DNA of 64,000 bases from Balamuthia mandrillaris. Lineage: Eukaryota. Shown in pieces: positions 1 through 64,000 of the stretch. Every line of letters starts with the position of its first letter. The stretch's first letter is position 1. The notes beneath the pieces are model-generated. The model worked only from the letters and a program-made list of their open reading frames with translations, searched no databases and had not been told where the DNA came from. The stretch is taken from positions 124,001 through 188,000 of the forward strand of contig JAVKOQ020000030.1 in NCBI GenBank assembly GCA_031835245.2, given 5' to 3'. The position numbers were made by a program, and so were the translations under genes.

Positions 1-130
1 AGACAAGATGATCTTTCTCAAGACCTCTGGTGTGCCTTTTGGAATGCGCAGTGCCTTGCCTGTTTGTTGTTGTTTTTTACAGTTAGCAACAACAGGAAGA
101 AAACATGAGAGAGAGAGGGGAAGAAGAGGC

Positions 131-170
<40 letters not shown>

Positions 171-2115
171 GAGAAATACGAACAGCCTTCATTGCAGATT
201 TTGACGGCAGCCTTCATGACGTGAGTATCACCGAATGGTTCCTCCCCCAACGTGACGATCTCCCACAAACAAATGCCGTAGCTATGAGACCATTTGTTTT
301 GCATGAGCATGAGGCAAGAAACGAACAAAAACAGCGAAAACAAGCAAAAAACAAAACAAACCTCCAAACGTCGGACTTTTCAGAGTAAATGCTCTCTTGA
401 ATGGCTTCGGGAGACATCCTGTTTCATGGGAGACAACAGGGATGAGTAAACAAAGCGCAACAAGGTAGAATACAGGCAAAACGAACAAGCACATTCAAAA
501 AACAAAGCGAACCATTTCAAAGGGCCAACTTCCTGTTTGGTCTTCTGCTCTGCTCCTTGCAGCTTCAGCTTTCTTGACAACCCAAAGTCTGCATTATCCC
601 GTTGTTGATGAGGACGTTTGCTTTAGCACATGAATGTGGCGGAACGGGAAGGGTTGTTTACCTGAAACTTTGATGTTCAAGTCTTCCGTCATCAGCAGGT
701 TCCTGGCTGCCAAGTCTCTGTGCGTGATTCCTTCTGCATGCAAATGAGCCATTCCAGCTTCATTTTTGATGAGAAAAACAATCAATCCTTTTATCTCCTT
801 TTATCAAGAGAGAGCGAAGAGAGAGAGAGAGAGAGAACAAACCGGCCACATCAAAGGCCATGGCGATCATGCTCTCTTCAGACAATTGGTCTTGTTTGCG
901 GAGATAAGACAAGAGATCCCCGTTGGCAAGGAACTCGGTCACGATGCATTCCGGCATTCCATCCTCTTCCACCAATCCCATCAGCTGCACCACATTCGGG
1001 TGTGGTCTCAGGTTTCTGTTGTGTGTGAGTTGTTTTTATTTTTTTGTTTTAAAGTGTAAGTGCTCCTTTGTGGTAGATAAAAAGCAAGAACAAAACCACA
1101 AAGAAAAACAAAAAAAACAAAGAAAAGGCGGACCTCATGAGTTGCGCTTCATGTTGGAAACTGGCAAGCTGCTCGTCATCCATGGTGTGAAGCTTCTTGA
1201 TGGCCACTTCTGTTTGTCTCCATGCTCCTTTCCACACCACTCCGAATGCTCTGCAACACATTCCTCCCGTTAGCCCTGATACAAAAGAAAAGCAAATGAC
1301 AAAGAGGAGAGCGAGAGCGAGAGCGAACGAACCCTTGTCCAATCTCTTTGATGAACTCCAAATCCTCTCTGTTGATGAACCAGTTCTGCATTCCCTTGTC
1401 ATTGTTCTTCTTGGTGGATTTTCTTCGTTTTGTCTCCTCTTTGTTTTTCTTGCCCAGGGCAGATGCTTGATAATACTGGGTTTGGCCTTCTTCCATGTCC
1501 ATCTCTCGAGTGGCCATGTTCTTGCGAGCACGACGAGACCTCACCAACAGCACTGCCACAACGATGGCCACCACAAGAAGTACCAGCAACACACCCACCA
1601 CCACCACTGGAGCGATCACTTCTGCTCCCACTTCCTCATCCTCCTCTGCTTTTGCTTGTAAGGATGGAACCTCTTTAACGACAAGGAAGGATGAGCCTTG
1701 GCCTTGTTGCAGATACGCGCCCCTGGGTTGCTCCAGCACCACTCGCAAACCTTCTTCCTCTGTTGACTGTTCTGGGTACTCGAAAGTAACTTCGATGACT
1801 GCAGAGGTGGTCTCGCCGAGGAAGGTCAAGGGATTGGCCACAGAAACGCTGATGGTGTTGGGGTCGATTCCAGAGGTGCTCTCCACTGAAAATGGAACCA
1901 CGATCTCTTCCCATGGTGCAGAGGACACCTCCACCAGGAAGCTTGCTGACCCCGTGCTTTGTCGTTTCCTGGCCTCGCTGGATGGGAGGTTCAAGGAGGT
2001 GGAAGTCACATTGACCGTGATGGAGCTCATCAACAAAATGTCGATGGTGGCGGGCACTCCTTGGTCTGTTATATTGGGTACAATAGCACGGTAAAGACCA
2101 GGAGAAGTAACACGC

Positions 2116-2148
<33 letters not shown>

Positions 2149-4013
2149 GACCATATCGAGAATTTTTCACCAAGAAATCGGGGATGTTATCTCCGTTCAA
2201 GTCGGCAGCAGGGGACACTCTTTCGCCATACTCAGACCCCTGATCCGTCCTCGTTAAGTCCACCAGCGCCTTTACGGTTCCGTTGCGATTCAACAACATC
2301 AACCAAACGATTTCTTGTTAACGAAGGCATAGGAACAGCAGTTAGATAAAATAACCACAGGTAAGCAGACCAAAGGATAAACGCACAACGGAACATAACA
2401 ACGAGAAAACAAAACTTACTTGGGTATCCCCAGGTGACAAGAAGGTCGGGAATTTGGTCGTGGTTCCAGTCCATAGATGGACCGAACCGCTCGGCTTCTG
2501 TCAGAGCACCTTCATTTCCGATGTTGCGTATGTTTTCACCGAAGACAATCATTTGGTGGGTGATATTGTTGATCGTAACGAACACAGAGGCATCGTTGTA
2601 TCCGCCATATTCATAAGGGATGTTCAGTAAAGAGTCCTCCACAAAGACGGAAATCTCTTGCATGGCTTTGACAGTGGCGTTTCGGTTCAGGAATAGAATG
2701 AAAACTGCTCCTTTGTTGTCGTGAGCTCTGTCCATCCCGACTGCCAGGTCTGGAATGTTATCTCCATCCAGATCTCCAAGCCCTTTATGTTGCGTAAACC
2801 TTTCAGTGATAAGAAAAAAAAGCAAGAAGTGAACAGAACGTACCGGTAACACTAGAGCCAAACGCATTGGAGTCAGGCGGCATCTCGTCTTCAACATCAA
2901 CCTCTCTTTCCACCCACCATGAGTCGCTTTCCCAACCGTCTCCAATGTCTGGAAAGTCAGAGGTGCAGTTGCTGCAGGAGGAAATGGTCATCACGTCCTT
3001 GATGGTGAGGTCGTTGTTCATGTAGACCACGTAGATCTCTCCTCTGTAGTTATTTTCTCGTTTGGGACAGCTCAAAACGATATCTCCTACCCCATCTCCA
3101 TCCAAGTCTCCCAAAAATCTGCCAGACGAAAATGGTGAGGTTAACGAACTAAAGGAAGAGTTGAAGAAGAACAGGAACGCACGTTAAGTCATGAGGAACA
3201 TCATTGCCGTTCGTATACCATTCAGCGTATTCCAGCTCGGAGAATGGTGAGAATTGGTTCAAAGGAGGTTCCGTAGGAGACAAGATAAGGCGAGCATCGT
3301 TTTCAAAAGTTCCATTGGCGTTCATTGAGTAGATGTATGCTGTACCCAGGTGGTCAGTTGGTTATAAGAGAAGCATTTAATAGGAAACAAACCATAAGTG
3401 CTGCCTTGGTCGGAGGGAGCCACAACTGCCACTTCCAGTTTGCCGTCAGCGTTGAGGTCCGTCAAGGGCACAATCGTTGCACCATATCGAAACATGTAGG
3501 CTTCATAGGGCGAAGCCATGAGCTCATAACTCTCCACGTAGATGGACTCATTAAGAAGGAGGGTCATAACTCCGCCGGAATAGTCGTAGTCTAGCAGAGG
3601 ACAAGAGGTTAGGTACACCTCAGAGATAAAACGAAACGTAAACAGGACCTGATGCGTACCAACGCTTCCCAGGCCAGTGGCGATGCCATGAAGGTCGCCA
3701 TCGACTTGGCCAAGATAACAGGGGGACTGCGGCCAGGCAAAAAGGACCTCCTGTGAAGGTATTCCATTGTTTCTACCGGGACCTATGCTGCGCACCTCCC
3801 CGATGCCATAGTTCAAGTTGAAAAAGCCTTCACCTTCCTGCCCTTGGGCTAAACAAAAAAGAGCAACGAATAACATCAGAAAACAACTATCCAAAGGTGT
3901 TTTGAGCAGAAAAAAAACCAAAAACCAAAAGAGAGCTGCTTACTTGTGGCCGCAAAGGCGAGACTCAAAAGGAGACAAGGCAGCCACCTCCAGACCAAGC
4001 TGCGTGACTGCAT
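1..4013 (-). CDS. Receptor tyrosine-kinase-like protein: signal peptide, FG-GAP repeats, Calx-beta-like domain, TM, kinase (multi-exon; 3' end runs off window)
   Basis: ATG at 4013 gives MQSRSLVWRWLPCLLLSLAFAAT (signal peptide), then a GT-AG intron. FG-GAP-type motifs DLNADGKLEVAV, GDLDGDGVGDIV, GDLDGDNIPDLAVG, DLNGDNIPDFLV. TM VIAPVVVVGVLLVLLVVAIVVAVLLV followed by RSRR. Kinase motifs EIGQG, VAIKKL, HRDLAARN, GPLKWMSPE, SEKSDVW. Confidence 0.9.
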
Positions 4014-4468
4014 TCCCGTACGTCAACGTTGTCCTTGCTCTATGTTAAAATGCGTGGAACGAAAAGTGGTGCTTTTGAGACTGCGTTTCGTTTGCGCAGT
4101 TGGTGCCTTGTAGCTGTATTATTAACCTCTTGGTCACCATGTGCATCACACCCGTATGTAATGGTTGGCCAGGCCATCCGTTCTTTTTAGAGATTTTATC
4201 GCCGAATAACAACCACAAACTCCCCGCTCTAACCAATAGTATAATTCGTTCAGGTCTATTAAACCTATACCTGGCAGGAGCGGTTTTGTAACGCAAAGAG
4301 TTTCGCCTTCATTGAACTGATCTCCGGGCAACCTGTAGCACAATTTTGTGTTCTCACGGTTATAAGCGGGGTAGTTTATTGGACACAACGAATGTGGCCT
4401 GCCTTTCAAAAACCTTTCTAAACCGGAGAGAGAGAGAGAGAGAGAGAGAGGAAAGAAGGGTTTGAGTA

Positions 4469-7400
4469 ATGCGGGGAGTGTCGGTCTTTTGTTGGCGTGC
4501 GGTGGTGGCGGTGGTGATGTTGTCGTTGGCTTGCCATGCCGAAGCACAACGGAAGGTCTCGTGGGGCAACTACTTGGTCTCGCAGGAGCTGTACCTCCGC
4601 GGGAACGACGAGCTGCAGTTCGGGAGAGGGCTGGCTTCGTTGGAGAGCGTTCCCACAGCCCCGGGCTGCCATTTGGCGGTAGGCGCGTACGCCCTGGCGG
4701 ACGTCTTTTTTCATGCCAACGGAACGATGGGAGAGCTCAAGACTTTAGAGCCGGAGAACTCCACGGGGTTCGGGGCGGTAGCTCCTTTGACGGACTTGAA
4801 CGGGGATGGACGGCTGGAAATAGCTGTTACAACGAACGTAGACGGCTGTGCGTATATCCTTGCCTTTTTTTTCTTCTTCTCATGTAACTCACTTCAATCT
4901 CCCGGTCTCTCCGTCGCTGGCTTTCTGCTCCGCTGCGTTCGTACGTGTACAAAAACAAACAAAAAAAAAGATGGAAAAAGCGTGCATATCGGCAGTCAAG
5001 CAGACGACTTCTTCTTCAACACAACAAGCTTCAAGACGTTCGCCATGGACGAACTGCCCTTATCCCGTTTTCCCGTGTTCCAGCAAAGATACAACGCTAG
5101 CTCGCCACGTGCCCCCGATTTCTCTTTTGGAGTCAGCATCACGTACTTGTTTGCTTCATCTTTGTTCTCTGCTCTCTCTCTTTTTCTCCCTTCTTTCTTC
5201 TTTCTCCTCTCTTTCTTCTCATCTCTCTCTTTCTCATTTGTCGTCTCTCTTTCTGCTCTCTCTTTCTCTCTTTCGCTGTCTCTTTATCTTTCTTCTCTTC
5301 TCTCGCTTTGTTCTGTCTCTTTCTTCTCTCAATTCTCCCTTTCTCTCTTCTCTCCTCCCGCTCTCCCTCCCTCCTCTCTCCTCTCTCTTCTCTCTCTCTT
5401 CGCTCCTCTCCTTCTCACTCCGTTATAAAGGTTCGTTGGAGACATTGACAACAACGGTGTTGGAGACATCGCCATTACTGGCGATCACAGAGTACACTCC
5501 AATTCAGGCTCAGCCGTTCACATCCTTTTCTTGGACGAAAGTTTGGATGTTCTCAATGTCAGCACCATTACTCTTGTTCCCGATGACAGTGACTCTGCCC
5601 CATCTTTTGCATCCCCGGATGAGTTGGGATTTCAAGTCGGTTTGTTTGGTACCAGTATTATTGGTATACCTTCTCCTTTGTCTATGTTCTCTTTCTCCTT
5701 GCCCTGCTTTTCTTCTTCATGTTCTTCTTCTTCTTCTTCTTCTTCTTCTTCTTCTTCTTCTCAACTCTTATGTGAAATTGGGTTCCAAAATATACCAGGG
5801 CTGGGCGACTTGGATGGAGACAACACACCAGACATGGCAGCAACAGCACGAACAAACATGATCGGCTACTTGTTCATCTTGTTTCTCACGCCGGATGGCG
5901 GCGTCAAAGACTATCGCGTTCACACTTCGGATGCTGCCTACCGTCCATCTGGAGCCCTTGACTTTGGTTGGTTCGGTGCCAGCATAAAGAGCATGGGCAA
6001 CGAGGCGGCCTTGACGGAAGAGGAAAGGTTTTCTTCTGCTGACTTCAACAATGACCATTTCCCTGATTTGGTGCTTTATGAAGATGGAGAGGGTCCGTGT
6101 TATTCGTGTTCCTTTCTTCTGCTACTTCTTGTTCTTGTATTCTCTCTCTTTCTATCACGCTTGTGTTTAAACTGCTTTTCGTTGTACAGGAGATGTGTGG
6201 TTACTCTTTTTGGACAGTACAGGTAACATAACTGGAAATATGTACTATGGCATTTCTTCTTCTTTCATCGCTATGGCATCAGCAGTGTTCGATGCCAACG
6301 ACGATTCCATACCAGACGTTGCTATAGCCAATATGGCTGGAGGTGTCTTTCTTCTTTCTCACCCTGTCGGAAACGCTTTTTCTGAACTTGGTTTTTCTTC
6401 ATATGCAGGCAGTATAGCTGTTCTATTGATGGATGGTATTCGGATTACCGTCACATCTGCAACTTTTGAGGAGACAGGCGAAGAAGAGCAAGGCAATTCA
6501 GGGTTACAGCAAACACTGGAGTTGACGGTCACATTTGAGGTAAAACTGTCAGCCAAACCAGAGTTTGGCATTGAGGTGGAGTTCGAAGTGGAAACGAATC
6601 TTGCAGAGGAGGATGTGGTGGTGTTGTCCTCTTCTCCTCTAAAGTTTGAACCTGGACAGGATTCCGCTACCGTTCAGCTGTCAGCAGTTGTACCTGCTGA
6701 ATTGTTTGGTTTGTGTTTCCCCAGTCATCTCTCTTCCTTTTTTTGGTTTGTTGTGGCTTTTGTCGCTGACTGGCTCACTCATGGGCAGACCAAGCGAGAG
6801 GGAAAAGGAAGCAAGAGGAAGATCCAACTGTGACTTTGGTGCTGAAGTCAGCTATGAATGCTCTCGTGAACAACAGCAACCCATCTTTCACGTTAGCGTT
6901 GATAAAGCCGGGAGATGAAAGTTCTGAAGATAAAGAAGGCGATGATGAAGATCAAACTAAAGTGATTGTGCCCATCGTTGTAAGTGTTGTGGTGGTACTG
7001 CTGGCATTTCTGGTAGCCATCGGAATTGGAGTTTGGTGGCGACGACGAAGAATACAAAAGATTGCTGACGCTAAGCTGATGGAGATGGAATCGCAGTATG
7101 GAACACTTGAAGCTGGCGGTGACCGCAACGATGAATCAGAAGACGAAGAGGAGGAAGAAGAGGAGGAGATAGAAATGGAGGTCAGAGACCACTGGGAAAT
7201 CTCGTATGACGAGTTGAAGTTCATTCGAAAGATCGGCGAAGGGTACGCACTTACTGCTTCTCATTCTGTTTGCTTGTTCGTTCATTTCTTTGTCTAAACA
7301 ATTTCTTATTTTGGTCGCTACCTCAGTGCTTCAGGGGAAGTGTGGAAAGGAATGTGGAGGAACTCTCCAGTGGCCATCAAGAAACTACACACCATGGATG

Positions 7401-8514
7401 AAGAGCAGCTTCAAGACTTTCAGACGGAAGCGCAGACCCTCAAGTTTGTTTCTATCATACAACATTCTTTTAAACAATGTGTTGACTTCAACACCATTAC
7501 AGAGCAGTTCGACCACACGGAAACGTCATTCGACTGTTGGGCATCATGACTGAAGAGGACAAACCGTTCTGCATCGTGACAGAGTTCATGCACCAAGGAG
7601 ACCTCAACAGCTACCTGTTGAACAACAAAACCAAGATCGACCATGATATCATGCTCAAATGGGCCATCGATATTGCCAGTTCGTTTATGCTCTTCTTTGT
7701 TGGCTTTGTGTTTATTTTGACGTTCGCTCTAAAAAACAAAAAGGTGGAATGCATCATCTGCACTCAGAGGGGATAACGCATCGTGATTTGGCCACAAGAA
7801 ACCTCCTTCTCACCAAACGCTTGCGCATCAAAGTTGCTGGTATGCTTTCTCTCGTATTCTCCTCTTCTTGCGCCGCTGGCTTCGTTTGATCGCCTTTAAA
7901 AAAACAACACCAGACTTTGGGATGTCGCGACAGATGGAGAAGATTGGAGGAATTCAAAAGACAACGAAAGAAGTTGGACCACTCAAATGGTTTGTTGTTT
8001 TTCTTTATCACCACTGTGACTAAATGCGGTTTTTGACTTTTTTTTGTTTTTGCAGGATGGCTCCAGAGGCCATTGAAGATCATGTTTATTCTGAAAAGTC
8101 AGATGTCTGGAGGTTCGCTTGCCACTCTTTCATGCTCTCCTGTTGTATATTCCTGTTTGACCATTCATTCTTTATTTCCATTTCAAAAGTTTCGGAGTAT
8201 GTTTGTGGGAGATAGCGTCGTTTGGAGCCGTTCCTTATGATGGCTTGTCTCCCGTCAATGCTGCTATTCGCGTCTGTCAACAAAAGGCATCGCTGTTGGT
8301 GCCGCCAGAAGATATGCCTCCCATTCTTCGCACCGTGATGCTGTCCTGTTGGGCGTTCTCTCCTGCTGAACGGTTCGTCTTTCCTTGCTTCCCAATCCTT
8401 GACCACATACCCTCTCTCTCGTTCTTTTGAATATTTGAACCGACTGACCATCTTATTTGGGGGGTGTGCAGGCCAACATTTGCCGACATTCTTCAGTCTT
8501 TGACGGCGGGATAA
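4469..8514 (+). CDS. Paralogous FG-GAP/Calx-beta-like/TM receptor tyrosine-kinase-like protein (multi-exon)
   Basis: Signal peptide MRGVSVFCWRAVVAVVMLSLACHAEA. Motifs DLNGDGRLEIAV, GDLDGDNTPDMA, DFNNDHFPDLV, DANDDSIPDVA. TM VIVPIVVSVVVVLLAFLVAIGIGVWW followed by RRRR. Kinase KIGEG, VAIKKL, HRDLATRN, DFG, GPLKWMAPE. Last exon RPTFADILQSLTAG* ends at 8514. Confidence 0.92.
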
Positions 8515-9105
8515 CGCACCTTTGGCCTTTTGTATTGCCATTATGTACACACACTCATCAAACCAACAAAGAAAAAGCAAACAGAGAATTGATGTCGACA
8601 AATTGGATGTCGACGTTATTTTATATTATGTCGACAATTAAATATTGACGTGGCCTATTTAATTGTCGACAGGAAAAGAAAAAGAAAAAGTTGCGCATCG
8701 GAATCTCTTTTGCCCTCTCAACCCTTTTCCCGTGGGGGCCGCACGACTGACACTTTGGGGACCAGTTGTATCGAACCACTTCCGACGACAACACTGGGTG
8801 GCGCCAAAATGGGGGACGGCAGGGGCGGCGGTGGTTCGGGTCATTCATTCATCAGAGGCTTGTCATTCGTTTCGGAGTTTTAAAAAGGCCTTTCCCCCCT
8901 GTCAATGGTTTCCCGCTTTGTTCTTTTTTTGTTTGTGCTCTCTCTCTCTCTCTCTCGTTTATTTGTTTCTCTTTCTTTCTCGTTTATTTGTTTCCTCCGG
9001 CACCAACATAAAAAATTACTTACCCCCATACACTCCACACGCCAACCACAAAAAAACAGAGTAGCGGAACAGATAGTTGAATTTTTTTTTAAACCAGAAG
9101 AAGGA

Positions 9106-10305
9106 ATGCTCGCTCTCTCTTCCGCTGTTTTCACCACATCATCAACAGCAATGACCGCCGCTTACTCTGCCATCGACGCGTTGCCCCTCTTTGAGGATGA
9201 TTTTCTTGGGACGGAGCGATTTCCCTCCTCTTTTTCTCGGTTCATCGACGACGCCTCTGCCTCCGACGAGGAGCTATGCTTCTCAGAGGAGGGAGAGGAG
9301 GATTTTACTCTGTTGGATCTTCCGCTGGAGCTCGTGATGGAGGTGTTTACCTACCTCTCGGGCAAGGACTTGGCCGCCACGACCACCGTGTGTCGCGACT
9401 GGCACGCCCTCACCCTCTGCCCTCTCCTGTGGCGCCGCTTGGTCTTTGCGGAGCTTCTTTCTTCTGCTGTTGTGGATGAGGGGACCGTGGCGCAAGGGAC
9501 GAGCGTGTCATGCCCAGCCTCGGCGTGGAAAGAAAAGTATCGGAAGATAGCGGGCGGCACGTGGGACCCCCAACGAACGGGCCGTCAGTTGGAGTTGTGT
9601 CGCAACCAGAAACAAGTTAAAGTGCCTGAAGGCTGTGGTACGTTTATTGTTGTTCACACACAAAGCAAGGAAACAACACAGACTGATCCCATGTTTGTTT
9701 TGTGCTGTGCAGCTTCTTCATGGCGAACGGTTCTCTCGGAGCGTTCTTTTAAGCCGGAGCAAGGTTCCAAGGTTTATGTCTCCCTTCGATACAACACATA
9801 TCTGCCTCCACCACAACAGCAAGAAGAAGAAGGACAAACACAAGAAACCCAAACTCCACCAACCCCGCCAACCAACATGTGCGTTGGCTTTGTTCCTGCT
9901 CCCTCCAAAACGTTGAGGCTCAACTTGGAGTCAGACATCAGTTGCGTGGGGTGGAGTCTTTGGAGAGACGGAGAGATGCGTCGTTGGCCGTTGGACCTTT
10001 CTCCTTCTTCTTCCTCCTCTTCTTCTTCTTCTTCCACTGCCCAAAGATACGTGACATCTCTGCCCGAATGGAAGGATGGGGACGTCGTCACTTTGGAGTT
10101 GGATTGGGAGAAGGAACGAGGCTCTCTCAACTTTTTGCTCAACGGGAAGCGAGTGGAGGAGGCGGAGCACATGAAGAGCGGACTGGCTTCTGTCAGCGGC
10201 ATTTTGGACTACACGGACGAGCTCTGCTTGGCCGTCTCCCTCTACGACAACACCGGAGCTGTCACCATCCTCTCCGTAGCTTCAACCTTGGATGGCACCT
10301 TTTGA
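9106..10305 (+). CDS. F-box protein with C-terminal SPRY/B30.2-like domain
   Basis: LLDLPLELVMEVFTYLSGKDLAATTTVCRDW..LW is a typical F-box. C-terminal MCVGF..., WKDGDVVTLELD..GSLNFLLNG..LCLAVSL is SPRY-like. Probable in-frame 75-nt intron at 9638-9712. Start may be 9106 or 9151. Confidence 0.85.
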   Translation: MLALSSAVFTTSSTAMTAAYSAIDALPLFEDDFLGTERFPSSFSRFIDDASASDEELCFSEEGEEDFTLLDLPLELVMEVFTYLSGKDLAATTTVCRDWHALTLCPLLWRRLVFAELLSSAVVDEGTVAQGTSVSCPASAWKEKYRKIAGGTWDPQRTGRQLELCRNQKQVKVPEGCGTFIVVHTQSKETTQTDPMFVLCCAASSWRTVLSERSFKPEQGSKVYVSLRYNTYLPPPQQQEEEGQTQETQTPPTPPTNMCVGFVPAPSKTLRLNLESDISCVGWSLWRDGEMRRWPLDLSPSSSSSSSSSSTAQRYVTSLPEWKDGDVVTLELDWEKERGSLNFLLNGKRVEEAEHMKSGLASVSGILDYTDELCLAVSLYDNTGAVTILSVASTLDGTF

Positions 10306-10568
10306 AACTCACTCGTTTTTTGTTTTTGTTTTTTGGAAGTTTTGGAAGTTTCCATTCTTTTTTTTCTGTACTGCGGACCTCTGTTTTCTATCAACTTTCC
10401 TCCATGATGGAGTAACTTGCGTTCGTTTTCCTGCCTGCCAAGAGAGATAAAACTGAACAAAAACAAACAGAAAAATGAGAGAAACTAACAGCCTGAACTT
10501 CTTTTTTTTATTATATATTCTCTCTCTTTCATTTTCTCTTTTTCAATACATATAGTTCGTATAAGTAC

Positions 10569-10617
<49 letters not shown>

Positions 10618-10618
<1 letters not shown>

Positions 10619-11187
10619 TGTATACTTCAACGTCAGCGCACAGAAAGGAGAGATGGAAGGTTGGGGCTAAGGGAGCGGCGGAGGGAGCGCTCATCGGAGG
10701 TGCCGCAGGGGCAGGCACCGGGGCGCTCATCGGCGCTCTTGGGGGACCCATCGGGGTGGCCGTGGGATTTGCTGCTGGAGGGATCGTGGGCAGCGTCGCT
10801 GGCGCGCCCAACGGGGCTGCCCTTGAGCTGGATCGCCAGATGCCGGTGTATTGTTATTCGGAAGACCATAACGACCACCATCTCCACGATGGCTCGGCTG
10901 GGGCTGGATGGATGCGCCGACAGAGCAGACGATTGGAGTATGGATGGAAGAAGAGACAAACGAAGAGGAGGGGAAAGAAGATGAGAAGTCAAAATAAGAA
11001 TGGATACGTGGCCCCTGACGCGGTGATGGACGGTTGGCAGGATGAAGGAGATCCGTTGCTGCTTGGAGCGGAGGATGATGAGGAGGAGTTTGTGGATTCT
11101 GGGCTGGGAATGAAGAAGGATATCAACAATAAGAACTACAAGAAAGTGGATTATCTGTTTGCGCCGACGGAGCAGGAGGAATATTGA
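10618..11187 (+). CDS. Small glycine-zipper protein
   Basis: Intronless 189-aa ORF containing GAAEGALIGGAAGAGTGALIGALGGPIGVAVGFAAGGIVGSVAG (GxxxG repeats), then basic and acidic segments. Confidence 0.7.
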
Positions 11188-11291
11188 TAGCCTTTTCAAT
11201 ATGTCCACGCGTGTAAAAAATAATTGCAAAAGAAAGAATGAAACTTGTTGTTTGAACTTTTGGACAAAAAAAACGAAAAGAGATCTTACGT

Positions 11292-11476
11292 TCATTGTAG
11301 CGTTGTTGTGTGTTGGGTGCTGTAATGTTGAATCAACCAGGTAGTAATGATGAGCTCCTCTTGCATGCGAGCCTCCTTCACATAAATAGGATCCGCTTTG
11401 TTGGGTCCCCTCAAATCCAGGTGATGTGCTGCCTCTGTTAAAAACAAGGAGAAGAAGACAAGAAAAATAAGAAACA

Positions 11477-11516
<40 letters not shown>

Positions 11517-13385
11517 TTACCAGGAATGACGATAGCAATGAGCGATCCTGAAAGACTCTTCAAAATGCCAGTGCTATGCCAAGGATCCAACAAGCCATTC
11601 GAAAAGATGATGTTGGAAGCGGCCCCGAGGTCAAACCCACCCCAATGCATCTTGGGCCATTCAGGCTGCAGCTCTACGCCGAATTGTTGGCGACACATTT
11701 CGATGTCTGCTGTCACGTTGTATTCGGTGTAGGGGAACATGTAACGATTGGCAGAGGGTAGATAGGTGCTCGTGCAGAAGAGGTAGGGCCAGCCGCTTCC
11801 AGTGCCCCAGTCTGGTCCATCTCTTTTTTTTTTTTTTTTTTTGAAACAGCCATAAATAAGTATTTGGATATTGGTCGGCTCAAGCAATTTAACTCTCTCC
11901 ATACAAAATTTGGTGGGAGAGCTTGAGCCAGACAATACGAGAAAGAGGAAGGAAGCAAGAAAGAAAGAAAGATAAAGGAAAGAAGTAAAACATAAAGGAA
12001 GAACGAAAGACAAAAGGATGAAAACGAAAAGTACATACGAGGAGATGTTATAGCAGGTTTTATCGCCGGTATTGTTGTAGTATACCCCAATAGCCCAACT
12101 ATTGAATTCAAAGAAAGGTCACGTTAGAATAAGCAAACGAAAGAGAGAGAGAGAGAGAGAGAGAGAGGAGAAATAAGGTACGCCATCGCTTGAACAGGAT
12201 CATTGTAGGTTCCAGACATGAGCCTATCACAAGTAGCATTGACTGGCCAACCTGGCAGAGAGATGCCATAATTGGTAGGATAGGGGTAGTCCAACATGCA
12301 CATGCCTTGCAAACCGTCTACCACCCAAGCGATCAACTGCTCTGCGCCTTCTTTAGAAAGAATGCGGTCCTTCTTCGTTCCATGGCACAGTTTAAAGTCA
12401 TGGGCCAACTTTTGTCGACCAGAAGCCGTCACCGCCAACTTTTGCATTTGATCAAACACAGCAGAGATGGTTTTGTCGCAACCAGGTTTGGCTTGAGCAA
12501 ATGTTTCGGTGGTGGCATCGCTGAAGGCATAAGGACTGGTTCCTGTGCCATAAAAGCCGAAAGGAGCAGATGCAGCCAGACCACCAATGACCACGTTGGG
12601 ATACTTGGCTCGGAACCAGGTGGTGAGCATGCCGCCATAGCTGCCACCAAAGGCCACCACAGGACAGCCCTTGGCTCCTTCAAGGCTGTTGGTCAGGTTG
12701 TTGAGGAGCATGGCGTAATCTGCCAAGGCTTGGTCTGTCGCAATCGCAGAAGAAAAAGTTACATTGTATGTCGCCAACGGAAGATAGAAGGCAGAGAAAA
12801 GCAACGAGAGTACCAGGGGAGCAGTAGCCGATCTTTCCAGGCTGGAACGAGTCCTTGCCAAAAGGAAGGGACTCGCCAAAGTAACGGTGCTCCGCGAACA
12901 CAAGGAGGGCTCCAAACCGAGGAGCCAAGACCTGAGTGAACAACCCTGACGCATCGTAGTAGTCCGTCACAGGGCTTTAAAAAAATTACACAGAGATGAG
13001 AGAAAGAAAGTTGAGTAGAGGGACACAACGTTGTTGCACGATTGGAATCAAAAGAAAGGGGTTGTTCACTCTACCTTTCGTTTCCAGTGTAGAAGAGAAT
13101 GGGACCTTTGCAGCCACCGATGTTGGAGAACATGCCATCAGGAGTGCCCCAGTACTTGTCAGCAAAGAGGTAGCGCTGCTGGTAGGTGCCCTTGTTCTCG
13201 TAGTTGAAGTGGTCGATGGTCTGTGGGAAGTAACGCGTGTCGTAGGGAGGCGGCGGCGGCGGTGCGGACGGCTCCTCCGTCGCCGCGACTGCCACCACCA
13301 CCAGCAAGAAGCAACCCAACAACAGCGACAGCAAGGACAACGAGAAAAGCCCCGGCTGAGGGCCGCCAGCGACTTTGGCAACCAT
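11292..13385 (-). CDS. Serine peptidase family S28 (prolylcarboxypeptidase/DPP-II-like), secreted/lysosomal, multi-exon
   Basis: Signal peptide; [44 protein letters not shown] (catalytic Ser), [12 protein letters not shown] (Asp), AAHHLDLR (His). Confidence 0.95.
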
Positions 13386-13501
13386 TTTTTTTTTTGGTGA
13401 CTTTTTTGCTGCGGGTAAACTTCTCCTTCTGCGTTTCATTTTAATTAACAAATGATGTCACGTATTCCAAATAAAGGAACAACGTACGTCATGTCTTAAT
13501 T

Positions 13502-13679
13502 TCATGACGTCGATTATTCCTAAAATAACCATGACTGACATCACTCACTCCTTATTCTGTTGTGCTCAACGATAGCAGCGCTGGAGACCATTTCTCAATC
13601 AAAAAGAACTGTATGACGTCGGTTTTTCCTAAAGTAACCCTGATTGACATCACTCCATTATCGTCATTTTGTGCTCAAC
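13502..13679. repeat. Degenerate ~68-bp direct repeat with TGACGTC motifs in a divergent promoter
   Basis: 13502-13570 (catgacgtcgattattcctaaaataaccatgactgacatcactc...tgtgctcaac) resembles 13612-13679 (tatgacgtcggtttttcctaaagtaaccctgattgacatcactc...tgtgctcaac). Confidence 0.75.
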
Positions 13680-13768
13680 TTTAGCTTCACAGGAAAGCGA
13701 CACGTCATGTAATGAGCTGTTTTACTTCTAAGGCTGTGCACAAGACCTCAAAAGAAAAGAAAAGAAAA

Positions 13769-14450
13769 ATGGAGAACGGAGTGACGAGCACTACGCATCG
13801 ACGGGCGCCCGTGGAGGTCGGAGAGGCCGTCGTTGGAGGACACCTCGGCTACGAGGCTCCCACCGACGTCGCCTCCGTCATGAGGCACTACGCCCAGATG
13901 GACATTTTGCAGGAAATCAAAACGCGCCTCGGGGGTAACCACGAGCTCCTCACCAAGGTTTCTCAGTCGCTGGAAACCATCAACAAAGCGTTGGACCAGT
14001 ATCAGTTAGTAGCCTCCTTCTTCTTCTTCTTTTTTTGTTGGGTTTTGACGAAACAACTTCTTCATTTAAAAAAAAATTAAAGGGCTGAAGGCGTTGCGTT
14101 GAGCTTCAACGGCGGAAAGGATTGCACCGTTTTGCTCCACCTGCTGCTCTACACCCTCGCCAAGCGAACGCCTGCCACAAAGAGTGAGCAGCCGCGGCTT
14201 CGTGCTATTTATTTCTTGCAACGTGATACCTTTGCTGAGGTTTCTCAGTTTGTGCAAAGCTGTGTCGAATGGTATGCATGCTCCGCTCTGTGTTATCTCT
14301 TCTCCGGTGCTTCGGTCCTCTGTTCCCTCGCTCTCTCGCTCTCTCTCTCTCGCTCTCTCTCTCTCTCGCTTAATTCTCGCTTGTCTCCTTCGCTGCTCTT
14401 GTTTCTCGTTCTTTCTGCGCTTCTCGTGTTACCTTTCGCTCCTCTTTTGT

Positions 14451-14488
<38 letters not shown>

Positions 14489-15032
14489 ATTGATGTTTCC
14501 TCGTATTCTCAGGTATAATTTGGACATGATAACATCTGACAAAGGTTTCAAAGAGGGACTAGAAAGCATTTTGAAGGAGAATTCTAATATTCGAGCAATC
14601 TTTATGGGCACTCGCCGCACAGATCCAAATGCTGGTATACCTTCTCCTTCTCCTTCATTTCCCTTTCGTTTGTTCTAACAAAAAACAAAAAAAAAAGGAT
14701 CTTTAACACCCTTTGCTGAGACTGACAAAGGATGGCCTTGCTTCATACGCGTCAACCCCATTCTCGACTGGGACTATAGCGACGTCTGGACCTTCCTCCT
14801 CTCCTTTGGCATTCCCTACTGCTCCCTCTACGACCAAGGCTACACCTCCATCGGTGATACCACCAACACCGTTCCTAATCCTGCTCTCTCCATGCTTGAA
14901 AATAACAGTAACAACAGCAACAAAACAAACGAAGCAGAACATGAAGGAGAAGAGAAGAAGGTGATGAGCTATGCTCCTGCTCATTGTTTGACGGATGGAA
15001 ATAGAGAAAGAGAGGGTCGTCTCTCCAAGTAA
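13769..15032 (+). CDS. FAD1: FAD synthase (PAPS-reductase-family FMN adenylyltransferase), multi-exon
   Basis: [43 protein letters not shown]...[14 protein letters not shown] and terminal EREGR after splicing. Confidence 0.92.
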
Positions 15033-15089
15033 ACTCAACGTTTATGATATCTCTCTCCTCATAGAGAAGAGGCGTCTTCTTTGTTTACT

Positions 15090-15566
15090 TTACTCTCCCT
15101 GACAGAGATCACGCAAACGCTTGAGGCCACCCTCAAACACGCCTTCCTTGACCATGTTGGCCACGGCTTCCACGGTCTCCGCCTCCCCGTCAAACTCGGC
15201 CGTCCACTGAGCAAGAGTTTGGTCGCCCACGGTGATCTTTTGCAGCCTCAGGGTGGCGTGGTAGTTTTCCACCTTGCCAGGGAAGACCTTCTCCCAGTGG
15301 GTGATGTGGTAGGAGTAGTAGTGGTCCGCCTCGGAGAAGGCGGTGAGGATCTCGACGACGGTGGCGCCGGGGGCGACGGTGATGAGCCTCTTCATGCCGA
15401 TGAGGTTCTCCTTGGCGGAGAGGCGCTCCTCCGACTCGGGCACGCAGGTCATGCCGCACCAGGAGAGGTCGCAGAAGGCACGGACGCTCTGCCAGACCCT
15501 TTCGATAGGGGCGTTGATGCAAATGCTCACGTTCACCTTTGGATGCGGCGCTGCTGCTGCTGCCAT
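15090..15566 (-). CDS. SRPBCC/polyketide-cyclase (START-like, Bet v1 fold) protein
   Basis: Intronless. VSICINAPIERVWQSVRAF, IGMKRLI, YYSYHI, TLAQWTAEF and C-terminal helix VFEGGLKRL fit Polyketide_cyc2. Confidence 0.85.
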   Translation of the reverse strand: MAAAAAPHPKVNVSICINAPIERVWQSVRAFCDLSWCGMTCVPESEERLSAKENLIGMKRLITVAPGATVVEILTAFSEADHYYSYHITHWEKVFPGKVENYHATLRLQKITVGDQTLAQWTAEFDGEAETVEAVANMVKEGVFEGGLKRLRDLCQGE

Positions 15567-15972
15567 TCTTTTCTTTGCTCTCCGCAACAAAAAAAATTGG
15601 CTTCAAGGAGAAAGTAGTAAGAGTTTTTTTCATGTCGTCCTTAGAGATATGTCCACAAAATAAAAACGCAGCTACAGTGTCGACATAAACTTCTTCGCAG
15701 CGAAAGTATATTTCATCCGTTTGGTGAAGGATGGAGGAGAGGAGCAAGGGGGGGAAGCTTAGGATACGCAGCATAGTGAGAACACAGGTTCCCAAGGAAG
15801 GAAAGGAGAGTCGGTGAACGCAATCGGATCATCGGAACACATAGAGGCAGATGAACCAGGTTGTCGACGGAAAGTCAACCGCGTTGCCAACGAAATTAGC
15901 ATGTCGACATGGTTATATTTTCGTGTCGTCACGAAATATTGATCCAAAAAAAAAAAAAGTGCAAGAAGCAGC

Positions 15973-17898
15973 ATGATGTCGCTGTTGGATGAGTTGTTAG
16001 GTTCTATGGACCAGTTGATCGAAGGGCGGGTGGACGAAATCAAGGTGGACAACAGCGTTCATGCCGGACCCATGCAGAGCACCATGGCCCAAGATGCCCT
16101 GGAGAAGCAGAGGAAGCAGCGGAAACAGGACACGGAGCTCACTCGCTTGCAGCGGAAAGCCAGGGAGGAGCAAGCCAAGGTGACGCGAATGGAGGAGGAG
16201 AGAATTGCCCGAGTGAACGCTGCGCAGGCGGCCATCAACTCCATGTCAAGGAAGAGAAAGGAACCGGACATGACACCGACGCTTGCTACTTCCTCGTCTT
16301 CTACTCCCTCATCTTCTGCACCTCAACAACAACTTGTAGAGAAGAAACCGCGACTCTCTTCTACTTCTTCTTGTTCTTCTTCTTGTTCTTCTTCTACTTC
16401 TGCTTCTACTTCTTCTTCTTCTTCTCTTGCCCTTTCTGCTGAACACCTGCTTTCTTCACCTTCTTCGTGTACTTCTTTGCCAACTCCTTTCGCTACCTCT
16501 GGATTCGCTCCCGTTGTACTAGTTACCACTCTGCAAGGTTTTTTGCTCTTTCTCTTCCCTTTCGTTTTCTCCACTGTTCTATTCCCTCTTTCACTTCTCT
16601 CTCTTTTGTTGCTCTCTTTCTCCTTCCTCTCACTCTCCCCGTTGCACTTCTCCTTCTAACAACGCTCTATAGAATGCAAAGCGGCAGTGAAGGAGCTTCA
16701 ACAACACAAAGTATTGGCAGTGGATTGTGAAGGCGTTAACCTCGGCCGAAACGGTCAGTTGACGCTCGTTCAAGTGGGAACAGAGGTCAAGGTCTTTCTC
16801 TTCGACCTATTGGAAAGGGGCATGCCTCCTCTTTCTCCTTCTGAACTTCTGCATACAGACGAAAAAGAACCAGACCCAGAACCAGAGCAAACGCAACCGA
16901 GCACAGAAAAGGGAAAAGAAGAACAGCAAGAAACAAATGAAAAGAAAGAAGAAGAAAATGTAACAGAAAAAGAAGAAGAAAAAGTAAAAGCAGCAGAAGA
17001 AGATAACCGATGGAAAGAAGGCGAAAAGGACAAAGCAGATACTTTCTTTGCAGAAGGCGGCCTGAAAGCGCTCCTTGAAGATGAACACATCCTCAAAGTC
17101 TTTCATGACTGCCGCGGAGACTCAGACGCTCTCTTCCACCAATTCCAAGTGGCCCTTCATCCTGTCTTTGATACACAAGTGGCTTACGCAGTGGCCAAAA
17201 GACAGCAATTCTCACAAACGCCCATTCCAGTTTCTCTCAACACGTTGTTGCGGTTGTATGCTACTCCGTTGGTGGAAACACAGCAAAAGAAGAGAGAGGA
17301 GAAAGCAAAAGCAGAGAAGAAGAAGCAAAAGGTAGACAGAAGACAAACGAAAAGTGAGTATGTGGAACGACGGAAACGAAGTCAGTTGCGGGAAGTAGCA
17401 AACAATTATTATCAAGCTCTTCAAGAAGAAAACGAACAAGAAGAAAAAGGGGAAAAAGAAAAGGAGACAGAGACAGAGACAGAGGAAAACAAAAGAACAG
17501 ATGCGTTGAATAAGTTTAAAGAAGCAGCGAAAGAGTGGATGATCAAAGACAAGTACTTTTGGAAAAGAAGGCCGATGACAGAGTTGCAATTGGGATATGC
17601 TGCGGAGGACGTTCTCTTCTTGACGTTGGTCCATCGACAGTTGAACTCCATTTTGGACTCGAACAACCGAAAGTTGGTGGCTTCGTTATCGGAAAAGTAT
17701 GTTAAACAGGTCCGAGATGCACAAGATATCAAGGTTTGTTCTTTCTTCTTCTTTTTCTTCATCTTCATCTTCCTCTCCCTTCTTCTTGTTCTTCTTCTTG
17801 TTCTTCTTCTTGTTCTTCTTCTTGTTCTTCTTCTTGTTCTTCTTCTTCTTGTTCTTGTTCTTGTTCTTCTTCTTCTTTTTGTTCTTGTTCTTCTTCTT

Positions 17899-17929
<31 letters not shown>

Positions 17930-18126
17930 TATTACTTATTTTGCTTATTTTGCATTTCTTTCTTATTTTTTGTCGTGTCTTTCGTTCTGTTCTTCCTTTC
18001 CTCATCGTTTGCAACGAACAGGACCAAATACGATTCGAAGATGGGGTACCAAAATACGGTTTTAGCGTTTGGGATAAAGACGTAGAATCCACATTAGCTC
18101 TTGCCAAGTACAGACAAAGAAGGTGA
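15973..18126 (+). CDS. 3'-5' exonuclease, DEDDy family (EXD1/Egalitarian-like), multi-exon
   Basis: ExoI VLAVDCEG, LTLVQVGT, ExoII KVFHDCRGDSDAL, FDTQVAY, SLNTLL, WKRRPMT and ExoIII YAAEDV. Introns at about 16538-16672 and 17734-18021. Confidence 0.88.
17740..17930. repeat. (TTC/TTG)n intronic microsatellite
   Basis: Visible trinucleotide array inside the last intron of the exonuclease gene. Confidence 0.95.
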
Positions 18127-18243
18127 ACAACAATGCTGCCAAACGAAAGAAAACAAGGCGTAAGCATGCGTTTTCTTATTGTGTGTGTTCAATGTTTTCC
18201 TGTTCATATATACATCAGCAAAGTCTAAACAACAAATTACAAG

Positions 18244-19024
18244 TCAAACGCGGAATGAGGATGCATGACAGGTGCCAATCGGCAGGTACGAAGAAGAAGC
18301 AGGAGGAGAAGTCGCTGAAGGCCATCCATGATCCTCTTGGGCTAAAGCCACTCGAATGGGAGGCAACACCTCTCGTCTAGGAACCACTGGCGAAGGCATC
18401 AAAGGAAGTGCACTTGGCGTCGTCGTTGGCTTTGTAGATGGGGAGAAGTACTGCCTTGTTGGCTGTTGTTGGAGTCTTTTGTCCACGTCGAAAATGAGTT
18501 GGTGGTAAAACTGCCTTTCAGCCACCAATTCGCGGATGAAGTTGACCGCCTCCTCCAAGATTGTTCTTTTGGAGGAGGAGGGCGAGAGGTTAGGGGTCAG
18601 CTGCTTGAGCTCCTCCAACTTGGCGTTGAATATCAACTTTCTTTTTCGCTCCGCTGCGTTGTGTTTTAGCTTCTCTGCTCCACTTTTTTTTGTTCTCAAC
18701 GTTAGCACCTTCCCCAAAAAAAAAAATGAAAGGGAAAGAAAGTAGATGAACAACAACAACTCAAGTTGAAGTGAAAGGGTGCAAGCGTTGAGGCGAACGA
18801 ACGTACACTCTTCGGATTGGCACTCTCTTTTTGGGGGGAGATTGCTCCCTTCTTCTGGGCAGGGGAGGCGGAAGCCTGCCAGAAAAAGCGAGGGCGTCGT
18901 TGCCGCAGAGGCTGCCGTTTCCGGGTGGACCGCCAGCCCCATCCAGGTCGCTGCCCTCTCGCCTCGAAGAAGGAACCGGGCTGCGGTTGCCGTTGGAATC
19001 GCGCGGTAAGGCCGTGTGGGGCAT
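18244..19024 (-). CDS. Myc/Max-like bHLH-zipper transcription factor, paralog 1 (2 exons)
   Basis: Exon 1 MPHTALP...RVPIRR; exon 2 GAEKLKHNAAERKRKLIFNAKLEELKQLTPNLSPSSSKRTILEEAVNFIREL. Confidence 0.88.
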
Positions 19025-19762
19025 TTTACGGTTTTTATTTTTTCAACTCTGTGTGCGGCCGTGCTGTAAGGGGTTGAAGCGATCCCCCCCAAAAAAAAAC
19101 ACAGAATGATAAAGTTAGCCCCGCAACGCCAATGTAACCACACAGCCAGAATCAATCCTGCCGGTCAAACCTCCTGGGAGAACGAAGTATTTGCGTGCGC
19201 ATCCGGTCCCCGCCACGCTAACTTCCGGAGGAAAATTCTTTGAAGGCAAAACGTATCATGAGTTCATTAATTTGACGTGATCAGGGTCGGCATTTTATGA
19301 CCAAAAACGAATGCTGGGTCACCTGAAAACGTTCCTTAAAAAGGCAATTGGACGGAATTAAAACCAGATGAAAGGAGATAATTAATATAACAGGTAATTG
19401 ATTAACTTTTTTTGGATATGAAAAAAGCCGAGCAGGGAAAAGCGGGGGAAACTTGAGCGAAGACTCGTGGCTAACCGCCCGTGTACCTAACAAAGAAAGC
19501 AAAGAGCAGCGCCACCTCTCTTCGAGGAAGAGAGCGCTCTTGTATGGATGTTGTAGCTATTCCCCCTCCACCTCACCCTTGCAAGATTTTTCTGTACAAC
19601 AGGGCGGGGACGCAGCGCTTCGCGAAAGGAGAGCACAGCAGAGAGGTGGATCAGAAATGGTCCTTGTTTGCCCTCCTGCGGCTCAGAGGCTCAGCATGTC
19701 TGTTTCCGGCGTGTATTAACAAGAAACAACCCTTTTATTGCGATGCTGCTCCATTTGTTGTA

Positions 19763-20425
19763 TCAAACAAGGCGATGAGAGAAGGAAGGAGGAGGCAACG
19801 AAGCAGGCCAGCCACCGCTTGCCGGTTGAGCCAGAACGTAGCGAATCGGAGGTAACACCTCCTTTCTTGCTGGTAACGGCGGCGGCTGAGGTGGGCAAGG
19901 GAAGGGACCCCTGGGTTGCTGCTGTTGTCTCAAGGCGTAGTCCATGCTGTGGATGAGCTGAAGCTGAACTTGTCTTTCGGAAAGCAGCTTTTGGATGAGG
20001 CGAGCGGCTCCCTCCACCACCTTCCTTTTGGAGGCTGGGGAGTGGAGCTCAGGGATCAGCGCCCGGAGCTCCTCCAACTTGGCGTTGAAGAGCATCTTTC
20101 TCTCTCTTTCGGCCGCATTGTGTTTTATCTTGGCGATTCCGCTGACGAACCAAAAGAAAAAGAACCAGTCAACACATCATAAAAAGGCCTTGTGTAAGAA
20201 CAAGAAACAGAAAAAGAAGAACAACGAGACGCACATCCTTTTAACTGGTATCCGTGCACTTTTAGTCCGCGTCCGAGGCAGCGGAGGGGGCAATCTGCCC
20301 TCGCCGGTAGTGCTCGCCACCCTGAAGGTGGACATCGCAGGACCATCCCGAGTCGCATCAGGAGGAACACCCTTCCTGCCCTCCTCCTTCGAGGAGCCAC
20401 CCTCCTGCTGTTGTCTGTGTGGCAT
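19763..20425 (-). CDS. bHLH-zipper paralog 2 (2 exons)
   Basis: Exon 1 MPHRQQQ...RIPVKR; exon 2 GIAKIKHNAAERERKMLFNAKLEELRALIPELHSPASKRKVVEGAARLIQKL. Confidence 0.88.
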
Positions 20426-21021
20426 GTTATCGTTGTTGTTAACAACAGAAAACGAAAAAATAAACGAGGAAAGAACAACGAGCTCTACATGAAACATGTA
20501 AAGGTCATACAAGAGCAAAGAAGAAGTTGCTGAAAGAACCGGTCCTCTTGCAGAAGACCAGCGGGTCCACAGCGGCAGGAACGCAGTGCGCACAACAAAA
20601 AAACAACACAGGAAAAAAAAATAAGGAAAAGAAAGGAATGTCGTAGGAGTTCTTCAGCACTGCAGTACTCTCTCAGGTCGATCTACAACCTGTTTCGATC
20701 ATGGAGAGCAGAGAGGAGGTGATCATGGCTTTAGTCAAACGAAAGCGGTGTGTGACATGTGAGGACCCGTAGGACCGTCATTAGCAAAGCAGCAGTGGTT
20801 GAAATAACAGAAAAAAAAAACAAACTTGTTGTTTGTTGAAGGAAAAAAAAAGAGAAGAGCTGTTGTTTTGTTTTTATTTTCACGTGAAGCGAGATAAGAA
20901 GCAGCTGACTGATAGAACCTCGCGAAAACAGATATAGTGCAGAAGGGACACGTTTCCCTTTTGACCGATAGAGCGGCTGCACAGACCAACCCCAAAACTG
21001 TGCCAAGGCCCTGGTGATTGA

Positions 21022-21719
21022 TCAGTGCCAAAAAGGATGGGACTGTACTGAAGGAGCATTGAAACGGGTTGACGGGGGTGCTATCTGAGACAGGACCACA
21101 TGAAGCGGCGGAAGAATGGGGAAAGGCGGTGAGGCCGTACCAGAAAGGTCCGCTGGTGTGGTCGTTGGTAGAAAGAAGTTAGGAAAATGCTGGTGTTGTT
21201 GTGCGTGTCCTCCATGTGGATGACACAAAAGTTCGATCCTTTGGTCCATGTTCTGCGCGAGCTGGCGGTAACTGTGGCACTCGGAAAGCAACTCATGAAT
21301 ATGGCCTATTGCTCCCTCGACGATCTGTCTCTGGGAAGCCAGTGGCGGAAGGTCTGCCAAGAGCCTCAGTTCTTCCAGCCTTGCATTGAACTCCCACTTT
21401 CTTTTTCGCTCCGAGGCGTTGTGTTTGAGTCTTTCTAGTCCTCTGTTTACCCTCAAAGGTACAGTTAGAGGAAACAAAAAAAAGGACGTAAAAATAAATA
21501 AAGGTCTGTTGCAAGACGGCAGGGGCCACAAGAGACGTACATCCTTTTTCTTCTGGATTTCGAAGCTGGCATGAAAGCTGCTGTTCGCTTTCGAATTTTC
21601 CTTCGCAGCGCTCCGTCGCTCTGAGCGCCCTTGAGCGAGCGACCTTCCTCAGAACCGGCTTTCCGGAAGTCCTCCAAATCTTTGTCTCTCTCATCGATAA
21701 CAAGCACTTGTGGCGGCAT
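21022..21719 (-). CDS. bHLH-zipper paralog 3 (2 exons)
   Basis: Exon 1 MPPQVLV...SRRKR; exon 2 GLERLKHNASERKRKWEFNARLEELRLLADLPPLASQRQIVEGAIGHIHEL. Confidence 0.87.
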
Positions 21720-21940
21720 CGTGTACGTGGTTCGCGGTGTGTCGCGTTGGTTTGAGATAAGCAAAGAAAAAGAACGCAGTCTATCTAGTATTGGCCATTT
21801 TACCAGGCTACCGCATGACCAGGAGGGGAAAAAAACAAAAACTGGAGCATAAACTGTCAATATAGTCGGGTAAGTCGGCTTAATAAATGATACGCCCGGA
21901 AAGTGTTAACCTTTTCTGCGATTTTGTATCAGGAGTCTCT

Positions 21941-22093
21941 TCGCCAGCATTGTATCTTTTCTATCTCTCTTCCGTTTCTTGAAAAAAATATAGGAGACGG
22001 AAACAACTAACCTTTTCAGAGTTTTGTGGCTTCCTGAGTAGACCAAAAGCTTTCAGCTGCCCTCGCCAGCATTGTATCTTTTCTATCTCTCTT
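21941..22093. repeat. 31-bp direct repeat between bHLH paralogs 3 and 4
   Basis: TCGCCAGCATTGTATCTTTTCTATCTCTCTT at 21941-21971 and 22063-22093. Confidence 0.85.
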
Positions 22094-22187
22094 TCATTGG
22101 AAAACAAGAATGACCTACACAAGAGCTTGTTTTGTAACCAAAGAATAAAAGTTGAGAGAGAAACATGAACACGGAATCCAAATGCTA

Positions 22188-23024
22188 TCATTGTTGTGTG
22201 GTGTATGATTGTTGAGGTTGGGGCTGCTCCAAATCGTGCTCTCGGGTTTCCTTCCTGCCTCTGTTCCTCAAAGCTTTCTCAATGAAGAATACGTGTGAGG
22301 GTGGTATGTCAAGTGGCGGGAGGTCATTTAAGTTTTTTGAGGTAGATTGCATTTTATTTGAACTTTTTTGGTGCAGTGTCAAGCAAGAGGAGGAGAACTC
22401 ATGAGACAGCACCACATGCAGAGGAGGTAAAATCGGAGCAGGGCATCCATTCGCTGATGCAACCGGAGACTGACGATACACGGAATGTTCTGGGGGACGC
22501 AGATGATGTTGCACGCGTGATGAAGGTAGATGTTGGTTCTGCAAGGCATGCGTGAAGCTCCGTTCCATGTCCCGTACCTTTTGCTGGTGCAACAGGTGCT
22601 CTGTTTGGAGCTCCCGAATGTGTTGGGCAGCTCCTTCTACCACCTGTCGTTTGGTGGGCGAAGGAGGTAGGTCCGGGATCACGCAGGCCAGTTCTTCCAA
22701 CTTGGTGTTGAAGACTAACTTCCTTTTCCTCTCGGAGGCATTGTGTTTCAACCTTTCAACTCCCCTGAGCAAACATCAAGTTAGCGCTAAACGAAATGAG
22801 AAAACACAAACAACAAACATTCTTTTTGTTTTGGAAGGTGTTGTCTTCTTCAACGCCCTTCTACCCCGCAGATCATTGTTCAAAGGAGTGACAGCTTTGT
22901 GAAGCCTTTGCAAAACGTTCCTGATGTGCTTCTGATTTACCTCCTCCGTGGTGGCGTTCAAGGCAGGAACCTCAAGGTGCGCCTGCCTTCCTGCAAGATC
23001 CAGAGGACCGGAGTACATGGCCAT
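22188..23024 (-). CDS. bHLH-zipper paralog 4 (2 exons)
   Basis: Exon 1 MAMYSGP...SKTKR; exon 2 GVERLKHNASERKRKLVFNTKLEELACVIPDLPPSPTKRQVVEGAAQHIREL. Confidence 0.87.
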
Positions 23025-23862
23025 GGTGGATGGTTTCTGTGTTGCCTGAGCAAAACTCAACGGCAAAACGAGGTTACCCTTGCCGAAAGAAAGGTTTGTT
23101 TCTCTCCTGAAGCAAAATGAACAAAGCTGGTCCACGGTCAACCATTCGGTAAAACCAAACTCGGTTTTGATGGACTTGGGGAGATAGGTGCTCTGAGCGA
23201 AAGCGGCAGCGCTGAACTGGGACGTTGCGGATGAACACACCAAATGGCCTCCTGCGGTTTGACCTAATCTACAAACGAGAAAAAGGCTCGCATCCAGAAG
23301 CAGGCTACCTCACTACATCTCGTCAGGGTCCGGGAGGGTCCAGCCGTTCGCGTTCCCATCGCCTATGTTCTACCACAGTTGTGGGTGAATTTCCATATGC
23401 AGGGATCGCGACGGTGACGAGAGCAGCACCTAATCGGTGGGTCGCAGGCGGATGGCGCGAGCGCCGCCAACCCTTCAACCTTCACCACATTCCCAAATAG
23501 CTCTGCCCCATCAAACTGTTTTTGTTTTTTTGGTATAAACCGCACGCTCGTGAGAGGTGCTTTTTGCATGCATGCCTGAAAAATGGATAGATGATTGTGC
23601 TTTTGGCATGCATGCCCATAAACGGCACTTTACAAAGTTCCGCGCCATACCGTCGTCCGCCGCGAACAGCGTCCGTTGGACCGCATTGGCTCAGGGGAAG
23701 ACCAACGGAACGTCTACAAAATTTTGGATTGGATCTCACGGAAACATCATTACTTATTGATTTCTGATTGGTGGTCAATCTATAGATCAACCGTAGCTAA
23801 TCGGCATTCCTCGCATTGCTGGCGTAACTCGAAATGAGAAAGAAAGAAAGAAAGAAAAAGGA

Positions 23863-24264
23863 ATGGAGGGCCGCGGCGGAAGGAAAGGGAGCGTTTTCAC
23901 GATACCGTCCGCCCGCCAAAAGCTGTTCTTTTGGCTCGGCGTATCTTTGCTGTTCATCAATGAGTTGCTGCGGTTCCAAACAGGACGGCGGCCTTCTTCG
24001 TCACTTCGCCCCAATTCTTTGCTTACACCATCATCACCCACCACGCTGAGAGAACGCGAAACGGAGCACCGATTTAATCCTCCAACTTGTTCTTCTTCTT
24101 CTGCTTCATTCTGGAATAGCCTCATCTCCCTCGCTCGCTTCTCGCTGGTCTCTCTGTGTATACTCTCGTTGATCGCCAATCAGCTCTCCCTCAGCTACTG
24201 CAGCGGTCACACCGTCCTGTCCGCTTTCCTCACCTGGCTCACCTCCAAATTCATCGAACGAGAA

Positions 24265-24301
<37 letters not shown>

Positions 24302-24576
24302 TCTCTCTCCTTCTCTCTCCTTCTCTCACTGCAAAATCTAATCCAAAACAACACAGATATATTCCTTCCCTAAGGCTGTTGGAATGGGCGCTTCGGTGGG
24401 ACCGGATCTGGTTGGAGGAAGGGCATCCCCTCTTGGCCAGCAACTACTCCAACCTGGCCGTCGTTTGCACGCTGTTGCATCGGCACCGCGCCGCCGCTCT
24501 CTACTCCAGGCGTTTGGCCGACCTGACGGCCACCCCTGCTTGGAAGTTATGGAGCCATAAAAGACAGCTCAAATGA
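23863..24576 (+). CDS. Small hydrophobic protein with C-terminal TPR-like motif
   Basis: 237-aa ORF that includes an in-frame (CT)n intron at 24267-24356. LLEWALRWDRIWLEEGHPLLASNYSNLAVVC resembles kinesin-light-chain-type TPR. Two hydrophobic segments. Confidence 0.55.
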
Positions 24577-24617
24577 TGATAGAAGAGTCTTTTTTAGCGG
24601 AGAGAGAGAGAAAAGGA

Positions 24618-24649
<32 letters not shown>

Positions 24650-24781
24650 AGCAACAAAGCAGGAAAAATGTGAGGGATGAGAGAAGGAAGAACGAAGATG
24701 GCAGAATGAGGAAAGGTTGAAGATAGTTCGAGAAGCAAGCAAACAACAAGAGATACTCTTGTTGTCGTGTTGGATGCTTAT

Positions 24782-26426
24782 TTAGAAGTACTGATGCCGA
24801 AGCCGCCGCCAGAAGGGCGTCTTGAAAAAGGCAACGAGAGACAACAACAAGACTAAACCAAGCAACAACAGAAAGTGCATCGAGGGCATTGGCAATCTGT
24901 TTCGAGGAGAAAGGCGTGACGAAGCGTGATGTTGTGTTGTTTGTTGAACTGTTGATCCCTCTGATAGTATAAGAACGTACTTTACCTGTTTTTGGTATGT
25001 AAGAAAGAACATACAGAAGAAAGTTGAAGAAAGCGGAACGAAGAAGGAAACGAACCCGAACGTGGTCGTTGGTTTTTACGACGATGTACTCTTGCGGAAG
25101 ACCTTCTTGATCGCTTCCTCTCAGGTGATCTCTGGAGTTGTTTGTTACTCTGGCCACAAACTCAGGATCGTGCACCACCTCACAACCAACCATGGCTCCA
25201 ATCTTGCCGCCAAACATGCTGTTGGGCCAGTTTAGGCCGAAACTCAAAAAATTGGTACAAACCACCGGATCCGTTGATAGATAGATTCCTAGCCAGAAAA
25301 CACATCAGATAAGGAGAACAAACAAAAATAACAAGAAGAGAAGCAGACAGAGAAGGAGACAGTTGGGAGAAGAATCTAACCATCTCCATATAAGTTGCGA
25401 AGATCTTTGTTGAACTTGATGTCAAGGCCGGTGTGAAGAATGGAATGAAAGTTCTCGAGAGAGCTGGCATGAAACGCCACGCTTGTCTCAAAGTCTTTGG
25501 CCAAAGCGTTAAACCGACGCGATGACACTTTGGCCAAAGATGCCACATCCAAAGGAATGGCTGCATTGGTGTTCCTTTCTTCTCGTTCCTTCGCTTTTTC
25601 TCGTTCTTCTTGTTCTTCTTCTCCATCATCGTTGTACTGAAGTTCAAAAATATGTTGTGGGGTAATGCTGTTGTGGGTAAGTTTGGTTGTAGGTCGATGT
25701 GGAGTGGAGGTTCGTCGTTCGAACTCTTTGTGAGATAGGTTGACCAAACGAAAATGAGCAGCTGGGTTACAGAGAATCCATCGCAATAGACAAAGAGATT
25801 TGTATGGAAGTTGTGCCACAAGATCTGCAAAAGAGCAGAAATAGAGAAAAATAAAAGAAGACCTGATAAGCAATAGGGTATTCAATAAAAAAGAGGGACG
25901 GTGAAGAGGAATTTCACGAACTGGGATCACTTGCGAGCTCATGGATAGGTGGTAGGCTTTGAAGCATAGTTTCCTGAAAGGGTAAGAAGAAAACAGAGAG
26001 AGAGAGAGCATGAGAGAAGAGTGAGAGAACGAGAGGAGACTAAGAAAGATAGGAGAGACGATCATATAAGCGTTGAAAAGTGGGGAACGAGCCTTACCAG
26101 CTGTTCAAAGTCACGTTCCCAGCGGCAAGAGCGAGAAGGCGATGAAGAAGGAGAATATGAAGAGCCACGCTCGCCTTGTTGTTGTGGACGACGACAAAAC
26201 GGCGGGAAAGGGATGCAAATGGTCGCTCGCCGATAATGCGTAGCAGCTGAGTAGAACAAGCAGAGCAGCAAGTCGCAACAAATCGGACTGGTAAGCAAAA
26301 AAAAAAATGAAGAAAAAATTGGTTTAACTGAAACAATTCAAAAACTTTTTTGTTAAAAAAAAACCTTTCAGCAAGCTTTCCACAAATCGCATCGATAAGC
26401 TGTCCTTTCCCTTCATCTGCTGCCAT
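24782..26426 (-). CDS. PARP16: PARP16/ARTD15-like tail-anchored mono-ADP-ribosyltransferase, multi-exon
   Basis: DLLLCLFYSAATHYRRATICIPFP (N-terminal helical domain), AFHASSLENFHSILHTGL, LYGDGIYLS, GCEVVHDP, PQEYIVVKTNDHVRVKYVL, and C-terminal TM FLLLLGLVLLLSLVAFF plus basic tail. Confidence 0.88.
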
Positions 26427-26575
26427 CCTTTCTTGCTCTGGACCAGAGAAAAGCATGTTAAGAATGCAAGTTCTTCAAATTCTTTTCATACTCCAATGTT
26501 TGAATTTAGATTGGTAACCGATGTACGATTATCTACATATGATCTACATCGGATTTTTTTTTTTCCCTCTGGCCA

Positions 26576-27128
26576 ATGGCGTTCCATCGCCTACACACGT
26601 TTCTGTACGGAGTGTGGAACAGCTCTCTCTGCTGGCACTTCTTCTTCAACCAGTTCTTCTTCTTCTTCCACTGTACGCTCTTTTTTTTAAAAAAAAATGG
26701 TTTCCTTCTTCTCAAAAACTTTAATCGTAACTCTAAAAACAAAACAGACAAAGAATGAATGGCTGGATGACTACTTTCGTGGCAACCTCTCTTCGGCTGG
26801 AGAGCAATGGACGTACCGCAACGGCGTGGTGACCTGCGTGTCAGGCTTCAAGGCCTCCAACGTCGAGTTCCAATGGAACGGACACGAATTGATCTGTTCT
26901 GCTTCTTCTTCTTCCTCCGCTGAAGGAGGTGGCGGTGCCTATGGCAAAGGCGTTTGGAATGGTGGCAGCGGAACGGCCGAGTGGTACTTCCCCGAGGACC
27001 CCTCCACCCCCTTTTGGAGGATGACCTGGCAGAAGGGGAGGCAACGCTTTCAAAACGACTCGATCCGGTGGAGGTCCCCTGTCCACTGGACCTGGAGTGA
27101 GAACAAAGACAATGGAAGTGGCGTGTAA
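26576..27128 (+). CDS. Hypothetical Trp/Gly-rich protein (exon structure uncertain)
   Basis: GC-rich coding-like exon at about 26753-27124: WTYRNGVVTC, FQWNGHELIC, GKGVWNG, AEWYF, WTWSE. It ends at a GTAAGT donor, so the gene probably continues. Confidence 0.5.
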
Positions 27129-27576
27129 GTTGAGTAACAGTAAGGTTGTTTTTTTTTTAAGTTCATTCCATCCACTTTTTTGGGGCAGGTATGGACGAAT
27201 CGGGGATCCACACATCGGGAGACAGGATGTACACAGGTGGGAAGCTCCATTCCCGTCTTTTTTTTTCCATCTGGCCAACCCTCCTAAAAACCAGCTATCG
27301 GCAGGAAGCACCGCTCGTTTCACCACTCCTCCCTTTGGAGCATTCCAGGAATGTGTTTCTGATAAGCTGCGATCCAAGAGGATTCTGGGCCTCATCCCGG
27401 TTGTTGGTTGCGATGGTACTTTGACCGACTACCAGTTTTTTTTTTCCACGCTCGTCGTTCTTTTGTTTTTTTTTTATCTTACCACACACTTACGCACTCT
27501 AACAAACGCTGCCATGAGGCCAAGCACGCATTTTAGAGCAAGTAGGGAACCATTTCTGCTGGGAGACGCCATCCCC

Positions 27577-28219
27577 ATGCCGCTACTGCAGGGCGCAGCT
27601 CTTCCAGAAAATGAAAGAAAGCCACGCATACCCTTTCCTCTGGAAGGAAAAACTAAAACAACGAAAACAAAAAGAAGGTTCGTGTGGTTTCTCTGTCTGC
27701 CCTGCCGGTGGCGTTTGCTTTTTAACAATTTTATCGCTGCTGTTTTTCCAATATTTCAGGGGTTGGGAAAGGCTGAAGCACAACGCATCAGAGAGGAAGA
27801 GGAAGTTGGACTTCAACATCAGGCTGGAGGAACTGAGACGGCTGACTCCAGGCCTGCCTCCAAAGGCCTCCAAAAAACAGATTGTGGAGAGAGCGACATT
27901 AGTTCTCCAAGAGCTTCTCTTGGAACGCCAGCAACACCACAAACTCATTCACAACATGGAACAGAGGCTCTTTTCCGAAGCGCAGCAACAACCACTGCAA
28001 CTGCAACCCCCGCCATCCTCCCCATTGGTGCATCATCCACGTTCTCCATTTTCACGGCCTGCACCAATCCCTTCCTCATTGTTTCCAATCCTGCCACCCC
28101 TGCCCGTAGCCTCGACAGGTCCTCTCCCACAAGCATACCGGCCACCTTCCCCTTCACCAACCCCCTTGTTGGCTTGGGGGTTGATTTTTTGTATGCCTAT
28201 AATTAAAGCTTATAAATAA
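27577..28219 (+). CDS. bHLH-zipper paralog 5 (2 exons)
   Basis: Exon 1 MPLLQG...TKTKR; exon 2 GWERLKHNASERKRKLDFNIRLEELRRLTPGLPPKASKKQIVERATLVLQEL. Start could be 27513. Confidence 0.86.
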
Positions 28220-28524
28220 TTAAGGTTCATTTCCCGTAAACAGCAAAGCATTCCGGCCGGGATTTTTCATTCCGGGGAATAAATGATCACGCCAATCATT
28301 GCAGCAATACTGCCGAACGAAATCTTCCGTAGGGGGATTTCCCGCGTGGCCTGCAAATTGGCAGCACCTTTGCTAACTATTGCAGAAAAGGAATATTCCT
28401 TCAAACTCCCAGTTTTAAGGTGTAACCGAGTGTCAACGGCAACTTATTTTTGTTTTGTTTTCTTTTTCTTTTTTCTGACTGTTCCCGAACAGACACACAC
28501 ACGCCACGAGCGCAATTAACAATT

Positions 28525-29134
28525 ATGCCGCCACACAAACCGACGGCTCCAACGACGGAGACAGAGCAGGATTCTTCCTCTGCTGACCATTTTGCCAAGC
28601 TAAGGACGGGTTTCAAACAGCCTCGAGCAAAAGCCAAAAGAATGTTCGTTTCTTGTTCTCTCATGCACTCTCGTCTTTTTTTTAAAAAAAATTTTCTGTG
28701 ATCATTTACTCCCAATCTGCAGGGGAGCTGAAAGGTTGAAGCACAACGCCTCCGAGAGGAAACGAAAGTTGGAGTTCAATACGCGGCTCGAGGAGCTGAA
28801 ACGCCTGACTCCAAACCTTTCTTCCACGCCCTCCAAACGAGAGATCATTGAATCAGCTGCTCACTTTATCCAAGAGCTCTTGACGGAACGTGCCTATTAT
28901 CGTCAAGTCGTCACAAACATGGAACAGAGGTTCGCACTCGCCGAGCAGCACCAACGACATGAACATCAACTCCTTCAACAGTTGCAAAAAGCTTACTGCT
29001 CACAACCTCCGCCACCTCCCCCTTCGGCCGTCCTTCCTCCACTTCGTGTGGCCTTGTCTCAAGAACTACACCCATTTACGTCTGCTTCTTCCTACCCTTC
29101 CTATTCTGCTGCTTTCTTTCAGGGTGGAAAATGA
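28525..29134 (+). CDS. bHLH-zipper paralog 6 (2 exons)
   Basis: Exon 1 MPPHKP...AKAKR; exon 2 GAERLKHNASERKRKLEFNTRLEELKRLTPNLSSTPSKREIIESAAHFIQEL. Confidence 0.88.
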
Positions 29135-29403
29135 AAACTCCAAAAACAAAACAGCTGTGCATACTTGTTAAAAATTCAATTGTTCATTTAAACAAAAAAA
29201 GGCTTCCTATCTCGACTATGGTACTCTCGACCTGGTCTACGGAGCCACTTTTTGGTTTTGAGCACACCTGCCTTCCACCAGCCAAAAACTAAAAAGTGTC
29301 TGGCGTGGGTTGTCACCCCGCACATCCCCGACCGATTCTTCGTAGCTGGTCGCCCATCGCTCTTTTTTTTTATATCGCCACTGCTCCATAACACACACAC
29401 TCC

Positions 29404-30040
29404 ATGCCACAGCCTCTCCAAACACAACCACTGGAAGACCCAACGATGGACGACCAGACAAATGAGATGTCTTCTCCAACGCAGAGTCCCAACCAAACGG
29501 CCAGAAAACCAAAGAGAATGTACGCCCGGACTACTCTCATTTCTCTCTCTCGTCTCTCTTTCTTTCCGTTGACAATATGTTTCTTAACCATGCAGAGGAA
29601 TCGAAAAGTTGAGACACAACGCTTCAGAGCGGCGAAGAAAGCTGTTGTTCAACACCAAGCTGGAGGAGCTGAGAGGCTTAGTGCCCAATCTTCCATCCTC
29701 CTGCTCCAAACGGAAGGTGGTGGAAGGAGCTGTTGACTTGCTCCGGCAACTACTTTCAGAACGTGAATACTACCGCCAACTCGTTAACAACATGGAACAC
29801 AGAACGAAAGCAGCCCTCTTTCAACAACTTCAACAAAGGCAAAAGCCCCCATCTCTGAGCCGTCCTCCTCCCCCTTCTTCTTGTAAAGAGACACTGCCCC
29901 CTCTAAGGTGTGTTCTGCGACTTGAATCTCCACACGTCTGGGCTCTCACACGCAGTGCTTCAACTGGTGTTCCTTCCCTCCCGCATCAAACTGACTTTCT
30001 TCCTTATAGTTGGCACCGTCAACAGCCTAGCGTGGAATAA
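29404..30040 (+). CDS. bHLH-zipper paralog 7 (2 exons)
   Basis: Exon 1 MPQPLQ...RKPKR; exon 2 GIEKLRHNASERRRKLLFNTKLEELRGLVPNLPSSCSKRKVVEGAVDLLRQL. Confidence 0.88.
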
Positions 30041-30073
30041 AAACCAATAACAGAAAGTAACAGGGAGAGAGAG

Positions 30074-30123
<50 letters not shown>

Positions 30124-31014
30124 TAAAAGAAAAGGTCCACGACGGAACGCCAGTTCGCGATGATAAACAATCATGACGTGAATGGTCAACATGGACATTA
30201 TTTTGCTGCTCACCAACCCTTTGTGGCACTACATTATTGAAAGTTGAAACCTCTCGGCAAATACGCCATGCCTCAACTCCAAGTTAACTTGTCAAGGTAA
30301 AGGTTTTTTTGGTTTGGCGTCCGGCCGCTTCAAGAGGAGAAAAAGAAATCTCAGCGGCACGACCCGGCCACACCTCAGGGATGATGCCACTTTGCCTGGA
30401 TGAACACACCACCATTCCTTCCTTTTCCTTACTACCTCACCAGCAGAATAAGGTCTGCCAAGCGACGGGAGGGGGGTCGGCCACGCCAATAATAATAAGT
30501 CCTACGGGTGGACAATTGTTAATTGTTTGTTTGCCTCTCTTGCGCTGCATTGTTAATTTGGTAAGTATGTGACAAAAATTTTCCGTACAAAGAAAAAATG
30601 ATTCCTAACATTTCCATAAAACGAAATAATGATGCGTAACATCAATATAAAAGGAAAAACGGGACAGCGGCAATTTTCACAAGGAACATGTGGCATGCAG
30701 CATTCATTAATCAGGTCGTTGAATGGAGCCGCGATTCGTCGCCGTTCATCTTACCGTGGATGCATTCGTCAGCCCACGGGTCCGCTTGCGCTTGCGGTCA
30801 ACTGCTTGGTCAACCCGTCCGAAACGTGAAACAGCTGGGCTACCCGCACTATCTTTCCTTTTCGCCACCTGTGAGGGCGGGTCGTTCGTTTTTCTTCTGC
30901 CCTTTGGTAACATTGGGCACACCGCGGTGTTTCAGCAAAACAGGACCAACCAATCTTGCTGGTCGACTGCAGACGTCCCTTTTCTACGAAACCAAGGGAA
31001 GCAAAAAAAAAAAG

Positions 31015-31726
31015 ATGCCACGACCCAAGACGCCGCCGGCGGTAGACCAAACGGTCACTGTAGATGAAGGCCGGAACAAAAAGTTGTCCTCTGCTTTTGT
31101 AGGCTATTCGCCGAGCAAGCCTGGGGAGGACGACCTCCCTCCTTCTCCTTGTAAAAACAGTCTAAAGCTCCCTCAAAACGACTTAAAGAAGTCGCGCAAA
31201 GCCAAAAGAATGTACCTGTTATCCTCTTATTTTTCTTCCTTTTGTTTAGAGCCTTTGCCAACACCATGTTTTAATACCGTGATGCAGAGGTTTCGAAAGA
31301 GCGAAACACAACGCCTCAGAGAGGAAAAGAAAGCTTCACTTCAACGCCAAGTTGGAAGAGCTGCGGGTCTTGATCCCCAATCTCTCTCCTTCTGCCTCCA
31401 AAAGACAAATCTTGGAAGGGGCCATTGGGTTTCTGCAACTGCTTCTCGCAGAACGTTCTCACTATCAACAAAATCTTCGGGACGCCGAACAAAGGTTTGT
31501 GCTTGCTTTGCACAACCAACAACAGCAACAACAACACCAACTGCAACAGAGTTGCTTGGCTCGACCTCCCCTACCATCCCCTGCGCCTATTGCTATTCCT
31601 TCGCCTTCTTTTCCCTCCGCTTCTGGTGGAATACTTCCACCGCTTCACGTTGTGTTGTCTCAAGACTGTGCTCCCTCAATGTCCTCTTTTGCTCCATACC
31701 AAACCACGTTTTGTGAAAGACAATAA
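31015..31726 (+). CDS. bHLH-zipper paralog 8 (2 exons)
   Basis: Exon 1 MPRPKT...RKAKR; exon 2 GFERAKHNASERKRKLHFNAKLEELRVLIPNLSPSASKRQILEGAIGFLQLL. Confidence 0.88.
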
Positions 31727-31989
31727 ACACAACATAGTCTCAACCAACACATCGGCTGCCTTCATTGTTGGTCAACCAATAGTGGCGCCTTCCCTTCTTT
31801 CTACCAGGGAATGGAACCCGGCTGCATCCTGGCGCAAGAGGGTTTGTTGACATCTGGGAATGCGTTAACTGATTATTATTATTATTTCGTGGAAGCATCC
31901 TTAGTTCTTCTGCTTTTCTTCTTTTTTCTTGTTTCCTTCTTTTTCTTTGTCTTCAGTTCTTTTTCAAGTTCGTTCCTCCCCCTTCATCC

Positions 31990-32096
31990 TTCTTCTTTAT
32001 TCTTCGTTCTTTTCTTCTTCTTCTTCTTCTTCTTCATCTTCTTCTTCTTCCTCTTCTTGTTCTTCTTCTTGTTCTTCTTCTTGTTCTTCTTCTTGT

Positions 32097-32135
<39 letters not shown>

Positions 32136-32607
32136 TCTTCTTCCTCTTCTTGTTCTTCTTGTTCTTCTTGTTCTTCTTGTTCTTCTTCTTGTTCTTCTTC
32201 TTCTTCTTCTTCTTCTTCTTCTTCTTCTTCTTCTTCTTCTTCTTCCTCTCTTGTGCTTCTTCTTCTTCTCTCTCTCTCTCTCTCTCTCTCTTTTGCTTCT
32301 TGTTCTTGTTCTTGTTCTTCTTGTTCTTGTTCTTGTTCTTGTTCTTGTTCTTGTTCTTGTTCTTGTTCTTGTTCTTGTTCTTGTTATTCTTCTTGTTCTT
32401 GTTCTTGTTCTTGTTCTTGTTATTCTTCTTGTTCTTCTTCTTGTTCTTCTTCTTGTTCTTCTTGTTCTTCTTGTTCTTCTTGTTCTTCTTCTTCTTCTTC
32501 TTGTTCTTCTTCTTCTTCTTCTTCTTCTTCTTCTTCTTCTTCTTCTTCTTCTTCTTCTTCTTCTTCTTCTTCTTCTTCTTCTTCTTCTTCTTCTTCTTCT
32601 TCTTCTC
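31990..32607. repeat. ~600-bp compound (TTC)n/(TTCTTG)n/(CT)n microsatellite
   Basis: Directly visible; lies upstream of the GH99 ATG. Confidence 0.97.
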
Positions 32608-32700
32608 CGCTCTGCTTTTTTGTGGACAGACTTTCCTAATAACTTTTTGGAAACAAAAAGAAGAAGAAGAAGAAGAGGAGCATGTTAGTTGGGCGGATGA

Positions 32701-33107
32701 ATGAATAGGAAGAATCCTCAGGCTTGGCGGAGGGTTTGGCATTGCCTCACCATCACGTCGTTGGTGTTTTCTATGCTTTGTCTCGTTTTTGGTGTTTTCC
32801 TTCAAGGTAACCCCCTTTTTTTTGTTTCTTCATCTTAAACAAGCTGATAAATAACTTTTTTTTTGTGGCTCTCTCAAAAAAGTTCGGGATTTTCAAGAAG
32901 AAAGAGCGCAAAGAGAGCTCGAAGACTTGCAGCACTCGTTGCGAAAGGGGAAAACGAACACGCTCGCTCGGAAGCCAGTTGTCATGGAGGAGGGCCACGC
33001 CACCACCGCTCATGCCACCAACACGCCTTCTGCCTCCCCTGTGACGGTGGTAGACGCACAAGAAGACGAATTTGACAAGACGCCAAAGTATTGCACCTTC
33101 TCTTATG

Positions 33108-33150
<43 letters not shown>

Positions 33151-35291
33151 GCTCATTCTCTTTGCTTCTCTATTTCTTCTCTTGCTATCTTTTATTCTCT
33201 TCTCGCTATCTCTTTTCTTTATCATCTCTCTCTCTCTCCTTCTCTCTCTCTCTCTCCTTCTCTCTCTCTCTCCTTCTCTCCTCTCTCTTTCTCTCCTTCC
33301 CTCTCCCTCTCCTTCTCTCTCTCTTTCTCTCTCGCTCTTTCGTTCTCTGCTTCTGTCGGTCTCTTCGTTTCGATGTATCAGCCTTCTTACTGTTTTAACG
33401 CTCTAACTTTGTGTGCTCTCCCTCCTGCATAGCGCCGAAATAAGCACCAAGCTATGGAGCATACTATCCACCAGAGGCCACGTCTTCTACTATCCATGGT
33501 ACGGCAACACCACCCACAACAAGGAGTGGTTGCACTGGAACCACGTCGTCATTCCGGCCTCGCCAGAGTCCAAGCCAACCACAACACCGCTCGTGTATCA
33601 ACCGCCGGATCACATCGGAGCCAACTTCTATCCAGCCTTGGGGCTATACAGCTCCACTGACCCTGCTCTCATTCACACTCACATGAAAATGATTCGCAAT
33701 GCTGGCTTGGTTTGTTGCTTTCTCTCTTTGTCTTTGTCGCTTCTTTGCTTTGTTTGTTTGTTTTCCTCGCTTATAATATTGAAACCTAAAAGGGAGTGAT
33801 AAGTGTGAGTTGGTATCCTCCATCGATGGCGGATGAGCAAATAGCAACGAAGGAACCTGGCTTCACTGACAGTAACATGCGACGTATTCTTACCGTCGCT
33901 GAGTTATATGGCATCAAAGGTACAACTTCTTCCTGCATCACTTCTTTATATTTTTTCTTGTTTGAGTTTTGCTCACTTTTTGTTTTCAACAAAGTTAATC
34001 TGCACATTGAGCCATACAAAGGAAGAGGACCAGCTTCTATTGTCAAAGATTTGAAATACGTGATTGATAACTATGGCTCTTACTCTTCATTCTATCGGCA
34101 TCCTGAAACCGGCCTGCCTTTGTAATGTTCTCTCTCTTTCTCCTATCTGTTATCTTAGTCTCTTTGAACTCAGTTTTCTTCATTTCTTCGCATCTTCTCT
34201 ACTTACTCGCTATTTTATTTTTCAATTGCGTTTTTTTCAGTATCTTTGCTTCTTTTGATCTCTTCTCTGTTGTCAAACTACTTACTATCAATTTTGAATT
34301 TAGGTTTTACTTGTATGACAGTTATTTAACGCCAGCCAAGGAATGGGCAACAGTATTCGGCGATCCTGCCACTCACCCCGACTCCATTCGTGACACTCCT
34401 TACAACGCTCACATGATTGCTCTTCTCGTCGATGAAGTTCATTTCAAATTTATTCTTGATGGTATATTCCAAGCTTCGTTACTTTTGTGTTTCTTGTTTT
34501 ATTTCTTATGTTGGCCTGTGTTAAATCTTCCAAAAAAGGCGGTTTCGATGGATGCTACACCTACTTTGCGACCGATGGTTTCACTTTTGGCTCTTCCACC
34601 AAAAATTGGAAGCGCATCGCCCAATGGGCGAATGATAACAGCCTCCTCTTCATCCCAAGCGTTGGTCCTGGATATGCCGACACACGCATCCGACCGTGGA
34701 ACGGGCGCAACCAAAGAAGTCGTCGGGATGGGCAATACTATGAAGACATGTGGAAAGCTGTTCTTTCTCTTTCTTCATCCACGGAGGCAACGACGTCACT
34801 GTTGCCTTCCATTGTGAGCGTTACTTCTTGGAATGAGTGGCATGAGGGCACGCAGATTGAGCCTGCCGTTCCGAAAACGGTGGAGCAGAGCTCTGTTGGC
34901 GAGATGGCTGCTCGTATGGAGGAGCCTGCACGTGGCCGAGGTTCTTTCTATCTCTTCTTCGTCTTTTCTTATTTCTTATATCTTCTACCTCTCTCTCTCT
35001 CTCTCTCTCTTTGCCTCTCTCTCTCTGTTTTCTTCATACTTTTATTCTTCTTTCTTTATCAACTAACCTAAATAAATCTTTCATATAGACGCTCAACAAA
35101 AGAAAGCAACATTAACAAAAGATCGAGGACTGTATACCTACTTGGACTATCAACCACGGCATCCAGAGTACTACATGGAACAAACAAAAGAGATGATGAA
35201 ACGGTTCTGCGAGTTACACGGGGAAGCCTTGGAAGTAAAACCTGAAGGAGAACCTGGTGACGAGGACGACTTTGGTTACGAGTATCTCTGA
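32701..35291 (+). CDS. MANEA: Glycoprotein endo-alpha-1,2-mannosidase (GH99), type II membrane protein, multi-exon
   Basis: N-terminal MNRKNPQAWRRVWHCLTITSLVFSMLCLVFGVFL (signal anchor); HVFYYPWYGN, IGANFYPALGLYSSTD, LHIEPY, FIPSVGPGY, VSVTSWNEWHEGTQIEPA (catalytic ExxE), YLDY. Confidence 0.93.
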
Positions 35292-35292
35292 A

Positions 35293-35335
<43 letters not shown>

Positions 35336-35383
35336 GAGAGAGAGAAACCATTATATTTAAAAGTACAGAAACTTTGAAAGCCA

Positions 35384-36678
35384 TCATGTTTGGCGAGAGG
35401 TTTGCCATTGAGTGCTAACGACGACGAAGATATGCATACCAATGATTAACACCACACCTAAAGCATCGAGCGACTGCCAACGCAACAACGGCACAACGTG
35501 CCTCAAAGCCAACCAGTAGCATTTATGCCAGTGGTACAGCGGAATGAAAAATCCTTCCAGCGCAAGTTGACTACCGTGGCAGTGATAGACCACAGCGTGC
35601 AGCAGGTCCGCTTCCAACGGAGTGACGAGGTGAAAACGAGCCAATACTTTTGCTCTATTTCCTCTTCCACTGGTACTGGATGCTATACGATGCAGCACGG
35701 AAGAAGCGGAGAAAGAAGGTGGTGGCGGGGCGAACGCGAGGTAACAACGGTGGCCGGAGACAAGACCTTGCCACCCGGCCATTAAGAACGCCACGAGAGC
35801 AGCCAACGGAGGCAGAGAAGAAGTAACATAAGAAGCCACAGAAGGAATATAGGCAGGTGATGGACCATGTCTTTGTGGAGGAGAAGAAGACGACGACGAA
35901 GGTTCAAGTATGTAAGAAAAATTCGAAGATGGATCACCCGGAACAAGGATGTTGAAGGACCATCCAAACAACGAGACAACAGTCCTTTTTGTTGGAGGAG
36001 GCGAAGACCACAGTCCTCTAACCCTGAGAAATTCTTGCTTCTGTTGGAGGTGTTGCACGAGTCGTTGGTACAGCCCTAGAGGAGACGAAGGAAGATACAA
36101 GGAGATCAAGTAGCCAATTAGACGACGACCTCTGTTGAGCATGGATTGAGGGTTGGTCAGTTGCAAGACGAGCGGGTCTTCCTTAAAATGCCTACTGGTT
36201 TTGAAGTTGTGGTATTTACGAGAGAAGAAAGGAGATGTTAAAAGAAAGAAGGCAACAAGAGCGCCGCAAAGAACGAAAAATGACTCAACTGAGATGGTGC
36301 ATGAGGACGAACGACGGCAGCGGCAAAGCCTAGTAAAAAGGCTAACGGGAAGCAATGGATGGATACGGCGTCTAGAGCGGCTTCAGCCCTCGCCTCGCCC
36401 CACCACCAAAGGAACTGGAGAAGCCACTCGAACAGCCCTGTTTTGTTTGTGGCGAAAAAGAACGGATATAAGTTATGTGCAAATCAAAGTTCTTGAAGCG
36501 CATAGCGGAAAGACCAACCAGTTTCAAAGAAGGCGACTATAGAGAGGTCAGAACACTGGGAAAAAGAGATGCGGCCGGTCTTGTATTGATGCATCAGAGC
36601 AGCTTGCCTCTTGTACCAGTTCGATAGCGGAGGAGGTACATGGTTAAAAGACGGTGGTGGCAACCTTGCCAAGTTCAT
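35384..36678 (-). CDS. Hypothetical membrane protein (multi-exon; ends uncertain)
   Basis: Spliceable exons MNLARLPPP...FFET, GLFEWLLQFLWWW...RPHAPS and the long ORF 35384-36195 with hydrophobic segments. No family recognised. Confidence 0.5.
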
Positions 36679-37007
36679 GTTTGCTGTGTAGTTCTTTGGG
36701 TTAACACCTGTGCAATGAATGGCAGCTGGTTTATGCAAAGGTTCAAGTATTTTTTCCAGAGCATTACCTCCCAAAAATGATCAATCCATTTAATTGCTGC
36801 AAACGTCACCTCTAACCAAATTAGGTAAGGATCAACCCAACAGAAAATCAAATAAATTTTGTCGACTTAACTCCAAATCACCCAATGGAATATCAAACAA
36901 ATGGTACCATAGGCTGTCGACAGTAATTTTTCGTTCAAGAAACAAATATAATATAGCAGAGGGAACGAGGCAAAGCAGAAGACCACCGTTGAAAAGCGAG
37001 AAGAAGG

Positions 37008-38833
37008 ATGACCGAGCCACGAACCGCGCTCTCGGCGACCGAGGCGGCCCTCAAGAATGCAAAGGCTTTGTCCCATCTCAACGCCTTCATCTCCATCGAT
37101 GAATCCGTTTCGCTGCAGCAAGCTCAAGCGATCGACTCTCTTCCACAGTAATCTTTTTTCTTGCTTTCTTTATTTTTTTTCGTCCTTTCTCACATTTCTT
37201 TTTTGTACTCTTTGATGCCTATGCATTCCGTTTGCAGAGAAGAAAAAGCCAAAAAGCCTCTGCTGGGCTTGCCGATCGCCATCAAGGACAACATCAACAC
37301 GGCTGCTTTTGCGACGAGCGGAGGCACGCCCACCCTCAAGGATTGGCGACCGAAACAGGACGCTCCTATTGTACAACAGCTGCTTGACGCTGGTACCGTC
37401 ATTGTCGGCAAAGCCAATATGCATGGTACAGAATCCTCTTTATCACTCATTTATTCGTTTCTTGCCGCGTGTCTCCTTACTTAGCATTCCTGTTACTTCG
37501 TCTTCCTCTTGTTTCTTCACGTCTACTTCACAGAGTTAGCATTGGGTATCACATCGAACAATGCGACTTTCGGTCCGGCAAGAAACCCATACGACCCGAC
37601 CAGAGTGGCGGGTGGAAGCAGCGGTGGTACAGCTGTCGCTGTCTCCGCCCGCATCGTCCCTGTTGGCATTGGCACCGACACTGGTTTGTTCTATGTCTTC
37701 TTCTGCATCTTCCTTCCTTCTTCCCTCTTCCTTCTTTCTTCTTTCTTCTTTATGCTGTGTTAACAGAGCAAAACAAATAAAATAAACATAGGAGGATCGG
37801 GTCGTATACCCGCTGCTATGTGCGGTTGTATCGGGTTTCGCCCCACCTTAGGCCGGTACCGCTGCGATGGCGTCCTGCCATTGAGCAGCACAAGAGACAC
37901 GCCCACTCTCATGGCTCTTACAATGGACCATATTCTTCTCCTTGACTCTGTTCTTTCTTCCTCTTCTTCTTCTTGTTCTTCTTCTTCTTCTTCTGCCTCG
38001 TCCTTAAGAATTGGGCTTCCAAAGAACTATTATTGGGATGGAATAGACGAAGAAGTGAAACAAGTCATCGAACAAGCTATCCAAAAGATCGACTCAGCGC
38101 TAACACAAAAAGCAAAAGACGCGAAAACAGAGTCAAGTGGTGTCATTCCAGTGGAACTGGTGGAGGAAGGACAACAGATGGACCAGCTCAACAAAGCCAC
38201 TTACCCCATAATCTTTTATGAGATGGGCCGAGAAACAGCCGCCTATCTTTATCTCCATGGATGCGATAAAGTCTCTTCGGTGAGAGAGTTGTGGGAGGGA
38301 ATGGCTGCTCCTGACGAGAAAGGGCTGCTGATGGCTCAACTGGACCCTATAACCGCCACCACTGCGGAGCAATACAGGTTTTCTGTTCTTTGTTTCTTTT
38401 CATTGATCTCTTGTTCTCGTTTGCTTTTGATTCATAACTGACCTTTGCTCGCTTTTTCATGTAAACCTACAGAGAAGCAATGCTCAAGCACCGCCCTGCC
38501 CTGCAATCTCTCTTCCAAAGCTACTTTGACTCCAACAACCTCACAGCGATGCTCACCCCTACCATTCAGTCTACTTCCTGTCCCATCGACAACCCCTCTC
38601 AAACCACCTTCGAGACGTTCTTCCATTACATTCGCAACCCCGAGCCAGCTAGCAATGCCGGCGTGCCTTGCATCACCCTGCCCGTCGGGTTGACAAAGAC
38701 GAGGGGACTGCCGGTGGGAATCGAGTTGACGGCGAGGGCAGGGGATGATGCCCGTTTGTTGAGTTTGGCAACGGAGATAGCCGCATTGTTCGAGCCGTTA
38801 CCTCCGCCCTCTTTCTCTTTGCAAATAAAATAA
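37008..38833 (+). CDS. Amidase-signature enzyme, indoleacetamide/mandelamide hydrolase-like, multi-exon
   Basis: [13 protein letters not shown] (catalytic Lys), [79 protein letters not shown]. Confidence 0.92.
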
Positions 38834-39042
38834 ATACTCGAGATTCGTGACGACACGGTAATATTTTTGGCGGGAAAACCATTTCCAGAACTGACATCAT
38901 CATTATCATAAATAGTATAGTAATGATGAAATATGTTATAAAAAGGAAAAGTTTTAAAGTTTTCATGAAAAAATTTAACGTAAACTTTGTTAAATACGAA
39001 AAAATAAGAAGAAAAAAAAGATCTCTCTCTCAGGCTGAGAAG

Positions 39043-39722
39043 ATGGCAAATCGGAGGCGCGCATCCGAGCGCGAAGAAGACGCTGCGGCAAAACACGATC
39101 GACCCACAAAGAGAGCACGCAATGAGGAGGAGGAGGAGAAGGGGGAGGAAGAAGCTGAGAAAGAGATAAAAACGGAAAAAAAACGACGACGTGAGGTGGA
39201 GAAGCGGCGCAGGGAGAAAGGAAAGGAAAAGCAAGTAGCGGCGGAAAGTCCTGATGAAGAGGAGGATGAGGCCGCACAGATCACACAACCTCCTTCTCAG
39301 GAGAGCGAAGAAGAAGAAGAAGAAGCAAGTGAGGCAGCAGAAGTGGAAGAAGAAGAGGGGGAAGAAGCAGAAGAAGAGGAAGAGCACGCACAACACCCAC
39401 AGGAAGCGGGCGAAGTGGGCATCATTGAAAAGATCCGCTTGGAAAACTTTATGTGTCATCGCCATTTGGAGCTCTCGTTAGGTCCCAACATTAACTTTGT
39501 TGTCGGTGTGAACGGAAGTAAGATCTACTCTTTCTCATCTCTTATCTTTATTTTTTTTTAAATGAAAGACTAACAATTAAAAAAAAGGTGGAAAGAGCGC
39601 GATACTCGTTGCCCTTACCATTTGCCTGGGCTCCAAAGCGAGCTTTACCAACCGAGGCAGCAAACTCACAGAGTTTATTCGTGGCAATGCCTCGTAAGCT
39701 TTCTCGTCTTTTCTCTCTCTCG

Positions 39723-39763
<41 letters not shown>

Positions 39764-42700
39764 CAAAAAGCTCTTCATTTCTTCTCTTCGTTGCTCCCGT
39801 TCCTCTGTGCACTCTTCTTTCCTCTATTCTTTGTTTCTCATTTCTATTCTCTTCTTGTCCTTGCTTTGCCGCGTAGTTATGCAAGCATAGCAGTGACACT
39901 TCGGAACAGAGGGCCAGAGGCTTATCGTCCCAAAGAATACGGTCCCTCTCTCACCATTGAGCGGCGCATCTCCTCCAACGGCTCCAGTACCTACAAAGTC
40001 AAAGACCACACAGGCAAGCGCACGCTCGCCCACACGCGCGCTGAGGTCAGCATGATCCTTGAACAGTTCAATGTGCAGGTGGACAATCCTTGCGCCATTC
40101 TCATGCAGGACACCAGCAGACAGTTTCTTAACTCGAGCAGACCCAGCGCCAAGTATCAGTTCTTCCTGAAGGCCACTCAGTTGGAACAGATGCAGAGTGA
40201 CTATCAGGACATTGCAGAGCATTTGAAGCGCATGGACGCTATACTCAGCAGAAAACTGACGGTTTGTTTGTTTGTTTGTTTGTTTGTTTGTTTGTTTGTT
40301 TGTTTGTTTTTTTTTTCCATTTTTTCTGTTGGGTTTTCTCTTTGTCTTTGTTTACCTAGTTCTATGTTGTTTATTGTTGCTCTCAATATATGGTGTAGAT
40401 CGTACCGGAAATGCAAAAACGGGTGAAAGAGCTGGAACGGATGTATAGGGATATGCACCAGCTGCGGACCATGGAATCGGAGGTGGTCAAAATGAAGCAT
40501 GCGTTGGCTTGGTCCTACGTCAAAGAGAAGGAGGACGAAGTGAAGGATGTGGAACACCAACTCGCACAATACAAGGAACGACTTAACAAATTTGATGAGA
40601 AGATGGAGCAAATTAAGGTCTCATTTCTTTTTCCTCTAGCAGTTTTCTGTTGTTTTGTTACTTTTTTTTCTGTTGTTTTTTCATTTTTCCTCTATTCTGC
40701 TTGTCTTTTCACTTTGTGCTTAGTATTTCTCATTTATTTGTAATGTAGACAAGATTGGAAGAACAAGGCGCCATCAACGATGAAAAAACAAAGGAGGTCA
40801 ACGAAAGCGGAAATGCCATCAAGGCGGTCACCGAGGCAAAGAAGGCTATCGAAGCAAGAATGCATGAACTAACGAGAGAAGCAAATCGGTGCAAGACCCA
40901 AATCAGCGATTGTAAAAAGCGGCTTTCGCATGTTGGGCAAAGAAAAGAACGGTTGGTAAATTATATAGAAGAAGCGAAAGCCAAAGCTGCCCGCGATACG
41001 AGGTATTATTTCTTTCTTCTGCCTTCGTTCTTCTCCTTTCTCCGTTCTTGTTCCTCCTGGCTTCTTCTTTTTTCTTTCCATATTTCTACGTATTATTCTA
41101 ACTGAGAAATCAACAAAGTGCGGAACGTGAGGAACGGTTACAAGAAATAAAAGAAAAACAAGTTTTAATCGATAACGTGACGGAAAAACACCTCGTTGCG
41201 AAGAAAGAAATGGAAGAGATTGATCAAAAAGCCCAAAGCCTTGTTGCCGAGCTGCGTGAAGTCGATCGCACTGAAACCGAGGAAAAGAGAGAGTTGCTTC
41301 AATTACAAAATCGTTTAAAGGACTTTCAAATGCAAAAGCAGGACAGGACCAGATGCTTTGGTCGACAGATGCCACAGCTCTTGCATGCCATCAACACGGA
41401 ACCTGGCTGGCGGCAAAAACCTATTGGGCCTATTGGTATTTTTTTTCCCTTCTCTCTTCTCCTCTATTCTCGTCCCCATCCTTGCTATGTCGAGATCCAA
41501 TATATAACATTACCGTTTTCCCCTTCTGTTTGCTTATCCACAAATAGGGCTTTGTATGTCTGTCAAGGAAAACAAATGGGCAAACGCAATTGAGGCCACT
41601 ATTGGTAAATTGGTTAGCAGCTTCATAGTAGATAACCATCAAGACGCACAACTGCTTCGGCAACTCGCTCGCCAGTTTGGCGCGTATGTGTTTTGACTCT
41701 ACTTCTCCTTTTATCTAAAACTAAATTAATCGTAAACAACAGACAGGTAGAATTGGTAGTACAAAACTTCCGCAATGAGATCTACCACGTTCCGAACAAC
41801 AGACGGCCACCCGAAGGACTTTGTACTGTGCTTAGCCAAATCGAGGCCGACCATCCAATGGTGTATAACGTACTTATTGACCAGAGGACAATCGAGGGTG
41901 TGTTGTTGTTCGAGCGAATAGAGGACGCTAGAGAAGTTATTTATCGGCAAAGAGCACCAAATGTGAAGGAGGGATATCTGCCGGATGCAAGTCGATTGTT
42001 TGTGCGAGGAAACTCTGAGAACTTTACTTCTGGGCAGAATCACCCAACAAAACTCGGAGTTAACTTTGATGACATGATAAGGTAACTTTTTGTGGCGGTT
42101 TTTGTTATTATTTTCTTACGATTTTTTGCTTTATGTTTTGTAGAGATACGACTCAGCAGATCAAAGAACAAGAACAAAAAATAACGTCCTTAAATCCACA
42201 AAGAGAGGAGCTCATGCGAGCTAAAGCTGAAGCTTCTCACGCTCTCAAACGCATGCGGGTAACTTTCTTTCTTGTCGTTTCTTTCTTTCTTTCTTGCTTG
42301 TCGTTTCTTTCTTTCTTTATTTCTCTCTCTCTTTGTATGTCTTTTGCCTCCTATTTCTGTCAGCATCAAATTAATATGCTTTAATTTCCTATCAGGACGA
42401 GTTGCAGAAGCAACAGCGTCAACTCAACCTTTTGAGTGCAGAGAAAGCAGAGTTGGAGAACTTTAAGGAGGACGAGCCGGAGGACTTGAGCGAGTTAGAG
42501 GGTAATCTACGAAACTTGGACAAAGAACACGAGGAAATCACAAACCAAATGACTGAATTTGAGAAGGCGGCCAAAATCGCCGCTGAACAACTCCTTCCTC
42601 TCACCAACGAATTGAAGGCGAAGAAACATGAGGGATTGAAGCTTGCACAAGAAAGCGAGAAAATGAGTGTACGCTCTTCTTCCCTTTTCCAAATTCCTTC

Positions 42701-44035
42701 TTTTTCATTCCCCTCTTCTTCGATGCTCATGTTAATGGAAAACTTATTCTTCATCCGATTGTTTTGTTTCTTTAAATGCTAGTCGGATTTGCTGGCTATT
42801 CATAATCGTATTCGCAAGCTTTCTACGCAACAAAGCCAACTTGAAAAAGTCAAAGTTGATGTGGTCAAAAACATTACCCAACTGGAAGAACGATTGCAAC
42901 AACTCCAAGTCGAACTTTCGGTATGAACCTCGCTTCCTTTCGCAATTCTCTTTTCTGTTCTATTTCTTATCTTTTTGTAACTTTTTTAATGTAGACGTGC
43001 GAGGAGAAAGCTCGTGAAATAGCGGGAGAAAGAGTAGAAGTGGACAAAACCTCGCAAGAGTTACAGAGAGCCATTTCTGTGATGGAAACTCGTATTCAGA
43101 ACGAACAAAAAGGGTAATTTTCATCTCTATTATGTTCCAGTTCCACTGCTGACTTTTTACTTCAATGAATGACAGGCAAATGAGCAGCGCAGAGCTGACA
43201 AAGAAATACACAAAAGCAAAGAAAAAGCTTGAAGATACACAAAGAGACATGAGAAAACTCCACCACTTAAAAGAGGTAACTTCTTATTGTTTTGTTTTGG
43301 TTGCGTTGCTTCTCATTCTCTCATTTCTTTTTATAGCGACTACAAAATAACTTAAACGAGAGACTGCAACGATGGATTCGCTTCCGCAAGTCTATAGCCC
43401 GCCGTACCAGCATCTACTTTAACAGCTTCCTCACCCGCAAGAACTACGCCGGCAGCATCAGCTTTGACCACGAGAACGGCACCCTCGACATCAAGGTGCA
43501 GCTGGACAATGCCACCTCGTCCCAACAGCAGGAGATACGAGATACAAAATCCCTTAGCGGAGGAGAGCGTTCCTTCTCCACGGTGGCGCTCTTGTTGGCC
43601 TTGTGGGAGGCCATGGAGAGCCCGTTTCGAGCGATGGATGAGTTTGATGTTTTCATGGTAAGATCCTATCTTCTCCTTTTTTTTTCTTTTTTCTTTTTTT
43701 TTTATGGACAAACATGATACTACTTGATTCAAAGGATGCTGTGAATAGAAGAATGAGCATCAAGTTGTTGATGGAAGCGGCGAGAGAGCATCAGCACCAC
43801 CAATTCATCTTTATCACGCCACATGACCTTAGGTACTTCATCTTTCGTCTTTGTTTTGCTTCTCTTTGGCTCCTCTTCTCGATTCAAACACCAAGATGGC
43901 AATATTTTAATATCTTTTTTAAAAAAAAAAAACAACAGCTCGGTAATAAGCGGGCCAGATGTTCGTGTGCATAAGATGCAAGATCCAGAGAGAAGGGACA
44001 GGGCCAACCTCGAACAATCTCTTCTGCAGTTTTAA
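39043..44035 (+). CDS. SMC6: Structural maintenance of chromosomes protein 6 (many exons)
   Basis: GIIEKIRLENFMCH, Walker A GVNGSGKS split by an intron, VDNPCAILMQDTSRQFL, hinge KPIGPIG, signature LSGGERSFST, Walker B PFRAMDEFDVFMD, QFIFITP. Confidence 0.96.
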
Positions 44036-44254
44036 ACTGACACTTACAAACACGGAGTCTTTTTTTCTTAGGAAAAAAAAAGAAAATGTAAAGAATGTCA
44101 TTTATTCGAATATTGTTGGCATACCATGAATTCCTTTAATTCTTTAAATAATTCACATTTTTTGCCCATATTTATATGGCAACGCTTGAACCAGAGTAGA
44201 GGAAAGAAAGAAACGACAAGAAAGAAAGCAACGACAAGAAAGAAAGAAAGAAAA

Positions 44255-45977
44255 ATGTCAGCCGAAAGCGTGGAACGGGAGGTCGTGCTGATGTGCTCTC
44301 TTCTTGCCAGGCAGCAGTGGCAAGGCCATTTGACGCTACGTCACCAACATCCTGCTGGGTATATCATCGAGGTGTTGGTACCGGCCAGAAAGTTGCAGGT
44401 AGTGCAACAGACCATCATTGAGAACTTTGACGACAGGCAGGAGAGAGGCAACGCCCAACAACAACAACAACAAGCAAACATGCCAAGCGACGAAAGAGTC
44501 ATAACCTTGTTCAGCCGTTACGAAGAGGAGTGGGGCGACCTCTCCACGATGGCGTTTTCTGTGGACTTGCTGCTCTGCGCAGACATTCGTTCGCTTTCTC
44601 TTCAGCAGGGATGCAGGGAGCAACCGTTTTCGCCGCATGGGGGCATTTCTGCAGGACGTGGGCCATGTATTCGGCTTTATGGAGAAGACAAAGACTGAGT
44701 TGAGATTTAAAAGCGTAAGCCTGTGGTGGCCTAGCACAAATCAGAATGGTGCGCATTCCCTCAATGATAGAACAGACATCTCTGTTTCTTCTGCTTCCCC
44801 TTGTTCTCCTCCTCCTTCTTCCGTTCCTTGTTCTGTTTCTTCAGCCACTCCACTCTCTACTTCTTCATCCTTTTCAACGGACCGCACACATCGTCGACTC
44901 AACCATCAAAGCTCAGCGCTCACTCCTGCAAGGCAGCATCACAGCGTCACATCTATATCCTCTCCTCCTCTCAGTAGCAGCAATACGAAGGTACGACCAT
45001 CCCAACAATCATCAGTACCCGACTCGTTCAATGTGGAAAAGAGAGCGATAGAGGAACCAACTAATAACACTGGAGATTATAACGGCTATGAAGAGTTCGA
45101 AGAACATGCAAGTGACAATGGCAGCGGCAGCGACGGTGGGAGCGACAATGGCAGCGGCTGTGATGAAGAGGAAGCTAAACAAAGAAAACACAAGGCTGAA
45201 CAACAAAAGAGGGCACTCCTTATAAAACAGAGCAACGGTCTAAAGCGTAGAATCGGCGCAGATACTCGGATGGATATGTCAGACATCTCCAAACCCAAGC
45301 AGAAGAAGAGCAAGCAGAATAGCGAAAAGAGAAGCACCATTGATAAGAAACTGCTTGCAACTTTTGAAGAAAAAGAAGAAGAAAAAGACGAAGAGGAAGA
45401 AGAAGAAGAAGAAGAAGAAGAAGAGGCGAGAAAACAGAGAAAGGAGAGCAAAGTAACGCGCAGGAAAGAGCTGAAGACAAATAACAAGCTGCCTGAGGAG
45501 AACAGACCAACAAATTGTGCAGAAATCTTCCGTCTCGTGCCGAAAACCCAACACAACCATCCCCTTGCCATAACGATCGACAGGTTCCGTTGGTGCTGTG
45601 CCATCTGTTGTATTGAGGAAACAAAGGCCGGCAACGGGCATGAGGCTGTGGTCTGCCATTCCAAAGAGCGAACTCACAGATTCTCAACCCATTTGCTTCG
45701 TTTTCATTCCACAACTATCACAGCTGTTGGATGGGTGATATCCCCAGCGAGCAAAGAAATGGTGGTATGGCGCTGCTCAGAGGGATACGAAGCCTGCTTG
45801 AACACGTCGCAGTTTACGAAGGCTCATTCCATCACCTGGGCGGAGTTGAGGGAGAGCAAAGATTCCTGCCTCCTCCCTGCCTGTCGAAATAGGTGCACAC
45901 GAAGGTCCATAAGGCACGCGCGGGGGGGGGGGGCTCCCATTCTTGTTTTTTTTCGTTGCTTGCAACAAAGGGACTAA
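44255..45977 (+). CDS. Hypothetical protein with low-complexity/charged centre and BED-like zinc finger (junction between two overlapping ORFs unresolved)
   Basis: ORFs 44255-44698 and about 44505/44637-45977 overlap in different frames. EIFRLVP...RWCCAICC...THRFSTHLLRFH resembles a BED finger. Confidence 0.5.
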
Positions 45978-46388
45978 GACCAATATCTAGATATTCCCCC
46001 ATAGCGTTGCGAAGAACATTACACAAGCCAAGGAGAGGGGGTGGCCTGAGTTATGCCGTTTATTGCTGTATGATTGTTTTGATTGTTCATTGGCTAAAAA
46101 TTTTTGATAAAGAATCTGGCGGATTTTCTATAGAAAACCCATCGAAAATGGTCTTAAAATGATCAATTTTTAGAAGACCAAGCCCCTCATCCCTCTCCGC
46201 AAATCATGTCCGCTCTTTGCCTCTGTTGATAATCCTGGAGCAGCTGGACACTTTTTGGCCCTTTTCGATGCACAACGGTTGGCAACATAAAAGCACACAA
46301 TAAAGCCAACCAACAAAATAAAATAGAACACTAGAAGGAAGCAGAGCACACAAGAGTGGAGGGGGAAGCGGCCAACCAACAACAAACC

Positions 46389-47807
46389 ATGCACAGCATA
46401 AAGGAGTTCCTCAGCACACAGACCTTGCAGCACATGAAGGAGATCGAGCAGCAAAAGCTCGTGGTGCTGCCCAGCTCCATGATGATCGAAAAGGCTTTTG
46501 ACGTACGCTAACGCTTCCCCCTTTTGTTTTGCTTCTCTCTCTCTCATTTAACTATTTTCTTCTTCTTCTTCTTCTTCTTCTTCTTTCTGGTTCTTTCTTC
46601 TGCTAATGTTTTTTTTTCTGCTGCTGCTGCTGCTGCTGGGTAACAGAAATTGATGGAAGAGCACATCCTTTGCGCTCCAGTGGCGAACGAGGAGGGCCGA
46701 GTGTTGGGCCTTGTGGACGTGAAAGACTTTGTGGAGTACATTCTGCTCATCTATGGCAAAAGCACGCGCAGCGTTCAAGAACTGGAGTTGGACGCTGAGT
46801 TTAGCGTGAAGAACATCAAGAGTATATGCCTTCTGTTTTTTGTGTGTGTGTGCTTGCTCACTTTTCAGTGCGCCACTAACGAACTCTGCTTTGCTATTCG
46901 TTTTTGAATCTAATAGACTTGTCGCTGCGCAACCCGCTGTTAAACATTGGCATCGACGCTCCTCTTATTACCGTTTTGGAGGTAGGCAGCTTGCTTTGAT
47001 TTATCCTCTTCGTCTTCGTTCTCTTGTCATGCTTCTTTCTTCTCTCATGCTTCCACCTTTTTCCGTCTTCCTTCGTTCCCTCTTCGCATCTGCTTACACA
47101 TGTGGTTTGTTCGCAGTTATTCCAATCAGGCATACACCGATTGGCTGTTTCGGATGGAGACATCAACAATATCACGCACATGGTATCCCAAGGCTCTGTG
47201 ATAAGCTTCCTTCTGGACCATGTACCTTTTCCTCCCATTTCTTGCTTTTCTTCGACCCTCCTTTTCTTTTCTCCTGTTCTCTGTTCCTTTTCTCCGTTCT
47301 CACTTTCTCCGTTTTGCAAAACAGCTCGACCGATTGGGAGATTATGCCCAAAAGGCTATAAGCGCGCTTCCTCACTTTGGCACAAAAGCACAGCCTGTAC
47401 AAGAGAACATATCCGTGTTGAGCGCCTTTGAGTTCATCCACAAACACAAGTTTCACGGAACAGCTATCGTCTCCAAGCAAGGAGAGTTGGTTGGCAGCAT
47501 CAGTGTTACCGACCTCAAATACGCCGCTGACAACATTGAACGTTTGGAAGTGCCGCTTTGTGAGTTTTGGGAGAAGGAAGAGTGGGAGAGAAGAAAAGAG
47601 CATCTGCTGACGTGCACGGAGGATGATACTTTTGGAGAGGTGGTGAGAAAGCTGAAGGAAGGCAGAGTGCACCGACTTTTTGTGGTGGAGAAGGAGAGCT
47701 TCCGACCGCTGAGAGTAATCAGCTTGACGGACGTGATGAGGGCTGTGTTGGCCTTTGCGGAGGAAGAAGAGCAAGCCAAAAGAAGGAACGAGGAAGGAGA
47801 AGAATGA
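46389..47807 (+). CDS. Tandem CBS-domain protein (SNF4/AMPK-gamma-like architecture), multi-exon
   Basis: EHILCAPV..GRVLGLVDVKDF, GIHRLAV, VSKQGELVGSISVTDLK, GRVHRLFVV..RVISLTDV. Confidence 0.88.
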
Positions 47808-48212
47808 AGCTTCATGAGAGAGTCTGTTATTGAAAAAAAAAATCGCAATTTTTCTTTTTTGCTTTGGCAAACTGTGAATGTTGTTAGCCCAAAGGGCAAC
47901 CATTCTAACAACCGATCAGAAAGAAGACGAGGTCCACCTCCCTTCTTGCTGCTTTGTCGTTTTTTCTTTCTGTCTTTGCTCCTTTCGTAAAAGAGTCGCT
48001 GCAGTCGACACAAATTCAAACAAACCAATAGGAGAATAAATAATGATCTAATATTGATCAGATCCTTCTCTGATTGGACCAAAATATCCCGAAGCTCCTC
48101 GGCGAAATATTTATTTTCTCCGTTGAAGAAAAAAAAGAAATATAATATAATTTTGTTTGGTTGCGGGTATTGAGGAGGGGAAGAAGGAGGAGAAGAAAAG
48201 AGAACCACAAAG

Positions 48213-50123
48213 ATGGACGCCAGCAACAGCGCTTCTACCATCGTGCAGTCCTTGAGGACCACGTTTCGCGAAGGCAAGACCCTTCCTTTGGCCTGGCGCA
48301 GAGAGCAGCTCTCCGCTTTGATCTCCTTGCTCACCGAGAACAAAGAGCAGGTCTTTTTTATTTTTTAATACCACCCCTTTTTCTTTTCCATCTTTTTCTC
48401 ACCGCTTCGATCAATCCAAAAAAGATTATGGAGGCCTTGAAGGAGGACCTAAGGCAAACCATCCTCCTCGCCGAGTCCGAGGTGGATATACCCATGAAAG
48501 AGGCCAAATTGGCCCTCTCCAAGCTGGACGAGTGGACCAAGCCTGAGCCCGTCTCGGTGCCCTTGCTCGTCAAACCTGGCAGCGGCTATATCGCCAAAGA
48601 CCCGCTTGGCGTCGTTCTCATCATTTCTCCTGTAACTCTCCTCCCTCTCTTTCCTCTGCTTCTCTCGTTCTAGTGCATTCTTCTCTCTTCTCTTTCCAGT
48701 CTCGTCTCTCTCCCTCTCGCGTTTCTATACTTCTCTCTCTGTCTTTCTCATGTCTTTCTTATGTTTAAAAGTGGAACTATCCTATCTCGTTGCTGTTGAA
48801 GCCATTGGTCGGTGCCATCGCTGCCGGCAATTGTGTTGTGCTGAAGCCCTCCGAAGTCAGCGCCGCCTGTTCCAATGTCCTCGCTAACCTCCTTACCAAG
48901 TACTTCCATCTCTCATGCTCTATTCTTTATTTTCCCATATTCTTACATTACCTCTCACCTTTCTTTCTTTCTTCAAAAAGATACATGGACCAGGACTGTA
49001 TCAGAGTGGTAGAAGGAGGCGTCTCTGAAACAACCGCTCTGTTGAAGCAAAAGTGGGATCACATCTTCTACACTGGCAATGGACACGTCGGTCGCATTGT
49101 CATGAAAGCAGCATCAGAGCACCTCACCCCCGTTACCCTTGAGCTCGGCGGCAAGAGCCCTGTCGTTATCGACGAACACGTCAACCTCGAAGTTGCTGCC
49201 CGCCGTCTTTGCTGGTATTGTGTTTTGTCTTTGACGTCTTGTATTTGTAGTTTGCTCTTTTTTTCTTTTTCATATCTGTGACACTGAAACGTTAAAATGA
49301 AACTTACGTATAATATACAAGGGCCAAGTTCGCGATGAACGTAGGCCAAACCTGCGTCGCTCCTGACTACATCCTTGTCACCAAGTCCATGGAGAAGCCC
49401 CTCCTGCAACAGCTGGCCAAGACTCTGCACGAGTTCTACGGAGAGGACGTGCGCTCCAGCGAGGACTACTCCCGCATGATCAACCAGCGGCACTGCCAAC
49501 GTGTGGCTGACCTCTTTAAGGACCGCGAGGACGTCCGTGTCCACTACGGCGGTGACGTCGACGTGGGGGAGCGCTTCATCGCTCCCACCATCCTGACGGA
49601 CATTCAGGACCCCTCCTCCTGTCCTGTCATGCAAGAGGAGATCTTTGGACCTGTGCTGCCGGTGATCCCCGTGGAGAGCGTGGATGAGGCCATCGAGTTT
49701 ATCAACCAGAGGGACAAGCCCCTGGCCCTCTACGTCTTCTCCAACGACCGCAACACGCAACAGAAGGTGTTGGAGAGGACGAGCAGTGGCGGTGCGGCCA
49801 TCAACGAGGCTGTGCTGCACGTGGTCTGCCCCAACCTGCCCTTTGGCGGCGTGGGACCCAGCGGCATGGGCGCCTACAACGGCAGGAAGACCTTTGACAC
49901 CTTCACCCACAGGAAGAGCGTGTTGGCCCGCCCGACCTGGTCCGATCCTTCCATTCGCTACCCGCCCTTCACTCCCAGCAAGATCGCCTGGCTGAAGCGG
50001 CTGCAAGGGGATGGTCTGTTGAGTGGCAAGAAGTTGCTGTTGGTGGTTGCTTTGCTGGCAGCTCCTGCTGTGGCTTTGTTTGTGCACCGCTATATGAATG
50101 CCACTTCCGCTGCTCGCCTTTAA
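48213..50123 (+). CDS. ALDH3: ALDH3-family (fatty) aldehyde dehydrogenase with C-terminal TM anchor
   Basis: [68 protein letters not shown] and hydrophobic tail [17 protein letters not shown]. Confidence 0.95.
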
Positions 50124-50466
50124 TCATAGACACACATACTTTTTGGTATTGTAATATACGTACCACCTTCACACACTTTTCTTTTGTCCCTTCTTGCCTA
50201 GCTTGAGATGGATGGATACATCTTTCTGGTTTGTCGAAATGCTGGCGGCGAAGAAGGAGGGCAGAACGGGATAATAGCCTCTTGCATTACGTTTGTGTCG
50301 ACATGAGGCAATAATATTAACGGAATCTTAAGGAAATTCCGAAATGATAATCAAAAAAAGGAAAAACGTTCCCGGTTCGACTCTGACCTGACACAAGAAT
50401 AGTTTTACTAGGAAAATTTTTTTCTCCTTTTCATTTTCGTCGACAGTGCAGTAACAGACAACCACC

Positions 50467-51591
50467 ATGGCAGACAGCAACGGGAACCGACCCCAGAAGG
50501 AGAAGCGTCCAGAGTGGGTGCTGGTCATTCATGGAGGGGCTGGCGCCATTCACCGCGCCCAAATGACGCCCGAGCAAAGGGCCCTCTACCTCGCTGGCCT
50601 TCAACGCGCCCTTGACGCTGGTGCCGCCATTCTTTCCTCCACTCCTTTGGGTTCTTCTTTGGATGCCGTTGTGGCAGCGGTCAAGGTGATGGAGGACGAC
50701 CCCATGTTCAACGCCGGCAAAGGCTCCGTTCTCACCGCCGACCGAACCTTTGAGCTCGATGCCTCCATCATGGAAGGCCGAACCCTGCGGGCAGGAGCTG
50801 TGAGCTGCGTCTCTAATGTCAAGAACCCAGTGGTGCTTGCCAGGAGGGTCATGGAGCGCACGCCTCATGTAATGCTGGTCGGAGGAGGGGCCGAACGGTT
50901 TGCAAAGGAACAGGAGGACGAAGAGCTTGTTCTGCTGGACGACCCGTTCGAGTACTTTCGAACCGAAAGAAGAGAACAACAACTGGACAGGCTGCTTGAA
51001 AAGCAACATCGTCAAGAAGAGGAACAAGAGAGAGAAAACAAAGGCACAACAACAACGGCAACTCTGACAGCTCTCAGCGAAGACTTGTTGGTCAAAAACG
51101 AGAAGACCTCTGCAATGCCTCCATCCTTGGGCACCGTTGGGGCAGTGGCGTTGGATCGTGAAGGAAACCTGGCAGCAGCCACCTCCACCGGAGGCATGAC
51201 CAACAAGCGAGCTGGCAGAGTGGGCGACTCCCCCATCATAGGAGCAGGCACCTACGCCAACAACCGCACCTGCGCCGTATCAGCGACTGGCCATGGGGAG
51301 TGGTTCATGAGAACGGTGGTGGCTCACGAACTCAGCGCCAGAATGCAGCATGGAGGAGAGGGCTTGGAGGCGGCTGCCGAGGAGTTGGTCATGAGGGATT
51401 TGAAGGAGGCAGGAGGCGAGGGAGGCTTGGTCGCTGTGGACAGCGAAGGGCGGTGGACGTGGCCCTTCAACTCGATGGGCATGTTCAGAGGGGTCATCAC
51501 GTCGGAGGGAGAGAGGAAGGTTGCCATCTACGAAGAGGAGGAAAGCAGAGAGGAGAGCGAAATTGTCGACAAATATAAACAGAAAGAATAA
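50467..51591 (+). CDS. ASRGL1: Isoaspartyl peptidase / plant-type L-asparaginase (Ntn hydrolase), intronless
   Basis: VIHGGAG, FNAGKGS, ELDASIM, G|TVGAVA (nucleophile Thr), ATSTGG, GRVGDSPIIGAG, SATGHGE. Confidence 0.95.
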   Translation: MADSNGNRPQKEKRPEWVLVIHGGAGAIHRAQMTPEQRALYLAGLQRALDAGAAILSSTPLGSSLDAVVAAVKVMEDDPMFNAGKGSVLTADRTFELDASIMEGRTLRAGAVSCVSNVKNPVVLARRVMERTPHVMLVGGGAERFAKEQEDEELVLLDDPFEYFRTERREQQLDRLLEKQHRQEEEQERENKGTTTTATLTALSEDLLVKNEKTSAMPPSLGTVGAVALDREGNLAAATSTGGMTNKRAGRVGDSPIIGAGTYANNRTCAVSATGHGEWFMRTVVAHELSARMQHGGEGLEAAAEELVMRDLKEAGGEGGLVAVDSEGRWTWPFNSMGMFRGVITSEGERKVAIYEEEESREESEIVDKYKQKE

Positions 51592-51810
51592 TCGTCGATT
51601 AAATTAAATTAGTCGACAAATAAATACTTTAAAAGGAAATTATTCATATTAAATCGTCGACGAAAACGATAAAGCAATACAGCAAGGTAACGGTCGCGCA
51701 CATAAAGCAAGAAGAACGAAACCCCGTGAACTCAGTTGCGGTATGGTGAACGTTGCGGTTTGAATGCCATTCCTCCGACCACAGCCACAACGATAACACA
51801 AGACAAAGCC

Positions 51811-53491
51811 ATGTCAACAGCGGAAGAACAGAAAACCGCGAAAGAAGAACGAGCAACCGCAGGGTGTACGTACAACGAAGACGAGGAAGTGGAGGACCGA
51901 CCAGGACAACAGAAGGGTACTTTGCCGGCCGGTGGGCCAAAGCAACGTTTAGCATTGCCGTCCATACTCGTCTCCAACGAAGAACAAGAGGATGGGCCCT
52001 CCTCTCCGCTCGTCGGCTCCAGCAAAGCGCGCCAGTCGGCCCGTCGCCTAAAGAACGAACGGCGCTTGAGCCTCCTTCTCAGCCGCGAGGAGAAGTTCCA
52101 GCAGATCAAAGCCAGAACGGCCGCCATCGAGCGCTCCATGGACACGCTGCAGGAGGAGCTGCTGAGAACGGGCTTGGAGCAAGGGGAGGTCGAGAGCGAG
52201 ACGCTGCGGGAGAGGAAGAAGGAGTTTGAGCGGCTAAGGAGTTCGGCGTTGGAGGAGAAGGATGCCAAGATTGTGGAACTGAGAGAGACGTTGCGGCAGC
52301 GGCTGAAGGCCGAGGAGGAGGCCAAGCTCTTGCACGAAAACGAGGTCAAGAAGTTGAACATAGAGCTGGATGAAGTGGAGAGACAGGTATTCTTTCCACC
52401 TCTTGTGTTGTTTCTTTCTTCTTCTCCTATCTTTTTTTCTCTCTCCATTTCGTTTGCTCTGATGCTTTTTGCAAACCTAGGGAATGAGAGAGATAAGAAG
52501 GTTGAAAGCACAATTGGAGAGAGCGGAGAAGGAGAAGGAGATGATGGCCAAAGCGTTGATGCTGAAAACGAAGGAAGCTAGCGGACTTCGGGACAGGAAC
52601 AAAGAGTTGGAACAAGTCAACGTTATGGTTGAAAAGGTTCGTCTTATACTTTTTCTTTCTCTCCTCCTTCACGAAAACGACTGACTTTATTGGCCTTTCC
52701 ATAAGAACATGATTTCTTCTTCCGTTCTTCCTTCTGCTTCTTCATCCTCATTCATCACGGAAGAAATGATGGACAATAATGTCCAACGATATAAAGAAAA
52801 GCTGGAGGAGGCGAATCGTTTAAGAGCAGAAATAGAGAAAGAAAGAGACGAGTTGGAGGACCAACTGATGGCATTGCGTTTCCAACTGGAAGATGAACAA
52901 AGGAAGCTAAAAGTGGTTCAAAACGAGAAGAAAGAATTGAGCGAGCACATAGCAGAAATGGAGTTGGAGATGTCGAAAGGAACACAACGACTAAACGATA
53001 TGAGAAAAGTATTCGAGGAACAGAAAACGAAAATAAGTTATCAACAAGACGCTAGCTTTAAAGAAAGACGGCCAGAGGGACAAAACAAAACAAACGACGA
53101 AGAGGACACAAAGAAAGAAAAAGGCAAAGAAAAAGTGGAGGAAGAAATAGAAGACGAAACAGAGATGTTACGAGAGAAAGTGAGGACGTTGGAACGAGCA
53201 TTACACGAAAAAGAGAACGAGCTGCAACAAATGAAAAACGGAGACATTCCTTTAGACCTCTTCAAAGATGCAAAGGAGGAAGGTGAAAGCGTGCAGCTAC
53301 ACCGACTGACCCGATCGTTTTTGTTGTTGCTGCATCAACGAAAGGAGGAACAACTTAAGTTTAGGTTTGTGGACGTAAGGTTGTTTCGTTTGCACGTTTT
53401 GGTGTGGGTGCTTTTGGTTTTGTACGTTTCCGCTTGGTTGTTCATGCGGAGCAACCGGCTTTATATTTCCTCCTTTCTTCCTCCTTCTTGA
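51811..53491 (+). CDS. Long coiled-coil protein with C-terminal TM (tail-anchored, golgin-like), 3 exons
   Basis: E/K/L heptad-rich ORFs joined by GT-AG introns (from about 52387 and 52637); terminal HVLVWVLLVLYVSAWLFM. Confidence 0.75.
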
Positions 53492-53842
53492 CACATAGGA
53501 ATGTAATAAAGTTATTTTCTGTTACAACGATAAAAAGAAGAATAAGCAACAAGAAAAGAAGAAGAAGAAGATGAAGAAGAAGAAGAAAAAGAACAAGAAG
53601 ATAAGCAGTACAAGCCTATCAAGAAGATGTTGAATAGTGTATAGGGGAAAAAAATTTATTTATGACAATTGAATAAAAGAACTAAAAACATTAAAAAACA
53701 AAAAAATAAAGCGTTGCTTGTTTTTTTCCCAAAGAGTGTTCTCTCGTTCTTGTTTTGTTAATGGTTTTTCTGTTGTTTATCTCATCGTGTCTATCCAAAA
53801 CGATAGAGAGGAAAAAAAAAAGGTTGCATGGTGTTTGTTTGT

Positions 53843-54751
53843 TTAGAACAAAGCAGCCAACAAGGGTTGCAAAGAAGCGGCAGAAGAAGTACTTTGGTCG
53901 TTGGATGCGCTTCCGCTCAGGTTTCCTCCGTCGGTGCTTCCAACAGAGCTGCTCTCATCCGTGGAGGATCCAGTGCCATCCGTGGCTCCGTCGCTTCCCA
54001 GAGAGGAGGATCCGTCGGTAGCACCATCGCTTCCGTCAGCACCATCGCTTCCGTCGGCAGCTTCAGGGCCAACAGGATCGGACTCAAGGAAGAGCTGAGG
54101 ATCAGTGCCACCGATGATGAAAGCAGTGCCGGCGCCATCCCTCACAGCGATGAGACTCCTGTCAGCGCTGAAGATCTCCTCCAAAGACAAGTCGGAGAAC
54201 TGGAAGGTGAAGGCCTGGGCGTTGGGGGCGGACTGGTAGTTGGTCCTCTGCTGGAAGTTGGCCACGGCGGTCAAGACGGTCTCCTCTCCGTTGAGGACGT
54301 CCATCTGCACCTGCTCCTCACGCACAACGGGGGCGTAGTGCCAGAAGGAGAGCTGGATTTGGCCGGTGCGCTTGGGCGGCATCTGAACGGGCTCCAAGGA
54401 GAGAAGGAAGACGTTGGTGTCGGCAGGAGCGCGGATCTCACCACCAAAGACAATGTAGTTGTAGATGTTCTCTCCGGAGGCGATCACAAAGTTCTCCATG
54501 CGGAAGCTGGTCTCGTTGGAGGCGGGGAACAGGCGGACGGGTTGAGGGCCGCAGGGAACGTTGGCCTGGCTGACCTGGCTGCGTTGGAAGGCCAAGTTGG
54601 TGGCGACCATCACATCGCCCACTCGAATATCGACGGGGGAGCCGTTGGGCAGCAAGTGAATGGACTTGACGATACAGTTATTTTGAGCGTTGACAAAGAG
54701 GAAGGCGGCGAAGAGGCCGAGTAGGAATAAGCTGAATCGTGCTGTGTTCAT
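53843..54751 (-). CDS. Secreted, probably GPI-anchored DUF4397-like surface protein, intronless
   Basis: Signal peptide; VKSIHLLPNGSPVDIRVGD..ATNLAF and a second repeat LSFWHYAP; S/G/D-rich stalk (DGSDGA repeats); C-terminal SSAASLQPLLAALF. Confidence 0.75.
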   Translation of the reverse strand: MNTARFSLFLLGLFAAFLFVNAQNNCIVKSIHLLPNGSPVDIRVGDVMVATNLAFQRSQVSQANVPCGPQPVRLFPASNETSFRMENFVIASGENIYNYIVFGGEIRAPADTNVFLLSLEPVQMPPKRTGQIQLSFWHYAPVVREEQVQMDVLNGEETVLTAVANFQQRTNYQSAPNAQAFTFQFSDLSLEEIFSADRSLIAVRDGAGTAFIIGGTDPQLFLESDPVGPEAADGSDGADGSDGATDGSSSLGSDGATDGTGSSTDESSSVGSTDGGNLSGSASNDQSTSSAASLQPLLAALF

Positions 54752-55254
54752 TCTCTATAAGTAGAGTTGTTTGTGATGGCGAGAGAGGAAAGAAGAAAAA
54801 CGAAGAGAGCAGAAGACCAAACTATTTGGTTTGTTGTTTTTGTTTGGATTGTTTTTGTTCTGAATGAAAATGTGGCTGGCTGAGAGGAAAGCGTGTTGCT
54901 TTAAATACCCATTCAAAGCCACCCCGGAAAAAAAAAAGGAGGGCCGAGAACAAAAAGATGGAAAAGAAGTACCTGTATAGTAATGCTCCACCCAAATCCT
55001 CCTCCGAATTCTCGCTGCCCCATCCCACGAAATCCCGCAGAGAGAAAAAATGGACAGGCAATAGTTACCTCAAATGGGCATGCAAGATTTGAATTTCTGG
55101 GTAAAATCATCCGGTTTTTCTGTTCTATTATTTTCGGGAGCCAATCGGACTTTTTTTACAAGCAATTTAGCCAATTAGGAATTTCCACCGATTTTACGAT
55201 TTGTAATCATCCGGATTTGCGTTCGATTTTTTGCCCCCTGAGATTGGGTGAGCA

Positions 55255-55680
55255 CGGAGAGGAGAGAGGAGAAGAGAGAAGTATGGGAGAAGAGCGAGGA
55301 GATAGGAGAGAGCAGAGAGCAGAGAGGAGAGAGGACAGAGAAGAGAGAAGCAGAGAAGAGAGAAGAGAGAGGAGAGAGGAGAGTAGCGAGAAGTAGAAAG
55401 TGCGAGAAAAAAAAAGAAAGAAGAGAGAAGAGAGAAGCAGAGAAGAGAGAAGAGAGAAGCAGAGAAGTGAGAAGCAGGGTAGAGAGCAGACAGCAAAGAA
55501 AGCGAGAAGAGGGAAGAGTGAAGAGGGGGAGAGAGAAGAGGGGGAGAGAGAAGAGGGAGAGCAAGGAGAGGAGAGAAGCAGAGGAGTGGAGAAGCATAGG
55601 AGCAGAGACAACAGAGAGAGGAGAGAAGGTGAGAAGCAGAGATAGTGAGAAGCAGAGAAGTAGAGAAAATGAGAAGAGAT
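55255..55680. repeat. GA-rich low-complexity tract (AGAGA/GGAGA units)
   Basis: Purine-rich degenerate repeat just downstream of the oxidoreductase stop codon. Confidence 0.9.
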
Positions 55681-55728
55681 CAAGGAACTAAAGAAAGGGA
55701 ACAAAAAAAAGAGAAATAAACAAACCGT

Positions 55729-58061
55729 TCAAAAGTCGCGCATGATCTTGTACTCCACCAAACTCTTCATCTTGCTGGCAAGCTTTCCCTCCACCCAAAC
55801 GTTTTCTCCTTTGACGATGAGGGCATTTTTTGGCCCCAACGATACGATCAGTATCCGTTGAGAGGAACGATAGCTCCTGAGCGACTTTCCTGTCTCCAAG
55901 GCCTTTATATTGGCCGCCACCACATCCGCATGTTTCTCTGCATTCTTCGTGTCGCCACAACAACAAAAAGTCAGAGAAGCACAAAAGAAGGAAGAAGAAG
56001 GAAACTAACTTGAGCAAGTTTTTCTTCCTGAATGTCAGTAATGTCGCCCAAAGCAAAGATGGTGGGATGACCAACCACTTGCAGTGTTGCCTCCACCCTC
56101 ACCAAGTTGCGGTCGGTCAAGCAACCTGTTCCCAACAACGATGACGATGAAGAGGAGTGTTGAAGAAAGTCCGTGTTGGGGCTGAAGCCAACGCAACAAA
56201 AGACGATGTCGGCTTCGATCTTGTTGCCTTGCGATGTCAGAAGATAGTTTGGATCCTCTGTGCTGACCACTTTGTCTTTCAGAAAAAGTTGGACGTTGGC
56301 AAAGCCTTCAAAAAACCTTTGGCAGTTCTTTTGTGCTCCTGTGGTTGTTTTGTTGGTTACTATTTTGCAAGAAAGAAAGAACAACGAAAGTAGAAAGAAG
56401 ACAGAAGCAAGGAGAAAGACGAACGAAGAAAGAGCCAAGAAAGCTAAGAGGGACAAAAGAAAGAAAGAAAGTCGAAAACAGAAGATGTCAAACCAGCACA
56501 AGTCCGTTCTAACAGGCCGGTGGCAGATACGATACTGAGTTTCTTGTCTGGAAAGTAATGAGCTATCTCGCCGGCAATTTCTACACCAACCGGTCCTCCT
56601 CCTATCACCGCCACTGTTTTGGCTTGCGCCAAAGCCTCATAGTGCCTATTGTTATTGTTTGTTTGGTTGTTTGCATTCAACAAGAACGAAAAGAGAAAGA
56701 AAATACAAAAAAAAGAGAAGAAAAAGCAAAAAACATACTCAGGAATAGCGGCACATAACAGCGGATTAACGACTTGAATATGGTCTGTGCTCTGAAGCAT
56801 GATGTTGTAGCGCGAACCTGTGCACAAAGCAAGATACTCGAATGGTACTTTGTCTCCGCTTTCCAAAACAACAAGGTTCTGCTCAATGTCGCTCACTGTG
56901 CCTTCCACAAACGTGCATTTGAGATACTTTCACGCGAGTGGAAGCTTTCATAAGAAATATAAAGAAGAGACAAGAAAAAAAGAAGAAGCAGCTTGAAGAA
57001 GAAAGAAGAAGAAAGAAGACCAAGAAGGAGAAACTTACTTTGGAATGAGGTGATGTCACTTTGTCGAGATGGCTGGGAGCACAGGTGCAAGAAGGAATGG
57101 AAGGCCAACACACGAACTGTGGCTTATTGTCGATTAGCGTCACGTCGAATTTGCTTTGAAGCTTTTTGGCAAGCCTAAAAGTGATGGTGAGTAAGTTACA
57201 GAAGGAAGGATGGAAGGATGGAAGGAGGCAAGGAAGAAAGGAAAGAAAAGAAAAGAAAAGAAAAGAAAAGAAAAGAAAAGAAAAGAAAAGAAAAGAAAAG
57301 AAAAGAAAAGAAAAGAAAAGAAAAGAAAAGAAAAGAAAAGAAAAGAAAAGAAAGAAAGAAAGAAAGACAGAAAGAAACGACAAGAAAGAAAGAAAGAAAG
57401 AAAGACAGAAAGAAAGAAACGACAAGAAACGACAAGAAAGAAAGAAAGAAAGAAAGAAAGTGTACAAACTTGGAACCAGCAAAACCACCGCCAACTATAA
57501 CCACCCTCTTCCTCTGCGAGAACCTATAAAACCGGTTTGCGTCCTGAAAGGGCGAGTCCCTCTCCGCAACGTGAGCAAAGACTCCTTGTTGTCTCAGCTC
57601 CTCTCCCAGTAGGATGGCTGCCTCTCTGCTGCCGGCTGGCGCGAGGGCGGAGGCCTTTTGGAGGAGCCAGTCGACCGCCTCGGAGCCGACGAAAACGGAC
57701 TCGTAGGTCTTGAGGTGATACTTTCGGTTGCGTACGTCAAAACCATTTTCTGTAAACGAGATGGTACTGAGTCAACAATAGAAGGAAGCAGAAGAAGGAC
57801 AAGAACAGATGAGGGAGAGAAGGGAGAGAGGAGAGAAGAAGTAAAGAAGAACAAGAGAGCATTACTTGGGTCTCGGATCTGTTGAACTAACGCGTCGAAA
57901 CTTGCTTGTTGTTCGTCTTCGTATTCTTCTTCTTCTTCATCGAGCTCTGTTCCTGCTTCCTGGCCGACGTGTTCTTCTTGCGGAGGGTCATGCGGCGGCG
58001 CCTCCATTCTCCTTCTCTTCTCTCCTTTCCACATCTCACGTCGACTCGGATCGTTCACCAT
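55729..58061 (-). CDS. AIFM2/AMID (FSP1)-like FAD/NAD(P)H oxidoreductase, multi-exon
   Basis: RVVIVGGGFAG, LALCTGS, VAVIGGGPVGVEIAGEI, VEATLQV..HPTIFALGDI, IVSLGP. Start may be 58061 or a nearby downstream ATG. Confidence 0.87.
57235..57460. repeat. (AAAAG)n/(AAAG)n intronic microsatellite
   Basis: Visible array; reads (CTTTT)n on the sense strand of the oxidoreductase intron. Confidence 0.95.
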
Positions 58062-58132
58062 CGATCTGCTAAGATTTCAAACCACTAATCCAATTTCAAA
58101 GTGTGTTTTTTGTTTGTTTTACCACATTATAG

Positions 58133-59514
58133 CTAAACTGCTGTAGCGACACCGTTGAGGTCAAAAGCTAACTTTCTGTGGATAACGCTGACCATTTGAA
58201 ATACATAAAGTCAGAAAGAAGAAGAACAACAGCAAGAGAGGGAGAATTAAAAAACTGAGGAAGAACAAAATAGCAGAACGTGATAGAGAGAGGGAACGTG
58301 AGAGAGAGAGAGAGAGAATTATGATCTGAAGAGAATGAAGAAAGAAGTTTTGCAAACCTGGTACCCTCCTCTTCATACTCTTTCCTTGATATCCACTTTT
58401 GTTGTGATGTCAACACAGCGGCCAACGCGGCTCCGCCCTGCCACACGCTAAACTGCCTCTCCGCTGAGGCTACCACTCTTACATCCATCATCGCGTCCGC
58501 CAAGCAAAGCACCCCATGCCGCAAACGGGGCGCCATACCAGCAAACAAAGAGGTTCCTCCAGAGAGCACGATGCCGCGATAGAGCTGTTGTCGAATGGAG
58601 GGCTCGCACTGCAGGATTGAAGCATTGGTCATCTCATGAATGCCTTCCTTACGAGTCCCTCCTCCGTCTGAAGGAGCAGAACAGTCCGAGGCGAGAAGCG
58701 CAGGTTGAAAGAGAGCCTCTGGGACACGAAAGCGTTCGGTGTCTATGGTTACGATCTCGCCACTGGGCAGTTCGTAGTGTCTCTCTAGGGGGCAAGGGTA
58801 GGAGGCAGCAGCCAACTGCATCTCCCCGTCAAACTCCGCTGCCACGTAGCAGAGCTTCTCCTTGATGTCACGGACGTACTCCCACTCGGCAGACGTGTCC
58901 AAGGCGAAGCCTCTCTCCTTGGCAAGCAGCTCTTTGAGATATTTCGTCAAGTGATGCCCTCCGTTGGCGCTTTCTGACTGCCGCATGGCTCCCGGCGTCG
59001 CGACCAATTTGCCCTCATAAATGGCAGTGGTGGAGAGGGTTTCATGACCACAGTCCACCACCAGTCCTGTCGTAAGGCCAGCAGAGTAGAGGCTGAGCAT
59101 TGGCTGAAGGGCCACATTCATCAGGGAAGTGCGAAATAGCTCAAACATGAGCTCGGTCATTTTCTCCCGGTGGGCAATGGGGTTGAAGGGCGGTTCGCTC
59201 AGCAGGACAGGATGCTCCTCGGGCGAGGCTTTGAGTTGGTGGAAGAAGAGGTCGTGCCAAAGCAACTCCATATCATCCCAGTTGACGATGACGCCGCGTT
59301 CAACAGGTCTTCTTAGAACGAGCACCCCCCGTTTTTGTTGGGCTTCTTCTCCCACGTAATGGGGCTTTAGCTTGCCCCCAAGCAGGATCCCTGGATGCCT
59401 AAGGCGGCCGACCACCGAAGGAAAGATGCTGGAGGGGACGGGGTCGCTGGCCAGACCGGCTTTGCATGTGTCGGAACCGTTGTCAACGACGATGGCGGCG
59501 TGACCTTCTTCCAT
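58133..59514 (-). CDS. Divergent actin / actin-like protein A (one intron near the C-terminus)
   Basis: AIVVDNGSDTCKAG, FPSVVGR, PEEHPVLLSEPPFNP, VRDIKEKLCYVA, ERFRVPEALFQP, IVLSGGTSLF. The intron after EEEGT is followed by exon SVIHRKLAFDLNGVATAV*. Confidence 0.9.
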
Positions 59515-59588
59515 GTCCTTCCCAGCATAGAAAATAACTGAAATATCTGGAATGATTTTCGTTCCTTCACTCTGCATCGACATAACAT

Positions 59589-59633
<45 letters not shown>

Positions 59634-59675
59634 AGAGTGTCTCTCATGACCCTTCGTATTTACAGTACAAACAAT

Positions 59676-60952
59676 TCAGAAACGATCGCCATGAATGACA
59701 CTGCCAGAAGAGCAAAGTCAGAGAACATAACAAAGATACTCTTGTGGAAGAATGGAGCGAACCTTGGCCCAACCTCATCGTAGTCTTTCTGCTCGACCCA
59801 TCGTTGATGACACGGTGGAAGAGACGCCAAGATAGATCCGCCCATCCACGCCGCAAACCGTCGATCCACTGGAGCAACCACTTTTACCTCCATCCGCTCC
59901 GCTTTCACTTTCTCTTTCAGCTCGTTTTGCAACCTTGCGGCCATTCCAGGAAACAAAGAAGAACCTCCCGAGAGCAAAACATTTCCAAGCAACTCCTTAC
60001 GAATCTGCAAAGGTTCATCGCCAACACCGCTGCTAGACTTCATGACAGAGTTGAAAACGATGTCTTGAATGCCGTCTTCACGATCGCCATCCGTTCCCAG
60101 CAACAGGGAAGAACGAAAGAGGAGCTCTGGGCATCTGAACCGCTCGTTGTCAAGGGTGAAGTTTTCGTAGGACCTCTCAAAAGAGGTAATGTTGGTGGCG
60201 GCCAACTTGAGCTCTTCCTTAAAGTCAGGAGCCACATAGCAGAGCTGCTCCTTCATGCTGTTCAATACTTGCCTCTCACTGCTTGCAGTCTTGGCCCAAG
60301 AAGAAGAAGAAGAAGAAGAAGAAGAGTCGCCCCTCTCTGCTATTAGCGATGCCAAGTAGTCCGTCAAGTCCTTTCCTCCATAGTCCAAACGCCGAATAAC
60401 ATCAGTAAGAGGCCTCTCCGAAGAAACAGCGACTTTGCCATCATGAAAAGGAGTGGCAGTGATGGTGTTGTAGCCACAGTCCAGAACGAGGCCGGAGGTC
60501 CATCCGGCGGCATAGAGGCTAAGCAAGGGTTGGGGAGCTATGTTCACGGCAGGAACGTTGAAGCACTCGAACATGACCTGCGTCACCTTCTCTCGATGAC
60601 TCCTAGGACTGAGAGGAGGTTCGCTCAAGAGAATGGGATGCTCCTCAGGTGCCACTTTGAGCTGGTGGTGGAAGAGATGGTGCCAGAGACCCTCCATGTC
60701 ATCCCAAATGGTGATGAGTCCTCCTTCAACGGGGCGTCTACAAAGCATGTCAATGTCGGGTCGTGAAGCCATCTCCATCGCTTCCTCTCCGACATAATAG
60801 TGCTTCAGCAACCCTTGAAGGAGACTCTCTCGTGGCGGATGGCCGACGATCGATGGAAAGACGGCACGAGGGACGTTATCGCTGGCAAAGCCAGCTTTGC
60901 AGGTGTAGGAACCGTTATCTATGACAATGGGCTGTAACTCTTGCACATCCAT
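59676..60952 (-). CDS. Divergent actin / actin-like protein B (intron at the same position as A)
   Basis: PIVIDNGSYTCKAGFA, PRAVFPSIVG, LKVAPEEHPILLSEPPL, ERFRCPE, LLSGGSSLFPGMA, WMGGSILASL; last exon SVIHGDRF*. Confidence 0.9.
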
Positions 60953-61045
60953 GTCCTTCCTTCTCCTCACCGCACCGTTACCTGGCTATAATGAATATAT
61001 AGATCATTTAGGAAACTAGTAGGTTCATTTCTCTGCTTAGAATTG

Positions 61046-62441
61046 TTATCCGCTTTGGCGGTTTGTTCTGTGTTTATCAGCCGAAGGAGTGGGATGAGCT
61101 TGGCTAGGCCGACGCTTACGCAGCGTCAGCCTCGAGAAGAACAGCCAAAACCAGAGCCCAACGGCCGAGGTAAGGGCAAACATCTGTCGGAAGCGTTTGA
61201 AGCGACTGACCACAACGGGAGTGTAGCTCAACACGGTGACGATTAGGTAGATGAGGAAGGAGAAGCGGAGCAAGGCCACGCCACCCAGAATGAAGCCCCA
61301 CCAGACCAACAACAATGGCCAGAAGAAGAGAAGAAAGACTGCACCTATCGCACCTGCAATGTAGGGGTGCTTTCGTTCGCCATTAGAAAAGCAGAAATTG
61401 AAACGGAAAGAAGAAAGAAGAAGGAAGGATGAGGTACCTCACTGCTATAGTTCCAAGCAGGATCGATGACATGAGTATAGATGTAATGGGAGAGTTGGCT
61501 TTGCATATCCAAGCCCAGTTGGAAGCTTTCTGGCAAATACAAAGTCAACTGGTATAGAAAACAAACGATCAGGAACATGTCCAACCAGCGAACGACCTGC
61601 GATGCCAAACGGCGCAGTCGTCTATTGTAGAACTTGTTGTAAGGCCATGAACGCATCCATCTGTTTTATTTGTTTTGGTTGTTCAACATGCTTGAGGAAA
61701 AAGTGGAAAGAAAGGAAAGGAAAGAAGAGAAAAGTAGAATGAAGAAAGAAAGAGAGAATAAAGAAGAACCAATGCAGAGGAGGAGACATACCTTGGGATG
61801 CCATGTTTGAGAAGGTGATTCAGCTCATGCTCATTAATAGCAGCAACAACTGTTTGTCTGAACAGTAAACCATTCAGAAGCTGAAGACAACAAAAAGAAA
61901 AAGAAAAAGAAAAAAGAAAAAAGAAAAAGAAAAAGAAAAAAGAAAAAGAAAAAAAGAACAGTAAAGACGTACAAATGAACAGAAGCAAAAGAAAAGGAGA
62001 AATAAGGGATGGAGCGTGAAGGCAGAATGAAGCCTCTTCGTGCCACGCGAGGTTCGACCAGGAGACGGAAACTGCACGTTCGCGTCCCCTCAAATGCTAA
62101 ATCGAGGCCACTTATTTCCTTCCACTTTTATTATTTTCAAAGCATGAGAACTAGCTAGCAAACAAACGACACTACAAAAGAAGAAGGAGAAGAAAAAGAG
62201 GTAACAAGACAAGAAGGAGAAGAAGAAGAACAGGAAGAAGAATATGAAGAAGAACAAAACAAACCGAGAGAGAAAAGGATGGAGGAACGCCAGGAATGTC
62301 GCTGTCGAACGTGAAACGTATGTAGGTATCATCCCAACAGCAAGTGCTCTTGGTGGGCTCCAACTGCACAACCGGCGAGTCATATATCTGTACCGCCGCT
62401 ATCCCAATGCACGTCTCTTTCGTCTCTTCTTCTTTCATCAT
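61046..62441 (-). CDS. Hypothetical multi-pass membrane protein, multi-exon
   Basis: Exons separated by pyrimidine-rich introns; C-terminal hydrophobic segments (FWPLLLVWWGFILGGVALLRFSFLIYLIVTV; MFALTSAVGLWFWLFF). Confidence 0.55.
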
Positions 62442-62467
62442 TTGCTACTCTTCTTTTGCTGTGCTAC

Positions 62468-62650
62468 ATTGCTGCATCATTTGTACAGAAACCACCACGT
62501 CATCAATGTCCACAAAAATGAGTACACACGTCATCGTTGTCGACAATATTGCTGCAACATTTGTACAGAAACCACCACGTCATCAATGTCCACAAAAATG
62601 AGTACACACGTCATCAATGTCCACAAAAATGAGTACACACGTCATCAGTG
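62468..62650. repeat. Nested tandem repeat (80-bp period plus 31-bp subunit) in a divergent promoter
   Basis: attgctgca.catttgtacagaaaccaccacgtcatcaatgtccacaaaaatgagtacacacgtcatc at 62468 and 62548; the subunit aatgtccacaaaaatgagtacacacgtcatc occurs three times. Confidence 0.92.
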
Positions 62651-62836
62651 TCCGCGTAAAATGCCAAATTCACCACAAAGAAAATCCACAGAGAACTGGC
62701 GGAAAGGAGGAAAGCTTGGCGTTCCAAAACTTTTTTTTCTAAAATTATTTATTTATTTTCTGTGTGTCTCTCTCTCTCTCTTCTTTTCTTCTTCTAGTTC
62801 ACTGTTTTTTTTTTTGAAAGAGTTCAAAAAAAAAAG

Positions 62837-64000
62837 ATGTGGTTGTTCAAAGGCAAAGCTGGCCCCACGACGGAGGGGGAGGGGCAGGACGTGGCAGCGA
62901 AAGGAGTCCATGTGGTTGCCATCGATGAGTCCAGGGACGCTGAACATGCTTTCCAGTGGGCCGCTGATAATTTGCCAAAAGTACATCACTCAGCTGGCTT
63001 GACGTTCTCCTCTTTCTTCTGATATTGTTGCTCTTCTTGCTTCTTTCGTTTGTTGACGTGGTGGTTCCGTTGTAATTCTGCTTGTTCTTCTTTTTTCTTC
63101 TTCTTGTTCTTGTTCTTCTGCTTATTGTGCTTCTGTTTCTTCTCGTTCTTCTTCTTCTCGTTCTTCTTCTTCTCGTTCTTCTTCTCGTTCTTCTTCTTCA
63201 TCTTCTTCTTCTTCATCTTCTTCTTCTTCTTCTTGTTCTTCTTCTTCTTCTTCTTCTTCTTCTTCATCTTCTTCTGCTCCTTCATGTCCTTCTCCTTATC
63301 CACCCCTCTTCCACCTCTTCTTCCTCTTCCTTTTCTTTCCTCTAACGGACCTCCAAACGACAAAGGGAGATCGGTTTATATTAGTGAACGGAGTGTTTGC
63401 CTTTCCGAGACAAGGAGAGGCGATCAACCCGCTGGTGGAGCTGTTTCCCTCCACCTCGCCGAAGGAGTTCGAGGAGTACACCCGCCTCCAGAATAACTAT
63501 CAAACCAAACTGTTCGACTACTACCGGGAGAAATGTAACACAGCAAAGGTACCCTTGCATAGAGCATCTTCGCTTCTTTCTTTCTCTCCGTCGCTCGTTT
63601 CGTGTTTGTTCTCTCGCTCTGTTGCTTTTATCGCTTTCTGCTTCTCTTCCTCTCTTCTCCCTCTTGTCTCTTTTCTCTACTCTCTCTTCTCTCATCTTTC
63701 TCGTCCCGTTCACTCTCTGCCCTTCTCTCCATCTCTTCTGCTTTGCACAGCTCTTCTGAGCAGAAATGAACAAAACAGAGAGATTGCACCTTTCTCTCGG
63801 TAAAGTACAAAGGATCGGGGGACTTGGGGGAGAGAGTATGCAACGTTGCTTCAGAGGCTGATGCCAAGAGCGTTGTGTGTGGCTCCCGAGGTTTACGTTT
63901 CATCGATAGGTTCCTTTTCTTTTTCTTTTTATGCATTTCTCGTTCAAGTTTTTTTTTTCTATTCTTCTATAGCCTCGTCTTCTTCTGCCTCTCTTTCTCC
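62837..64000 (+). CDS. Universal stress protein (UspA family), multi-exon, 3' end beyond window
   Basis: HVVAIDESRDAEHAFQWAADNL, GDRFILV, GDLGERVCNVA..ADAKSVVCGSRG. Confidence 0.88.
63080..63275. repeat. (TTC)n intronic microsatellite
   Basis: Visible array in the first USP intron. Confidence 0.93.

Follow-up and report, generated by a model that had tools for sequence, protein, structure and literature searches.

An array of eight diverged bHLH-zipper genes with lysine at basic position 13 in Balamuthia mandrillaris

In a 64-kb window (the whole stretch of DNA that was analysed, from contig JAVKOQ020000030.1 of Balamuthia mandrillaris), eight two-exon bHLH-zipper genes, four on the minus strand and four on the plus strand, lie either side of a PARP16-like gene and two unknown genes. 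The proposal that these genes form a lineage-specific, clustered bHLH-zipper family was upheld: the family is old and under purifying selection, and its nearest solved fold is Max. The copies share lysine at residue 13 of the basic region and a motif in the C-terminal tail; therefore, they are likely to constitute a repressor family of their own rather than to belong to the Myc/Max network. The sequence-only reading of this DNA overlooked three features: Lys13 itself, the C-terminal motif common to the copies, and paralogues dispersed elsewhere. B. mandrillaris is a free-living, unicellular amoeba. No description of Balamuthia gene control was found in the literature searched, and five amoeba and protist terms are absent from the text of PMC3782479.

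The array, its transcription and its history

All eight genes are present at the ATGs given by the sequence-only reading (Table 1), and each frame is open through HN.xER after removal of one GT-AG intron. As had been claimed, all eight frames are open throughout, with no damage to splice sites or stops, and the phase-2 intron, 54-124 nt in length, is found at the same place in every gene, just ahead of the conserved Gly. Other details required adjustment. Exon 1 had been described as ending in a basic (K/R)R; KR or RR is indeed there, but one more residue (I, M, V or R) follows. The shared domain motif holds except in g3, which has SQR for SK(R/K) plus a one-residue deletion. A Met-Pro start, reported for seven genes, probably applies to six, since g5 has an earlier in-frame ATG at 27514; the leader from this ATG resembles those of g6 and g7. 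The g1 splice acceptor is AAG at 18683, which yields 218 aa as in NCBI P0004 and corrects an earlier reading. Seven genes correspond to NCBI B. mandrillaris gene models or an isoform; the protein collection searched yielded no g5 protein.

Table 1 Genes of the array and of the central island (positions in the window)
Gene	Position	Strand	Product	Intron	Records	Tail motif
g1	18244..19024	-	218 aa	18683-18806	P0004, QOT17_004947	VLPPIRVAL (LPP starts 18366)
g2	19763..20425	-	189 aa from Met-Pro ATG	20142-20234	P0007/P0158, QOT17_004948	VLPPIRYVL
g3	21022..21719	-	199 aa	21443-21540	P0006	ILPPLHVVL
g4	22188..23024	-	260 aa	22765-22818 (54 nt)	P0005, QOT17_004950	ILPPLHVVL
Island gene 1	23953..24576 (approximate)	+	small protein, hydrophobic stretch, weak TPR-like end			
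Island gene 2	24788..26300 (approximate)	-	PARP16/ARTD15-like, hydrophobic C-terminal tail			
Island gene 3	26500..27128 (5' bound approximate)	+	begins with a CxxC zinc-ribbon-like segment; has a Trp/Gly-rich exon matching no known family			
g5	27514..28219	+	207 aa from ATG 27514 (186 aa from 27577)	27678-27759		ILPPLPVAS (degenerate; half of motif lost)
g6	28525..29134	+	176 aa	28644-28722	P0002, QOT17_004955	VLPPLRVAL
g7	29404..30040	+	186 aa	29520-29595	P0001, QOT17_004956	TLPPLRCVL
g8	31015..31726	+	211 aa	31212-31287	P0003, QOT17_004957	ILPPLHVVL

The eight-gene array is genuine. Because the copies have diverged (47-62% identity within the domain, 31-46% overall) and similarity between their spacers never exceeds 21 nt in length, an assembly artefact is ruled out. 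The island was said to hold PARP16, and the ARTD15_N profile (40.2 bits; cut-off 26.3) and the PDB comparison agree on this: the PARP domain was matched too, and PARP16 was the only PDB match (2 of 2 sequences). Island gene 1 matched Pfam TPR_12 below the cut-off (E 2.9e-4), and RNA reads cover its 5' part. The Zn_Ribbon_1 match of island gene 3 was weak (E 0.023).

There is some, if thinly supported, transcription of g1-g3, which are covered by RNA reads from another strain. The read counts for the left block (g1-g4) in three runs were 53, 68 and 0, and run X1 may be DNA. The g3 intron is spliced (junction 21442>21541, CT..AC; 6 reads in 2 runs), and the g2 intron is retained in some reads and a contig. 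In the same runs g4 is almost without reads, in contrast to its neighbours g1-g3. In the spacers, CACGTG is not enriched (1 vs 0.89) and all CANNTG sites number 22 vs 19.9. CAGCTG is found 4 times vs 0.9 (p 0.014), and autoregulation through E-boxes was not accepted at the family-wise value of 0.074. The sequence TTGACCG stands upstream of five of the eight genes; having been chosen post hoc out of all 7-mers, it is a lead only.

Measured dN/dS supports constraint on the 68-codon domain: omega is 0.21, and fixing omega at 1 costs 70 lnL units. Synonymous sites between copies are near saturation, and pS exceeds pN in all 28 copy pairs (means 0.71 and 0.28). Given the intact frames, this omega and the lack of remnants in the window, a pseudogene array is ruled out. 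Strain variants of g1-g3 fall in 8 synonymous and 6 replacement codons in the domain and in 3 and 14, respectively, in the arms; these are small counts, and by them the arms gain replacements at about neutral rates. The listed variants of g1-g3 include neither stops nor indels.

In the duplication order, the sole resolved step is the pairing of g1 and g2 as sisters (99/97, starred), and monophyly of the left and right blocks has a support of just 40/75. Because p-AU is low for the outer mirror pairs (g1+g8, 0.045; g2+g7, 0.063) while g1+g2 is starred, duplication of a whole inverted block is disfavoured; the inner pairs gave 0.35 (g3+g6) and 0.38 (g4+g5). The two-way arrangement probably reflects duplication history: a single copy inverted across the island, then further copies in tandem. 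That transcription factors duplicate in tandem is in itself nothing unusual.

The bHLH-zipper domain and its relatives

Seven of the eight proteins score above the Pfam HLH cut-off, and g3 reaches 19.1 vs 20.7. The AlphaFold model has a helix (2-28), a loop and a second helix (38-85), with a pLDDT of 93.7. Its best fold match is Max (1nkp_E, TM 0.72, E 7.8e-3), which is also the best PDB sequence match (E 1.6e-8); Mad was a weak PDB sequence match (E 0.012). The Atlas domain search returned generic HLH clusters alone, all under 0.9. Judged by sequence and modelled fold, the cluster proteins belong to the bHLH superfamily. The zipper continues helix 2 as one unbroken helix (38-85), with hydrophobic d/a positions over about two heptads, shorter than in Max, and its e/g/a positions differ among copies. 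The bHLH begins at 18-34% of the protein length and lies in the N-terminal third, and a basic patch precedes the basic region (net charge +7 to +10).

H5, N6, E9, R10, R12, K13, F16, L20 and L23 are invariant in all eight proteins, and basic position 8 is Ser or Ala. In PMC8431614, group B (Myc/Max/Mxd) is defined by His5, Glu9 and an invariant Arg13, and group A (MyoD/E47 type) by Arg8, M/L/V/T at 13 and no zipper. The group B hallmarks His5 and Glu9 are present in 8/8 cluster proteins, and in ungapped register against Max position 13 is Lys in every copy. Among 144 parsed matches (from the best 150 of 173), residue 13 is Arg in 130 and Lys in 14, and 10 of the Lys13 proteins are members of this family.

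The family consists of the cluster proteins, three dispersed Balamuthia records on other contigs and one JGI protein. Phylogenetic comparison with Max (75 rows, 80 columns, quick method) placed the 11 family rows in one clade (97, starred) apart from Max, and the eight cluster genes together at 87; the branching between family and Max is an open fork in this domain tree. P0008 lies among the cluster genes in the first protein tree and outside them in the domain tree. Domain searches with P0017 and P0009 returned P0017 alone among 83 candidates and P0009 plus P0164 among 25. The genome-wide copy number, taken from protein searches, is a lower bound; within the window, tblastn and nhmmer detected no ninth copy, remnant or pseudogene. 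No Acanthamoeba record occurred among 20 proteins looked up from the best 150 of 173 matches, and of the 475 and 401 stretches picked up by two metagenome scans, 0 were confirmed.

The label "Myc/Max-like" thus holds for the nearest fold, which is that of Max, but not for membership, given Lys13 in 8/8 copies, a separate clade, an N-terminal bHLH and the lack of Myc_N, Myc-LZ and a Mad-type SID. On these sequence features, the cluster proteins are not Myc/Max/Mxd members.

Residue 13, the tail motif and possible functions

In bHLH proteins the E-box centre is selected chiefly by residue 13, and a change from Arg to Lys at this residue is a known damaging Max variant in myeloma. In Max, R36K weakens E-box binding > 30-fold (PMC5389568). 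Substitution of residue 13 shifts specificity and does not abolish binding (PMC3113581). From the Max R36K data of PMC5389568, the CACGTG preference of the family is predicted to be weakened; the same data are just as compatible with Lys13 proteins that bind DNA weakly or not at all.

The tails are rich in Pro, Gln and Ser, and the motif [IVT]LPP[LI][RH]xxL within them is complete in seven of the eight cluster proteins, g5 being the exception. It is complete in 9/10 family records and in 0/140 other matches (best 150 of 173 listed). In shuffled tails, LPP[LI] would turn up in all eight with a probability of about 5e-13 were the copies independent, which they are not. A WRPW tail, as in Group E (Hes/E(spl)) bHLH proteins, was found in none of the eight, and the Mad1-type SID pattern in 0/8. 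In Table 2 of PMC10163088, residues 481-504 of Mig1 are a yeast repression domain reading ...ETLPPIRSLPLP..., and the text of this source describes Mig1 as binding one co-repressor. The stretches ETLPPLRCVL of g7 and ILPPLRSLQMPLP of the outgroup P0017 are near-identical to that of Mig1; searching Atlas with the motif region yielded nothing usable. The proposed repression step depends on a likeness of 5-7 residues over a very long evolutionary distance, which counts against it. Cyc8/Tup1 homologues presumably exist in amoebozoans.

We tentatively favour, at somewhat below an even chance, an old, selected expansion of a Lys13 bHLH-zipper subfamily. From the conserved hydrophobic core and the two-heptad zipper, the family proteins likely dimerise among themselves. 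The residue-13 literature suggests that the E-box recognised by these dimers would be a CANNTG site whose centre is changed or relaxed, and the likeness to the Mig1 repression domain suggests that the tail motif would recruit a co-repressor, so that genes are repressed. The copies combine the same DNA-contact residues with different promoters and N-terminal arms, and would most likely serve a single set of targets, differing in timing or dose, rather than a code of different sites.

The tail motif may instead dock a co-activator, a turnover factor or a localisation factor, and the proteins would be activators or short-lived regulators with the same family history. We regard this as unlikely: Pro/Gln/Ser-rich tails are typical of activation domains and conservation of the motif shows merely that something is bound, but the one characterised look-alike is a mapped repression domain.

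Poor DNA binding would lead elsewhere, to mainly dominant-negative proteins that, like Id proteins, titrate a canonical Arg13 bHLH factor. The > 30-fold loss of Max R36K points this way, as does g3, in which a helix-2 Lys is replaced by Gln at the position of Max R60, where Gln lowers Max binding (PMC5389568). Arg13 bHLHs do occur in amoebozoans (e.g. P0046, Arcella intermedia), but no Balamuthia Arg13 partner was found among the 20 proteins looked up (from the best 150 of 173 matches). Because H5, N6, E9, R10 and R12 are invariant despite saturated synonymous sites, and the preceding basic patch is unexpected for non-binders, the dominant-negative reading is disfavoured and has a low probability.

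The sequence-only reading proposed a combinatorial or temporally ordered switch, in which gene order or arms set the timing and heterodimers specify programmes such as encystment or stress. The eight copies have remained side by side for the time needed to saturate synonymous sites, their zippers vary at e/g/a positions, the depth of g4 is near zero beside g1-g3, and TTGACCG (chosen post hoc) precedes five genes. However, because all eight share identical core DNA-contact residues, heterodimers are not expected to read different core sites. Moreover, tandem duplicates remain clustered by default, three family records are on other contigs, and a housekeeping-type PARP16 gene lies inside the array. 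The switch is unsupported, and we give it only a slim chance. A bolder reading, likewise a slim prospect, makes the family a protist class outside groups A-E, in which Lys13 would read another E-box centre, the motif would be a pre-fungal Mig1-type signal, and an E(spl)-like complex would gate the trophozoite-cyst switch sequentially or combinatorially.

Largely redundant or decaying duplicates, with one or two working copies and the rest drifting, are very improbable: g4 is almost uncovered by reads, the g5 motif is degenerate and its protein missing from the collection, g3 is below the HLH cut-off and the arms evolve almost neutrally, but no frame, splice site or stop is broken, omega is 0.21 with pS above pN in 28/28 pairs, and the 64-kb window holds no remnants.

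Lys13 held by purifying selection offers a natural test of the residue-13 recognition rule. Should the tail motif act as that of Mig1 does, a fungal-type repression signal would extend as far as Amoebozoa. Named candidate regulators are also provided by this complex of eight transcription-factor genes in a single-celled amoeba.

Comparison with known systems

Max is likewise a small protein with His5/Glu9, a short loop and a zipper continuing helix 2. The cluster proteins differ from it by Lys13 (Arg in Max), Phe16, a separate clade and eight clustered copies; by a zipper of about two heptads with Arg/His/Cys at the first a position and Glu at the preceding g; and by a long Pro/Gln tail with a conserved motif. 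Compared with Myc, Pfam Myc_N and Myc-LZ are absent in 10/10 proteins, Myc-box patterns are lacking, and the bHLH is not C-terminal. Myc and Mxd are obligate heterodimer partners of Max, and no Max orthologue was identified in Balamuthia. Mxd/Mad and Mnt, bHLH-zipper repressors using a short co-repressor motif, are the functional analogue of the favoured reading; in the cluster proteins, however, the motif is C-terminal and proline-led, and the Mad1-type Sin3-interaction pattern is seen in 0/8. Group A proteins (MyoD/E47 type) differ in that the cluster proteins have Ser/Ala at 8, Lys at 13 and a zipper.

Mig1 is a zinc-finger protein. Its repression domain resembles the cluster tails in sequence alone (TLPPIRSL vs [IVT]LPP[LI][RH]xxL), and in the cluster proteins one further residue precedes the trailing Leu.

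The Drosophila Enhancer-of-split and achaete-scute complexes and the nematode REF-1 family comprise small bHLH paralogues that are clustered or have expanded within a lineage, and the E(spl) proteins, which overlap in part in function, act as repressors and bear a C-terminal co-repressor motif. The Balamuthia array shares with these systems small bHLH paralogues clustered or expanded in one lineage. Unlike E(spl)/Hes group E proteins, the cluster proteins lack WRPW, an Orange-domain match and the basic-region Pro or Arg13, and possess a zipper; and the host of this cluster is a unicellular amoeba.

Gene models and neighbourhood of the array

We read both strands of the window and modelled the genes. 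Four genes (g1-g4) lie on the minus strand and four (g5-g8) on the plus strand. All eight frames are open, and each gene has a single phase-2 GT-AG intron directly 5' of the invariant Gly at the start of the bHLH. Seven models match proteins of Balamuthia mandrillaris in NCBI (QOT17_004947-50 and 004955-57), that of g2 being contained in an isoform with a longer N-terminus. The bipolar two-exon array proposed by the sequence-only reading was borne out, with minor corrections to the g1 acceptor, to g3, which departs from the motif, and to g5, which likely starts earlier. No ninth copy or remnant was found within the 64-kb window.

For g5, neither of two protein searches returned a record. From the accession ending in 294 (QOT17_004950) to that ending in 297 (004955), there are two proteins for four locus tags. 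Therefore, g5 is likely absent from, or mis-modelled in, the public annotation. The island between g4 and g5 holds, as had been read, a PARP16-like gene and two small genes, the latter now with weak TPR and zinc-ribbon hints. TTGACCG, picked post hoc, stands at similar distance and orientation 5' of g1 (-144), g4 (-117) and g5 (-93), and in reverse at g8 (-213) and g2 (-535); it contains TTGACC, which is W-box-like.

Coordinates of features in the window
Feature	Coordinates	Strand	Remark
FG-GAP repeat genes	2235-6223		divergently oriented, one adjoining a kinase fragment; candidates for an integrin-like receptor
GAA/TTC-rich low-complexity tracts	17735-17940, 31970-32610		long; border the cluster on both sides
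g1	18244-19024	-	
Variants in run X5	18454-18520		in about 55-65% of reads
Loose read ends	20513, 21172		
31-nt exact direct repeat	21941-22093		g3-g4 spacer; copies 122 nt apart
g5	27514-28219	+	intact
g8	31015-31726	+	
Actin-family ORFs	58171-60985	-	two, tandem, divergent; Pfam Actin about 327 bits each

Residue 13 and the position of the family

The HLH assignment was confirmed by the Pfam HMM, which scored above cut-off in seven of the eight proteins. The predicted structure is a helix-loop-long helix (pLDDT 93.7). The best matches to its fold were entries for Myc-Max and Mad-Max, with TM about 0.7 and no E below 0.001, and the eight best matches in a PDB sequence search were all Max. The basic region aligns to Max without gaps (HNAsERKRK versus HNALERKRR). 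His5, Asn6, Glu9, Arg10 and Arg12 are retained, whereas position 13 is Lys in all eight, which the earlier reading had overlooked; g3 additionally has Gln at the position of Max Arg60. An excerpt of PMC8431614 describes Arg13 as invariant in group B (Myc, Max, Mad) and as setting central CG specificity. Max R36K, the equivalent of Lys13, lowers E-box affinity more than 30-fold (excerpt of PMC5389568), and the residue-13 changes in HLH-1 described in an excerpt of PMC3113581, Lys not among them, shifted specificity and did not destroy binding. Among the 150 protein matches listed of 173 found, 144 could be parsed at residue 13: 130 have Arg and 14 Lys, 10 of the latter belonging to the cluster's own family. 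Four bHLH proteins outside its clade (P0052, P0067, P0082, P0116) also have Lys13, which suggests more than one origin of the change.

Three further Balamuthia family records (P0008, P0009, P0164) come from other contigs, and a JGI protein, P0017, shares G.EKL.HN, Lys13, Phe16 and the tail motif. In a domain tree made by a quick method without P0164 (145 rows reduced to 75 by retaining two of each basic-region signature; 80 columns), the cluster genes with P0008, P0009 and P0017 form one clade of 11 rows (support 97), within which g1-g8 are a sub-clade (87). The connection of this clade to Max is an open fork. Canonical Arg13 bHLH is present in amoebozoans (P0046). Lys13 in every copy, the separate clade, the lack of Myc_N and Myc-LZ matches in the proteins searched and of a Myc box pattern in the cluster proteins place the family outside Myc and Max.

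Within the cluster, only g1+g2 is a well-supported pair, and tree tests on the eight genes neither supported nor rejected monophyly of the left and right blocks. The p-AU of 0.045 for g1+g8 speaks against mirror duplication of a four-gene block. As the simplest history, we infer that a gene was first duplicated in inverted orientation across the island and that tandem duplication then added copies on either side. The dispersed paralogues P0009 (QOT17_012589) and P0164 (QOT17_013529) are near-identical on different contigs and perhaps alleles. In the P0164 model, additional in-frame sequence separates RR from G at the intron position of the cluster genes and is thus likely an intron retained there.

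Tail motif and possible roles of the copies

The Pro/Gln-rich tails align poorly, and yet seven proteins share [IVT]LPP[LI][RH]xxL, also overlooked previously; g5 has a degenerate form. Among the 150 matches listed of 173, the motif occurs in nine of ten family records and in none of the 140 others. It resembles the repression domain of Mig1. The co-repressor partner of Mig1 is Cyc8-Tup1, and Dictyostelium probably has homologues of this complex. The counterpart in the outgroup P0017 is ILPPLRSLQMPLP. The Mig1 domain comprises 24 residues, DSQVQELETLPPIRSLPLPFPHMD, and Mig1 binds one co-repressor according to the text of an excerpt of PMC10163088.

We tentatively propose that the cluster proteins form dimers by way of the conserved core and a two-heptad zipper, would bind CANNTG through His5 and Glu9 with altered or loosened specificity at its centre, and may repress through the tail motif. 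As a whole, this chain has slightly less than an even chance; that the proteins are functional DNA-binding dimers is predicted with far greater confidence. Because the DNA-contact residues are identical across copies, targets are likely shared, and the copies probably differ in promoter, arm and partner. In the spacers, CAGCTG shows a mild excess (4 versus 0.9 expected, family-wise p 0.074), too small for it to be named as a site.

The cluster proteins contain no Mad-type SID or WRPW pattern. The same tail conservation might serve activation or turnover; given the likeness to Mig1, we consider this unlikely. Dominant-negative titration seems rather improbable. The ordered or combinatorial switch suggested earlier is highly doubtful. 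Reads mapped over 17600-24200, the g1-g4 side, show that part of the cluster is transcribed and have no bearing on timing: 53 reads aligned from run X5 and 68 from X6 (from 3-5% of each run), none from X7. Depth centres on g1-g3 and is near zero on g4, and several spacer bins have no coverage. The g3 intron is removed at its exact borders in six reads; the g2 intron is kept in some reads and one X1 contig, so DNA or unspliced RNA contributes.

Redundancy or decay of the copies is very improbable, as selection between paralogs is purifying: in the domain, pS exceeds pN in 28 of 28 pairs (means 0.71 and 0.28; 8 pairs saturated), and a codon model gives omega 0.21, lnL dropping by 70 with omega fixed at 1. 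Thus, the duplications are old and the copies are maintained. Pairwise identity ranges over 47-62% for the domain, 19-41% for the N-terminal arm and 26-47% for the tail, and stretches shared between spacers are all short (≤21 nt). Reads of another strain gave 8 synonymous versus 6 replacement codons in the g1-g3 domains and 3 versus 14 in the arms, counted at low depth from 35 of 40 listed places (of 42 in all), 32 of them coding (31 codons); no stops or indels in g1-g3 were among the listed variants. The X5 variants within g1 reflect either heterozygosity or an extra g1-like copy in that strain, and the loose read ends suggest that strains differ structurally there.

Comparison with known systems

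Full-text searches, with most subscription journals outside their reach, returned no match for Balamuthia together with bHLH, and for 'Balamuthia mandrillaris' with 'helix-loop-helix' a sole match on Naegleria; within the same reach, no title or abstract opening concerned this cluster. Clusters of bHLH paralogues are known in animals, so the array by itself is nothing novel in kind. The family would work like the Mxd and E(spl) repressor sets, but belongs to neither. Its novelty is the fixed Lys13 combined with a Mig1-like tail.
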